Part shown: positions 1-36,092 of the stretch, piece by piece | How the letters are laid out: every line of letters begins with the position of its first letter | How positions within the stretch are numbered: position 1 is the stretch's first letter | Assembly (NCBI GenBank): GCA_016210705.1 | Contig: JACQTR010000183.1 | Location: forward strand, 1-36,092 | Length of the DNA stretch: 36,092 nucleotides | Source of the DNA: Chloroflexota bacterium | GTDB taxonomy: Bacteria; Chloroflexota; Dehalococcoidia; JACQTR01 | Direction: 5' to 3' | Notes under the pieces: model-generated | Told to the model about the DNA's origin: nothing | Databases searched by the model: none | Seen by the model: only the letters and a program-made list of their open reading frames with translations | Position numbers and translations under genes: made by a program

Positions 1-975
1 CAGCAGAGGCACATTAGCTGCCGCACCCCTTTCGATATTCCCATACTCCTTTTTCTGACGGGCGCAGTCTTAGGGGTCTTCCAGGCCACAGACCGTGCCC
101 TAAGTTGGGGAGCATTTCAAACGTGCCTGGCTGCGGTAATGCTCTATTATACCATCGTCAATTATCCAAGACCTCATCTTTTGATAGGGGGAGGAATTGC
201 GGTTACTTCCCTTTTGGCTGGCATAGTAACGGTTGTGGGCTTTAGCAGCGGCATGTCCCCCGGCTCCGGGGCGAATAGTCTAAGCTCTTGGGTTGCTAGC
301 TCCCTACGCGTTCTCCCCCAGTTCCCCAGGCTTCCAGGCCAGACTGAGGCTCCCAACCTTTTAGTCCATGGCCTACTCCTTACATTACTCGTCTCTTTTT
401 TAATATTGGCTGGCTCCGGCCTTTTTGCTAGGCGGATAGCTATTAGGATAACATTTGGGATGCTGAGTTTGGTCTTGCTGGCCATGCTGGTCCCCGCTGG
501 AGGGCAGGCCTACGAGCGTCTAGTGAACGGTACGACCATCAGAGTAAGAATGGACGTGTGGCAGAATTCTATCCTCATGGCAAAGGATTCTTGGTTAACA
601 GGCATAGGTCTTGGCCACTTTCCACTGGCATCCCCAGACTTCTTCCCTGGCCGAAAGCTTACCATACCGCATAATGGATATTTGGAACTCCTTCTCAATT
701 ACGGGATTCTGGGAGCCACGGCGGGTTTGTATGCCTCCGTCGTTGTGGCCAGACTCTTTTGGGACATTCTGCGTTGCGCCAGGGGGCATCCTTGGTTTGG
801 ATTTGCCCTTGGCCTTTTGGCAGCCTTCTTGGGCACCGCCTTTATGGCTATTTTCGAAAGCTCACCAATGGGAATTCCTGCAGCACGGATGGGAAGATAT
901 TTCTATACAGTATCGCCCTTGCCCTGGATGTTGGGTGGTGCCTTGGTCGTTGTCCACCGGCTGGTAACAAAATAG
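1..975 (+). CDS. O-antigen ligase / Wzy_C-family polytopic membrane protein, 5' end cut by the window edge
   Basis: Frame 1 is open from base 1 (no stop before the ATG at 139), so the ORF enters from the left. It is multi-TM and carries the Wzy_C-like signature GIGLGHF...IPHNGYLELLLNYGILG. Confidence 0.75.
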   Translation, partial: QQRHISCRTPFDIPILLFLTGAVLGVFQATDRALSWGAFQTCLAAVMLYYTIVNYPRPHLLIGGGIAVTSLLAGIVTVVGFSSGMSPGSGANSLSSWVASSLRVLPQFPRLPGQTEAPNLLVHGLLLTLLVSFLILAGSGLFARRIAIRITFGMLSLVLLAMLVPAGGQAYERLVNGTTIRVRMDVWQNSILMAKDSWLTGIGLGHFPLASPDFFPGRKLTIPHNGYLELLLNYGILGATAGLYASVVVARLFWDILRCARGHPWFGFALGLLAAFLGTAFMAIFESSPMGIPAARMGRYFYTVSPLPWMLGGALVVVHRLVTK

Positions 976-1010
976 GCTTATATTGGCGCCTACTTATGTG
1001 TCGTCACCTC

Positions 1011-1041
1011 CATTTGGGGCAGCCCATATTGGCTATTTAAA
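1011..1041 (+). promoter_or_regulatory. Conserved 31-nt box, left copy, containing near-palindrome AGCCCATATTGGCT (1021..1034); candidate operator
   Basis: CATTTGGGGCAGCCCATATTGGCTATTTAAA matches the reverse complement of 32689..32720 at 29 positions, with 2 mismatches and one 1-nt indel. It lies about 90 bp upstream of the -35 box at 1127. Confidence 0.5.
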
Positions 1042-1126
1042 ACCAGCTACTTAAACCGATATTATACCCTAGGTTGGGGTTTTTGTAAGGACTTTTCATA
1101 TGCCTCGTCAACGAGATAGAAAGCAT

Positions 1127-1154
1127 TTGCAATACGTCGGAAAAGTGGTAAAAT
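1127..1154 (+). promoter_or_regulatory. sigma70-type promoter candidate, TTGCAA - 16 nt - TGgTAAAAT (extended -10)
   Basis: -35 TTGCAA at 1127..1132; -10 TAAAAT at 1149..1154, preceded by TG at 1146..1147. A near-identical element with the same spacing recurs on the minus strand at 32581..32608. Confidence 0.45.
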
Positions 1155-1164
1155 CGAGGGCACA

Positions 1165-1332
1165 TTGTACTACGACATCGTAGTAGTCGGCGTGGGCCTG
1201 GCAGGCTCAGCTACCTCTAGAGATATCTCCGAGGCTGACTACCAAGTATTCCTGTTTAAAAAGCCCCTCCCAAGGCTCCGCAAATCCAAAATGTGTCTGG
1301 GACAAGACGTGGCTCTAGCGTGCAAGCTGTGA
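1165..1332 (+). pseudogene. 55-codon N-terminal remnant of a GGR-family FAD-dependent oxidoreductase
   Basis: TTG-initiated frame 1 ORF MYYDIVVVGVGLAGSATSRDISEADYQVFLFKKPLPRLRKSKMCLGQ... has a GxGxxG FAD fold start and aligns with the N-terminus of the full-length gene at 31331..32572 ([34 protein letters not shown]). It stops at TGA 1330..1332 after 55 codons, against about 413 in the full copy. It falls below the ORF-track length cutoff. Confidence 0.6.
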
Positions 1333-2276
1333 CAAAGGTCCTTGTCACCGGAGGGGCAGGATATATAGGTTCCAAGCTAATTTCCGCGCTTATCCAAGAG
1401 AAGCATACAGTGAGGGTTTTTGATATACCAGAAGCTCTTAAGAAACCTCTACTCTTTGCTCCTCTGCCATCTCTCGAAACCGTGCCCGGCGACATCAAGG
1501 ACACGGCAAAGCTTCCTTCTTTGCTGCAAGATGTTGATGTCGTTGTTCATCTAGCAGCTTTGGTCAGAGGAGGCGCTGCCCCTGGTACCACGGAAGCCTC
1601 TGCCATGTGGGAAATAAACTACGAGGCTACCTGCCGGCTGGCGGACCTGTGCAGGATCAAGGGCATAGAACGCTTTTTGTTTATATCCACCTGTGGCAAT
1701 TACGGAGGAGCCGACTCAAATCGGCTGGCCAAAGAAGAGGATGCCTTAATAGTCACCTCGCCTTATGCCGAAACAAAGATTAGAGCAGAAGAACATATCC
1801 TGAGCAACGTCAACGAACAATTTCACGCAACAGTGCTGAGATTAGCCACGGTCTTCGGCTCATCCCCCAGGATGAGCTTTGAGCCCCTGATCAACCGCCT
1901 TGTTTACGATGCCGTAGTTAATAAATCGCTAGTGGTTCAGGGGCCCAATGCTTGGCGCCCTTTTGTCCACATCGACGATGTCGTTAAGGCCATTGTCTTG
2001 ACTCTCCGTTCACCCCTAGACCTGGTATCTGGGCAGGTCTTCAACGTGGGCGCTAATTCTATGAACTATACGAAGGCCGATATTGTGCGCATCCTGCAAC
2101 AGTTTGTCCCCGATCTCGCCGTAGAGTTGCACGGCGAAGATCCCCGCAGCTACAAGGTCTGTTTTGACAAAATAGCCCAGATATTAGGCTTCCGAACTAG
2201 TAAAGGGCTGGAAGAGGGAGTGGCTGAAATGGTACAACTGCTAAAAGATGCTCGCCAACATGGTAACGTTCTATAA
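1329..2276 (+). CDS. NAD-dependent epimerase/dehydratase (extended SDR)
   Basis: VLVTGGAGYIGSKL Rossmann motif and catalytic YAETK (YxxxK). The ORF track opens at GTG 1293. GTG 1329 gives the canonical MTKVLVTGGAGYIGS start and overlaps the stop of the upstream remnant ORF (GTGA). Confidence 0.85.
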   Translation: MTKVLVTGGAGYIGSKLISALIQEKHTVRVFDIPEALKKPLLFAPLPSLETVPGDIKDTAKLPSLLQDVDVVVHLAALVRGGAAPGTTEASAMWEINYEATCRLADLCRIKGIERFLFISTCGNYGGADSNRLAKEEDALIVTSPYAETKIRAEEHILSNVNEQFHATVLRLATVFGSSPRMSFEPLINRLVYDAVVNKSLVVQGPNAWRPFVHIDDVVKAIVLTLRSPLDLVSGQVFNVGANSMNYTKADIVRILQQFVPDLAVELHGEDPRSYKVCFDKIAQILGFRTSKGLEEGVAEMVQLLKDARQHGNVL

Positions 2277-3159
2277 TCCAGCCAAGGTCCTGCTCTATCT
2301 TAAAGAGCTAAAGGAAAAGATTCCTGTCTTCATGGAAATAGACCCCTCCTACCTATGTAATCATGCCTGCTTATGGTGTCGTTATCACCACCCAAACGGC
2401 GTGCTTCCTCTGGACTACATGGTGGCGCTTCTAGACAAATATCCTCAGGTTCGAGGAGTAAGGATCACCGGTGGCGGGGAGCCTTTGATTAATCCAGCTA
2501 CACCTCAGTTTATCCTGGAATGCAGTCAAAGAGGAATAAAAACCGGCATAGAGACCAACGGTGGCTTGTTAAGGAAGGACAGCATCGAGATTATAGGGAA
2601 TAACTGCCAATATTGCCGGATTTCCCTAGATGCGGCCACTATAGAAACTCACCGCAGGCTCCACGGCTCCAAAGGCGACTTTGAACGCATCCTGGACAAT
2701 GTCCGAGCCTTAAGGGAGACCAAGCTAGCTGAACTCGGTATCTCCTACTTGGTGGTGGACGAGAATGTGGACGAGATTACCCACTTGGCTGAGCTGAATT
2801 TACCGGTCTCCTATATCCACTTTAAGCCCATCATACAGGGAGTAAATAGGCAAACCCAGAAAAAGGCTCTAAAGGCCATTAAAGCTCTTGAGCAACAGGT
2901 GAGTTATCCTCTTATCTACGGCAGACTTGTGCAGGACCACTTCCATAGGCCGGGGCTGAAGTGCCGGGTCACCGCCCTATTTACCCGGGCCGCCGCCGAC
3001 GGCAAGGAGTATGTTTGTTGTGAACATGTTGGAGAAGAGGCGTTTCTAAGAGAAAATTGGGATGGTTCCACAGAAAGGTGCGCCAGTTGTCGTTACGCAC
3101 CCTATAATGAGGTTCTAGAGATATACTACACCAACACCCTCTCCCACGAATTTTTGTAG
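2248..3159 (+). CDS. Radical SAM enzyme (sugar-modifying, subclass unknown)
   Basis: CNHACLWC (CxxxCxxC) cluster motif and GGGEPL SAM-binding motif. C-terminal extra cysteines (CCEH...CASCRY) suggest an auxiliary cluster. Overlaps the SDR gene by 29 nt. Confidence 0.85.
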   Translation: MLANMVTFYNPAKVLLYLKELKEKIPVFMEIDPSYLCNHACLWCRYHHPNGVLPLDYMVALLDKYPQVRGVRITGGGEPLINPATPQFILECSQRGIKTGIETNGGLLRKDSIEIIGNNCQYCRISLDAATIETHRRLHGSKGDFERILDNVRALRETKLAELGISYLVVDENVDEITHLAELNLPVSYIHFKPIIQGVNRQTQKKALKAIKALEQQVSYPLIYGRLVQDHFHRPGLKCRVTALFTRAAADGKEYVCCEHVGEEAFLRENWDGSTERCASCRYAPYNEVLEIYYTNTLSHEFL

Positions 3160-3176
3160 ATTTTATAATAAAGGGG

Positions 3177-4289
3177 ATGTGCGACATGAAGCGTATAAAT
3201 CAGATGGAGCCCTGGGTAGGGGAAGAGGAAAAAGAAGAGCTTGTTAAAACAATAGAGTCGGGCTGGATTACGGAGGCAGGCCGGACCAAAGAGTTTGAAC
3301 GCCTCTTCGCCAACTATGTGGGCAGCCAGTATGCCTCGGCGGTAAACAATGGCACGTTGAGTTTGGCCATCGGGCTAATGGCCCTGGGGATAGGCAAAGG
3401 GGATGAGGTTATCGTCCCAGATTTCACCATGATTGCCTCCGCCAATGGGGTCAAGCTGGCCGGGGCGGAACCAGTGCTGGTGGATATCGATCGGCAGACC
3501 CTCTGCCTGGATGTAGCCGCGGCCGAAGCAGCCATAACCTCCAAGACCAAGGCCATCATGCCGGTGCCGCTCAATGGACGCTCCCCTGATATGACGGGGT
3601 TGATGATTCTGGCCCAAAAGCGCAGTATCTTCATCCTGGAGGATGCGGCCCAAGCTCTGGGCTCCCGGTGCCAGGGGAAACACTTGGGCACTTGGGGAGA
3701 GATAGGCAGTTTCTCCCTCAGCACCCCCAAGGTGATCACCACTGGTCAAGGCGGGGTTCTGGTAACCAACAACGAGGAGCTCTACCAAAGAATAGTCAAA
3801 ATAAAGGATTTTGGCCGCCGTCGTCGCTCCGAGGACTACCACGAGATCTTAGGCTACAATTTCAAGTTTACCGATATCCAAGCCGCCTTGGGTCTAGCCC
3901 AGATGAAGAAGCTGGAGTGGCGGGTGAATCGAAAAAAGGAGATGTATCACCTGTATCGTGAGTTGCTAACAGACGTGGATCAAATAGAGTTAATAGCTAC
4001 CGATCTGGAACAGGCCTCTCCCTGGTTCATTGACATCCTCGTCCCTGCGGAGACTAGAGACAGCCTTATTTCCTTCTTAGACCAGCAAGGGATAGGCTCC
4101 CGCCCCTTCTACTATGCCATCCACACCATGCCACCCTATGCCTATATACAAGGTCACTTCCCCAACTCCGAAGATGTAGCCGCCCGCGGGATATGGCTCC
4201 CCTCTTCCACTTTTCTGACCGACGAAGATATCGAAAGGGTATGCCAGGAAATTAGACAATTTTTCCGCACTACCTCTGGGAGAAAATGA
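3177..4289 (+). CDS. DegT/DnrJ/EryC1/StrS-family PLP-dependent sugar aminotransferase
   Basis: Family-typical N-terminus (EEEKEELVKTIESGWITEAG), DAAQALGS, and the PLP-lysine context SFSLSTPKVITTGQGG. ATG 3186 is an alternative start with better SD spacing. Confidence 0.9.
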   Translation: MCDMKRINQMEPWVGEEEKEELVKTIESGWITEAGRTKEFERLFANYVGSQYASAVNNGTLSLAIGLMALGIGKGDEVIVPDFTMIASANGVKLAGAEPVLVDIDRQTLCLDVAAAEAAITSKTKAIMPVPLNGRSPDMTGLMILAQKRSIFILEDAAQALGSRCQGKHLGTWGEIGSFSLSTPKVITTGQGGVLVTNNEELYQRIVKIKDFGRRRRSEDYHEILGYNFKFTDIQAALGLAQMKKLEWRVNRKKEMYHLYRELLTDVDQIELIATDLEQASPWFIDILVPAETRDSLISFLDQQGIGSRPFYYAIHTMPPYAYIQGHFPNSEDVAARGIWLPSSTFLTDEDIERVCQEIRQFFRTTSGRK

Positions 4290-5812
4290 ATCTCAAAGAG
4301 CTAGGCCGGGGCTTGCTGAGACCCGGAGACGGGCTACGGCAACGAGCCACCAGGAGCGCCTTCTGGATTTTAGCCGCCAGAGCTGCCGACCAGCTTTTCA
4401 ACATGGTCAGAATATTGGTTCTGGCCCGACTCCTTTCTCCCAACGATTTCGGTCTCATGGGGATTGCCCTCCTCACCCTGTCGGCCCTGGATGCCTTTTC
4501 CCAGACCGGCTTTAATACCGCCCTCATCCAAAAGAAGGGTGAGGTAAAAGACTACCTAGATACCGCCTTCACCCTTCTCTTTCTACGGGGCGCTGTCCTC
4601 TTCGCCCTCCTATTTATAGCTGCTCCTTATCTGGCCGCTTTCTTTGATGCCCCCCAGGCCACCACCATCATACGAGTCATTGGCCTTTCCTTGTTTGCCC
4701 AGGGACTGACCAATATAGGCATCATTTACTTTCAAAAAGAGTTGGAATTCAACAAACAATTCGCTTACCAGGCCAGTGGTACCCTAGCGGTAATGATTGT
4801 GGGGATAGGAGCCGCTGTAACGTTACGCAGCGTATGGGCCCTGGTACTGGGACAACTAGCAGCTAATCTCGTCCGCTTAGTGGCCTCTTATATCCTCCAC
4901 CCTTACCGCCCCCACTTACGCTTGGCCACGGGCAAAGCTAAGGAACTCTATAACTTCGGGAAATGGGTCTTTTTCGAAAGTGTCCTCGGCTACCTTCATA
5001 ACCAAGGCGATCAAGCTCTAGTAGGGAAGATTCTGGGGGTGGCCTCCCTGGGGTTCTATCAATTGGCACTTCGGATTTCCCTTCTTTTGGTAGAAATTGA
5101 CAATGTTGCCGCCACGGTGGCTTTTCCTCTTTTTGCCAGGATGCAGGATGACACTGGCAGACTTAGAGAAACCTATTTAAGGGCGCTTCAATTAGCCGCC
5201 TTTGTTTCTTTTCCTCTAACGGGATTCCTAATAGCTATGGCACCAGACCTAACCCAAGTAGTGTTAGGGGCAAAATGGTTGCCTATAGTTCTACCAATGC
5301 AAATCTTGACCCTGTCTGCGGTCCCCAAAGGCATAGGGTTCCTGGCGGATTCAGCCTTCTGGGCAGTGGGCAAACCCCATATAAGGACAGGGTTATCGGC
5401 GGTTTACTTGCTAGTGCTGGTTGCCGTTATGTATCCCTTGACGTTAGCTGTGGGGTTAACGGGGACTGCCCTCTCCGTACTGCTAGCCTCCTCAGTAACC
5501 ACATTGGTGGCATTATATATTCTGCTGAAAAGAGTCCTTTTCTGCCCCTTCGCACAGCTCTTGACCTCTATACGAAGTACGCTGCTCGCTGCCACCGCAA
5601 TGACCATTGTAATTGCCTATGAGAGGGTATTTCTCTCTTGGGAAGGGGAGCGATTGCTCGGGCTGGCGGTGGCCCTAGTCATAGGGGCTGCAACCTATTT
5701 GGGCCTATCCTATGTCTTTGACAAACTTCACCCTACAGGCCTATACAAGAATATCAATGACCGTGTTGCAGATTTGGCCAAGCCAGACAGGATTAAAGTT
5801 GCGCAATCTTAG
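4286..5812 (+). CDS. Wzx-like oligosaccharide/polysaccharide flippase (MOP superfamily)
   Basis: About 12-14 predicted TM segments. The N-terminal region (AADQLFNMVRILVLARLLSPNDFGLMGIA) is typical of Polysacc_synt flippases. ATGA overlap with the aminotransferase stop. Confidence 0.85.
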   Translation: MNLKELGRGLLRPGDGLRQRATRSAFWILAARAADQLFNMVRILVLARLLSPNDFGLMGIALLTLSALDAFSQTGFNTALIQKKGEVKDYLDTAFTLLFLRGAVLFALLFIAAPYLAAFFDAPQATTIIRVIGLSLFAQGLTNIGIIYFQKELEFNKQFAYQASGTLAVMIVGIGAAVTLRSVWALVLGQLAANLVRLVASYILHPYRPHLRLATGKAKELYNFGKWVFFESVLGYLHNQGDQALVGKILGVASLGFYQLALRISLLLVEIDNVAATVAFPLFARMQDDTGRLRETYLRALQLAAFVSFPLTGFLIAMAPDLTQVVLGAKWLPIVLPMQILTLSAVPKGIGFLADSAFWAVGKPHIRTGLSAVYLLVLVAVMYPLTLAVGLTGTALSVLLASSVTTLVALYILLKRVLFCPFAQLLTSIRSTLLAATAMTIVIAYERVFLSWEGERLLGLAVALVIGAATYLGLSYVFDKLHPTGLYKNINDRVADLAKPDRIKVAQS

Positions 5813-6542
5813 CGAGCATAAGCCCATACTTTCCGACTGGACCGAATACTTTCAGCGGCGGAAAGTAACTCTATTTTCAGAAGCGATTGGGTTAGAGAAG
5901 TTCTTTCGCGCCATAACGCAATTTGTCCCGGAAAAGACCAGCATCTTGGAAGTGGGGTTTGGCACTGGACTACCCGCCATTATGCTAACCGAGATGGGAT
6001 ATCAGGTCACCGCTATAGACATAGACAGCGGGCTAGCCAGGTCGCTATACCAGAAAAAGAGGGGGCTAGCTTCGCATCTCAATGTGATGAGGGCGGATAT
6101 GTTCCATTTACCTTTCAAAGATAACTCCTTCTACGCTGTAATCTCCCAAGGTGTTCTAGAGCACTTTCCTGAACAAGATATTTGCCGCGCCCTTAGCGAA
6201 CAGCGAAGAGTCGCTTCTCAACTAGTGATCTTAGATGTGCCCAATGACCGTTTCCCCCAAGATGCCGGGGTATTGCCTGGAAGCCATCTGGACTGGCAGC
6301 CTCGGAGCCGGCAGAACTGGAAAGCTATCATCCAGGAATGTGGGTTATCTCCTAAATACGAGTATGGAGTAGGATTAAGGCCGGGCAGATTTTGGCACTA
6401 TCTCTATTTTGCCTTGCCTTACGTCTTCCACTACTGGGATAGGATGAGGACAAGGCGTCCTTATTCCATGTTGGGCTGCTGGTTCGGCAGTATCAACGGG
6501 TTTGTGGCAAAGGTGAGCAAATCTGAATTCCATAATAGATGA
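5712..6542 (+). CDS. Class I SAM-dependent methyltransferase
   Basis: Motif I ILEVGFGTGLP and a Methyltransf_11-like core (GVLEHFPE). The ATG at 5712 overlaps Wzx by 101 nt. TTG 5799 (AGGA 6 nt upstream, 14-nt overlap) is a more likely start. Confidence 0.8.
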   Translation: MSLTNFTLQAYTRISMTVLQIWPSQTGLKLRNLSEHKPILSDWTEYFQRRKVTLFSEAIGLEKFFRAITQFVPEKTSILEVGFGTGLPAIMLTEMGYQVTAIDIDSGLARSLYQKKRGLASHLNVMRADMFHLPFKDNSFYAVISQGVLEHFPEQDICRALSEQRRVASQLVILDVPNDRFPQDAGVLPGSHLDWQPRSRQNWKAIIQECGLSPKYEYGVGLRPGRFWHYLYFALPYVFHYWDRMRTRRPYSMLGCWFGSINGFVAKVSKSEFHNR

Positions 6543-6554
6543 GGAGTGTCTAAC

Positions 6555-7328
6555 ATGGATGCGGGCAGGAGCAGAGGCAAACGCCTATACATGGGACTGG
6601 GAATGCCTATCAGCTACAAACCTAAGAATAGGCTTGCCTCGTTACTGGACATACGTTTTTCCTTAAAGTCTGTGTTGCTAAACAGGCTGCCCTCCTTTGG
6701 GTATAAGCTATTCGAAGTATTCATGGGTGAGAGAGTAGTAGAGTATGCCTTTGTGCACTCCAACATACTCATGGAGACCAAGCAACGGATCCTTGATGTG
6801 GGATCGTATGGGAGCGTGTTGCCTGTTGAGCTGGCCTGCTTTGGGCACAAAGTTTATTCCGTGGATGTGCTGGCTTACCCTCTGGAACACCCAAATCTTA
6901 CCTTTGTCCAGGGAGATATCTATAATATTCCATTCCCAGACAATTTCTTCGATACAGTCACGGCGGTATCAACCGTGGAGCATGTAGGGCTGGGCCGATA
7001 CGGAGACCCCCTCCATCCCGATGGAGACAGAAGAGCTATTTTGGAAATGATCAGAGTCCTAAAAAAAGGAGGGAAGGCAATAATCACCGTTCCCTTTGGC
7101 GAGAGGACTGTGTCATATCACCGTGGAGTAGCCATGAACAGAGTTTACGACCTCCCTTCTTTGGAGCAGTTACTCGAAGGGCTGCAAATCCAAAAGAGGG
7201 TCATTTACGGTAAACAGGGAGGGTTTTGGATGCCGGTCACTCCGGAGCAGGCAGCCAATCTCAAGAGAGAGGACGCTACGGAGGAAAAATCCGTCGCGTT
7301 GCTGGTAGCGAGTAAAGGGCAAGGATGA
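6555..7328 (+). CDS. Class I SAM-dependent methyltransferase
   Basis: ILDVGSYGS motif I, VSTVEHVGLG, and LKKGGKAIITVPF. The ORF track opens at GTG 6546, but GAGGAG at 6541..6546 is placed correctly for ATG 6555. Confidence 0.75.
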   Translation: MDAGRSRGKRLYMGLGMPISYKPKNRLASLLDIRFSLKSVLLNRLPSFGYKLFEVFMGERVVEYAFVHSNILMETKQRILDVGSYGSVLPVELACFGHKVYSVDVLAYPLEHPNLTFVQGDIYNIPFPDNFFDTVTAVSTVEHVGLGRYGDPLHPDGDRRAILEMIRVLKKGGKAIITVPFGERTVSYHRGVAMNRVYDLPSLEQLLEGLQIQKRVIYGKQGGFWMPVTPEQAANLKREDATEEKSVALLVASKGQG

Positions 7329-8230
7329 AAAACCATCCCCTGGTGGCTTTGCTGGTTCCTGTCCACAATGGGTGGGAAGATACTCGTGAGTTCCTGGACT
7401 CCCTGCGCCGGGTAAGTTACCCCAATTTCAAGACCATCATCGTGGACGATGGCTCCACCGATGACACCGCTGAAATGCTGGCCGCAGATTACCCCGAGGT
7501 CATTGTAATCAAGGGCGATGGCAACCTGTGGTGGTCTCGATCGGTGAACATAGCTATAGAGAAGGCTTTGAAACTAGAGGCCGACTACGTCCTTCAGGTA
7601 GACAACGATACCGCGGTGGATAGGGAGTTCATTTCCACCCTGGTGGAGACAGCCCAAGAAAACCCCAACGCTATCATAACCTCCAAGTCCTACTGGTACG
7701 GACAGCCCGATAGGGTTTGGTTTGGAGGCGGTGAGATAGCCTGGTTACGAGGTGGGCTTAAGCAAACCGGTTGCGGCGATATAGATAGAGGTCAATTCAA
7801 CGAACAAAGCGATAGCCAGTGGGCAAGCATAGGCTTCCTCATCCCCATCCCCCTCTTTGCCGAGCTGGGGATGATAGATGCCAGGAGCTTCCCCCAGTAC
7901 TGGGCGGACGCTGACTTCACCTATCGGGCTTATAAGAAAGGGCACCGGGTAATTCTGGAGCCCCGAAGTCTCCTTTGGCACAAAGTTTCTTCCAGTGTGA
8001 GACACCGTATGCCTCAGAGAGCACCTTGGGCCCAGCTCCTTTATTTTCTGACCCATGTCCGCTCCAGATATAACCTAAAAGCCGCTTCATATTTCTATTG
8101 GCGTCATTGTCCGAAAGCGTTGCTCCCGTATGCTTTGGGGCGCTTCTATTTCCCTCTACTGAGAGGTTTCCTCGTCCGTCTGCTTTTCTTCTGGTATAAG
8201 CCCTGGTACCGGAGGCCCTGGGGACTATAA
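7325..8230 (+). CDS. Family 2 glycosyltransferase
   Basis: LVPVHNGWEDT...FKTIIVDDGSTDDT and the DxD-like VDNDT. ATGA overlap with the upstream methyltransferase. Confidence 0.85.
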   Translation: MKNHPLVALLVPVHNGWEDTREFLDSLRRVSYPNFKTIIVDDGSTDDTAEMLAADYPEVIVIKGDGNLWWSRSVNIAIEKALKLEADYVLQVDNDTAVDREFISTLVETAQENPNAIITSKSYWYGQPDRVWFGGGEIAWLRGGLKQTGCGDIDRGQFNEQSDSQWASIGFLIPIPLFAELGMIDARSFPQYWADADFTYRAYKKGHRVILEPRSLLWHKVSSSVRHRMPQRAPWAQLLYFLTHVRSRYNLKAASYFYWRHCPKALLPYALGRFYFPLLRGFLVRLLFFWYKPWYRRPWGL

Positions 8231-8234
8231 AGGC

Positions 8235-10466
8235 TTATTTATAGACTTGCGCCCGCCCGTTATCATAGACCTTCCCCTTGCCCTGGAGCAGACCGCTATC
8301 CGCAATGCTAAGGTAAATAGGCTCACCCAAGGGTACTAGCGGCGGCAGCCTCACCTCCCCACGCTCCACGTTAAACCCCCTCAAATACAGATAGGCACCA
8401 GGTGGCACCTCCGCCTTTCGGAAGAAACCTTGCATTTCAGCCTCGGTTTTCGGACGCTCCCAGCCACCCAGAACTATAATATTGGGCGCATCGGGATACC
8501 CCCAAAAAGTCACCACACCATTAACATCGGCATAGACCTGGGCCTCCGGTGACCCCAGATGTTTGGAGAGCCAGCGGGCGCCTCCCTCCTCGCGTCGATC
8601 GAAGCGGGCGAAGTCCACCTTTGGAGAGAGAGCAAAGGAACTGGGAATATCACCCACCGCCTGGAACACCCAGCCACTTTGGAATAAGAAATAGGGCACC
8701 AGGACAAGAAGCACAGCCGCCAGGGACAGGCGCTCCACTATATCCCGCGCCAGCCACCGACTGATTAGCTGAAATAAAAAGTCTATTCCCAAAACGAAAA
8801 AGGGCGAAAGCAGCAGCAAGCCTACGAAATATAGTCGGTCGGAGCGGAACCCTCCGGTGGTGAAAAAGGGGACGAAGGTCATCGCCAGCGATAGCAAACC
8901 GACAGCAGAAAGCAGAAGGTACAGAGAGGAAAATCCTGTCTCCCGCCGTCTAAGCACCTTTATCGCCATACCTAAGGCTCCTACGCCAATGAGCACCCTG
9001 GTGAAACGACTAAGGTCGGCTGCCAGTCTATACCATAATGAGGGTATCCTTAACGGAGCCATCCCTAGCTGCCGTAAGACACCTTGATCTGTGGACACAG
9101 GGTTAAGAAATTCGTTCAGGCTTTTATACATGTGATCTCCCCAGCGGATAATCTCTTCAAACATCGCCCCTTTCGCAGTATTCATGTACCAAGCGAAGGA
9201 TAATGCAAAGAAGAGAGCTACCAGAGTTCCGCTGAGGATTTCATGGCTATCGCCTGGCATATCATGGCCTGCCCCTCCGATTCGACCACCCGCTGGTCGC
9301 AGTCCAAGAAGTAGGGGTTTAACGGCCAGGGCCAACGCTAAGTAAATAAGCCATAGGTAGGTCATGCCGTAGTAAGAGATTACCATAGAGGCGCCGAAAA
9401 CAATGGTTAGGAACACTTTATCCCATGACCTTCTCTCGTCGGTCATGGTCAAGACAACAAGGACCGCAAAAAGCATGCCCATGCCCTGCTTGGCCAGCTC
9501 CGTGCCGGTGATATAGAAAGCAGGGAAGGCCATCAAAAAGAAGGAGGCCAGGAAAGCCTTGCGAGACTCTATCTGCCGACGGTAAAGGACATAAAGCCCC
9601 AGTGGCACCAAGGAGAAAAACAAGGGATATATTGCTTTGAAAAACCATATCCCGGAGATATCTAAAAAGCGGGTGTAAATAGTGGGCAGTATGGTAACCG
9701 ACAGAGTAATAGCGTATTGAGGGAACCCCGCTGTGGAGCTCCATAGAGAGTTTTGCTCCGTCAGTTTGTAAACCAGGTGTTCCATCCTTACATCCCACCC
9801 TACCAAATTGTCAGTTATCAGTGTCCTGTGGAGTAGTAGGGAGATAGCGATCAGAAGGACAGCTACCGGCAGCAGGCGCTGGGGTATGAATCGGCCCCAA
9901 GCAGCCAACACGACCACCATCGCTACCAGGGGAAACATTACCATGAATAGGATATTATTCTGCTGGAAGTTGAACTGTGCGGCTCCAGCAATGCTCAGAA
10001 GAGGGAGGATAAAGAGAAAAAGTAAGGGCAGCAGAGGGATTCTTTCTCCAACGGACCTCAGGGAGAATACAAAGCCCCGATCAATCCAGTAGCTCAGGCC
10101 CATTAAGAGTAGGACAGCAACGGTAAAGGTGGCAGAGAGAGATAGGAGGGATAGGGGCCGATAAACGCCTATCATAGGATACAACCAGTTGATCAGTAGA
10201 CCGATAAACATCAAAAAGGCCAAGCTCAGGCCGACAGCGTAGAGCAGGGCCTCCACGGGGCTCAGGCTACGGATACGGAGAATGCGAAGGAGCAAGAATC
10301 CGGGCACGAAAGTGAGGTAAACGAAGCCGATAAGCGTTCCTGCTACTGGCAAAGCATAACCTAGTAGGGCCAGGGCTACCACCACCAGGATGCCAATCTG
10401 GATGGCCAGAACCAAGTTAAGGAAGCGGCCTATTGGCCAGTCAATAGGGGGTCGCAAAAGCATCAT
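8235..10466 (-). CDS. Large polytopic membrane protein with a C-terminal soluble domain; GT-C-like glycosyltransferase/polymerase candidate (resembles the archaeal DUF2206 family)
   Basis: 743 aa with about 15 or more hydrophobic segments, followed by a roughly 150-aa hydrophilic C-terminus. The family name comes from recollection of this architecture, not from a search. Confidence 0.55.
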   Translation of the reverse strand: MMLLRPPIDWPIGRFLNLVLAIQIGILVVVALALLGYALPVAGTLIGFVYLTFVPGFLLLRILRIRSLSPVEALLYAVGLSLAFLMFIGLLINWLYPMIGVYRPLSLLSLSATFTVAVLLLMGLSYWIDRGFVFSLRSVGERIPLLPLLFLFILPLLSIAGAAQFNFQQNNILFMVMFPLVAMVVVLAAWGRFIPQRLLPVAVLLIAISLLLHRTLITDNLVGWDVRMEHLVYKLTEQNSLWSSTAGFPQYAITLSVTILPTIYTRFLDISGIWFFKAIYPLFFSLVPLGLYVLYRRQIESRKAFLASFFLMAFPAFYITGTELAKQGMGMLFAVLVVLTMTDERRSWDKVFLTIVFGASMVISYYGMTYLWLIYLALALAVKPLLLGLRPAGGRIGGAGHDMPGDSHEILSGTLVALFFALSFAWYMNTAKGAMFEEIIRWGDHMYKSLNEFLNPVSTDQGVLRQLGMAPLRIPSLWYRLAADLSRFTRVLIGVGALGMAIKVLRRRETGFSSLYLLLSAVGLLSLAMTFVPFFTTGGFRSDRLYFVGLLLLSPFFVLGIDFLFQLISRWLARDIVERLSLAAVLLVLVPYFLFQSGWVFQAVGDIPSSFALSPKVDFARFDRREEGGARWLSKHLGSPEAQVYADVNGVVTFWGYPDAPNIIVLGGWERPKTEAEMQGFFRKAEVPPGAYLYLRGFNVERGEVRLPPLVPLGEPIYLSIADSGLLQGKGKVYDNGRAQVYK

Positions 10467-10508
10467 GAAATTTTATCGCGGAACAGATACCAGCCGCCGG
10501 TTTCATCC

Positions 10509-11549
10509 TTAAGACTTCCGTGCCAGGATGGTAAACGGACCACTGAGGAAAGGCAATAGGAATTGCGGTGCCTTCCGCAGTAGAGGGGAGCGGAGCCTTA
10601 CCCAGGCCGTTTTCCAGGGATTTGGTGCCGCGAATCTGATGATCGATGAAGGAGGGGGCAAAAGACGGCACTGAAAGCCCAGAGACCTTAGCTGCCCTAT
10701 AAGCTGGAAGGGACTAAAGCCCAGTTCGGGAAATTCGCCGGTGTAGGGGTTTATACCTAGAAAGGACTTTCTTGAAGCCACCTTCCCGGTCTCCAGGAAC
10801 TGGCCTACCGCCTGCCTTATTTCTTCTCCCCATAACCCACGGGTTTTAATAGCAAGTTCTGTTACCGTTTTGCCATCCAGGATAGGGAAGGATTCCTGAA
10901 TTATCCTTTTCCTACCTTCCAGAGCCGATACCTTATCTACCGCTCTCCCATATTGAACCATATCCTTATCTATAGGCCCATATTCTGACCTTCGCCACTC
11001 CCTTCGGGTGCGAATTCGGCTAAGGGGGAACAGGTCATTGTTGCCGTCTTGAATATATAGCGTACCTCCGTCTTCCAGGACATCCTTAATCTTTTCTAAA
11101 AGCGATTTAGTATCTCTAATATGAGAAATGGCCTCTATCATAGTCACCACAGCAAATGAGCTAGGGGGCAAAGAATAAGTAAGGAAATCCCCCTGCTCTA
11201 TGTTGATGGCGCAGTCGGAGAATCTTTTTAGTATGACTCGGGCGGTTGACACCATCTCTTGGGAGACATCTATCCCTGTGGATAGACCAGAGCCTAGGAG
11301 ATAATAGCAGAGAAGCCTAAGCCCAAAGCCACAACCTATATCCAGCACCCGCCCTCCTTCCATCCGGCAAAGGTCAAAGACGGCCGCCGATTCCAAGAGG
11401 TATCTTTTAAGACCCAAGGGTGTCAGCATACGACTGCGCTTATAGTAGTAACCAAATAGGGGATCCGCCCCCTTTTCCAGGGCGGGATCAAGAAGAACTG
11501 ATGCCAGCCTTTCCAGAGCAGCCTGGATGTGCCTTTCTTCAGCCATCAT
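10509..11549 (-). CDS. Class I SAM-dependent methyltransferase with a C-terminal extension
   Basis: Motif I VLDIGCGFGLRL and LEDGGTLYIQD. ATGA overlap with the upstream GT4 stop. Confidence 0.8.
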   Translation of the reverse strand: MMAEERHIQAALERLASVLLDPALEKGADPLFGYYYKRSRMLTPLGLKRYLLESAAVFDLCRMEGGRVLDIGCGFGLRLLCYYLLGSGLSTGIDVSQEMVSTARVILKRFSDCAINIEQGDFLTYSLPPSSFAVVTMIEAISHIRDTKSLLEKIKDVLEDGGTLYIQDGNNDLFPLSRIRTRREWRRSEYGPIDKDMVQYGRAVDKVSALEGRKRIIQESFPILDGKTVTELAIKTRGLWGEEIRQAVGQFLETGKVASRKSFLGINPYTGEFPELGFSPFQLIGQLRSLGFQCRLLPPPSSIIRFAAPNPWKTAWVRLRSPLLRKAPQFLLPFLSGPFTILARKS

Positions 11550-12628
11550 CCTTTACTCAAAATCTTCTGGTACACTGCCAGGGTCTTTTGGGCAATGACA
11601 TCCCAGGCGTATTCCGTTTCCAGCTTGCGCTGGCCCGCCTGTCCCATCCGGCGGCGGAGGTCATCGTCCCGCAATAGCTTAACCACCGCCTCGGCCAGGG
11701 CCTGGGGGTCCCTAGGGGCCACAACCAGACCCGTTTCCCCATGGTTCACCATCTCGGGCAGGCCACCCACATTGGTGGCCACCACCGGCTTCCCGAATCC
11801 GTAAGCCACCTGGGCAACAGCCGTTTGAGAAGCATCCACATAAGGCAGTACCACCACCTTACACCTCTGAAAAAGCTCCGCCCCATCTTCAAAGCTGATA
11901 AATCGGTTGTAAACGAGAAAGTCTTCCGGGTTAACCATAAGCCGCCTATACTTGCCGATGTCTCCCTCCCCAGCAATAGCCACCCTGACGCCGGGCATCT
12001 CTCTGGCTATAAGTGGCTGGGCCCTAATCAGGTATTCCAGCCCTTTATAATCCCGGATCCTGCCAAAAAAGAGTACAATATTTTCTTCCAGCACATTTTC
12101 CCGGTGCCAGGGCTTGAAGGCCGAGTAGTGCTCCCCCTGGGGTACAACGTTTACCTTTTCTTCAGGCATAGCCAGCTTGCCAACCATCAATTTCTTTAGG
12201 GACTCAGCATGGACGATTACCTGCCTAGAGTGCCTTCTCGCCCAAAAATCCATGACCCGGGTTGATAGTCTCTCTTCCCCCAGGTGGGGCTCCGGGTCAT
12301 GGAAAGTAGTAACCACGGGATAGTGGCTCAGTCGGCTCAGCAGGGCCAGCCAGTACCAGAAATGAGCCGTCTGGCTGTGAATGATGTCCGGATGAAAGCT
12401 GTTAATTTGGCGGACCACTTGAGCCACTAGGCTAGTATTGGCGGGATAGAATCGAGAAGAAGCGGGCAGAAGAAGCAGCTTTACTCCCTTGCCTATAGTA
12501 CCCAAAAGTTCAGAAGACAAACCCCGGCTTGTAATTAATGCCACCTCCTCTGTCATAGGGTAAATGGCATTGCTTAACTGAATGGCGTAGTTCCCTAGGC
12601 CGTGGGGAGTTATGCCCAGCACGCGCAA
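11546..12628 (-). CDS. Family 4 glycosyltransferase (GT-B)
   Basis: C-terminal Glycos_transf_1 signature VLPYVDASQ...GKPVVATNVGGLPEMVNHGETGLVV. TTG start with AAGGAGA upstream. Confidence 0.85.
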   Translation of the reverse strand: MRVLGITPHGLGNYAIQLSNAIYPMTEEVALITSRGLSSELLGTIGKGVKLLLLPASSRFYPANTSLVAQVVRQINSFHPDIIHSQTAHFWYWLALLSRLSHYPVVTTFHDPEPHLGEERLSTRVMDFWARRHSRQVIVHAESLKKLMVGKLAMPEEKVNVVPQGEHYSAFKPWHRENVLEENIVLFFGRIRDYKGLEYLIRAQPLIAREMPGVRVAIAGEGDIGKYRRLMVNPEDFLVYNRFISFEDGAELFQRCKVVVLPYVDASQTAVAQVAYGFGKPVVATNVGGLPEMVNHGETGLVVAPRDPQALAEAVVKLLRDDDLRRRMGQAGQRKLETEYAWDVIAQKTLAVYQKILSKG

Positions 12629-12648
12629 AGTTTATGAGGTCTCCTTTA

Positions 12649-12852
12649 TTATACTATCCCCAACTTGGCCTTTATTACTGACAAGGCTGCTCGAATATCC
12701 TTATCGGAGTGTACCAATTCCACCTCACCACTGACCTTTAATATATATTCCTCCGTGCCCTCAGGGCTACGCACATATACTTTTCCTTCCGAGACTACGA
12801 TATTGCCATGTCCCTCTGCGGGCGTCCTAGCGTACAGATCAATTAAATTCAT
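12649..12852 (-). CDS. Hypothetical 67-aa soluble protein
   Basis: The ATG overlaps the stop of the upstream gene (ATGA). GAGGAGGGAGGA lies directly upstream. I recognise no motif. Confidence 0.65.
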   Translation of the reverse strand: MNLIDLYARTPAEGHGNIVVSEGKVYVRSPEGTEEYILKVSGEVELVHSDKDIRAALSVIKAKLGIV

Positions 12853-13604
12853 TCCTCCCTCCTCAATCGGAACCCAATCTCATCCACATAGGCTAAGTCG
12901 GTGACGACAGTTCCTGCTAGTGACAACGCCCACCCCGTGCCCATAATAGTGAGGCCCAAAATCTGCGCAGCACCATTAGCAGGAGTACCTGATCCATAGG
13001 CGTGTCTCCCTTGCCATGTCCCTAACACATAGGCCGCTTTGTCCAAATACCAGTAAGAGCCGTTCCCGCTGCCCTGTCTTTTGAATATCCAGCTAACAGC
13101 CCCCAGACCAGCATGAGTAAGAACAACGGGAAACTTTGCGGTTGTGCCATATGTTCCCACCGCCAGCCAAACCTGGCAAAGGCTGACCACCGCGTTGCCT
13201 TGGTCAACCCAGAGGTACACTTTTATTTGGTTGGCCGTGCCCAGGCTGAAATCGGCGGCAACGTTGGCCCCAGCGTACTGGGCACCGGTGGCATTCCAGA
13301 TTCCTGTGGCCTTCTCCACCCCATTGACCTCAATGGAGTAAAAGAGTTGGGTAGCCGCGGGGCTGCCGCCAAAGCTATCTATGGTTACCTGGAGTCGCAA
13401 GCCTAACTGGGGCACAGCAATCTGGCTATTCGTGATGGCAGGGACCGTCAGATTGGTTGAATAATCGGGCGAGGCTTGTTTGGCTGTAGCCACCACCGAC
13501 TTCGTCCCCGGTTCCAGATCTCCTGAGTCCTGTATTCCGGGGGTGTAGGTTATTTGCTCTATCATCTCCACTGAGGCCAGAGCGCCAGCAAACCTTAAAG
13601 TCAT
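12849..13604 (-). CDS. Hypothetical 251-aa beta-rich Gly/Thr/Ala/Val-rich protein with no signal peptide or TM segment
   Basis: ATG 13604 is preceded by GGAGGAGG (13609..13616) at 4-nt spacing. The ORF track opens at GTG 13619, which would place that SD inside the coding sequence. I recognise no family. Confidence 0.7.
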   Translation of the reverse strand: MTLRFAGALASVEMIEQITYTPGIQDSGDLEPGTKSVVATAKQASPDYSTNLTVPAITNSQIAVPQLGLRLQVTIDSFGGSPAATQLFYSIEVNGVEKATGIWNATGAQYAGANVAADFSLGTANQIKVYLWVDQGNAVVSLCQVWLAVGTYGTTAKFPVVLTHAGLGAVSWIFKRQGSGNGSYWYLDKAAYVLGTWQGRHAYGSGTPANGAAQILGLTIMGTGWALSLAGTVVTDLAYVDEIGFRLRREE

Positions 13605-13633
13605 TTTTCCTCCTCCCACCCAAACTAACCCCG

Positions 13634-13663
13634 ATAATAGAACTAACGTTCTCTATTTGTCAA
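13634..13663 (-). promoter_or_regulatory. sigma70-type promoter candidate, TTGACA - 18 nt - TATTAT
   Basis: On the minus strand, the consensus -35 TTGACA is at 13663..13658 and the -10 TATTAT is at 13639..13634. It sits in the 94-nt gap upstream of the 251-aa gene. Confidence 0.5.
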
Positions 13664-13713
13664 GGCCGTACTGTCATCCCCACCGAAGCCAGCAATTATC
13701 CCTTCGTTCTCTC

Positions 13714-15297
13714 CTACATAAGAAGCTTTCCTTGTTTTTTCAGCTCCCGCACCCTTCGCCTGATCAGTTCCCTTTCTCCCACCGCCTGATGGGATATCCC
13801 CCGAGTTGCCGCAACGCTTCCCTTTTTGAACAGTTCTTTGAGCACCTGGCCATCCATGTCCTCAGGAACAGGCAATCCCAACAGGTGCAGAACCGTAGGC
13901 GCTATGTCATAGACCTGGGCGCCCTCTATCCTCCCGCCAACATCAAAGTCCCCCCCTTGGGCAATTAAAATACCCTCCCCACGATGGGATCCACTAAAGC
14001 TGGTATTGGGCGCGGGGGAGCGAAATATGCTCTTATTAAAAGTATAATCTACACTGCAACTGAAGTCGTTCAAGGCGAAAATTATATCAGGGGCGAGTTC
14101 CAGGTATGGCCCCGAATAGAGGTCTTCCCGGTGGCGAACCACTACTGTTATACCCAGTTGTGAGCATACTTCCTCGAGTCTATCGGTGATTTCTTCCCCT
14201 AGCCTCCCGCGTTCTGAGGCCGAGTCTATAGCTGGGCTCAAAAAGATTCTGCCTGTAGAGGGGTCATGGATGTTAGCGAAGGCCAGGGTCCGTGTCATAT
14301 CTACTTGCTGGATAAAAGAAGCCGGGCGAGCCCTGGCCATCCAGCGCACTTTGTCGCGCATCGGCCGCGGTGCCAGGGTCCATATTTTAGTAAGGGAGCG
14401 ACGGATATCCCAAAGGATGCCGCTTGGTCGCCAAGCCCTGTGAAGATAGCCCTCCCCTTCCAGCCAGGAGTTGGTAAAAAAAGATTGGCTATGAGGCCCA
14501 AAACCATGGTCGGAAACTACCAGGATATTTCCTTTTTCATCAATGCCCTCCATCACCCGGCCCACAATGTCGTCAACCTGCTGCCACATTTGGTCAAAAA
14601 GAGGACGATAATGCTCTGCAGCTTGCCTTTGAAAACAGGGGTGGGCCTCGTCCAAATACTTCCACATAAAATGCTGCATGAAATCGGTGGCCGATATTAC
14701 TACGGTGAGAATATCTATATCTCGGGACAGGAATAGCTCCACAGCCTTTTTATTTATGTTTAGCAAGCGCATCACATCGCTAACGAAAGCAGAGGAACGG
14801 TGAGCATAACGAGGGCTATTCCAGTGAATATGCACCTCATAACCGTTACAGTGGCTGAAAAGCTCATCCTTAAGCTCCCTGGGGTAAGTAAAATCCCTAT
14901 CGAGAAAGGAACCCAAGCCGCCGACCATATATCCATTTATTGGATAAGGGGGGAACAGCCCTGGGAAATTCAAGATACCAACTTTAAACCCTGCTTGGGA
15001 AAGATAATCCCAATAGGCCCCCGATTTTCTAATGGCGCTGGAGTTCCATGCCTTCAGCTCCAGGCCACCCTTCACCGTGGGATTAAGAAAATCAAATACG
15101 CCGGTCTTTCCTGGGTTCTTGCCCGTAGCCACAGAAGTCCATGCAGCCGCGCTAACTGGCGGGAAGGTGCTATGAAGATAACCCCAGGAACCTTCTTTCA
15201 GGAGCTTACCTAAGTAAGGCAACCTGCCATCGGCAATTAATGGGTTTAAGATATCAAAAGTTGCGCCGTCCAGCCCGATCACCGCTAGTTTTACCAC
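13714..15297 (-). CDS. Alkaline-phosphatase superfamily protein (type I phosphodiesterase/nucleotide pyrophosphatase-like)
   Basis: VIGLDGATFD (metal Asp), the nucleophile region HSTFPPVSAAAWTSVATGKNPGKTG, VVSDHGFGPH, and a distal GSHRGEG. No TM segment and no signal peptide. GTG start with AAGGTGA upstream. Confidence 0.8.
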   Translation of the reverse strand: MVKLAVIGLDGATFDILNPLIADGRLPYLGKLLKEGSWGYLHSTFPPVSAAAWTSVATGKNPGKTGVFDFLNPTVKGGLELKAWNSSAIRKSGAYWDYLSQAGFKVGILNFPGLFPPYPINGYMVGGLGSFLDRDFTYPRELKDELFSHCNGYEVHIHWNSPRYAHRSSAFVSDVMRLLNINKKAVELFLSRDIDILTVVISATDFMQHFMWKYLDEAHPCFQRQAAEHYRPLFDQMWQQVDDIVGRVMEGIDEKGNILVVSDHGFGPHSQSFFTNSWLEGEGYLHRAWRPSGILWDIRRSLTKIWTLAPRPMRDKVRWMARARPASFIQQVDMTRTLAFANIHDPSTGRIFLSPAIDSASERGRLGEEITDRLEEVCSQLGITVVVRHREDLYSGPYLELAPDIIFALNDFSCSVDYTFNKSIFRSPAPNTSFSGSHRGEGILIAQGGDFDVGGRIEGAQVYDIAPTVLHLLGLPVPEDMDGQVLKELFKKGSVAATRGISHQAVGERELIRRRVRELKKQGKLLM

Positions 15298-15336
15298 GGC
15301 TCACCTTTCATCTGAGATCTGCACTGTTTCACAGGA

Positions 15337-16113
15337 TCAGCCCAATTCCCCTCGGATAGCGCGGAACATGTCCTGTGGAGTCTCAATGTCGTAATCGACA
15401 TTGACGGTAATCAGCAAGGCGTTCTCGTGATGATCGCCTTTTAGCGCTCCCTCTGACGTTTTCTCTGGCAACGTCCGCACTTTTGCTTCGCCAAAGGCGC
15501 AAAACCCGTGGTCGGAGACCACCACCAGCTCGTTTTGTCCGCTGTCCAGAAAGTTAGAATCGAAGACAAGCTCCCCGATCTTTGCGTCTAATCTTCTATA
15601 CCAGTCAAAAACACACTCCTCGCCCCAATGGAAGTGTTGAACTCTGTCTAAAAAGGTATAAACAGAGATGAGCAAATCCAAGTCTTCCCACAGAAGCTGC
15701 TTAGTCTCCTCGGTGACTCTATAGAGTTCCTCTTCCCACTCTCCCTCATTGGTGGGCAATCCGAAACCCACTGGCTTGAAATTAACCCCGAAGGAAAAGG
15801 GCGGCACCACGAAAGGAACATTCAGGGCTTTGGCCCTTTTCCCCTCTCGGTGCAAAATATCCCAAATGAAGTCCACTTTTATATCCTGCCTTTTTACCAG
15901 CTCGCCGTTAACAACAAAACTCTCATGCCGGTGCTCCTCTGGGGTCTTTCCTGAGAACATACTGCACCAGACCGAGGGTGAGATGGGCTTCTCGGTGAGG
16001 ACTAACTCTTTACACTTACCACTTTGGCATAGACGTTGGAAGTTATTCAGCCGAGACAAATTGGGCCTTATCACGCTCCAAGTGGCAGCATCGATCCCCA
16101 AAACAAAAATCAC
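15337..16113 (-). CDS. Short alkaline-phosphatase/NPP-fold protein (258 aa)
   Basis: [40 protein letters not shown] and GDHHE reproduce the AlkP-core metal and nucleophile positions. The GTG start overlaps the cysN stop (GTGA). Confidence 0.7.
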
Positions 16114-17321
16114 TCCAAAGCCTCCAGCACCACCCCAACCCCAATATGTCGGTTACCTTTCACCAGAACAAACCTGCCCAGCTCAGGAATATCAGAGAAC
16201 CTCTCCACTACCAGAGGCTCCGTGGCCAGAAGAACAGTGGCCGCTTCATTCTCACCTATCTCCGATGGTCCGGCCTCGACTATCGCTCCGGTCTCCGCGC
16301 TTATTTTCTCCTTTATCTCCCTAACCTCACACTTTACTCTATTAGTCCCGCAGCGGAGCTCCAACTCCTCTCCCTTCCCCAAACTCCCATCCAATAAAAC
16401 TACCTCGCCCCAAAATCGCCGTACCGCCATAGGGGCACTTCCCACCAAGCCGAGCACATCCCCGCGCTTAGCTACCCCATCGATTACAAGGCCTACGCTG
16501 TCTCCCGATTGCGCCCGCTCTTGGTCGGCGGGAAACACCCTTATCCGCTCTATCTTAGTCCTCGTATCCGAGGGTTGAACAACTATTTCATCTCCTATTT
16601 TCATCAAGCCAGCAATCACTCTGCCCACGATAATTTCTTGCGATTCAACCCGATATTCCCCCTGAACCACAAACCTTAAGGGCTTCGGCTCCAGACTCAA
16701 GTTCACTTGATCTAACGCTTCTATGAGCGTAGGGCCCCGATACCACTTCATCCGCTGCGATGACCGATAGATGTTTTCTCCTTCTGCTGCTGAGGCTGGT
16801 ATGAACGACACATCGGAGTAGCCAAGGGAAGTCAAAGCCGCGCCCACGTCTTCCCTAACAGTGCGGAAGGACTCTTCACTGTAGTCCAGGACATCCATTT
16901 TGTTTACGACAACGAAGAGCCGCTTTATCCCCAGCATTTTGAGCAGAAAGGCGTGTCTCCTAGTCTGCTCCTGAACGCCTTCCTGGGCTGAAACAACCAA
17001 CACAGCCAGCTCGGCGTGAGAGGCCCCAGTCAACATGTTCTTTATGAATTCCTTGTGTCCTGGTACATCAGCAATGCTATATAGGGCTTTCTTACTCTTA
17101 AACATCACCTCGGTGGTATCTATGGTTCTCTCTTCCTTCAGCTCGTCCTCAAAAGAGTCTATAAAATAAGCGAATTCAAAACGCTTCTTATATTCCTCGG
17201 CCAACTGTTGTATCTCCGCCAGCCGACCTTCTCTTATGCTCTCAGAATCGTAAAGCAGCCTTCCTATTAAGGTAGATTTGCCATGGTCAATATGGCCAGC
17301 AACGACTACGTTCACCTTCAT
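16110..17321 (-). CDS. cysN: Sulfate adenylyltransferase subunit 1 (CysN-type EF-Tu-like GTPase), with no fused APS-kinase domain
   Basis: G1 [10 protein letters not shown]3 DVPGH and G4 NKMD motifs, followed by beta-barrel domains. It is 403 aa and sits directly downstream of cysD. Confidence 0.85.
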
Positions 17322-17330
17322 TCGATTACC

Positions 17331-18131
17331 TCACATATACCCCAAAGCGCGAAGCTTCTGCATAGTAAACGCCTTCTCTTTGTCCTGCGCCCTTCCAGAC
17401 CTCTCCGCAGTCTTGCTCACTTCCAGCTCTTCCACTATCTCATCTATAGTTTTCGAGGTGGACTCTATAGGAAAGGTACATGGCTCACAACCCAAGCTAC
17501 GATACCTTTTACCATCCTTAGCAAAGTACATCTGGTTCACCGGGATATTCTCTTGCCTCACATATTGCCAGATATCCAGCTCCCTCCAATGCAGGATGGG
17601 GTGAACTCTAATGTGGGTGCTTTCCCCAGCAAGGCTTTGGTATTGGTCCCACATTTCTAGGGGCTGATCCTTATAATTCCATCGGAAATCCTCGTCTCGG
17701 GGCGAAAAATACCTCTCCTTAGCCCTTATTCCATGCTCATCTCTCCTTATGGCCAGTATAAGGGCATCGAAGCCATTTTCCTCTACGCATTCCTTCAAGG
17801 CCTGAGTTTTCAATCTAGTACAACATTCAAACTTTCCATTGCCCGGCCCCACGCCCTCCTTGTTCGCCTGCTCGTTTCTGATTATCAATAAACGAAGGCC
17901 CCACTCGTTGGCGATCCTGTCCCTGAAGCTGTACATGGGTTTAAATTTGTAACCGGTATCTATGTGGATAACTGGAAAAGGAATCTCGCCGAAAAAGGCT
18001 TTTCGGCATAGCCAGAGGACAGCGGTACTATCCTTACCGGTACTCCACAGCACTGCTGGCCGCTGAAACTCGGCGTAGGCCTCTCTTAATATATAGACGC
18101 TTCTATTCTCAAGGTCTTTTAAGTCTAGCAT
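17331..18131 (-). CDS. cysD: Sulfate adenylyltransferase subunit 2 (CysD, PP-loop ATP pyrophosphatase fold)
   Basis: PP-loop STGKDS; HIDTGYKF, RRDEHGIRAKERYFSPRD, HPILHWRELDIWQY; C-terminal tail ...KLRALGYM. Confidence 0.9.
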   Translation of the reverse strand: MLDLKDLENRSVYILREAYAEFQRPAVLWSTGKDSTAVLWLCRKAFFGEIPFPVIHIDTGYKFKPMYSFRDRIANEWGLRLLIIRNEQANKEGVGPGNGKFECCTRLKTQALKECVEENGFDALILAIRRDEHGIRAKERYFSPRDEDFRWNYKDQPLEMWDQYQSLAGESTHIRVHPILHWRELDIWQYVRQENIPVNQMYFAKDGKRYRSLGCEPCTFPIESTSKTIDEIVEELEVSKTAERSGRAQDKEKAFTMQKLRALGYM

Positions 18132-18176
18132 ATGCCACCTCTTTCCGAGAGAAATGATTTGAGCAAGGTAAAAATT

Positions 18177-18401
18177 CTATTTCAAATAGCCCAGTGCCTT
18201 CAACCTTTTCTTCACCATCTCCTCCTCTTCTTCACTGAAACTCACCTCTGTCTCATCTTCTTTAAGGACTTCCTCAAGGACAAATACAACATATTCGTCT
18301 ACCGAAAGGAAGTCAGCATGGCTCATCCTTTCCCCTATTCTCCGATAAAGGTCAGCCGGCAGCGATACAGTCCTTTTTTCATCTTGCGGTTTCACCGTCA
18401 C
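18177..18401 (-). CDS. Small ribbon-helix-helix (CopG-like) protein candidate with an acidic linker and a basic C-terminal tail
   Basis: N-terminal RTVSLPADLYRRIGERM...SVDEYVVFVLEEVL fits a strand-helix-helix pattern. AAGGAGGG lies upstream. GTG starts are possible at 18401 or 18395. Confidence 0.5.
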   Translation of the reverse strand: MTVKPQDEKRTVSLPADLYRRIGERMSHADFLSVDEYVVFVLEEVLKEDETEVSFSEEEEEMVKKRLKALGYLK

Positions 18402-19558
18402 TAACCCTCCTTGGCCTTGGCATCGATTAATATCCCATGGTTCCTTGCCATCCGCCCACTATACGCCTCCAGGCATCTTTGGGCCACGGCATCCCAGGTA
18501 AACCTCTCCTGGACAACATCCCTAGCCCTTTGCCCCATCTTCCTAGCTACTTCTGGGTTTTTTAGAAGGCAGGCTATCCGCTCCTTTAGTACTTCTGGTT
18601 GGCCTGAGGGGACGATAAAACCCGTCTCACCATCCTGGATGACCTCCGGCAAGCCAGCCACTTCGGTGCCAATAACCGTGGTGCCACAAGCCATGGACTC
18701 TAGCAACACAGCTGGCATTAGATCGGATTGGGGGAAGGTGCTCCACCACTTTTGCGTATAGACGGAGGGCATAACTGTAACTACGGCGGTGTTGTAATGG
18801 TGCGCCAGGGCCTGGTCATCCTGACGCCCCAGAAAGATGACTTTGCCACCCTTATCCCGATCCTGTAGGGCTCGGAGATACTGCTGGCTCTGCGACGGAC
18901 CAGCCACATATAGCCTGCCATCCAGATCCGCCACAGCATCAATGAGATGCTCAACGCCCTTAATCGGGTGGAGGCGGCCCACGAAGAGTACCTTTCCCTT
19001 TTCTTTTTCACCACTAAGGGGGCGAAATTTGTGGGTATCCGTGCCCACATAGATGGCCCGGCACTCCCTGCCATATTTAGAGAACATCCTGAACATGTAA
19101 CGACAGACCAGAAGGTATTCATCCACCCATTTGCCCAGGAAGGGAAAGGGCCTAGTGAAGGCCAAGCCTCTGCCACCATGGTAAGAGGCAAAAATAGGCT
19201 TATCTTTGAAATGGCAATAAGCGACGGCGATGGCAGATACCAAGGTGCCAAACTGGTTGATATGCACTAAATCACTTTCTCGGAGGATTTTCAAAAATGT
19301 CAGGGATAAAGGCAAAGGATTTTGCCGATCAAAGAGAGGGCGCAGGAAATAAAAGGCGGGAAACTCCTCAACGGTCAGGGTATTGGAGACTCGGTTTGTC
19401 ACCCTCCCGGAAGCGAAAGACACCAGGGTAACCTGGGCATAACTGCTCAGCGCCTGGGCCAGTTCCCAAGGATACCGCGCCCCTCCTCCCGTCTGGTACT
19501 TAAACCAGGTGGGAGCGACCAGGGCGACCTTCAACTCCTTTTTCTGAGTCATGCTCAC
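18401..19558 (-). CDS. Family 4 glycosyltransferase (GT-B)
   Basis: LLESMACGTTVIGTEVAGLPEVIQDGETGFIV signature. Confidence 0.85.
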   Translation of the reverse strand: MSMTQKKELKVALVAPTWFKYQTGGGARYPWELAQALSSYAQVTLVSFASGRVTNRVSNTLTVEEFPAFYFLRPLFDRQNPLPLSLTFLKILRESDLVHINQFGTLVSAIAVAYCHFKDKPIFASYHGGRGLAFTRPFPFLGKWVDEYLLVCRYMFRMFSKYGRECRAIYVGTDTHKFRPLSGEKEKGKVLFVGRLHPIKGVEHLIDAVADLDGRLYVAGPSQSQQYLRALQDRDKGGKVIFLGRQDDQALAHHYNTAVVTVMPSVYTQKWWSTFPQSDLMPAVLLESMACGTTVIGTEVAGLPEVIQDGETGFIVPSGQPEVLKERIACLLKNPEVARKMGQRARDVVQERFTWDAVAQRCLEAYSGRMARNHGILIDAKAKEG

Positions 19559-19569
19559 CGTCTCTCGCC

Positions 19570-20700
19570 TTAAAAATCCCGGCTCCGTTCCCTAAGCTCA
19601 AAAAATACCTGTCGCGTCAGCCCGGGATTAAACATATGCAGCCACTGTCGAAGAAGGCTTACGGTAAACTTCCGCTCGCTAAGTTTCTCAGCCATTGCCC
19701 CCAGCAGTGTCCACCAGCCATAGCGGTGAGGGGTGTGGAAGCCCTTACGAACCAGCCTGGCAGGCTCTCCAGGACTAATCCCTAGATTAGCCGAGAGCAA
19801 GAGGAGCCTTTCGGGGACAAAGCCGTTGGCAGCCTGATGCAGGGCAGCGGCTAGGGCCAGAAAGGTCCGAGTGGCTCTCACTAGCCGATGGCGCCTTACC
19901 TCTACCAGGAAAAGGTTCAATTCCTCTTCTGACAATGATGCCAGGTGGTAGAGAAAAGTGTAATAATCCCCCAACCGATAGGACTGCTCCACTAGACCAT
20001 GAATTATGACGACGACCATCTCCAGCTCCGGCGCCAGGGTGGCCACTTTATCCCCGCTGGCAAGTGGCATACGGATCACCTTTTCTCGCCACAAATCCTT
20101 ATCCATCCACACAATGTAGCTGGTGCCAAACTCTCTTTGTAAGTCTAAATCCACACCTGTTACAGGGTCTATAAAGTCAGTACCAGTAGCACTGACATGC
20201 TTTGTACCATAAGTAGGGGTCGATAATCTCTTTACTGCCACGTGATGGTCAGAGTCACCGGAAAGAGATATATCACGTATCAGATGGGGAAGCTCCGGCT
20301 CATATCCTGCTTCAAGCAGTGTCCTGATGGCTATTTCATACATTTGCCCATCCCCCAACACCATCACATCGGCGTCTTTGCCCCACGAGGGATAGGGTCT
20401 CAGCGTCTTAAAAAAAGTATGCTTAACCCCTGCCTCCCTGAGTAGCCTATCTGCCTTGGCCATAGCCTTTTCCTGGTTCTGGCAGCGTACGAGCTCAGCC
20501 TCATATTCCGCCTTCAACTCCTTAAGGCGTCCGGTCCGCTCCAGGGACTCCAAATAGAGCAGCCCTATTTTGTTTCTCTGAGCTACGTCGTAAAGGTTCT
20601 GGGACTCCTTTACTCTTCCAAAGTCTGAAGCTCCGAAGGGCGAGCCGATACTTCTTAATAGGGCTATGGTAGCATTGGATGAAAGCTTGGTGGTGGTCAT
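19570..20700 (-). CDS. Uncharacterised nucleotidyltransferase-family protein (NTP_transf_5-like, pol-beta NTase fold)
   Basis: AGVKHTFFKTLRPYPSWGKDADVMVLGD...LLEAGYE matches the G..R..D.D..V...L...GY pattern of that family. ATGA overlap with the upstream gene. Confidence 0.55.
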   Translation of the reverse strand: MTTTKLSSNATIALLRSIGSPFGASDFGRVKESQNLYDVAQRNKIGLLYLESLERTGRLKELKAEYEAELVRCQNQEKAMAKADRLLREAGVKHTFFKTLRPYPSWGKDADVMVLGDGQMYEIAIRTLLEAGYEPELPHLIRDISLSGDSDHHVAVKRLSTPTYGTKHVSATGTDFIDPVTGVDLDLQREFGTSYIVWMDKDLWREKVIRMPLASGDKVATLAPELEMVVVIIHGLVEQSYRLGDYYTFLYHLASLSEEELNLFLVEVRRHRLVRATRTFLALAAALHQAANGFVPERLLLLSANLGISPGEPARLVRKGFHTPHRYGWWTLLGAMAEKLSERKFTVSLLRQWLHMFNPGLTRQVFFELRERSRDF

Positions 20701-22340
20701 ATTTTGACAAAATCTTCCACACGGGCAAGGATAGCGCTTCGCAATTCTGCTGGCCTATTTCTCCCATCCAGAACCGTGGCACCAATCTCTTCCCCCAGCT
20801 TCAAGAAGAGTTGTCTCCTTTCCATTAAATACTCTACGCTCGGCGTATCCTGTTTTCTGGAAAAAGCCTCAGCCTCGGGAAGGTCCAGGACAAAGGTCAC
20901 ACCAGGGCGGGGAAGGAATTTTAGAAAGCTACGAAGCAAAGCCCTCGTTTGGGGCCAGGAATAACCCATATCTACCGCCACATCTACCAGACTATCGAAA
21001 AAGTAGCGGTCACAGACTACTATTTTCTTTCTGAGTAAAGGCAAGCGAACCTTAATCTGGGTCTGGAGCCAGCAGTCCAACAGTAAGCTGTAGAGAAAGA
21101 GGCGGGCTAGGAAAGGCCTTGTCAAGAGACCTCTTTTGGCTTGGGAGTAACCTATATAGCCCCGTTTGCGACGTAATAGTGCAGCCCTTACAATCGCCCA
21201 AGGGATAGCCACCAGCCAAGGCTGGAAGCGGTTCCACACGTAACGGGCAGGAATCCCCCTCTCTAGCAAAGCGTGAGTCAGGGCTTGGGCTTGAGTGGTC
21301 TTACCTGCCCCGTCCATACCGCTTAAGCAGATTAGGGTTGACCTCTTCCTTTGGCTCTTTTGGATGGTATCAATATAAAACTGCTCCAACTGGGAGATGA
21401 CATTTCCCCACGAATAGGAGGAGACCTTTTCTCTGGTCTTCACTCCCGTTCCTTCCTTCACTGCCGCCACCTGGCGCTGTAGGCTGGCTCGGCCATTAAG
21501 CCAGAAAAAGCCGTCTCCTTCTTCCACAAGACGAGGCAGCGCTCCAAATTTGGTGGCCACAATGGGCAGATTGCAGGCCATGGCCTCCAGCACAGAAAGG
21601 GGTAGCTCCACGGCATGGCGGGAGCCGGGAGGCGTGGGGAAGACGTAGCCATCGGCCAGACGATAGGCCTCCTCTATGTTCTCTATATAAGAATGCCAAA
21701 CGATACACCCCCGCTGCTCCAGTTTTTTCATCAGCCGAGGATTGGCGGGTATAGTAACGCTACCCACCACGATAATGTCGCTATTTTTCATGTCAAGGAC
21801 CTCGGCTAAAGCCTCCAGCCCCCGCCCCTTAACTATGGGGCCAACGTGAACAAAATAAAATTTCTTCTCCTCCAGCCCAAACCTCCGGCGCAGGCAAGCC
21901 TTTTCCTCTTCCGTAGCCGGTGAGAACCTTTGAGTATCCACCCCATTAGGGAAGAATTTGATGACACAGCCCAAATGAGAAAAATGGGCCTCCGTTTCCT
22001 CGGATTGAACGAGAACTAGGTCGGGTTTAAAAAAAAGAAGTAGGCAGCGGGAAAGAAAGGAGCGGGGGATAAAGTGAGCAGATAGGACAGTACGGCCTCC
22101 TGTGAGCCAGGCTAGCGCCCTAGTTATGGCAAAGCTCCATAGTGAAGAGCCCGGTACATAGTGTATTATGTGAGGTTTGAAATCTCGGGCCTCCTTCCAA
22201 AACGATGGCGACAGCACCCTACTTAAACTCAGGTGAAGCACCTGATGGCGTTGAGAAAGGCCCTCCTCCATATGAAAGGCTACCTTCCTCATCCCCTCGT
22301 CGCTGCGCCCAGTGTAGTTGCTAACTAGACAGACCCTCAT
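20697..22340 (-). CDS. Fusion protein: N-terminal GT4 glycosyltransferase plus C-terminal thymidylate-kinase-like P-loop kinase domain
   Basis: The first ~330 residues are GT-B-like (VFPTPPGSRHAVELPLSVLEAMACNLPIVATKFGALPRLVEEGDGF). The C-terminal ~215 residues have the P-loop LSGMDGAGKTTQAQAL and CDRYFFDS, the dTMP-kinase DRY motif. It is one uninterrupted ORF. Confidence 0.75.
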   Translation of the reverse strand: MRVCLVSNYTGRSDEGMRKVAFHMEEGLSQRHQVLHLSLSRVLSPSFWKEARDFKPHIIHYVPGSSLWSFAITRALAWLTGGRTVLSAHFIPRSFLSRCLLLFFKPDLVLVQSEETEAHFSHLGCVIKFFPNGVDTQRFSPATEEEKACLRRRFGLEEKKFYFVHVGPIVKGRGLEALAEVLDMKNSDIIVVGSVTIPANPRLMKKLEQRGCIVWHSYIENIEEAYRLADGYVFPTPPGSRHAVELPLSVLEAMACNLPIVATKFGALPRLVEEGDGFFWLNGRASLQRQVAAVKEGTGVKTREKVSSYSWGNVISQLEQFYIDTIQKSQRKRSTLICLSGMDGAGKTTQAQALTHALLERGIPARYVWNRFQPWLVAIPWAIVRAALLRRKRGYIGYSQAKRGLLTRPFLARLFLYSLLLDCWLQTQIKVRLPLLRKKIVVCDRYFFDSLVDVAVDMGYSWPQTRALLRSFLKFLPRPGVTFVLDLPEAEAFSRKQDTPSVEYLMERRQLFLKLGEEIGATVLDGRNRPAELRSAILARVEDFVKI

Positions 22341-23524
22341 CTCCTCACCACCGCCTCATACAAGCGTTCCGTCTCCTCGGCTATTCGATTCCAGGAAAAC
22401 TCCTTGACCTTTTCCCTAGCGTTTTGGCCCAAGGTTCGGGCTAGTTCAGTATCCTGAAGGAGCAACACGATGGCTCGAGCTAGGTCCTTCTCATCTTCCC
22501 GGCGGGCCACCATACCGTTGTACCCCTGTTCCACAATGCAGCGAAAAGTATTCAAGTCGCTCACCACCATAGGTAACCCCGCCGCCGAGGCTTCCAAAAG
22601 GACTACTGGAAAGACCTCCCCAGTCGTGATTGAGGGAAGAACAAAAACATCGGCAGCGTGAAAATAAAGGGGTTTCAAGTTATCGTTTACAAAGCCCACC
22701 AGCCTGACCCTATCTCTTATTCCCAAACTCAGCGCCAAGCGGCTAAGCTCCTCCCGCATAGCGCCATCCCCTCCTATTACTAAAAGGGCCCGGGGGGTTT
22801 TAGCCAGTATCTCCGGCATCGCTCGCAGTAGGATATGAGGCCCCTTTTTGGGAATGAGGTCACCCAGAAAGAAAAGTATCGGGGCCTCAGCCGGCAGACC
22901 CAACTGAGCACGGCACTGCTCTTGAGAAAGGCAGGTATTCAAAGCCGATGGATCTATGCCATTGGGTATGGCCACCACTTTGCCTCGATATGAGGGCAGG
23001 AACCGAGATTCCTCCAAGTAATAACGTGAAGGGGATACCAGGGCCACCGCCCCACCTAAGAGCCTGCGGGTAAGCCATAAGTTCAATAAGTTTACTGCGA
23101 CCCGTCGTGTTAGACTGCCAAAATTAGGCTCCCAATCACCGTGGTAGGTGAGAAGGAAAGGAACTTTATATCGGTGCGAGTATCTCCAAGCAGCCACCTC
23201 TGCCGGAGGGGTACTGAAGTGGGCGTGAACCAAGTCCAAGTCATGTTTAAAAGGCTCTCGGAGAAGGCCCCAAGATAAGTTTCCACGGATAATACGAAAA
23301 TTGGTGGCATAACGAAATACCTGCACCTGCTCCACCCACTCCGTTGAACCACAAGAGTCAATGGAGGTGGCGAAAACCTTCACCTGATGGCCCCGCCGAG
23401 CCATCTCCAAGGCCAAGTGATAGGCCACTACCTCCGCCCCCCCATGGATATACCTTCGAGCGTAATCTCCGCAGCGGCGGGACACTGGATAAGGAAAATG
23501 GGTAATAAAATAGCCTATCTTCAT
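22337..23524 (-). CDS. Family 4 glycosyltransferase (GT-B)
   Basis: The MKIGYFITHFPYP start at 23524 forms an ATGA overlap with the upstream methyltransferase stop (the ORF track opens at 23566). C-terminal signature VLPSITTGEVFPVVLLEASAAGLPMVVSD. Confidence 0.85.
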   Translation of the reverse strand: MKIGYFITHFPYPVSRRCGDYARRYIHGGAEVVAYHLALEMARRGHQVKVFATSIDSCGSTEWVEQVQVFRYATNFRIIRGNLSWGLLREPFKHDLDLVHAHFSTPPAEVAAWRYSHRYKVPFLLTYHGDWEPNFGSLTRRVAVNLLNLWLTRRLLGGAVALVSPSRYYLEESRFLPSYRGKVVAIPNGIDPSALNTCLSQEQCRAQLGLPAEAPILFFLGDLIPKKGPHILLRAMPEILAKTPRALLVIGGDGAMREELSRLALSLGIRDRVRLVGFVNDNLKPLYFHAADVFVLPSITTGEVFPVVLLEASAAGLPMVVSDLNTFRCIVEQGYNGMVARREDEKDLARAIVLLLQDTELARTLGQNAREKVKEFSWNRIAEETERLYEAVVRR

Positions 23525-24225
23525 TTTTTCGTGGCTTTTACCAGCAGGGTGGGATTTAGCCTCCATAACAAAGGTACAGGGCTGTAGCTTGGTCTCACCT
23601 GCCCGAAGACACGGCGAATGGCTTTCAAATCTTGAAGAGAATCATAGCCGGCGTGGGCTTCATTAGAGGAACCATTCTTCATAAAAAGCCCTCTCACCAA
23701 GAACCTGAGCCAAGCTGAAAACCCAGTTTCCCGGGGCATAGAGACGATCAGACTTCCCCCTAGTCGGAGAACCCTATGGCACTCGCTAATAGTTAAAGCC
23801 CTTAGCTCCAGAGGCATATGTTCCAATACATCGAGACAGAAAACCATGTCCACACTCCCCGAAGCCATAGGCAGATGAGCGCCATCGGCGTATAGCAGCA
23901 GGAGCCTTGAGTGGGCTTCGTCCCCAAGCTCTTTTGCCACCCGCTCTCCCGCCCACCACAAAAAGGATTTGCCCCTAGCCCAATCCTGGAACTCTTCTCC
24001 ATCCTGGCGCTGATCTATTTCAGTGGCAAAAACCAGGTGGTATCTGGTAACAAGATAGGGCAGTAGGAAGCCACGGCCAGTACCCAGATCCAGGGCTGCT
24101 CCCTGATCTCGCCCGAGCCTCAAAGCCAGTACCAGCCTCCGCCAGTGGCTCCAGCGAAGGAGGAAATTAGGATCCTCATAGATGTCACCTCGCTTGGGGC
24201 TGGGCATCCAGGAATTTCGCCCCAT
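23521..24225 (-). CDS. Class I SAM-dependent methyltransferase
   Basis: Motif I ALDLGTGRGFL; VDMVFCLDVLEHMP; LRLGGSLIVSMP. Confidence 0.8.
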   Translation of the reverse strand: MGRNSWMPSPKRGDIYEDPNFLLRWSHWRRLVLALRLGRDQGAALDLGTGRGFLLPYLVTRYHLVFATEIDQRQDGEEFQDWARGKSFLWWAGERVAKELGDEAHSRLLLLYADGAHLPMASGSVDMVFCLDVLEHMPLELRALTISECHRVLRLGGSLIVSMPRETGFSAWLRFLVRGLFMKNGSSNEAHAGYDSLQDLKAIRRVFGQVRPSYSPVPLLWRLNPTLLVKATKK

Positions 24226-24233
24226 ATCCGTCC

Positions 24234-25739
24234 TTATGGCACTGATACCTTTCGGCCCAAAGAGGGCGACCCATTCTCAGCCCGCCGCGGCCTGGACACT
24301 ACGTATTTGGTAAACGTCTTGGCCAACCGCCACAGCCTTTTGGCTTCATCCCACCCATGCCGGCGACAAATCTGTCGCCAGGCTACAGGCACGAAGCGGA
24401 AAGAAAAATAATACCCCTTTAGGATTTCATCCACGGCCCCAACAATCTCCTTGCCCGAAAGCCATGGGTAGGAGACGATAGATTTCTGATGACCCATGTC
24501 ATCCAAATACTCGTTAGGATCATCGGTAACCAGATAGCCACTGGTCTGAGCCCATTGAAAAAACTCAGTGCCAGGAAAAGGTGAGGCAACCGATACCTGT
24601 AGCATATCCGGTTTTAGCTCCCTAATCAGCTCCCTAGTAGCTTTCATAGTTTCCCGGGTCTCTCCAGGGAGACCAATAATGAAGTCACCCAGCACCAGCA
24701 GACCCGCCCTGCGGGCACCGTGGGCAAATTGCCTCATCTGATCTACAGTGATGGCCTTCTTTATGTTCCTCAGGATTTCATCGTTTCCCGACTCGTAACC
24801 CACGATGAGCAATCGGCAGTTAGCCTCTTTCATTCTCTCCATAGTTTCCATGTCAAGACTGGCCCTAGCGTTGCAAGACCAGGGAATACGCAGGCCACGA
24901 CGTGCATATTCTTGGGTAAACTGGATCACCCTCTTGGGGTCGATGGTAAAGGTATCGTCCTCCAAAAAAACCTCTTTCACCAGAGGGAGGTTCCCCTCCA
25001 CCCACTCTAGCTCATCCATGACGTTGGGGATGGTCCTAACTCGGTATTTCCTACCCATGAGGGTCTGGGGCCAGGAGCAAAAAGAGCACTGGTAGGGACA
25101 TCCTCTGCCAGTGAATATCTGCACCTCTGGATAGAGGGAATTGCCCAAGAAATAGTCCTTGATGTTGAGGTGTCTAGCATAAACCTGAGAAACGAAAGGC
25201 ATCTTGTCCAAGTCAGCGGTAGTCGACCAGGGCCGGTCGGGGTTCCTGATTATTCCCCGCTCATCCTTATAAGAGATACCCTTCATCTGTCCCCAGCTTC
25301 CCGGCGAATCCAAATTGCGGGCTAGCTCCACTAGGGTGAGGTCATATTCCCATCGAGCCACAAAATCCACCCCAGGGCTCTGAAGTATTTCCCGGTCAAA
25401 CTGGGAGGCCGGCGGCCCCACCATCACTATCTTGGCTTCAGGACAAACCTCTTTGATGGCTTCGCCAACGGCGATATCGTTGCGCAGGCTGGGAAAACTG
25501 CTGTCCATAACCAGCAGGGACGGAGAAAAAACAGCTACATCCTTCACCACCATTTCTCTGTCCCAGTTCCAGGCTGGGGCATCCACTAACCTTACCTGGT
25601 GTCCTTCAGCCTCCTGTATACCGGCGGCATATGATAGCCAAATAGGATAGTAAAGAGTGCCAGCCCTTCCCGTATCCTGCCACCTCATCCCCCTGCCAAA
25701 GTGGGGGACATAGGGAGGGTTTAGCACGTAGACTTTCAT
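24234..25739 (-). CDS. B12-binding-domain radical SAM enzyme (class B radical SAM, methyltransferase-like)
   Basis: The N-terminal MKVYVLNPPY...YPIWLSYAAGIQEAEGHQVRLVDA resembles a cobalamin-binding domain. GRGCPYQCSFC is the CxxxCxxC motif. The start at 25739 forms ATGA with the upstream GT2 stop. The 63-codon extension in the ORF track lies inside that GT2. Confidence 0.85.
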   Translation of the reverse strand: MKVYVLNPPYVPHFGRGMRWQDTGRAGTLYYPIWLSYAAGIQEAEGHQVRLVDAPAWNWDREMVVKDVAVFSPSLLVMDSSFPSLRNDIAVGEAIKEVCPEAKIVMVGPPASQFDREILQSPGVDFVARWEYDLTLVELARNLDSPGSWGQMKGISYKDERGIIRNPDRPWSTTADLDKMPFVSQVYARHLNIKDYFLGNSLYPEVQIFTGRGCPYQCSFCSWPQTLMGRKYRVRTIPNVMDELEWVEGNLPLVKEVFLEDDTFTIDPKRVIQFTQEYARRGLRIPWSCNARASLDMETMERMKEANCRLLIVGYESGNDEILRNIKKAITVDQMRQFAHGARRAGLLVLGDFIIGLPGETRETMKATRELIRELKPDMLQVSVASPFPGTEFFQWAQTSGYLVTDDPNEYLDDMGHQKSIVSYPWLSGKEIVGAVDEILKGYYFSFRFVPVAWRQICRRHGWDEAKRLWRLAKTFTKYVVSRPRRAENGSPSLGRKVSVP

Positions 25740-26686
25740 GCCCAGCTTTTTCCCCTGACAATGGCAGAAATCTCGCCCAAGCCATAGCTCACGTAAAAGG
25801 CCACGGTCAATAAGGAGACCAGAGACAACGACGACGCCTTTCTCTCTCTCAGGCTCACATAGGCCCCGTTTGCCAGGCCCATCGACAGGGGGATCAAAAT
25901 CAGCGGTGGTAAAAAAGTCATGATACAAAGGAACAACGGCCCCAGGTGGCGAAACCCCAGATATTTCCGAAACTTCCTCCCCACCCTAATCCTGGCGGCG
26001 CCGTGCCTATACATACGCTTTAGAAAAGAGGTAAAGGTAGAGGGATGTCCATGAAGAACAGTAATCTCAGGCAGATAATAAAGTTTGTATCCTTGGCGAT
26101 TAAGCTTGGCGTCCAACTCTAGGTCCTCTCCCCCATAACCATGCTCCTCTTGAAAGCCACCTACCTCATTAATGGCCCACCGAAAATAAGCCGAATTCAC
26201 TGGAGGATTATGTATTACCTCCTGCTCGACTCCATATGTGGCCAGGTTCCGCGCTTTAAAGGAAACGAGGGGAGACCTCATGGTTTTGGCTATGGCCATC
26301 TCCATAAAGGAGGGATCTTCCAACAGAGGGGCGTTCCCACCCCCTACCCCCACCGCCTGACTTTCCCTTTCATTCAGCCTCAAAAGGCCTTCTGTCAGGC
26401 AGTCGATCCAATTCTGTGGCACCAAGCAGTCGCTATCGGTGAAGCAAACGATGTCACCATCGGCGTTGGCCACGCCTAGATTCCTGTTTATACGAGGAGG
26501 CTTTGTCTCCACGATAAAGACTTTGTCAGCGTACTTCCTGGCTATTTCTACGCTGCCATCGCTGCTGCCAGCATCAACCACAATGATTTCATAGGCATAT
26601 TGGGTGTCATTGCTCTTTATGGAAGCTAGGCATTTCTCCAAAGTGCTCGCACTATTAAAGGTGGGAACTACTACGGAAACTTTCAA
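25736..26686 (-). CDS. Family 2 glycosyltransferase with C-terminal TM segments
   Basis: VVVPTFNSASTLEKCL...IIVVDAGSSDGS and the DxD-like TDSDC. Hydrophobic C-terminus. TTG start. Confidence 0.85.
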   Translation of the reverse strand: MKVSVVVPTFNSASTLEKCLASIKSNDTQYAYEIIVVDAGSSDGSVEIARKYADKVFIVETKPPRINRNLGVANADGDIVCFTDSDCLVPQNWIDCLTEGLLRLNERESQAVGVGGGNAPLLEDPSFMEMAIAKTMRSPLVSFKARNLATYGVEQEVIHNPPVNSAYFRWAINEVGGFQEEHGYGGEDLELDAKLNRQGYKLYYLPEITVLHGHPSTFTSFLKRMYRHGAARIRVGRKFRKYLGFRHLGPLFLCIMTFLPPLILIPLSMGLANGAYVSLRERKASSLSLVSLLTVAFYVSYGLGEISAIVRGKSWA

Positions 26687-26701
26687 ATGAACCCCCTAGC
26701 C

Positions 26702-27391
26702 TCAACGCCAGATTCTCTTTTTAGTTATATGTAAAAGGTCCGTAAAGCCGACCTTCCAACCACTGGACTGTTTGGTGCTACCAATACGGTTTCGATATTG
26801 AATAGGCACCTCCCGCCAGCGACACTTGTTAAAATAGCAGACTTCTAGTTTGATTTCATGGGAAAAAGGCCATGAATTGGAAGCAGTTCTCGCTTTCCCC
26901 AAGACCTCTTTTCGGAAAACCCACATGCCCGATTCAGGATCTCTCATCTTCAGCCCAAAGAGCGACCTGGTAGCCAAGGACAAAATGGCATTCCCCACCC
27001 AGTTGCGGAATGACATAGCGTCTTCCTCCATGAAGGCAAAGCGATTGGTCGTCAAGAAATCTAGACCTTCATCCTCCAAGATAGCTACGAGCCTGGGAAT
27101 TTCCTCCACTGGATAAGTGGCGTCCGCATCGGCAGTGCAGAGAATGCCGCCCATGGCCTGGCTGAAACCAGTTTTAAGGGCCCAGCCATAGCCTCGCCTA
27201 GGTTCGTAAACTACATCCGCGCCAGCTTGTCTAGCCACCTCCGCGGTGCCATCCTCCGACCCATTATCAACTACCAATATCTGAACCTGGTAACCGTTTT
27301 TCTCCAGCTCTCCCCGCTGTATAGCTTGGATGGTCGCGCCTAATCCCGCTTCCTCATTCAAAGCGGGCACAACAATGCTAACCGTTTTCAT
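26702..27391 (-). CDS. Family 2 glycosyltransferase, polyprenyl/dolichyl-phosphate sugar synthase-like (DPM1/GtrB/ArnC type)
   Basis: SIVVPALNEE...ILVVDNGSEDGT...ADADATYP...DPESGMWVFRKEVL is the pattern of polyprenol-phosphate glycosyltransferases. ATG 27391 (MKTVSIVV) with GGTGGA upstream is preferred over ATG 27406. Confidence 0.75.
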   Translation of the reverse strand: MKTVSIVVPALNEEAGLGATIQAIQRGELEKNGYQVQILVVDNGSEDGTAEVARQAGADVVYEPRRGYGWALKTGFSQAMGGILCTADADATYPVEEIPRLVAILEDEGLDFLTTNRFAFMEEDAMSFRNWVGNAILSLATRSLFGLKMRDPESGMWVFRKEVLGKARTASNSWPFSHEIKLEVCYFNKCRWREVPIQYRNRIGSTKQSSGWKVGFTDLLHITKKRIWR

Positions 27392-28691
27392 ATTCCACCG
27401 TTTCATAAGAGGCCATTTGTTCAGCCTTGTCCACTACCCATTGGGCCGCCTCCAAGAGGCTGGAGGCCACATGATCGGCTACGTGGGGATGGCTATTATT
27501 ACCAACTCCTGGGCCAGTGGTTGCTAAGATCGTTTGGCAGCCCAGCCTCTGGCCGGCCTCGACGTCCATATCGCTATCCCCTATTACATAGGAGGCGGAC
27601 AGATTTAGGCCCAGCTCCTGGGCAGCTTGGCGGAAGAGGGCAGTCCCCGGCTTTCTGCAACCGCAACCCTGGTCAGGGTGATGAGGACAATGATAAATGG
27701 CATCCACCCACGCACCATGTTGAGCAAGCTCGGTTTGCATCTTGTGATGCATCTCAGCCAGGATTGCCTCGGTAAAATAGCCTCTGGCTATCCCGGACTG
27801 GTTGGTGACAACCACCACTCGAAAGCCTCTTTCATTAAACAACCGTATGGCTTGGGGTACCGTTGGCAGAAGCTCAAAGTCCTCTACCCTACGGCAATAG
27901 GGAACGTCCCTGGCGATGGTGCCGTCCCTATCCAGAAATACCGCTCCTTTGGCGAACTTCAACCTTCCTGTCTCCACATCCCGGTTAGCCTGACGATAAG
28001 TCTCAGGGGTGCCAATATCAATAAGGTAATCCTTATGATCCAAGGCGTAGCCATAGATAGGCAAGCCCATCTCTATTAACCGGGGGAACACATCATAGGC
28101 AAAATCGCAGAAGCCCTGGCCTGGTATGTGGCCGAGGACTTCTCTTTCTAAGATGTAAATGCCCCCATTGGCCAATTTTCCCAGCTGATTCTTTTCTGAC
28201 GGCTTCTCCACAAATTGGCTAATCCTACCTACCTGATCCATCTGGACTATACCCACCCCCTCACCGAGGCCTGCCACTAACACCAATGTGGCCGCCGAAC
28301 GCTTTTCGCGATGAAAGCGGATCATAGCTGACAGGTCAAATTCAGTAAAGACATCTCCATAGACGATGACAAAGGTGCCATCGAAGAATCTATCTATTCT
28401 TTTTACCCCACCGGCGGTGCCAAGAAGAACCTCCTCCGGCGAGTAAGATATCCTCAACCCCCAGCGGGAGCCATCCTGGAGGAGTTCCCTTATTTTCTCC
28501 CCGTGGCGGCCAAGGTTTATAGCCAACTGAGAAATGCCATAGCTCTTGAGCCAGTTCAGAGTATGGAGAATCATAGGAATACCCCCTATGGGCAGAAGCA
28601 CTTTTGGAGCATTCAAGGTAAGGGGCCAGAGCCTAGTCCCTTCCCCCGCCGCTAAGACCATAGCCTTTTTAACGTCGCTAGCTATAGCCAT
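27378..28691 (-). CDS. Bifunctional sugar-1-phosphate nucleotidyltransferase (HddC-like) / D,D-heptose-1,7-bisphosphate phosphatase (GmhB)
   Basis: N-terminal VLAAGEGTRLWPLT nucleotidyltransferase motif. C-terminal HAD motif FLDRDGT plus the GmhB-type zinc site CPHHPDQGCGCRKP. Start candidates are 28748, 28691 (GGGAG 7 nt upstream) and 28661. Confidence 0.8.
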   Translation of the reverse strand: MAIASDVKKAMVLAAGEGTRLWPLTLNAPKVLLPIGGIPMILHTLNWLKSYGISQLAINLGRHGEKIRELLQDGSRWGLRISYSPEEVLLGTAGGVKRIDRFFDGTFVIVYGDVFTEFDLSAMIRFHREKRSAATLVLVAGLGEGVGIVQMDQVGRISQFVEKPSEKNQLGKLANGGIYILEREVLGHIPGQGFCDFAYDVFPRLIEMGLPIYGYALDHKDYLIDIGTPETYRQANRDVETGRLKFAKGAVFLDRDGTIARDVPYCRRVEDFELLPTVPQAIRLFNERGFRVVVVTNQSGIARGYFTEAILAEMHHKMQTELAQHGAWVDAIYHCPHHPDQGCGCRKPGTALFRQAAQELGLNLSASYVIGDSDMDVEAGQRLGCQTILATTGPGVGNNSHPHVADHVASSLLEAAQWVVDKAEQMASYETVEYENG

Positions 28692-29655
28692 TGGGTCGCT
28701 CCCGCATCCAACGCCAAGAGCTCTCAACGATATCTTCCAACTCGGCATGTTCGGGCGTCCAGCCCAATTCTTCTTTGGCCAAACTGGAATCGGCCACCAG
28801 AACCGCCGGATCTCCAGAGCGCCGAGGGGAGGTTTGGCAGGGGATGTCGCGACTCGTAACCCTCCTGGCGGCTTGAACTACCTCGAGTACCGAGTAGCCC
28901 TCTCCGTTCCCCAGATTGTATGCTTTGCCTCCCAAGGTCTCCAGTTTTCCCAAGGCCAGGACATGCGCCCTGGCGATATCCACCACATGGATGTAGTCCC
29001 GGATACAACTCCCATCTCTGGTGGGGTAGTCGGTGCCGAAGATAGCCACGGGTCTATTTATGTCCAGGGCCGCCTTGAGGACGTTGGGGATGAGATGAGT
29101 TTCCGGGCGATGGTCCTCGCCTAAGTTCTGGCTGGCACCAGCCGCATTGAAATAGCGGAGAGAAATGTGTTTGACACCGTAGGCTCTCCCGTACCATTCC
29201 AAGACGCGTTCGAACATAAGCTTGGACTCTCCATAGGAATTGATAGGGGCTTTGGGATGGCCCTCCGAGATAGGCACGCTTTCGGGTTCCCCATATATTG
29301 CAGCGCTAGAAGAGAAAATAAATTCATAGACTCGGTGTCGGAGCATGGCATCTAATAGATTGATGCCGCCTAGGACATTAGTATGGAAATATCTTTTAGG
29401 ATCGGTTACGGAAAACTCCACTACTGTCTCTGCTGCGAAGTGCATCACAGCGCTAATGCTATAGCTCTGAAAAACTTCGTCTATGGACGCAGCATCACAT
29501 GTATCAGCGGCAACGAACTGAGCCCTAGGAAGCACCGCCTGTCTATGGCCCTGACAGAGATTGTCCAAAATCACAACTTCGTAGTCCCGTTTAAGCAGTT
29601 CTTCAGCTACAATGCTACCTATATAGCCAGCGCCGCCGGTGACGAGTATGCTCAT
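28678..29655 (-). CDS. galE: UDP-glucose 4-epimerase family (GalE-like extended SDR)
   Basis: MSILVTGGAGYIGS, catalytic YGESK, and typical GalE blocks (RYFNAAGA, RDYIHVVD). The start at 29655 forms ATGA with the gmhA stop. Confidence 0.8.
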   Translation of the reverse strand: MSILVTGGAGYIGSIVAEELLKRDYEVVILDNLCQGHRQAVLPRAQFVAADTCDAASIDEVFQSYSISAVMHFAAETVVEFSVTDPKRYFHTNVLGGINLLDAMLRHRVYEFIFSSSAAIYGEPESVPISEGHPKAPINSYGESKLMFERVLEWYGRAYGVKHISLRYFNAAGASQNLGEDHRPETHLIPNVLKAALDINRPVAIFGTDYPTRDGSCIRDYIHVVDIARAHVLALGKLETLGGKAYNLGNGEGYSVLEVVQAARRVTSRDIPCQTSPRRSGDPAVLVADSSLAKEELGWTPEHAELEDIVESSWRWMRERPNGYS

Positions 29656-30323
29656 CCTAGGTCCGGCGTCAGGGGTATATTTCTCAAGCAAGTAGCGATG
29701 AGGTGGCACAGAAGGAGATGTAAGTCCTCAATTTGCTCCATACAGTCGCAGGAGGCCAGGACACAAATGTCCACATAGTTTTTTAGCTGGCCGCCATCGT
29801 AGCCGGTAAAACCAATGGTGGTGGCTCCCAATGCCCTTGCCTTATCAACAGCGTTAAGCACGTTACGAGAGTTGCCGCTGCCGCTTATAGCAACCAATAC
29901 ATCTCCGGCTTTTACCCAAGGGCCCATGCGCCGGATGAAGATCTCATCAAAGGACACATCGTTAGCCCAGGCAGTGAGCAAGGAAACATTGTCGCACAAA
30001 GCCTCGGCCCTAATGGGAGGCTTGCCAAGGGCCATAGCTCCTTTGCTCAGGTCTGAAGCAAAGTGGATAGCAGTAGCCGCCGAACCGCCATTGCCGCAGG
30101 TAAACACCTGTTGACCTTGCCAGCGAGCTTCTTCCAGGCGCCAAATAACCTGTTCCACAGCCTCAACGGGCACGCTCTGTAGAACCCGCCGAACCTGGGC
30201 CAAGTAGGTGGTTATTGCCCCAAACACATAGTCGCTCTCCTCCCTCTGGGAAGGGATTACTTCTGGCATCCACAAAGGAAACACGCTTTGAGGCTTCTGC
30301 GGCTTAGTGTAAAACCTTTTCAT
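29652..30323 (-). CDS. gmhA: D-sedoheptulose-7-phosphate isomerase (SIS domain)
   Basis: CGNGGSAATAIHFASDL and AISGSGNSRNV SIS motifs. ATGA overlap with the upstream kinase gene. Confidence 0.85.
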   Translation of the reverse strand: MKRFYTKPQKPQSVFPLWMPEVIPSQREESDYVFGAITTYLAQVRRVLQSVPVEAVEQVIWRLEEARWQGQQVFTCGNGGSAATAIHFASDLSKGAMALGKPPIRAEALCDNVSLLTAWANDVSFDEIFIRRMGPWVKAGDVLVAISGSGNSRNVLNAVDKARALGATTIGFTGYDGGQLKNYVDICVLASCDCMEQIEDLHLLLCHLIATCLRNIPLTPDLG

Positions 30324-31300
30324 GAATATCTCCGGTAGTTGAAGATTACTTTACTGCCATCGCCCTCAAAACCGAAAGGTAGTTCTCGCAATCCCTTCAG
30401 CGCCCGGCGCACATCCTCTTTCCTTTCCAACAGGCAGCAAACCAAAAAGAATCCTCCTCCACCTGCCCCCGTAACCTTGCCGCCCAGGGCACCAGCCTTT
30501 CGGGCTTGTTGATACATTTCTTCAATGGCAGGGTTGCTTATGCCGCTGGCAAGTTCCTTCTTAAGCTCCCAATTGCGATGGAGGAGATAACCAAGCTCTT
30601 CCACCGCGCCCTCCGCCAGTGCTCGCTTTCCCTCATAGGCAAGCCTTGCCATCTCTTTAAGGGCCTCAATGTTGCTGCCGATGTTGGCTCTCTGCTCAAA
30701 CAATATACTATCGGCACTCCTAGTCACGCCGGTGTAAAAAAGTAGCAATGATTCGCCTAGTAATCTCTTTTTCTTGGGTTCTAGCTCAACATTCTGAATT
30801 TCGATGCCATCATTATGGAACTTGAAAAGGCGCATATTTCCGTAGGCGGCAATATACTGGTCTTGCCTGCCTATTGGTTTACGCAGTAGCTCCACCTCTA
30901 TACGGCAGGCTTCTTGGGCCAGGGCCTCTGCGGTCTTAAACTCACCCTGATAAGCATACAAAGCGTTAAGGAGTCCCACAGTAATGCTGCTAGAGGAGCC
31001 TAGCCCCGTTCCCTCTGATGGGATATCTGCCAAGGTGGTGATCTCCACCCCTTTCTCAACTCCCGTTAGCCTCATGGCTTCTCTAACCAAGTCATGTTTT
31101 AGTCCATCTACGACCTTTACCACTTCTCTCTTTGAATAGTTTACGCATATCAGCTCGTCGAACCTTTCCTTGACGATCACATAAACGTACTTATCTATAG
31201 CGGAACTTAAAACCGCCCCGCCGTGATTCACATAGAAATCCTCAAAGTCCGTGCCTCCACCCAACAAGCTAACCCGTAATGGCGTCTGAACTACAATCAC
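30320..31300 (-). CDS. hddA: GHMP-family sugar kinase, D-glycero-alpha-D-manno-heptose-7-phosphate kinase-like
   Basis: GHMP motif IPSEGTGLGSSSS and C-terminal GGKVTGAGGGGF. Its context with gmhA, gmhB and a nucleotidyltransferase supports the call. GTG start. Confidence 0.8.
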   Translation of the reverse strand: MIVVQTPLRVSLLGGGTDFEDFYVNHGGAVLSSAIDKYVYVIVKERFDELICVNYSKREVVKVVDGLKHDLVREAMRLTGVEKGVEITTLADIPSEGTGLGSSSSITVGLLNALYAYQGEFKTAEALAQEACRIEVELLRKPIGRQDQYIAAYGNMRLFKFHNDGIEIQNVELEPKKKRLLGESLLLFYTGVTRSADSILFEQRANIGSNIEALKEMARLAYEGKRALAEGAVEELGYLLHRNWELKKELASGISNPAIEEMYQQARKAGALGGKVTGAGGGGFFLVCCLLERKEDVRRALKGLRELPFGFEGDGSKVIFNYRRYS

Positions 31301-31330
31301 TTTGCCCTTCCCCAGCCCTGGATTATTAGC

Positions 31331-32572
31331 CTAGCTATCATCCCGCTCACCCCTACTGCTCAAAGCCGATAACAGATTTACCGCCCAACGGGAGGGGAAG
31401 CGAAGGGGTACATGCAAGAACAGCCGAAGCACCGGTGACGCCTTGACCAACTGCTCCATAAGGCGGGATGGAAAATCAATGTCGCCAAACAAGGAGATTC
31501 TCTTTTGGAAGAACGGTGCGCTGAAAAGGCCCAGGAGTTCGTCGATCTCCTCATCCTTCAAGCTAAGGAAGGCCCTCCTTAAATCGATCCCCCTTTCTAG
31601 TTCAGCCCCCAAGTCGGCTTTCCAAGCTATTTCGTATCGGGAAAGAAAGGATTCGGAGAGATCTTCCTTCTCCAGAGCCTCCACCGCCACCCCAGCACAA
31701 TGTCTAGCGGACACCAAGCCCGTGTAAATCCCCCCACCGGAGGTGGGCTTCACTTGGCGAGCGGCGTCCCCCACTAGGAGCACATTGTCGCCATAAGTTT
31801 TCACTGGAGAATAAATGGGGATGGCTTTGGCCCAAAGACGGTCAATCTTAATCCCTTTAAACTGGTTGGGGAAGGCGGCCACCATATTGTTGAACAATTG
31901 CCTAGGGGCAGCGAGAGAGTGGTTGCCGTCCCCTGTTCCAATCCTCACCCGCCCATCCCCTAGGGGTATGATCCAGCCAAACCAGCCGGGAGCTACCGAG
32001 CTACCCACCAAAACTCGGGCAGTGTTTAGCTCGCCGCCATCGAGCCATCCTTCAGCAGCCATGGCCCTAACTACGCCATCGGAGTTGCCCACCCCCAACC
32101 ACCGCGCCACCATGGAGCCGACACCATCAGCTCCAATCAACATTCTGGTGGTTACACTACTGGCCCTTCCGTTGCCGTTGATGGACAGCTTCAGCCCTTT
32201 GCCCTCCCGCTCGATGTTAACCAGCAGGCTATCCAAAAGGAGCTTAGCTCCAGCTCCCTGAGCCTGCTCAGCCAACTTCATATCCAGGGCCGCCCGGTCA
32301 ATGGCCAGGGCGTACACTTTATCCCCACCCGCGTATAGCTGCCTACCCGATGCCGAATGGACCAAGACTCCTTTGATTTCGTTAAGAACTAGGCCGTCAG
32401 AGATCCTGGCCTCTTGTAGAGTTCTAGGAGAAACTAACCCGGAGCAAAATAAGGGCTGACCCACGGATGGACGCTTTTCAATGAGGAGAACTTCAAAGCC
32501 AGCCCGGGCAATATCCCTGGCAGTAGTTGAACCTGCCGGACCGGCCCCGGCTACGACGACATCGTAGTCCAC
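31331..32572 (-). CDS. Geranylgeranyl-reductase-family FAD-dependent oxidoreductase
   Basis: DYDVVVAGAGPAGSTTARDIARAGFEVLLIEKRP dinucleotide fold and LLVGDAA. The ORF track opens at TTG 32608, but that codon lies inside the -35 box of the promoter candidate. GTG 32572 sits 8 nt after the -10 box, making the mRNA leaderless or nearly so. Confidence 0.8.
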   Translation of the reverse strand: MDYDVVVAGAGPAGSTTARDIARAGFEVLLIEKRPSVGQPLFCSGLVSPRTLQEARISDGLVLNEIKGVLVHSASGRQLYAGGDKVYALAIDRAALDMKLAEQAQGAGAKLLLDSLLVNIEREGKGLKLSINGNGRASSVTTRMLIGADGVGSMVARWLGVGNSDGVVRAMAAEGWLDGGELNTARVLVGSSVAPGWFGWIIPLGDGRVRIGTGDGNHSLAAPRQLFNNMVAAFPNQFKGIKIDRLWAKAIPIYSPVKTYGDNVLLVGDAARQVKPTSGGGIYTGLVSARHCAGVAVEALEKEDLSESFLSRYEIAWKADLGAELERGIDLRRAFLSLKDEEIDELLGLFSAPFFQKRISLFGDIDFPSRLMEQLVKASPVLRLFLHVPLRFPSRWAVNLLSALSSRGERDDS

Positions 32573-32580
32573 TGCCAGCG

Positions 32581-32608
32581 ATTTTAACACCTTTTCAATA
32601 AATTGCAA
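32581..32608 (-). promoter_or_regulatory. sigma70-type promoter candidate, TTGCAA - 16 nt - TGtTAAAAT (extended -10), for the long minus-strand operon
   Basis: On the minus strand, -35 is at 32608..32603 and -10 TAAAAT at 32586..32581. Over 36 nt (32579..32614) it matches 1121..1156 at 29 positions. Confidence 0.45.
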
Positions 32609-32688
32609 ATGCTTTTAACCTTCTACGGAACATTAATAGCTTCCTAACTGACCCCAACCTCGGACATCATAAAGGCATAATGAGCTTA

Positions 32689-32720
32689 TTGAAATAGCCA
32701 ATATTGGCTGCCCCTAAATG
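32689..32720 (-). promoter_or_regulatory. Conserved box, right copy, containing the perfect 14-bp palindrome AGCCAATATTGGCT (32696..32709); candidate operator between divergent promoters
   Basis: Its reverse complement, CATTTAGGGGCAGCCAATATTGGCTATTTCAA, matches 1011..1041. The box lies 15 nt from the -35 box of the small-protein promoter and about 90 bp upstream of the GGR promoter. Confidence 0.5.
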
Positions 32721-32735
32721 GGGAGATAAGAAACC

Positions 32736-32764
32736 TTGACAAGGAACTGAGGGTGTGCTAGATT
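32736..32764 (+). promoter_or_regulatory. sigma70-type promoter candidate, TTGACA - 17 nt - TGcTAGATT (extended -10)
   Basis: Consensus -35 at 32736..32741, optimal 17-nt spacer, -10 TAGATT at 32759..32764, and TG at 32756..32757. Confidence 0.55.
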
Positions 32765-32822
32765 CAGCGGTGAGATGTCACAGTCCGTGCGAAGGTGTGG
32801 ATAAGAAGGAGGACTGATTAAA

Positions 32823-33071
32823 ATGGTTTCAACTGTAACCACTACCGTTGTCACCGTAATTAGTACGGTATCCAGCATATCTGTGGTGGCCTCTCTAGGA
32901 CTAGCGGCGGTGCTAACCCTGATCGCCTCTTTGGTGACCAAGGAACTAGCTAGCGCTGGCGGTGGTGTTAGGTTAAGATTGCTAAGCCGCAATCTTAACG
33001 TTTCGGTCTTTCCTTTGTTCTTCGTTTTCTTATTTATCGTTATCCTAAGAGCGCTAGCAGTTCTAGCCTAA
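32823..33071 (+). CDS. 82-aa small membrane protein with a Ser/Thr/Val-rich N-terminus and two hydrophobic segments
   Basis: AAGGAGG at 32806..32812, ATG at 32823, a promoter upstream and a hairpin terminator downstream. 20 of the first 24 residues are S, T or V. I recognise no family. Confidence 0.6.
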   Translation: MVSTVTTTVVTVISTVSSISVVASLGLAAVLTLIASLVTKELASAGGGVRLRLLSRNLNVSVFPLFFVFLFIVILRALAVLA

Positions 33072-33093
33072 AACGCAAGCAGAGTCACAACAA

Positions 33094-33127
33094 GCATCAT
33101 GGCATAAGGCCACCTTTCGGTGGCCTT
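33094..33127. terminator. Intrinsic terminator hairpin between convergent genes
   Basis: Perfect 11-bp stem ATAAGGCCACC / GGTGGCCTTAT with a TTTC loop (33094..33119), followed by a T-rich tract on the + strand. It probably also stops the minus-strand CPBP operon, where the U-tract is weaker. Confidence 0.7.
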
Positions 33128-33133
33128 ATTTAT

Positions 33134-34642
33134 TTAGGGGAGAGCGGTGCCCAGAGGTACTAGCAGGCGTTGACCACTGACAAGAGTCCTATCCTGCAAG
33201 CTATTCAATTCTACTATCATCTCCACGGTAGTGCCGTAATAGCTGGCGATTCCAGTCAGGGTATCCCCAGTCGCCACTACGTGAAGGGTCATGGGTTGGC
33301 TAGGCACATTTAGCTGTCGATAAGCGAGGATCGTATTCTTGTCCTCCAGCTTGTTCAACATAAGCAATACATCAATTGTGGTACCCAAGCGCCTGGCGAT
33401 GGAAAAAAGAGTATCGCCAGGCGCAACAGTATAGCTCATCACCCAAGTAGTTGGCGAAGGCTTTGGACTGGCAGTCGGAGTTGTCGTAGGAAGAGGTGTC
33501 GGAGACGCCAAGCCAATCGGCCCAACTTTTATATAGCTAACTATTATCCACCCCACCAGGCCCCCATCATCCCTGACCTGCCACCAAAAAAGTCCATCTT
33601 TTTGCGCCTCTTCTCCCATCACCCAAAGGGCAGCACCCTCTGGCAGAACCCGCAAAATGGCAGAGGTAAGACCGGGAGTCTCCCGAAAATTCAAGCCCGC
33701 GTCCCCAGTGCCGCTCACAGTCGCCAATACCAGGTCTTTAGGCCGAGCAAAGATCGGGGTAGAGGTCGCCGTAGGAACCCAGGCTGTCGTTGGCATGGGA
33801 GTTAAAATGCTGGCAGGTTTGGAATGTGCCCCAGAAACAATGCCCGGAGCCTTGGAGAAAAAGGATATGTCAGGCAATCTTATCTCACCTAGAGGCAGAA
33901 CAGAGATTCCCCATAAGGGAATGAACAAAAAGAGACTGGAATTTAGCAAGCCGTGGGCGAGGGTCGTCCCCAGAATGGAGCCAGTTAGCCTCACAATCCA
34001 GGCAAAAAAGAGGCCAACGGCGAATACGAAAGCTAGCTCTACTACGCTGTAATAGCCCATGTGAAGAAGGCCGAAAAGCGCCGACACGTAAATTAGACCC
34101 CAACCCTGCATCCGCTCCAGGGCAGCCTTTTGCAACACCCCCCGAAAGACCAACTCCTCGGTAAAACCGGTGCCCACTATTATGATAATAGTTGGCAGCC
34201 AAAGGGCGCTGAAGCTGAAGGTATCGGCTAAGGGCTCAGGCTTCAAAATGAGGTACTCCACCGCCCCCAGAGGCAGCCCTATCAGCCCCACCACTACCTG
34301 TAAGGGCAGCCCACGCAGGGTAAGGCCCACATCCCGTCGAGAATAACCCACAAGCCGAACGCAGATGAAGGTGGCTATCAACAGGGGCACAGCGATTATG
34401 GCATACCAGTAGAGGATGAGTATGCTCCCCAGTGGCATAGAAAGGCTGAGAATACGAATCAAAGGAGCCAAGGAAAGACCCAGGTATAACTTGTGGACGG
34501 GAGGATCGCTGACGAGGGAAGCATGGGCCACTAAAGTCAGCAGAAGAAGGGCATGAAAAACGACCCCAGCCAGCGGACTGGCTAAGGTGGTAACCGCCTC
34601 CGCACCACCGATGGCGATAAGATAGAGAAGGAGTACTCTCAC
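33134..34642 (-). CDS. CPBP-family intramembrane glutamic endopeptidase fused to an SH3b domain and two LysM domains
   Basis: CPBP motifs EELVFRG, FGLLH and HGLLN in a multi-TM N-terminal half. An SH3b-like segment follows (GLNFRETPGLTSAILRVLPEGAALWV...WWQV...GWI). Two LysM repeats close the protein (YTVAPGDTLFSIARRLGTT..., HVVATGDTLTGIASYYGTT...). GTG 34642 overlaps the upstream stop (GTGA), with AAGGAGGG just upstream. Confidence 0.85.
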   Translation of the reverse strand: MRVLLLYLIAIGGAEAVTTLASPLAGVVFHALLLLTLVAHASLVSDPPVHKLYLGLSLAPLIRILSLSMPLGSILILYWYAIIAVPLLIATFICVRLVGYSRRDVGLTLRGLPLQVVVGLIGLPLGAVEYLILKPEPLADTFSFSALWLPTIIIIVGTGFTEELVFRGVLQKAALERMQGWGLIYVSALFGLLHMGYYSVVELAFVFAVGLFFAWIVRLTGSILGTTLAHGLLNSSLFLFIPLWGISVLPLGEIRLPDISFFSKAPGIVSGAHSKPASILTPMPTTAWVPTATSTPIFARPKDLVLATVSGTGDAGLNFRETPGLTSAILRVLPEGAALWVMGEEAQKDGLFWWQVRDDGGLVGWIIVSYIKVGPIGLASPTPLPTTTPTASPKPSPTTWVMSYTVAPGDTLFSIARRLGTTIDVLLMLNKLEDKNTILAYRQLNVPSQPMTLHVVATGDTLTGIASYYGTTVEMIVELNSLQDRTLVSGQRLLVPLGTALP

Positions 34643-35328
34643 AACCCTCCTTTGACATCCACCCAAAGGTACAAGGATCGATAGGCCTCGCTGACCCCCT
34701 CTTTATACAGCAGAAACTCCGCTAGCTGTGCCCGCCCCGCCTTGATAGCCTGAAAGCCGATTTCCCCCTCCCACCTCTGCCCATCATCCAAATTTATATG
34801 GCCTATGTCCTTCGTCTTTTCCCCATTGATAGTTATCTCTATACGGTAAACCACAGGCTCCCCTTCCTCATTCACTATACCTAGCTCCACTTTGGCCTCA
34901 TCTCCTAAAGTGATCTCCTGAGGATAGCCCTCTGCTTTCCCATCAAGGCCCAACATATAGAACTCGGTGAACCTCTCGCCGGCCTTAGGCTTAGCAATGA
35001 CATAGGTCAGACTTCCCAACGTCCCCAAAATGGCCAGAGCCAGGATGATGGCCAGCATCCTTCTCCAGACGCTTTGATACCTCCAGCTCAGGAGCAGGCT
35101 AAAGGGAGTCAACTGCCGCCCAGGCTCACGGCGAATAACGGGGAGCGATCTCCAGCGCCGAAGGAAGACAATAACCACCATCGCCAAGATGATGAAGACC
35201 CCCAACAACGAAACAAAAAATAGCCCTACGCCCCCAGGGGTGGAATTAGGTACTAGCCCAATTAAAGATACCCAAGCGAGACTCAGGCTACGGCTTAAAG
35301 CTAAACCAAAGACTGTCCTAATTATCAA
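34639..35328 (-). CDS. DUF1616-like membrane protein (TM segments plus a beta-sandwich-like ectodomain)
   Basis: Three hydrophobic segments, then FTEFYMLGLDGKAEGYPQEITLGDEAKVELGIVNEEGEPVVYRIEI, which matches my recollection of the archaeal DUF1616 core. The TTG start overlaps the upstream stop (TTGA). Confidence 0.6.
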   Translation of the reverse strand: MIIRTVFGLALSRSLSLAWVSLIGLVPNSTPGGVGLFFVSLLGVFIILAMVVIVFLRRWRSLPVIRREPGRQLTPFSLLLSWRYQSVWRRMLAIILALAILGTLGSLTYVIAKPKAGERFTEFYMLGLDGKAEGYPQEITLGDEAKVELGIVNEEGEPVVYRIEITINGEKTKDIGHINLDDGQRWEGEIGFQAIKAGRAQLAEFLLYKEGVSEAYRSLYLWVDVKGGL

Positions 35329-35864
35329 GCTATTTTCTCTGCCAATTCAACTCGTCCTTTTTTCATGAAGCAAACAACCTTTTGTCGCCTGACTAGGTTA
35401 AACAGAAAATGAGCCAAAATAGTCGCCCCCACTAGCTCGGGGATATAATCATGTGGGTTATTGAACAGGCTATGAATCAAGTGCCCCAGCCAGTTGGTGA
35501 TGTCGCCCCTGGGAAAGACCCAGCCGTAGAGGGGCCAGAGAATGGTTCTAGGACTGGACCACATCTCATCAAAAATAAGATGCATGATCGAGCCATAGGC
35601 CAGAACCAGCCCCCACGTTTTGTTCACTTTCCAAAATAAATAAACTCCTACCGCCAGCAAAACGAAAATGAAAATAAGGGTATGACCGAATATCCTACCG
35701 TTGCTGAACATATTGGCGAAGATAATCATACCCAAAGGTTTATCAATGATATCAGGCAGAAGGGAACCCAGAAGCACCATCCGATAGTCAATTGGCCCTA
35801 ACCTTAGGACTTTAAAGATTTCTACGATGCCAAGGGTAATCCCTGTATGGCCAAAGAAGAGCAT
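35325..35864 (-). CDS. Membrane-bound metal-dependent hydrolase-like protein (DUF457/YdjM family)
   Basis: MLFFGHTGITLG, LLPDIIDKPLG, and several TM segments with conserved His/Asp placement. GAAGGTG SD upstream. Confidence 0.65.
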   Translation of the reverse strand: MLFFGHTGITLGIVEIFKVLRLGPIDYRMVLLGSLLPDIIDKPLGMIIFANMFSNGRIFGHTLIFIFVLLAVGVYLFWKVNKTWGLVLAYGSIMHLIFDEMWSSPRTILWPLYGWVFPRGDITNWLGHLIHSLFNNPHDYIPELVGATILAHFLFNLVRRQKVVCFMKKGRVELAEKIA

Positions 35865-35902
35865 AACACCTTCCCATAATTCTATTGGCTATACTGAGCA
35901 AG

Positions 35903-35931
35903 ATTCTATCATTTGTCCACGCCCGTGGCAA
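35903..35931 (-). promoter_or_regulatory. sigma70-type promoter candidate, TTGCCA - 17 nt - TGaTAGAAT, for the hydrolase/DUF1616/CPBP operon
   Basis: On the minus strand, -35 is at 35931..35926 and -10 TAGAAT at 35908..35903, with an extended TG. The -10 ends about 38 nt upstream of the ATG at 35864. Confidence 0.35.
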
Positions 35932-36092
35932 ACGCAAAACCAGGACAACCAACGCTGGTGCAGGCAGCTGTGCGAGGCCTGAAGGTAGCCTTAGCTAATG
36001 GTTGCTGGCGTTTGACGTATACTACAAGCCCATACACACGTTTGAGGTATTTTGGACTAAGCTATTGACAGACGTCATGTAGCGATATATGC

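Follow-up and report, generated by a model that had tools for sequence, protein, structure and literature searches.

Two regions of a large glycan-biosynthesis locus from an uncultured member of the Chloroflexi are diverged copies of one another in opposite orientation. The right copy, which consists of the upstream region and the beginning of a full-length gene of the geranylgeranyl reductase (GGR) family, is the parent, and the coding part of the left copy no longer evolves like a GGR gene. The best-supported reading of this arrangement, and one that we consider modestly probable, is the capture of a promoter by way of the duplication. Here, an old intragenomic segmental duplication would have copied a piece of about 260–300 bp spanning the start of the GGR gene, comprising its upstream control region together with the first 34–45 or so codons. 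This piece would then have landed in inverted orientation directly in front of the epimerase gene with which the + arm of the glycan locus begins.

The two copies and their setting in the glycan locus

The window, meaning the whole stretch of DNA that was analysed, is the entire 36,092-bp contig of an uncultured Chloroflexi MAG. Pfam scans identify it as a large glycan-biosynthesis locus, and the GC content is even across it (0.49–0.54). The locus consists of two convergent gene arrays. On the + strand, a Wzy_C-type gene, whose frame is already open at base 1 and so continues beyond the contig edge, is followed by genes for an NAD-epimerase, a radical SAM enzyme, a DegT aminotransferase, a Polysacc_synt_3 flippase, two methyltransferases and a GT2, and the array ends at 8230. 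For this + array, no close relatives were found in the protein database. The - array spans from 32572 down to 8235 and is headed by a GGR-family FAD oxidoreductase. It contains heptose-type genes (GHMP kinase, SIS isomerase, NTP-transferase/HAD) and further many glycosyltransferases, a CysD/CysN-like pair, phosphodiesterases and a DUF2206 membrane protein. The copies and the genes next to them are the following:

Left (derived) copy, 1004–1264, + strand: about 160 nt of non-coding DNA and the first 34 or so codons of a GGR-like gene
Right (parental) copy, 32473–32726, - strand: upstream region and first 34 or so codons of the full-length GGR-family gene
GGR-family FAD-dependent oxidoreductase, 31331–32572, - strand: 413 aa, Pfam FAD_binding_3, DAO and Lycopene_cycl
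NAD-dependent epimerase/dehydratase, 1329–2276, + strand: Pfam Epimerase (5e-42), P0121, 315 aa, annotated start at 1329

The duplication is real, old and fairly ordinary. A preliminary description of this DNA had proposed that the region upstream of GGR and the 5' coding end of the gene were duplicated in inverted orientation and have diverged, and this proposal proved to be correct. By blastn, the left region (1004–1264, +) and the right region (32726–32473, -) share 68.2% identity over 261 columns (E=1.6e-29). A local alignment of 900–1500 (+) with the reverse complement of 32250–32850 reaches a score of 125, compared to a mean of 20.6 (sd 2.2) and a maximum of 30 for 300 dinucleotide-preserving shuffles. 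The similarity is collinear, lies on opposite strands and scores far above the shuffled controls, which identifies it as a diverged inverted segmental duplication. In a repeat search, the top two inverted repeats within the 36-kb window are a repeat at 1120–1162 and 32573–32615 (block C, 79% identity) and one at 1004–1041 and 32689–32726 (block A, 82% identity). The four conserved blocks that had been described within the copies were all found in their places, with the N-terminal peptides as quoted.

On the protein level, the stub encoded by the left copy is 46% identical to the GGR N-terminus over 46 aa (BLASTP, E=6e-12). It matches GGR residues 1 to about 45–46, which corresponds to DNA position 1302, with one in-frame codon gap. 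The module therefore measures about 260 nt by DNA homology and about 300 nt by protein homology. The left copy had been outlined as 1005–1332; of this range, homology is present from 1004 to 1264 (DNA) or 1302 (protein), and the last 30–65 nt or so in front of the epimerase gene have no detectable homologue. For the junction tail (1265–1330), no DNA-level homologue was detected elsewhere in the window, and the protein level adds a weak extension to about 1302. A blastn search of the left flank against the whole window returned no further similarity beyond the right copy.

Three other origins were considered and rejected. An assembly artefact is unlikely, since the copies differ by about 30% and carry indels, which no assembler makes from a single template. 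A duplication of the whole locus does not fit, as the + and - arrays contain no recent paralogues, the best pair being epimerase versus epimerase with 24% identity. For a horizontal acquisition of the + array, composition gives no indication.

As described before, both convergent arrays start with the module, the + array at 1165/1329 and the - array at 32572. The additional claim that the two copies bracket the locus is approximately right. In its strict form it fails, because the Wzy_C gene sits beyond the left copy and, being open from base 1, indicates that the glycan locus continues past it.

The homologues of the protein encoded at 31331–32572 bear the name geranylgeranyl reductase family. 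Orthologues with 58–68% identity (L001–L008) were taken from other Chloroflexi contigs. In L001 and L004, a DUF1616 gene is located upstream of GGR (in L001 together with a PAP2 gene) and heptose/glycan genes are located downstream, and in L006 the GGR gene lies inside a glycan array. Within the window, a DUF1616 gene is present at 34639–35328, upstream of GGR and on the same strand. Since the right copy contains the full-length gene and the order DUF1616, GGR, heptose/glycan genes is common to L001, L004 and L006, the right copy is the parent and has kept the ancestral location, and the left copy is derived. Over the first 102 coding nt, the right copy is 72–78% identical to five of six orthologues from other contigs and 62% identical to L002. 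The non-coding DNA upstream of the orthologues is essentially unalignable to either copy. The two copies, however, align with each other and therefore have a more recent common origin.

The annotated start of the GGR gene is TTG 32608 (425 aa), which lies 12 codons upstream of GTG 32572. All GGR orthologues begin with M[DN]YD, and since these N-termini align with GTG 32572, this codon is probably the true start and the annotation is 12 codons too long. This agrees with the start coordinate used in the earlier description; the annotated TTG falls inside the -35 element that is proposed below.

The conserved upstream blocks and their promoter-like sites

The block closest to the start codons, block C/D, contains a promoter-like site called P2:

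Block C/D with P2, left, 1120–1156, + strand: -35 TTGCAA (1127–1132), 16-nt spacer, TG, -10 TAAAAT (1149–1154)
Block C/D with P2, right, 32579–32615, - strand: -35 TTGCAA (32608–32603), 16-nt spacer, TG, -10 TAAAAT (32586–32581)

Between 1121–1156 and 32579–32614, 29 of 36 positions are identical, as reported, and a promoter scan found the sigma-70-like TTGCAA-16-TAAAAT independently in each copy, together with a TG extension. P2 (TTGCAA-16-TGnTAAAAT) is a consensus match, with 9 of 12 consensus bases in both copies. The copies agree in all 14 of its defining bases and in the length of the spacer (p of about 0.007–0.02 at a background identity of 70–76%). In the promoter capture reading, P2 would be a working sigma-70-type promoter in both copies and would provide both arms with the same transcriptional input. 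A shared regulation of both arms is plausible.

The -10 element of P2 ends 8 nt in front of GTG 32572 in the right copy and 10 nt in front of TTG 1165 in the left copy, so that the first T of TAAAAT is located 14 nt and 16 nt upstream of the respective start codon. As a signature of leaderless genes, including those of Chloroflexi, a -10-like TANNNT has been proposed that has its first T some 12 nt ahead of the start codon (PMC3160421). Because of the 8-nt distance, the GGR gene is plausibly near-leaderless; the right copy comes close to the signature and the left one less so. The left P2 would yield a leader of 3–5 nt before TTG and would leave the GAGGG, which is present 5 nt upstream of TTG 1165, out of the mRNA. 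The left P2 context thus appears unfavorable for translation of the stub, and P2-driven transcription and a Shine-Dalgarno-led translation of the stub would be incompatible on the same transcript. Since GGAGG occupies the place of the GAGGG in the orthologues L004 and L005, the ancestral state likely had a longer leader.

Further upstream, blocks A and B enclose a second candidate promoter, P1:

Block A, left, 1010–1041, + strand: holds the imperfect palindrome AGCCCATATTGGCT (1021–1034)
Block A, right, 32689–32722, - strand: holds the perfect 14-nt palindrome AGCCAATATTGGCT (32696–32709)
Block B (AGGTTGGGGT), left, 1071–1080, + strand: starts 6 nt after a -10-like TATTAT
Block B (AGGTTGGGGT), right, 32651–32660, - strand: starts 6 nt after TATGAT (32671–32666)
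Candidate promoter P1, left, 1036–1065, + strand: TTTAAA-18-TATTAT, from the consensus scan
Candidate promoter P1, right, 32694–32666, - strand: TTTCAA-17-TATGAT, 8/12, below the threshold of the scan and not reported by it

Both blocks had been noted before and were recovered, block A with 29 identities and one 1-nt indel between 1010–1041 and 32689–32722, and block B as an identical sequence at 1071–1080 and 32651–32660. The right block A is part of a divergent control region. On one side it is flanked by the GGR promoter region and on the other by the divergent promoter-like site of an 82-codon membrane ORF (32823–33071, +), which has an AGGAGG site and a strong promoter-like TTGACA-17-TAGATT with TG (32736–32764) just outside the duplicated segment. 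The palindrome matches at 14 of 14 positions in the right copy and at 13 of 14 in the left one. Within the window, AGCCAATATTGGCT is the only perfect 14-nt palindrome, where 2.2 are expected by chance. With regard to a role as a shared operator, the distance from block A to block B is 35 and 36 nt in the two copies, and a single perfect palindrome of this length is within chance. No regulator gene was seen, and scans found no further copies of block A.

In both copies, the -35 element of P1 begins 2 nt past the block A palindrome, and the predicted start of P1 coincides with the first bases of block B. The sequence between blocks A and B is only about half identical between the copies. Activator-dependent promoters usually show such a layout, with a weak -35 element right next to a palindrome. 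Read from its geometry only, P1 may be such a promoter: this weaker site, placed just downstream of the block A palindrome, would fire into block B and may make the transcriptional input activator-dependent. The predicted P1 transcripts would contain the GAGGG and would permit a Shine-Dalgarno-led translation of the stub as well as coupling into the epimerase gene. It counts against promoter capture that the P1 and P2 calls are consensus matches and that the left palindrome is imperfect and statistically unremarkable. The short leader predicted for the left P2 and the GGAGG of L004 and L005 count against it as well.

Whether the blocks are constrained was approached by comparing the identity of the non-coding and the coding part. 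The non-coding DNA is 70% identical counting gaps and 76% identical at aligned positions, and the stub is 69% identical. Equal values imply some constraint, since the non-coding DNA is free to drift in both lineages and the stub in one. When match and mismatch columns were permuted, the best 30-column window (28/30, block A) obtained p=0.034; for the windowed variance and for the longest identical run between the copies, which is 14 nt, the same permutation gave p=0.15 and p=0.25, respectively. A neutral per-lineage rate was taken from the first and second codon positions of the left lineage (about 19–24%, from only 34 codons). Simulated pairs reached the observed non-coding identity in 0.7–1% of cases at a divergence of 0.21, in 10–12% at 0.17 and in less than 0.1% at 0.25. 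Together, these comparisons, which set the two copies against each other at few sites and without an outgroup, provide moderate evidence that the promoter-like block, and probably block A too, has been kept by selection. The preliminary description had taken the drifted spacers between the blocks as the footprint of functional elements. This view is weakly supported, given the equal overall identity, the clustering tests and a simulation result of p from about 0.007 to 0.12, depending on the neutral rate that is assumed.

The search for relatives with the same module had no success. When genome and metagenome contigs were scanned for the exact pattern of block A, all matches were chance matches in unrelated coding sequences: a coding site conserved among Aminicenantes-type contigs, a Bacilli contig, and a further contig, L012, with unrelated flanks. 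Footprinting against the GGR orthologues L001–L008 met upstream regions that are unalignable except that L002 shows a faint TTAGAATCG. Upstream of the L006–L008 orthologue, at a distance of 20 nt, 10 of 11 positions match GCATTTGCAAT, but this match has a different position and is within chance expectation.

The left stub, its decay and its open frame

The coding part of the left copy belongs to a short open reading frame:

Relic ORF, 1165–1332, + strand: 55 codons, TTG start, decayed GGR N-terminus, TGA stop

Within the first 102 coding nt, the stub and the right copy have 69% identity. The differences across these 34 codons are distributed over the first, second and third codon position as 11/7/14, compared to about 6/1/17 between orthologues. 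When the orthologues serve as outgroups to polarize the changes, the left lineage accounts for 17 and the right for 6, while 9 are ambiguous; among the first- and second-position changes, 13 belong to the left and 2 to the right lineage. The stub keeps the GxGxxG motif (GVGLAG). The invariant acidic residue (E/D) closing beta-2 of the FAD fold has become K, so that VLLIEK reads VFLFKK. Judged by the flat codon-position pattern and the lost acidic residue, the stub has stopped evolving as a GGR flavoprotein. It qualifies as a GGR remnant, with only about 45 of 413 residues matched and purifying selection gone, and no remainder of GGR-like sequence belonging to it was found in the window. The database holds no homologue or entry for the 55-aa stub, and exact-sequence look-ups of the window's own proteins returned no record.

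The frame of the stub has stayed open. Its TGA shares bases with the GTG at which the epimerase gene starts, forming GTGA at 1329–1332. The epimerase gene is the first of the + array to be intact, and no GGAGG-like or other Shine-Dalgarno-like sequence is present upstream of its GTG. A stop/start overlap with a downstream gene that has no ribosome-binding site of its own is the arrangement expected for translational coupling, and coupling into the epimerase gene through the stub is plausible. In the 164 non-coding columns, about 8 gap events occurred, none of which is a multiple of 3; in the 138 nt of the stub, there are 0 frameshifts. The probability of a stub free of frameshifts is about 0.001–0.035, calculated with the indel rate of the non-coding DNA or with half of it, and the probability that the start is kept and no stop arises is about 0.14. 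This suggests that either the frame matters, as a translated leader coupled to the epimerase, or the truncation occurred late. In the promoter capture reading, the stub would survive as an open 55-codon leader ORF, and its translation may deliver ribosomes to the epimerase gene lacking a Shine-Dalgarno sequence.

The main rival explanation is that of a neutral scar, by which the left copy is a leftover of an old rearrangement without any function, the blocks are chance clusters and the + operon is read through from Wzy_C or transcribed from another promoter. This explanation is possible, although we regard it as clearly on the less likely side, and it stays the main rival because the clustering statistics are weak: neither the variance nor the longest-run permutation is significant, the identities of the non-coding DNA and the stub are nearly the same, and at a per-lineage divergence of 0.17 the 10–12% of simulations mentioned above match the observed identity. 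The degraded left palindrome fits a scar as well. The Wzy_C gene lies on the same strand merely 190 nt upstream, with only a weak terminator-like hairpin in between, and read-through from it could thus transcribe the + array without any copied promoter. However, the retention of all 14 promoter-defining bases of P2 together with the spacer length speaks against a scar, and so does a stub without a single frameshift next to non-coding DNA that has experienced about 8 indel events. Furthermore, the stub ORF is open exactly up to the epimerase start, and the equal identity in spite of the freedom of the non-coding DNA to change in two lineages points to some constraint.

Alternatively, a full-length second GGR paralogue with its promoter may have headed the + operon and was later deleted except for about 45 codons. 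An intact frame and GxGxxG motif over about 46 codons would be expected if the copy had long remained an intact gene, and the position of GGR inside the glycan arrays of relatives varies, as seen in L006. Nevertheless, the nearest epimerase relatives (L018 and L020, 51–52% identity) have no GGR gene upstream, the two arrays share no other recently paralogous gene pair, and no GGR-derived sequence is present past 1302. Also the flat codon-position substitutions and the lost acidic residue speak against a long service as a flavoprotein. Such a decay in place is therefore improbable.

Possible regulatory meaning and comparison with known systems

Conserved non-coding elements ahead of several polysaccharide operons are a known theme. 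This would favor a structured 5' leader RNA common to both operons, acting as a riboswitch or through processive antitermination in the manner of JUMPstart/ops or LoaP, and blocks B and C would indeed be transcribed if the weak P1 were a real promoter. Nonetheless, neither region has an Rfam match, even at E<=1. The consensus fold (alifold) reaches only -4.9 kcal/mol with one compensatory pair, and the z-scores of single-sequence folding range from -0.8 to +1.0. The ops core GGCGGTAG is absent from the + strand, its three sites on the - strand (10805, 20972 and 35648) are far from the modules, and Pfam scans detected no NusG-like gene, which makes a leader RNA highly improbable. That a 31.5-kb segment is invertible or mobile, with the copies as its terminal inverted repeats, is hardly credible at all: the copies do have opposite orientation and enclose most of the locus, but with 68% identity and a longest identical run of 14 nt they show no sign of a present-day recombination substrate, the Pfam-scanned ORFs contain no recombinase, integrase or transposase domain, the GC content is uniform, and a promoter with a gene start is unlike the ends of an element.

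Returning to promoter capture, an active copied promoter would mean that a second block of glycan genes was wired to the control of the first by copying about 260 bp. No dedicated regulator per operon would be needed, and a gene stub could persist as a translated leader. A more far-reaching version would see the module as a maintained regulatory cassette, in which an activator-type palindrome at a weak -35 element, a strong near-leaderless promoter and a leader ORF serving only for coupling synchronize both arms. We consider this version rather unlikely; if it were true, the 5' end of a gene would have been turned into a leader peptide ORF. Two candidate promoters, one palindrome and one putative leader ORF would represent a small testable case in the poorly studied phylum Chloroflexi.

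The mechanism itself is not new. Promoters are known to be duplicated along with gene fragments, remnants of genes are familiar from polysaccharide loci, and stop-start coupling is well known too. The arrangement resembles leaderless genes (PMC3160421) in its -10-like TAAAAT 8–10 nt before the start codons. It deviates from these in the left copy, where TTG lies 3–5 nt from the predicted transcript end in an unfavorable context. With the stop/start coupling of the ATGA/GTGA type, it has in common the GTGA overlap of the stub ORF and the epimerase gene; here, the upstream partner is a decayed gene fragment and not a functional gene.

JUMPstart/ops elements precede polysaccharide operons of enterobacteria. 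Similar to these, a common conserved non-coding element is located before more than one polysaccharide operon, suggesting common control. In contrast, neither copy has an ops motif nearby or a leader structure, the window shows no NusG/RfaH-like gene, and the element was born by a duplication inside one locus and was not found elsewhere in the block A scans.

Gene remnants and truncated pseudogenes occur at the junctions of bacterial O-antigen and capsule gene clusters. The stub is comparable in being a short, decayed fragment of a locus gene at a block boundary that has lost the constraint of its parent family. It differs from them in that it includes the parent upstream region with an intact promoter-like site and in that its frame is open and ends exactly on the start codon of the next gene.

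Another parallel is the rnk-citT module of the Cit+ lineage in the long-term evolution experiment with E. coli, which reportedly arose by promoter capture through a segmental duplication. In the present case, the copy is inverted and 31 kb away instead of tandem, about 30% diverged instead of recent, and its effect on expression is one that we infer. What both cases share is a duplicate that carries the promoter of the donor together with a fragment of its 5' coding sequence and is placed ahead of another gene or operon, with the stub of the donor left at the junction.

The left end and the array junction

The Wzy_C (O-antigen ligase/polymerase-type) reading frame at 1-975 (+) is open from base 1, and the gene is therefore truncated at the contig boundary, which means that the locus extends leftward past the left copy of the inverted GGR duplication. 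Within this copy, a promoter-like CTTACA-17-TATAAT (10/12) lies on the opposite strand (1061-1089, -), directed antisense back at the 3' end of Wzy_C, and no counterpart of this site is present in the right copy.

The 19-20-nt pattern of block A, a non-coding stretch of the duplication that contains a palindrome, also matches seven Aminicenantes-like metagenome or genome contigs (L010, L011, L013-L017). These are chance matches: all seven contigs share a gene in which the pattern hits a conserved coding segment, and the sequence on either side bears no relation to that of the window.

The two arrays converge at 8228-8237, where 4 nt separate the stop codon of GT2 (to 8230), the last gene of one, from that of DUF2206 (to 8235), the last gene of the other. 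No terminator-like hairpin is found there, so that converging transcription would collide or overlap.

The GGR start and the divergent region

The database entry for the GGR-like protein, P0001 with 425 aa, places the first codon at TTG 32608 (-), within the promoter-like -35. Since all fetched GGR orthologues begin with M[DN]YD, which aligns with GTG 32572 (-), the annotated start is probably 12 codons too long (32572-32608, -). The region upstream of GGR contains:

32736-32764 (+): promoter-like TTGACA-17-TAGATT with TG extension, preceding the 82-codon ORF
32823-33071 (+): strongly hydrophobic 82-codon ORF, divergent from GGR
33104-33129: perfect 11-bp GC-rich hairpin, ATAAGGCCACC-TTTC-GGTGGCCTTAT
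33134-34666 (-): CAAX-protease/SH3/LysM gene, convergent with the 82-codon ORF

An AGGAGG site lies 10 nt ahead of the ORF, which has no Pfam match. The hairpin, placed between the two convergent genes, looks like a bidirectional terminator.

Possible glycan modification and a possible lipid-carrier role

Embedded in the glycan array is the following group:

13714-18131 (-): CysD-like (PAPS_reduct) and CysN-like (EF-Tu-type GTPase) pair; two type I phosphodiesterase-family genes

The presence of these genes suggests that the glycan is sulfated or phosphodiester-modified.

Several Chloroflexi contigs carry a GGR-family reductase gene within a glycan locus or at its start:

Window, 31331-32572
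Contig L001, 1455-3283
Contig L004, 282-2530
Contig L006, 8749-12454

Their neighbours include DUF1616 and, in one case, a PAP2 phosphatase. This recurrence, together with these neighbours, hints that the GGR-family enzymes may reduce a polyprenyl lipid carrier rather than act in membrane-lipid synthesis. In a haloarchaeon, dolichol phosphate is reduced in this way by a predicted geranylgeranyl reductase.

Follow-up and report, generated by a model that had tools for sequence, protein, structure and literature searches.

What are two unannotated proteins, of 251 and 67 residues, doing in the middle of a glycan gene array in Chloroflexota? The window, by which we mean the whole 36,092-nt stretch of DNA that was analyzed, carries them in a minus-strand array. 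The glycan-operon setting given in the initial annotation was confirmed: the window encodes GT4, GT2, methyltransferases, Wzx, Wzy_C, DUF2206 and epimerases, together with DegT, radical-SAM/B12 and CysD/CysN. The two open reading frames, their ATGA overlap and their Shine-Dalgarno runs, all read from the sequence, also lie at the positions first reported for them. The features of the cassette and of the genes that follow it are these.

13634..13663, minus strand: sigma-70-type promoter, with TTGACA (13663-13658), an 18-nt spacer and TATTAT (13639-13634)
13638..13653, in minus-strand reading: palindromic operator GAGAACGTTAGTTCTA, with its core GAAC-N4-GTTC at 13640-13651
13619, minus strand: alternative GTG start of the 251-aa ORF, which would make a protein of 256 aa
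13617-13609, minus strand: Shine-Dalgarno sequence GGGAGGAGG of the 251-aa gene, 5 bases 5' of the ATG
13604 (ATG) to 12849 (end of stop), minus strand: 251-aa ORF
12864-12853, minus strand: Shine-Dalgarno run GAGGAGGGAGGA of the 67-aa gene, within the last codons (RREE) of the 251-aa ORF
12852..12649, minus strand: 67-aa ORF, translationally coupled through an ATGA overlap with the stop of the 251-aa ORF
11546..12628, minus strand: GT4 glycosyltransferase, with a TTG start at 12628, 20 nt past the stop of the 67-aa ORF
10509-11549: methyltransferase, after the GT4 glycosyltransferase
8235-10466: DUF2206 membrane protein, after the methyltransferase

The run GAGGAGGGAGGA doubles as coding sequence for the conserved C-terminal ...RREE of the 251-aa family, and the family's C-terminal ...LR(S/R)E(Q/E) is kept even where no partner gene lies 3' of it. 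The gap upstream of the 251-aa gene (13605..13713, 109 nt) had been taken for the sole sizeable one in the array, which was incorrect: a 269-nt gap at 18132..18400, upstream of a PAPS_reduct/CysD-like gene, exceeds it. On the other side of the cassette, no terminator-like site is present in the 20 nt that separate the 67-aa stop from the GT4 TTG start, and given this spacing the GT4 gene is probably read from the cassette promoter too. The window promoter may even serve chiefly the downstream glycan genes. Rfam and tRNA scans of the window returned no matches.

Neither protein matched any family in Pfam, NCBIfam, PHROGs or PADLOC. The larger one is rich in Gly, Thr, Ala and Val (A 12.7%, G 12.0%, T 9.2%, V 8.8%) and has no signal peptide or transmembrane segment (no 19-residue window with a Kyte-Doolittle mean >1.5), as had been described, and it has no lipobox. 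Its AF2 model is all-beta (pLDDT 89.3, pTM 0.86) and consists of two stacked beta-sandwiches, one proximal (residues about 13-152) and one distal (about 153-251), preceded by a disordered N-terminal peptide (residues 1-12; pLDDT 57 over residues 1-10). Across the family, the N-terminal half is conserved (56% mean pairwise identity) and the C-terminal half hypervariable (24%). Foldseek matched the model to phage minor tail proteins, C1q-type knobs, the carbohydrate-binding domain (CBD) of a cyanophage tail fiber, CBM22 and BcsB, with a PNGase, a tandem CBM22 and the BcsB carbohydrate-binding domain among the matches, but at a TM of only 0.2-0.37 and 6-16% identity, as for a generic jelly-roll. 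A search of PDB chain sequences with the fiber-family profile gave no relevant match. We predict that the distal domain binds a surface glycan.

Homologues proved more informative. A first search gave 53, all from Chloroflexi/Dehalococcoidia metagenome-assembled genomes or metagenomes, and the family now stands at 276 cluster representatives. As tblastn searches of 50,697 GenBank phages with the window protein and with a phage-type protein found no match, the family is known from uncultivated phages only. In uncultivated siphophages, homologues of the large and small proteins are side by side in structural modules, where the pair usually lies directly 3' of the HK97-fold major capsid protein (MCP) gene, behind a 106-112-aa beta protein. 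Five such loci (L009, L014-L017) share the order scaffold, MCP (phrog_212, E 4e-73), 112-aa protein, family protein, 67-72-aa partner and connectors. Another (L019) has an MCP (phrog_371), a 193-aa protein, a 377-aa fusion and the partner, followed by genes that, from their order and size, would be a connector and a tape-measure gene; in a third arrangement (L008), a 761-aa fusion and a 64-aa partner precede Neck1, adaptor, terminator and tail tube genes. On a Dehalococcoidia chromosome (L029/L030/L032), TerL, portal, scaffold and MCP genes are followed later by genes for a 107-aa protein, a 272-aa family member and an 80-aa partner. The L032 element is compact, spanning 11.5 kb from terminase to fiber, and no integrase, repressor, replication or lysis genes were called beside it; a prophage- or GTA-like Dehalococcoidia element thus also has the pair in its structural module. 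In L021 and L029 the family gene closes the structural block rather than following directly on the MCP gene. Because the place of the module differs in this way between phage groups, gene position is compatible with both head and tail attachment.

In some fiber-like, beta-helix, BNR or CBM fusions, the large protein forms the C-terminal module; the CBM_4_9 fusion partner was identified by Pfam, while the beta-helix, BNR and fibrous domains were assigned by eye from the sequences. The earlier suggestion of a lectin-like protein or fiber with a small partner fits these fusions and the joint occurrence of the homologues in virion modules. Some more specific identities were rejected. For a double-jelly-roll (DJR) capsid protein, the carrier phages have HK97-type MCPs (phrog_212, phrog_371, Phage_capsid) and the match to PBCV-1 Vp54 reaches a TMq of only 0.19-0.23; a cellular DJR enzyme of the GH172/DUF2961 kind was set aside given the HK97-capsid phages and the weak structural matches. 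The fold of distal tail (Dit) proteins has an N-domain helix; the model has no such helix, and the gene adjoins that of the MCP.

The pair might instead be an envelope component, with the 251-aa protein an S-layer-like glycoprotein that serves as glycosylation substrate or scaffold and the 67-aa protein its chaperone. Dehalococcoidia envelopes are proteinaceous, and the cassette lies within a glycan operon, has strong expression signals and encodes a beta-rich, Thr/Ser-rich protein. We nevertheless consider an envelope role very unlikely, as the protein has no signal peptide, transmembrane segment or lipobox, its homologues belong to phage structural modules, some of them fused to fiber or beta-helix domains, and the repressor-type operator described below would be odd for a constitutive envelope protein. 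Nothing in our data points to a substrate or scaffold role in the glycan machinery, which the initial annotation had also offered.

The 67-aa partner was modeled with high confidence (pLDDT 95.7) as two short helices, a four-strand meander and a C-terminal helix, a fold without a match in the PDB (best Foldseek E 0.36). A single-sequence search retrieved the protein itself alone, and a profile search was needed to find its relatives (72 cluster representatives); it shares 44% identity with the L009 phage partner and 32% with that of L008. The chaperone role once proposed for it gained no support from Pfam, PHROG or NCBIfam, where it had no Caudo_TAP/Tfa-like match, or from its confidently predicted but unmatched fold. 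We propose that it is a cognate assembly or adaptor partner. Like the large protein, it has no transmembrane segment or lipobox. A lectin- or colicin-type SOS bacteriocin with its immunity protein was also considered and rejected: there were no matches to toxin, immunity or lysis families, the homologues sit in phage structural operons, and the partner lacks a transmembrane segment or lipobox.

The chromosomal copies have a different setting. Glycan genes flank all 10 of the distinct cellular loci that were inspected gene by gene, and a metagenome survey found 27 loci with glycan neighbors, none of them with phage genes; in no locus inspected or surveyed did glycan genes and phage hallmark genes occur together. 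This bears out the expected co-occurrence of the pair with glycan loci. Contexts unrelated to glycans had been put forward as disproof of a glycan connection, and the outcome was divided: glycan loci are one context of the pair and phage structural modules, which count against an exclusive link, are the other, and the latter explain its origin. The sequences did not divide cleanly into a cellular and a phage clade, as the phage-type subtype is also common in glycan loci that have promoter and box.

With many methyltransferases nearby, a protein predicted to be cytoplasmic, and tandem CBM22, BcsB and PNGase among the structural matches, one could picture a cytoplasmic reader of glycans: a tandem CBM-like module that recognizes a lipid-linked glycan or its terminal cap and tunes chain length or export, much as the C-terminal CBM of Wzt does. 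The cellular loci, however, use Wzx/Wzy and not ABC export, and a glycan reader leaves the phage homologues, the co-varying base protein and the SOS-type operator unexplained, so we regard it as highly improbable.

The near-consensus promoter TTGACA-18-TATTAT named in the initial annotation held up. It agrees with the consensus at 11 of 12 positions and is the best-scoring site within 8000-20000 in a promoter scan, and a TTGACx-16..19-TAnnnT promoter occurs at the equivalent position in other cellular loci. We judge it to be real because homologous loci conserve it in the same position, and not from the scan, in which the number of promoter-like sites within 8000-20000 was not above chance (9 found versus 11.2 expected). 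The pair is thereby supported as an independently promoted, conserved unit.

The GAAC-N4-GTTC palindrome in this promoter had been overlooked. It occupies the spacer and abuts the -10 hexamer, and the perfect box at 13640-13651 is the sole one in the window. A consensus, TAGAACAWWTGTTCTA, was derived from 31 cassette promoters, each with a box of 0-1 mismatches located between -23 and -101 nt relative to the start codon; these promoters were picked because the box had already been seen there and are thus a biased sample. In an unbiased survey, the box was present in 18 of 27 glycan-context loci versus 0 of 7 phage-context loci. About 180 kb of cellular loci contain seven perfect boxes, six of them in cassette promoters, and the phage loci contain one perfect box only, with a GC-rich center (L028). 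A second perfect box in L003 lies 5' of a SocA_Panacea antitoxin-type gene. Where the 106-aa base gene is detached, a separate copy of promoter and box goes with it (L002 at 5895-5906; L012 at 5843). Neither promoter nor box is present in L041, L043, L046 and L047, which form a high-GC lineage, or in a few other loci, and no box precedes the L032 particle gene cluster.

Because a conserved repressor-type operator overlaps the promoter, expression of the cassette is probably conditional rather than constitutive. The high abundance expected of the pair needs qualifying to that extent: the expression signals are strong, but a repressor-type operator sits on the promoter. As a palindrome of the LexA/Cheo type, TAGAACGTTAGTTCTA is a candidate LexA target. 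A tblastn search of the retrieved loci with an approximate B. subtilis LexA sequence as query found no lexA gene.

This distribution also bears on whether the pair is simply an inert prophage leftover, or moron, in a recombination-prone glycan locus, with no present function for the cell. Phage homologues do exist, horizontal transfer is known to be frequent at glycan loci, and one locus (L031) has kept the partner beside a 25-codon remnant of the large gene. Against decay, dozens of divergent loci retain intact ORFs, with 56% identity in the N-terminal half of the large protein; most glycan-context loci have kept promoter and operator, which the phage loci lack; no glycan-context copy adjoins a phage hallmark gene; and the same promoter and box recur at the detached base gene. 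A functionless remnant therefore seems distinctly unlikely.

The small protein encoded ahead of the pair in phages provided a further clue. Two N-terminal peptide types occur in the fiber family, and they partition perfectly with the type of base protein: the KYHSD type was found 20 times with base s106, and four times on cut contigs with no base visible, while the LxLxG type was never found with s106, five times with base s112 and 15 times without a base nearby. No homology was detectable between the s106 and s112 profiles, and neither profile had a relevant match among PDB chain sequences. From this perfect co-variation of peptide and base, we infer that the N-terminal peptide docks the fiber onto the small base protein. 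The window fiber is of the LxLxG type, and its matching s112 base was seen in phage genomes only; the window itself holds neither a base-protein gene nor any phage gene.

Since the matching base is found only in phages, LxLxG host fibers could compete for it, and the cassette could thus be an anti-phage decoy or receptor mask, an SOS-controlled phage-type fiber (with the base kept too in many genomes) that poisons particle assembly by incoming or induced phages or coats the glycan receptors of kin after lysis. The phage homology, operator and glycan linkage are shared by such a decoy, and the second perfect box of L003, in front of an antitoxin-type gene, would suit it. There was no PADLOC match, however, and no defense genes are neighbors in the window; without a secretion signal, masking would require lysis; and the reading is purely inferential. 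We rate it as unlikely.

Taken together, these data lead us to favor, with somewhat better than even confidence, a model in which the pair is a chromosomal stand-alone phage virion spike module, a glycan-matched fiber and its partner under repressor control that is probably SOS-inducible. The cassette would be silent until the repressor is removed, most likely through the SOS response. Derepression would then lead to large-scale production, in the window probably along with the three downstream glycan genes. The fiber would be a host-encoded adhesion fiber, linked and matched to the cell's own glycan type, and phage or phage-like particles made after induction would carry it. By analogy to the RcGTA head-spike genes, which adjoin capsule genes, this is the most likely role of the fiber.

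The work places two unannotated families (276 and 72 cluster representatives) in a context for the first time and offers a working model for them, in which a phage-type spike module entered the chromosome long ago or on repeated occasions, was tied to surface-sugar genes and placed under a DNA-damage-type switch. A broader proposal, which we put forward as possible but doubtful, is that SOS-controlled virion-spike cassettes, with base, fiber and partner combined in different ways, are kept in the glycan loci of Dehalococcoidia and other Chloroflexota, so that the adhesion module is inherited with the receptor. If true, candidate particles would include the L032-type 11.5-kb terminase-to-fiber element, and the design of spike genes beside receptor genes would have been invented a second time, independently of RcGTA. 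To our knowledge, host-encoded virion parts tied to receptor genes are known only from the Rhodobacter GTA. The proposal would also point to GTA-like exchange or host-directed phage retargeting in Chloroflexota, where we know of neither, and the parallel would open tests of DNA exchange and phage handling in the hard-to-culture Dehalococcoidia. It would further provide a natural set of lectins, each matched to one glycan locus.

Several known systems resemble parts of this cassette. The all-beta sandwich recalls C1q/TNF-like and CBM-type knobs, with matches to Gordonia phage minor tail proteins and C1q-domain phage proteins, and it shares its fold class with the CBD of the cyanophage A-1(L) tail fiber; the low TM and identity values make this a resemblance of fold class only. 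As in phage tail fibers with their chaperones (Tfa/Caudo_TAP, T4 gp57A), the distal beta domain is hypervariable and follows a conserved proximal part, the small gene downstream is coupled to the first in translation, and there are some fibrous, beta-helix and CBM fusions. Unlike those pairs, ours has no Pfam or PHROG match to fiber or chaperone families, the partner fold is unmatched, and the gene adjoins the capsid gene in most phages instead of following the tape measure.

The operator has the half-sites, spacing and AT-rich center of the Gram-positive-type LexA regulon, and it overlaps the promoter as a repressor site would. Dehalococcoides LexA reportedly binds the GAAC-N4-GTTC motif. The conserved outer TA...TA, which makes a 16-bp palindrome, sets the site apart from the Gram-positive box, and from the Bacillus LexA consensus CGAAC..GTTCG in particular. 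The predicted target of LexA binding here is also a virion-type protein cassette and not a repair gene. The Cheo-box GAAC-N4-GTTC motif of this regulon is documented (PMC3323433).

The closest parallel is the head spike of RcGTA of Rhodobacter capsulatus, which is made of the base Rcc01079 and the head fiber Rcc01080 (ghsA/ghsB) (PMC7296036, PMC10218006). The spike consists of a jellyroll base pentamer and a fiber anchored by its N-terminal residues 2-10 (PMC7296036). The analogy is one of architecture and not of sequence, as no similarity to Rcc01079 or Rcc01080 was detectable (PDB; fiber, s106 and s112 profiles), and the comparison with Rcc01080 is weak because only residues 2-10 of that fiber were resolved in the reconstruction (PMC7296036). 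Our cassette further differs in belonging to Chloroflexota, not Alphaproteobacteria; in its third component, the 61-80-aa partner; in its apparent control through the GAAC-N4-GTTC palindrome and not quorum sensing/CtrA; and in the window's lack of a base gene, with attachment to the capsid surface suggested here by gene order. What the two systems have in common is a small beta or jellyroll base with a two-domain, beta-rich fiber of about 250-325 aa. The short N-terminal peptide, by which the RcGTA fiber docks, is a candidate docking element in ours. In both, the chromosomal spike genes lie away from the main particle cluster and beside glycan genes, with glycan binding predicted for our fiber. 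Regulation of the RcGTA spike genes is shared with the adjoining glycan genes (PMC7296036, PMC10218006), and the window cassette is probably co-expressed with its downstream glycan genes.

The 251-aa gene (here the fibre gene) and the 67-aa gene (its partner) lie within a large glycan locus, and the pair and its expression signals were read from the sequence as follows:

13604 (ATG) to 12849 (end of stop), minus strand: 251-aa ORF
12852-12649, minus strand: 67-aa ORF, overlapping the 251-aa ORF as ATGA
five bases 5' of the 251-aa ATG, minus strand: GGGAGGAGG
directly adjoining the 67-aa ATG, minus strand: GAGGAGGGAGGA, doubling as codons for the C-terminal RREE of the 251-aa protein
109-nt gap upstream of the 251-aa gene: promoter TTGACA-18-TATTAT, matching 11/12 consensus positions
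13640-13651: perfect GAAC-N4-GTTC palindrome (the box), filling the promoter spacer and abutting the -10 hexamer

The initial annotation had located the ORF pair, its ATGA overlap and the Shine-Dalgarno-type runs correctly, and its near-consensus promoter proved to be the top-scoring site within 8-20 kb, a region in which our scan found no overall excess of promoter-like sites over chance. Its description of a Gly/Thr/Ala/Val-rich protein free of transmembrane or signal segments also agreed with our analysis (high Ala, Gly, Thr and Val; no hydrophobic segment). The 109-nt gap is not, as had been stated, the only sizeable one in the array, since a 269-nt gap lies at 18132-18400. Two features had been overlooked: the box, the sole such site in the 36-kb window, and the 20-nt junction downstream of the pair, where no terminator-like site was found before the next glycosyltransferase.

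That the pair is embedded in a glycan locus was borne out by the many glycan-gene families around it, including GT4 and GT2 transferases, methyltransferases, Wzx, Wzy_C, DUF2206, epimerases, DegT, and radical-SAM/B12, CysD/CysN and AlkP-like enzymes. Features elsewhere in the locus were:

13714-15297 and 15337-16113: two AlkP/phosphodiesterase-type genes
16110-17321: CysN-like gene
17331-18131: PAPS_reduct/CysD-like gene
18132-18400: non-coding gap of 269 nt, upstream of the PAPS_reduct/CysD-like and CysN-like genes
33134-34666: CAAX-protease/SH3/LysM protein gene, far end of the array
34639-35328: DUF1616 gene, far end of the array
35325-35864: YdjM-family membrane protein gene, far end of the array

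The presence of sulfate-activation genes and two AlkP/phosphodiesterase-type genes suggests that the glycan is sulfated or phospho-modified. Within the 269-nt gap there is a weak promoter-like site (TTGAAG-18-TAGAAT); an Rfam search of the gap returned no match. YdjM is LexA-regulated in E. coli; the GAAC box is absent from the 228 nt upstream of the ydjM-like gene. The DUF1616 membrane protein recurs near the cassette in Chloroflexota glycan loci, mostly next to the Wzx flippase, both in individual homologous loci (L003:13067-13894, L005:13435-14280, L032:1422-1874) and in many survey loci. The listed rSAM/B12 (24234-25928) and GT2 (25736-26686) ORFs share 193 nt (25736-25928); the rSAM gene, as called from an upstream TTG, probably starts too early, as is likely for several further listed ORFs of the array (overlaps of 29-71 nt).

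Neither protein matched Pfam, NCBIfam, PHROGs or PADLOC, or PDB sequences in profile searches, and both families are without prior annotation. The 251-aa protein (HY664_06945 of a Chloroflexi MAG) had 53 homologues in a word-indexed search, nearly all of 240-260 aa. Most carried no source name, and those that did came from Chloroflexi/Dehalococcoidia MAGs; an exhaustive profile search yielded 276 cluster representatives. Mean pairwise identity in the family was 56% over positions 13-152 but only 24% over 153-251. An AlphaFold2 model built from the family alignment was confident and all-beta (pLDDT 89.3, pTM 0.86), comprising two stacked beta-sandwiches and a low-confidence N-terminus (mean 57 over residues 1-10). 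Foldseek returned fold-class matches only (TM 0.2-0.37), including phage minor tail proteins, C1q-type knobs, a cyanophage tail-fibre carbohydrate-binding domain, tandem CBM22 and BcsB. A cytoplasmic CBM-type glycan reader would agree with this fold class, but the agreement is limited to that level. The 67-aa protein had 72 relatives by profile search, and its very confident model (pLDDT 95.7), consisting of two short helices, a four-strand meander and a C-terminal helix, had no significant structural neighbour.

Both genes have homologues in phage structural blocks. In one phage contig (L008), a 761-aa fusion precedes a 64-aa homologue of the 67-aa protein, followed, by family matches, by Neck1, head-tail adaptor, tail terminator, tail tube and Phage_tail_T (a T-type tail chaperone) and, at the downstream end, by a 485-aa ORF taken as the tape measure. 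The IMG/VR contigs L009 and L014-L017 share the order scaffold, HK97-type major capsid protein (MCP; phrog_212, E 4e-73), 112-aa beta protein (s112), family protein, 67-72-aa partner and connectors, and the L009 partner shares 44% identity with that of the window. A 36-kb phage (L019) carries MCP (phrog_371), a 193-aa protein, a 377-aa fusion and the partner, then connectors and a 1047-aa tape measure, assigned by order and size. In a second group (L021, L023, L024, L029/L030/L032), a set of s106 (a different small beta protein, of 106-108 aa), family protein and 76-80-aa partner closes the structural block. No carrier was found among cultured or GenBank phages. Judged by these homologies, the window's pair is a phage virion module by origin. 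An envelope glycoprotein or glycosylation substrate, another role that might be considered for the 251-aa protein, would leave the phage homologues unexplained, and the protein has no export signal.

Some family members are long fusions with the 250-aa module at the C-terminus and an N-terminal part that is either CBM_4_9 (Pfam) or, judged by eye, fibrous helical, beta-helix-like or BNR-propeller-like. Other arrangements were two complete modules in tandem (P0072, 513 aa), a module N-terminal in a 520-aa Ala-rich protein (P0084), and CBM_4_9 at residues 54-171, preceding most of the module (P0165).

One block of the second group, L032:6142-17637, lies in a 670-kb Dehalococcoidia contig and is the same element as L029 and L030. 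It spans ~11.5 kb from terminase to fibre, with a 75-aa ORF, large terminase, SPP1-type portal, scaffold and HK97 capsid, then nine more ORFs (s106, fibre and partner among them) and a 62-aa ORF. An adjoining sigma-factor cluster with NCBI MAG names points to a Dehalococcoidia/Chloroflexota chromosome as host of L029/L032. The block resembles a gene-transfer-agent-like element or else a stripped prophage. Because it is compact, has no integrase, repressor, replication or lysis genes called on either side, and encodes a capsid protein belonging to a 69-sequence cluster at at least 90% identity, a GTA-like particle in Dehalococcoidia is conceivable but unproven.

Chromosomal copies of the cassette lie among glycan genes. 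These flanked it in 10/10 distinct chromosomal loci inspected gene by gene (GT1/GT2/GT4, Wzx, DUF1616, FkbM and other methyltransferases, epimerases, PS_pyruv_trans, rSAM-B12). In a metagenome scan of 60 further loci, scored automatically, glycan genes occurred in 0/7 loci carrying phage hallmark genes, and phage genes in 0/27 loci carrying glycan genes. The cellular cassette takes four forms: s106 and fibre; fibre and partner, as in the window; all three; and fibre alone. At L013:~7030-7230, in a Dehalococcoidales MAG, promoter and box precede a 65-aa Cys-rich ORF (MKIEQVVSFKSCLTCGYRRF...), then s106 and fibre; this ORF, which had no match in a Pfam search, is a possible fourth component.

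Promoter and box accompany the chromosomal cassettes. Scored as TTGACx-16..19-TAnnnT plus a GAAC-N4-GTTC box (0-1 mismatch) at most 150 nt upstream, the combination was present in 18/27 glycan-context loci of the unbiased metagenome scan, far above chance given a background box rate that implies only ~6% per 200 nt. Two further glycan-context loci had 2-mismatch palindromes, and promoter or box was seen in 0/7 phage-context loci; the pattern fails in a high-GC lineage (L041, L043, L046, L047) and in a few other loci. All 31 of a set of cassette promoters, picked because a box had been seen and so not unbiased, carried a 0-1-mismatch box (consensus TAGAACAWWTGTTCTA) 23-101 nt before the start codon. 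Of seven perfect boxes in ~180 kb of cellular DNA, six lie in cassette promoters; the other (L003:15715-15726), a 14-bp palindrome AGAACATATGTTCT just 5' of a SocA_Panacea (antitoxin-type) gene, suggests that the box regulator also controls a toxin-antitoxin-like pair. In L002 and L012 the s106 gene, 4 kb from the fibre gene, is itself preceded by a copy of this promoter and box; the cassette parts therefore form a small regulon.

The box lies over the spacer/-10 hexamer or in the stretch from the -10 to the ribosome-binding site, as is typical of a repressor, and is very probably a real repressor operator. No regulator gene is conserved beside the cassettes, which favours a global factor. Dehalococcoides LexA reportedly binds GAAC-N4-GTTC, a finding attributed to Fernandez de Henestrosa et al. 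2002. Gram-positive-type bacteria use the same sequence as their LexA motif (PMC3323433). We lean modestly towards LexA as the regulator.

These data contradict a view of the cassette as inert prophage debris. Some decay may occur: in the glycan locus L031:1-520 the partner gene is intact (71% identical to the window's), while the fibre gene is reduced to its last 25 codons, which abut a methyltransferase fragment on the opposite strand; this arrangement is due either to decay of the cassette or to an assembly join at the contig end. Across dozens of loci without a phage neighbour, however, the ORFs are intact, and the N-terminal half, promoter and operator are conserved.

The fibre N-terminal peptide is of two types, which track the base type (s106 or s112) perfectly. 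The KYHSD type occurred with s106 in 20 loci; the LxLxG type occurred with s106 in 0, with s112 in 5 and with no base nearby in 15, the window's case. We infer by analogy that the 251-aa protein would be a virion fibre or knob, its N-terminal peptide docking onto the base protein and its hypervariable distal domain binding whichever glycan the surrounding locus specifies. The 67-aa protein would serve this fibre as a cognate partner, in assembly or as an adaptor. Under the operator, expression would depend on conditions, probably on SOS; once derepressed, the window's promoter would probably also drive more transcription of the downstream GT4, methyltransferase and DUF2206 genes. A defensive decoy or receptor mask would rest on the same facts, and its appeal is that s112, the matching base of the window-type fibre, was seen only in phages; it would, however, be a defence with no defence-family match in PADLOC and no secretion signal. 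Read as a virion spike, the cassette presents a coherent and surprising comparative-genomic pattern. Homology, gene contexts, fold class, operator and peptide-base co-variation are established by the analysis, and from them docking, glycan binding, the part played by the 67-aa protein, LexA control and the particle bearing the fibre are inferred.

Host-encoded virion spike genes tied to receptor-glycan genes are, to our knowledge, known only from RcGTA, the Rhodobacter capsulatus gene transfer agent, whose head spike is the best-documented analogue of the cassette. There, a small jellyroll base protein forms a pentamer at the capsid vertices and carries a single fibre, anchored via N-terminal residues 2-10, the remainder of which is flexible, two-domain, beta-rich and lectin-like and binds capsule (PMC7296036, PMC10218006). 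The cassette family likewise combines a small beta protein with a two-beta-domain protein bearing a disordered N-terminal peptide; consistent with the spike logic, its gene adjoins the capsid gene in most phage loci, and its chromosomal copies adjoin glycan genes. Unlike RcGTA, the cassette belongs to another phylum and has a third component and a putative SOS-type switch, and its proteins had no sequence homology to RcGTA proteins in PDB profile searches, making this an analogy and not family membership. If this reading holds, the RcGTA-like concept of a spike encoded beside its receptor genes would appear in another phylum.

Follow-up and report, generated by a model that had tools for sequence, protein, structure and literature searches.

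A conserved gene module joining CysD and CysN homologues to a small AlkP-fold enzyme

In a Chloroflexota bacterium (Dehalococcoidia; JACQTR01; assembly GCA_016210705.1, contig JACQTR010000183.1), five co-directional genes lie on the minus strand in the order s74-cysD-cysN-sAlkP-LAlkP. The window, which is the whole stretch of 36,092 nt that was analysed, places them in a cluster of glycan genes with the heptose pathway, glycosyltransferases (GTs), Wzx, and Wzy_C, in line with the glycan-operon setting described in the earlier note. The first gene, s74 (18177..18401), encodes a ribbon-helix-helix (RHH)-like protein of 74 aa. It is followed by the genes for CysD (17331..18131, 266 aa), the catalytic PP-loop subunit of ATP sulfurylase, and for a CysN-like GTPase subunit (16110..17321, 403 aa) with a G domain, domain II, and domain III. 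The last two genes encode PF01663 proteins, the cap-less NPP-type AlkP-fold enzyme sAlkP (small AlkP; 15337..16113, 258 aa) and the COG3379-type AlkP/NPP-fold enzyme LAlkP (large AlkP; 13714..15297, 527 aa). The earlier note had placed the four ORFs from cysD onward at the same coordinates and strand, with no CysC fusion in cysN and with GTGA letters shared by the cysN stop and the sAlkP start, and the sequence bears this out.

CysD matches PF01507 at 2.9e-41 and scores 335 bits against NCBIfam NF003587, exceeding the cutoff of 195. It shares 40% identity with E. coli CysD over the full length, its C-terminus reads "...LRALGYM", and a Shine-Dalgarno sequence (AGAGGTGG) lies upstream of its gene. 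The cysN gene starts 9 nt past the cysD stop. Its product (34% identity to E. coli CysN, E 4e-73) consists of GTP_EFTU, domain 2, and the eEF1A C-terminal domain, and the domain scan of its 403 aa gave no APS-kinase domain. The score is under the TIGR02034 cutoff (293 < 336) and EF-1alpha models score slightly higher; the protein is therefore a divergent CysN. Since CysD and CysN show true homology to the GTP-driven ATP sulfurylase, the predicted product of the pair is adenosine 5'-phosphosulfate (APS).

The small enzyme sAlkP matches PF01663 at 1.6e-14. In the alignment of its family, the metal ligands and the hydroxyl nucleophile are invariant or near-invariant (D8, S45, D156, H160, D201, H202, and H228). 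Ser45 is the predicted nucleophile, and the two-metal NPP-type site appears complete. The LAlkP family likewise conserves D10, T/S49, D205, H209, D263, H264, and H438, and the C/S-x-P-x-R sulfatase motif is absent from both family alignments, as had been proposed for the two window proteins. Both are cytoplasmic and lack signal peptides. Even the smallest NPPs are about 120 residues longer than sAlkP, and sAlkP belongs to a small, tight family (22 clusters at E <= 1e-30), whose nearest relatives are LAlkP-type proteins of 470-550 aa. Its AF2 model is of moderate confidence (pLDDT 71.6, falling below 50 in the nucleophile loop); Foldseek matched this model to PhnA, NPP, and ENPP6 at E ~1e-5, and the PDB profile search gave no match. 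Across Dehalococcoidia and ANME-1 the protein is 62-75% identical. Conservation this high across bacteria and archaea speaks against sAlkP itself having a glycan acceptor that varies. In one database protein (P0259), CysD is fused to a degenerate sAlkP domain.

LAlkP (PF01663 at 2.2e-35) comprises the catalytic core of sAlkP, an insertion of about 160 residues (~269-430) which we read as a cap, and a C-terminal tail. Its AF2 model has a pLDDT of 91.9, and Foldseek matched it to the Xac NPP and PhnA at E ~1e-15 with TM values of 0.65-0.69 normalised to the target. The best PDB profile match is only 3e-6, and there is no close solved structure. The sAlkP and LAlkP families align with each other in hhalign at 99.7% probability (E 6e-26), by which the two are paralogues. 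The AlkP-fold assignment made from the letters is thus upheld by the HMM and structure searches, which place both proteins in PF01663 with NPP/PhnA folds.

The s74 ORF, which the earlier note did not include, sits between a GT4 gene and cysD, its start codon sharing 1 nt with the stop of the upstream GT4. It is 54% identical to a family found in the related loci (tblastn, E 1e-16), and this family occurs in 28/55 clustered sources (54 related loci and the window). An RHH_1 match is weak (E 6e-4) and was obtained through a paralogue. The protein has an acidic linker and a C-terminal tail, "...KKRLKALGYLK", which is similar to the end of CysD; it probably serves as a regulator or adaptor.

We examined 130 related loci (50 genome and 80 metagenome loci) within +/-10 kb. 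They come from Dehalococcoidia, ANME-1, Methanosarcinales, DPANN, and Hydrothermarchaeota, and share the unit (RHH-like)-(TauE)-CysD-CysN-sAlkP. Among the genome loci, CysD and CysN adjoin sAlkP on the same strand in 37/50, and in 17 of the 21 that have at least 2.3 kb on both sides; the gap from the CysN stop to the sAlkP start is 30 nt or less in 22/35. Among the metagenome loci, CysN is directly upstream of sAlkP in 69/72, CysD is upstream in 34/34, TauE or DUF2061 in 24/26, and s74 in 25 of the 26 with enough upstream sequence. In total, more than 100 loci have sAlkP directly after cysN, and often the stop codon of the one overlaps the start codon of the other. This recurrence (37/50 and 69/72) is far beyond chance and supports the block as a true functional unit. 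In Altiarchaeales, Hydrothermarchaeota, and Aenigmatarchaeota loci, a CysD-like protein pairs with sAlkP without CysN. The glycan setting also recurs, with Wzx flippases, GTs, UDP-sugar dehydrogenase, and STT3/AglB oligosaccharyltransferase; the AglB/STT3 type is present in related Dehalococcoidales loci.

The composition of the unit differs from the four-gene block proposed earlier. CysD-CysN and sAlkP are the obligate unit, with the 74-aa RHH-like gene and usually a TauE permease, whereas LAlkP is a facultative, recurrent neighbour. It adjoins the module in L003/4, L023, L045, L047, L053, L056, L057, L059, L074, L110, and L126. The L056 cluster carries three LAlkP copies and one sulfatase-like gene, and in L057, from a distant archaeon, CysD-CysN-sAlkP-s74 and LAlkP stand alone among housekeeping genes, outside glycan clusters. 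LAlkP is a candidate acceptor-specific transferase. Other recurrent neighbours are flippases, AglB-type oligosaccharyltransferase, and Thr-type sulfatase-like proteins. In all 10 full-length neighbouring PF00884 proteins aligned, Thr occupies the formylglycine position and CxPxR is lacking, so they are not classical sulfatases; the Thr-type proteins weakly match phosphoethanolamine transferase/LtaS families.

The earlier note saw neither APS kinase nor sulfotransferase in the window, and our searches agree. A Pfam scan of 32 window ORFs (all non-nested ORFs of at least 150 aa and the 74-aa ORF at 18177-18401) found no APS_kinase or Sulfotransfer domain. The sole tblastn match of E. coli CysC in the window is a P-loop (E 0.019) in the GT4 at 20697-22340, within its thymidylate-kinase-like tail. 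Within +/-10 kb, CysC was found in 0/130 related loci, with a threshold as loose as E <= 1 for the genome loci, CysH in 0/130, and APS/PAPS reductase or sulfite reductase in none. Canonical sulfotransferases occur in two of these loci only, L019 and L031, where sAlkP follows TauE without CysDN and Sulfotransfer_3 proteins are nearby. From this absence one may infer that the module could depend on APS rather than PAPS. A cysC gene missing within 10 kb is not necessarily missing from the genome, and ANME-1/ANME-1b genomes, which carry the module, are reported to encode and express CysC elsewhere (PMC6286981). CysC is also reported as common in deep-sea Chloroflexota MAGs (PMC11005417).

Several known systems resemble parts of the module. 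NodPQ-NodH, RaxPQ-RaxST, and mycobacterial CysDNC-Stf combine an APS kinase, fused to or adjoining CysN, with a Sulfotransfer-family enzyme. As in the module, a GTPase-coupled ATP sulfurylase is dedicated to glycan or secondary-metabolite modification genes and not to the cysteine pathway; however, the module has sAlkP in place of the kinase. In comparison with the gene order cysDNC in E. coli, sAlkP is the obligate partner of CysD/CysN in the operon slot of cysC. NPPs (Xanthomonas NPP, ENPP1-7), which bind AMP-containing substrates, and PhnA share the fold, the two-metal site, and the Thr/Ser nucleophile with sAlkP and LAlkP, but identity is only 12-17%, the LAlkP insertion differs, and sAlkP has no cap. 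The phosphoethanolamine transferases EptA/MCR-1, and LtaS, belong to the AlkP superfamily and transfer groups through a covalent Thr intermediate. They follow the mechanism that we propose below, in that a hydroxyl nucleophile accepts a charged group from an activated donor and hands it on to a glycan or lipid of the envelope. Unlike the module proteins, they are anchored in the membrane and work outside the cytoplasm, with phospholipids as donors, and they move phospho-alcohols rather than sulfate. The PAPS-independent aryl sulfotransferases (ASST) are periplasmic beta-propellers of unrelated fold with a histidine intermediate and phenolic sulfate donors (PMC11625862), and like our proposal they transfer a sulfuryl group without PAPS through a covalent sulfo-enzyme.

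A parallel for the proposed function is offered by Agl30 (VNG1056C) and Agl31 (VNG1057C) of Halobacterium salinarum, whose role as AlkP-superfamily N-glycan sulfotransferases was shown by deleting the genes and expressing them heterologously (Zaretsky et al., 2025, PMC11980604). The two set a genetic precedent for AlkP-superfamily proteins that sulfate glycans. They too are AlkP-like core proteins with several paralogues in one glycan (N-glycosylation) cluster, have no Sulfotransfer-family domain, and have a lipid-linked glycan as their substrate in or at the cytoplasm. Agl30/Agl31 are sulfatase-like (PF00884-like, closest to GAG and ulvan sulfatases), whereas sAlkP and LAlkP are PF01663 NPP-type. 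The sulfate donor and a CysDN linkage are not reported in that study (PMC11980604).

We tentatively propose, at a little under even confidence, that s74-cysD-cysN-sAlkP-LAlkP is a module dedicated to activating sulfate and transferring it to the envelope glycan that the surrounding cluster builds, in which sAlkP would consume APS and the cap-bearing AlkP paralogues would be acceptor-specific transferases. In the most likely chemistry, Ser45 of sAlkP would attack the sulfur of APS and AMP would leave, giving a covalent sulfo-enzyme that would parallel the phospho-enzyme intermediates of other AlkP-superfamily transferases. An NPP-type attack at the phosphorus would merely hydrolyse APS. Consumption of APS as CysD forms it would pull the unfavourable sulfurylase equilibrium. 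The sulfuryl group would then pass to the lipid-linked glycan in the cytoplasm, prior to flipping, either directly from sAlkP or via the cap-bearing paralogues conferring acceptor specificity, which would be LAlkP here and, elsewhere, LAlkP copies, Thr-type "sulfatase-like" proteins, or a 304-aa AlkP-like protein.

An unlikely reading that we still take seriously is PAPS chemistry, in which an APS kinase elsewhere would make PAPS, LAlkP or an unrecognised enzyme would use it, and sAlkP would be a phosphomonoesterase clearing an inhibitory by-product, either 3'-phosphoadenosine 5'-phosphate (PAP, with sAlkP as a CysQ analogue) or pyrophosphate. CysC reported elsewhere in ANME-1b genomes and in many Chloroflexota MAGs (PMC6286981, PMC11005417) is consistent with this, as are the complete two-metal phosphatase-type site of the sAlkP family and its extreme conservation, which suits a universal small-molecule substrate. 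PAPS-type Sulfotransfer_3 proteins co-occur with sAlkP in L019 and L031, where local CysDN is absent, and these loci fit a general nucleotide-handling role for sAlkP, as a PAP/PPi phosphatase or kinase analogue, no less well than a role as sulfotransferase. However, a PAP phosphatase would be expected beside a kinase or sulfotransferase, and sAlkP is instead locked to cysN/cysD with overlapping codons and with no cysC in the 130 loci. The pairs with CysD alone and the fusion of sAlkP with CysD suggest coupling to the sulfurylase step itself, and a dedicated pyrophosphatase seems unnecessary as pyrophosphatases are ubiquitous. Replacement of the APS kinase by a non-homologous enzyme is quite improbable. 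Here sAlkP, via phospho-Ser45, would phosphorylate the 3'-OH of APS inside a CysD(N) complex, with a donor such as the pyrophosphate released by CysD, and the PAPS would be used downstream. This would account for the occupied cysC slot with no cysC nearby, for the canonical sulfotransferases in two loci, and, with both CysD products used, for CysD pairing even without CysN. Phosphoryl transfer through phospho-Ser is known in AlkP-superfamily mutases and phosphatases such as iPGM and alkaline phosphatase. On the other hand, we know of no AlkP-fold nucleotide kinase, the reasoning is purely positional, and the activity would be redundant in genomes with a normal CysC, such as ANME-1b.

The AlkP proteins may also be ordinary phosphodiesterases or phosphotransferases on the glycan or lipid carrier (phospho-decoration, or trimming of phosphodiester-linked groups), merely co-regulated with CysDN, while APS goes to an unidentified sulfotransferase. 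Membership of PF01663, the NPP and PhnA folds as the closest, and hydroxyl nucleophiles typical of phosphoryl-transfer enzymes agree with this. A phosphate link is possible given that some Chloroflexia loci have a Pst-type ABC transporter instead of TauE, and a Pst-type phosphate transporter adjoins the module in L011, L012, and L053. We consider this explanation improbable, since it leaves unexplained the sAlkP-CysD fusion and why sAlkP tracks CysD/CysN, not glycosyltransferases, across phyla and domains. Nearly all loci lack another sulfotransferase candidate, and the isolated set in L057 also argues against it. Least probable, and very much so, is that the CysDN genes serve assimilatory sulfate reduction with the AlkP genes as unrelated passengers. 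ANME-1 CysDN was published as assimilatory (PMC6286981), and a TauE-type anion permease is upstream in most loci; but the reductases are found in no locus, the module is embedded in glycan clusters beside flippases, GTs, and oligosaccharyltransferase, and the sAlkP linkage is strict. A role other than cysteine assimilation is the best explanation for the block.

The CysDN-sAlkP module is real, conserved, and undescribed, and its mechanism we only infer. The proposed sulfate-activation and transfer function points to an undescribed way of sulfating cell-envelope glycans.

We identified a conserved cassette that combines predicted GTP-driven synthesis of adenosine 5'-phosphosulfate (APS), probable sulfate uptake, and a dedicated minimal AlkP-fold enzyme. 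The cassette sits within gene clusters for envelope glycans, with no assimilation genes or APS kinase nearby. In the window, which spans a complete 36,092-bp contig of a Chloroflexi MAG, the minus-strand ORFs for CysD, CysN, and two AlkP-fold proteins are located exactly where the earlier note put them. CysD (17331-18131), with the PAPS_reduct fold of PP-loop ATP pyrophosphatases, matches NF003587 with 335 bits (cutoff 195), is 40% identical to E. coli CysD from end to end, and contains the PP-loop 'STGKDS'. The 403-aa CysN (16110-17321) consists of an EF-Tu G domain, domain 2, and an eEF1A-type C-terminal domain, and the absence of a PF01583 domain bears out the claim that no kinase is fused to it. 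CysN shares 34% identity with E. coli CysN (E 4e-73), with the G1-G4 motifs present. Because it scores 293 with TIGR02034, short of the curated 336, and slightly higher with the EF-1alpha model (361, also under that model's cutoff), we describe it as a divergent CysN. The assignment is supported by the adjoining CysD in more than 100 loci, and ANME-1 homologues group with CysN in a published phylogeny (PMC6286981).

The small 258-aa AlkP-fold protein (sAlkP, 15337-16113) and the large 527-aa one (LAlkP, 13714-15297) both match PF01663, with only a weak SGSH_C match. As previously described, the cysN stop and the sAlkP start share a GTGA, and the remaining module junctions are 9, 39, and 45 nt with a Shine-Dalgarno sequence at each. 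A 74-aa ORF (s74, 18177-18401, minus strand) had been overlooked; it fills the supposed gap upstream of cysD and overlaps the stop of the preceding GT4 gene by one base. The 94-nt gap after LAlkP contains a sigma-70-like promoter match (TTGACA-18-TATTAT, 11/12, 13634-13663, minus strand), although shuffled sequence yields such matches at least as often. Its position between the LAlkP stop and the next ORF suggests that the operon ends at LAlkP. That downstream ORF (12849-13619, 256 aa) has no Pfam or NCBIfam match, and no homologue of it was found in the related loci.

The genome survey for co-occurrence of the block, suggested in the earlier note, found CysD and CysN beside sAlkP on the same strand in 37 of 50 genome loci. 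Where each flank extends to 2.3 kb or more, 17 of 21 loci show this arrangement, and pseudogenised copies are among those that do not. CysN and sAlkP are separated by no more than 30 nt in 22 of 35 genome loci. Among 80 metagenome loci, CysN is directly upstream of sAlkP in 69 of the 72 having upstream sequence, and we found CysD in 34/34, the 74-aa gene in 25/26, and a TauE or DUF2061 membrane protein in 24/26. The consensus gene order is s74a-s74b-TauE-CysD-CysN-sAlkP, where s74a and s74b are adjacent paralogues. The order in DPANN and Hydrothermarchaeota is sAlkP-CysD(-CysN), and several of these loci contain a CysD-like gene only, without CysN. A single database protein of 436 aa (P0259) has a degenerate sAlkP-like domain, lacking the His/Asp metal ligands, fused to CysD. 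This fusion may hint, in Rosetta-stone fashion, that sAlkP and CysD form a physical complex, or it may be an artefact of the metagenomic data. APS kinase (CysC) was detected in none of the 50 genome loci, even at E <= 1, and in none of the 80 metagenome loci, and CysH in none of the 130. In E. coli, cysC directly follows cysN; the same slot here is occupied by sAlkP.

The sAlkP proteins are 62-75% identical among Dehalococcoidia, Methanophagales (ANME-1), and Methanosarcinales, and 47-59% in Aenigmatarchaeota, Altiarchaeales, Hydrothermarchaeota, and one gammaproteobacterial MAG. In the comparison of the window (15337-18131) with L005-L037, the cassette proteins of Dehalococcoidia and ANME-1/Methanosarcinales share 62-82% identity, given individually as 71-82% for CysD, 57-67% for CysN, and 62-75% for sAlkP. 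This high identity between a bacterium and archaea implies recent inter-domain transfer of the cassette among sediment dwellers. Inserts are present between cysD and cysN in L009, L026, L032, and L050, and L013, L024, and L025 have inserts as well. They fall between cysD and cysN or between cysN and sAlkP and break the otherwise tight coupling. The inserted genes encode a 23S-rRNA-IVP (intervening-sequence) four-helix protein or a nucleotidyltransferase and HEPN-like pair. We discount the genes intervening between cysD and cysN as selfish-looking insertions.

Homologue alignments revealed a complete NPP-type two-metal site and a hydroxyl (Thr/Ser) nucleophile at the N-terminal end of a helix in both AlkP families, comprising D8, S45, D156, H160, D201, H202, and H228 in sAlkP and D10, T49 (Ser in the window), D205, H209, D263, H264, and H438 in LAlkP. 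The metal and nucleophile residues, whose retention had been noted, are invariant or near-invariant alignment columns. The same alignments agree with the earlier note that both proteins lack the C/S-x-P-x-R motif of formylglycine (S1) sulfatases, and a classical sulfatase role was ruled out on this ground. The two families are paralogues according to profile-profile comparison (hhalign probability 99.7%, E 6e-26, 27% identity), and sAlkP corresponds to the LAlkP core minus an insertion of ~160 residues (LAlkP 269-430) and minus the C-terminal tail. An exhaustive search of 1.84 billion cluster representatives with the sAlkP profile returned no more than 22 clusters at E <= 1e-30, and after these come 470-550-aa proteins of the LAlkP type. 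The COG3379-type family of LAlkP numbers thousands of proteins from archaea and Chloroflexota.

HMM and structure searches, also proposed in the earlier note for the two AlkP proteins, pointed to an NPP-type fold and yielded no close solved structure. An AlkP alpha/beta core fold is predicted for both proteins. The LAlkP model (pLDDT 91.9) superposes on Xanthomonas NPP (Xac, Foldseek E 7e-16), ENPPs, and phosphonoacetate hydrolase at 12-16% identity, and the sAlkP model, of moderate quality (pLDDT 71.6), matches PhnA and NPPs at E 1.4e-5. Sequence searches for solved-structure relatives gave none for sAlkP and only remote NPP/PhnA matches for LAlkP. Both proteins are cytoplasmic, since they begin directly at the first core beta-strand.

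The ~74-aa proteins typically occur as two adjacent paralogues (e.g. L017:6602-7035, L057:11612-11821). Their N-terminus is ribbon-helix-helix-like and is followed by an acidic linker and a C-terminal tail reading '...RLRxLGYL'. This tail is almost identical to the last residues of the CysD encoded alongside, '...LRALGYM'; the E. coli protein terminates in '...RQGYF'. In L012, L031, L039, and L099, s74 is kept beside sAlkP where CysN or CysDN is missing, so the shared tail may bind sAlkP or CysD rather than CysN. In another single database protein, P0242, an s74/CysD-like tail is in frame directly before sAlkP.

We scanned 32 window ORFs against Pfam, namely all non-nested ORFs of at least 150 aa and the 74-aa ORF. 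The matches include glycosyltransferases, methyltransferases, radical-SAM enzymes, a Wzx flippase, and a Wzy_C protein, as well as a GDP-heptose pathway (SIS isomerase, GHMP kinase, and nucleotidyltransferase-HAD fusion). None of the 32 ORFs matched APS kinase or the Sulfotransfer families (PF00685, PF13469 etc.), in line with the first reading of the window. The sole P-loop kinase among them is the C-terminal domain of a GT4 protein (20697-22340, minus strand), a thymidylate-kinase-like domain with hydrophobic insertions. It was rejected as a hidden APS kinase, since it matches thymidylate kinase (Pfam 1e-9, TIGR00041 4e-11) and its apsK match (E 7e-4) is restricted to the P-loop; no related locus contains a homologue of this fused domain. 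The glycan cluster of the window also encodes DUF2206 (743 aa, 8235-10466) and DUF1616 (34639-35328) membrane proteins, both of mainly archaeal families, and DUF1616 recurs beside the module in ANME-1 loci.

LAlkP is outside the invariant core, yet it recurs near the module. It is within 10 kb in the window, L003/L004, L023 (two copies), L045, L047, L053, L059, L074, L110, and L126, and at 20 kb on one Dehalococcoidales contig (L002/L015). The L056 cluster contains three LAlkP paralogues together with a sulfatase-family gene, flippase, TauE, s74, and sAlkP. In L057, from a distant archaeon, a CysD-CysN-divergent sAlkP-s74 set is convergent with LAlkP and sits among housekeeping genes outside any glycan cluster. 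A second AlkP-superfamily gene is downstream in 18 of the 32 metagenome loci that extend 3 kb or more in that direction. The earlier interpretation is supported in part: it rightly saw a sulfation block of a non-canonical kind with AlkP-fold enzymes at its base, but its APS dependence is doubtful and the core partner is the small protein, not both.

PF00884 'sulfatase-like' proteins are frequent neighbours (L020:7554-8960, L050:13381-16135, L056:11603-12886 and others). They are cytoplasmic, often convergent with sAlkP, and carry the motif T-P-x-S-F/V/H. All 10 full-length ones aligned carry Thr where a formylglycine sulfatase has Cys or Ser and lack the Arg at +4, indicating that these, too, are not classical sulfatases. 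Other frequent neighbours are a 304-aa AlkP-like protein, Wzx flippases, glycosyltransferases, and UDP-sugar dehydrogenases. In Dehalococcoidales, a ~1070-aa STT3/AglB-type oligosaccharyltransferase with a WWDYG motif, Pfam STT3 and AglB_core matches, and C-terminal fn3-like repeats adjoins the module (L015:10897-14109); it is also present in L017, L023, L050, L063, L067, L109, and others. Dehalococcoidales may therefore N-glycosylate their surface proteins in the archaeal manner. In some Chloroflexia, a Pst-type ABC transporter replaces or joins TauE upstream (L011:4276-7760, L012:157-3727, L053:16817-20312). Its PstA is above the cutoff, PstB just under, and PstS half matched, and it may transport phosphate or have an altered oxyanion specificity.

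Sulfation as taught relies on PAPS and Sulfotransfer-fold enzymes, with aryl sulfotransferases as the single exception. In a 2024 review (PMC11625862), the families named are those dependent on PAPS and the aryl sulfotransferases, and no others. Unlike cysDNC/NodPQ-type systems, which have an APS kinase fused or in the locus and a Sulfotransfer enzyme, the module loci contain no local APS kinase, and a Sulfotransfer-family enzyme is absent from the window and present in only two related loci, L019 and L031. The closest parallel is Agl30 and Agl31 (VNG1056C and VNG1057C) of Halobacterium salinarum, sulfatase-like AlkP-superfamily proteins encoded in the N-glycosylation cluster, which Zaretsky et al. 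(2025) established as sulfotransferases by deletion and heterologous expression, without addressing the sulfate donor (PMC11980604). There, as here, AlkP-like core proteins are found inside a glycan-assembly cluster. However, Agl30 and Agl31 belong to the sulfatase-like branch and, by family match, sAlkP and LAlkP to PF01663; the PF00884 neighbours are candidate relatives of Agl30/31, and more likely ones than sAlkP or LAlkP. Haloferax Agl7 (HVO_2046) has been implicated in DolP-hexose sulfation. We found no published paper on the function of COG3379 or on CysDN-AlkP linkage, and none that ties the AlkP superfamily to sulfotransfer apart from Agl30/31.

We propose that the ATP sulfurylase CysD(N) is the docking platform of the cap-less sAlkP, which would consume APS as the partner of CysD. 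Such docking would fit the gene position, the codon overlap, the CysD-only pairing, the fusion protein, and the lack of a cap. In the favoured chemistry, the sulfuryl group would move from APS onto Ser45 of sAlkP as a covalent sulfo-serine. sAlkP could then pass it, alone or via cap-bearing AlkP paralogues, to lipid-linked envelope glycans, with acceptor specificity coming from the cap-bearing paralogues and the Thr-type sulfatase-like proteins, as with Agl30/31. We hold this overall reading tentatively, at a little under an even chance. Strict APS dependence of the module is doubtful. It is also rather unlikely, though worth serious consideration, that sAlkP represents an unrecognised sulfotransferase class that takes the sulfuryl group from APS and needs no APS kinase, PAPS, or Sulfotransfer-fold enzyme. 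There is a substantial chance that the sulfotransfer route is categorically new; glycan-linked sulfate activation is already known, as are AlkP-type transferases since 2025.

A lack of cysC within 10 kb does not mean that the gene is missing from the genome. CysC is reported to be widespread in deep-sea Chloroflexota MAGs (PMC11005417), and ANME-1b genomes and metaproteomes are reported to contain an APS kinase elsewhere, the ANME-1 CysDN having been interpreted as assimilatory (PMC6286981). The ANME-1 CysC favors a PAPS-based alternative, in which sAlkP is a PAP or PPi phosphatase with a universal nucleotide-handling role. The extreme conservation of sAlkP also speaks for it, as does a Dehalococcoidia sub-lineage (L019, L031) where TauE is followed by sAlkP with no CysDN between, and canonical Sulfotransfer_3 proteins (L019:7505-8503, L031:12800-13948) and an ABC exporter lie downstream; no canonical sulfotransferase was found elsewhere in the ~135 loci. 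We consider the phosphatase role unlikely but of real weight. The same context and conservation would suit a non-homologous APS 3'-phosphotransferase, which seems quite improbable. A purely phosphodiesterase or phospho-decorating role for the AlkP proteins agrees with their fold and with the Pst-type transporters in a few Chloroflexia loci, but it leaves the linkage to CysD unexplained and has a low probability. That CysDN serves sulfate assimilation is highly improbable, as no locus contains a reductase.

If sAlkP does take the sulfuryl group directly from APS, then Dehalococcoidia, ANME-1/2, several DPANN lineages, and other archaea would require no APS kinase, PAPS, or Sulfotransfer fold for sulfation, and the ANME-1 CysDN genes cited for sulfate assimilation would really be glycan-sulfation genes. 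The module cautions against taking ANME-1 cysDN as proof of assimilatory sulfate reduction. With five genes, a reconstitutable composition, and Ser45 as the candidate nucleophile, the module is a testable candidate for AlkP-type sulfotransfer, and it would give a function to two uncharacterised families, the COG3379-type and sAlkP. The near-identity of the bacterial and archaeal modules implies inter-domain transfer of an envelope-modification cassette, and under the proposal uncultured lineages of sediments (Dehalococcoidia, ANME, and DPANN) should bear sulfated glycans on their surface.
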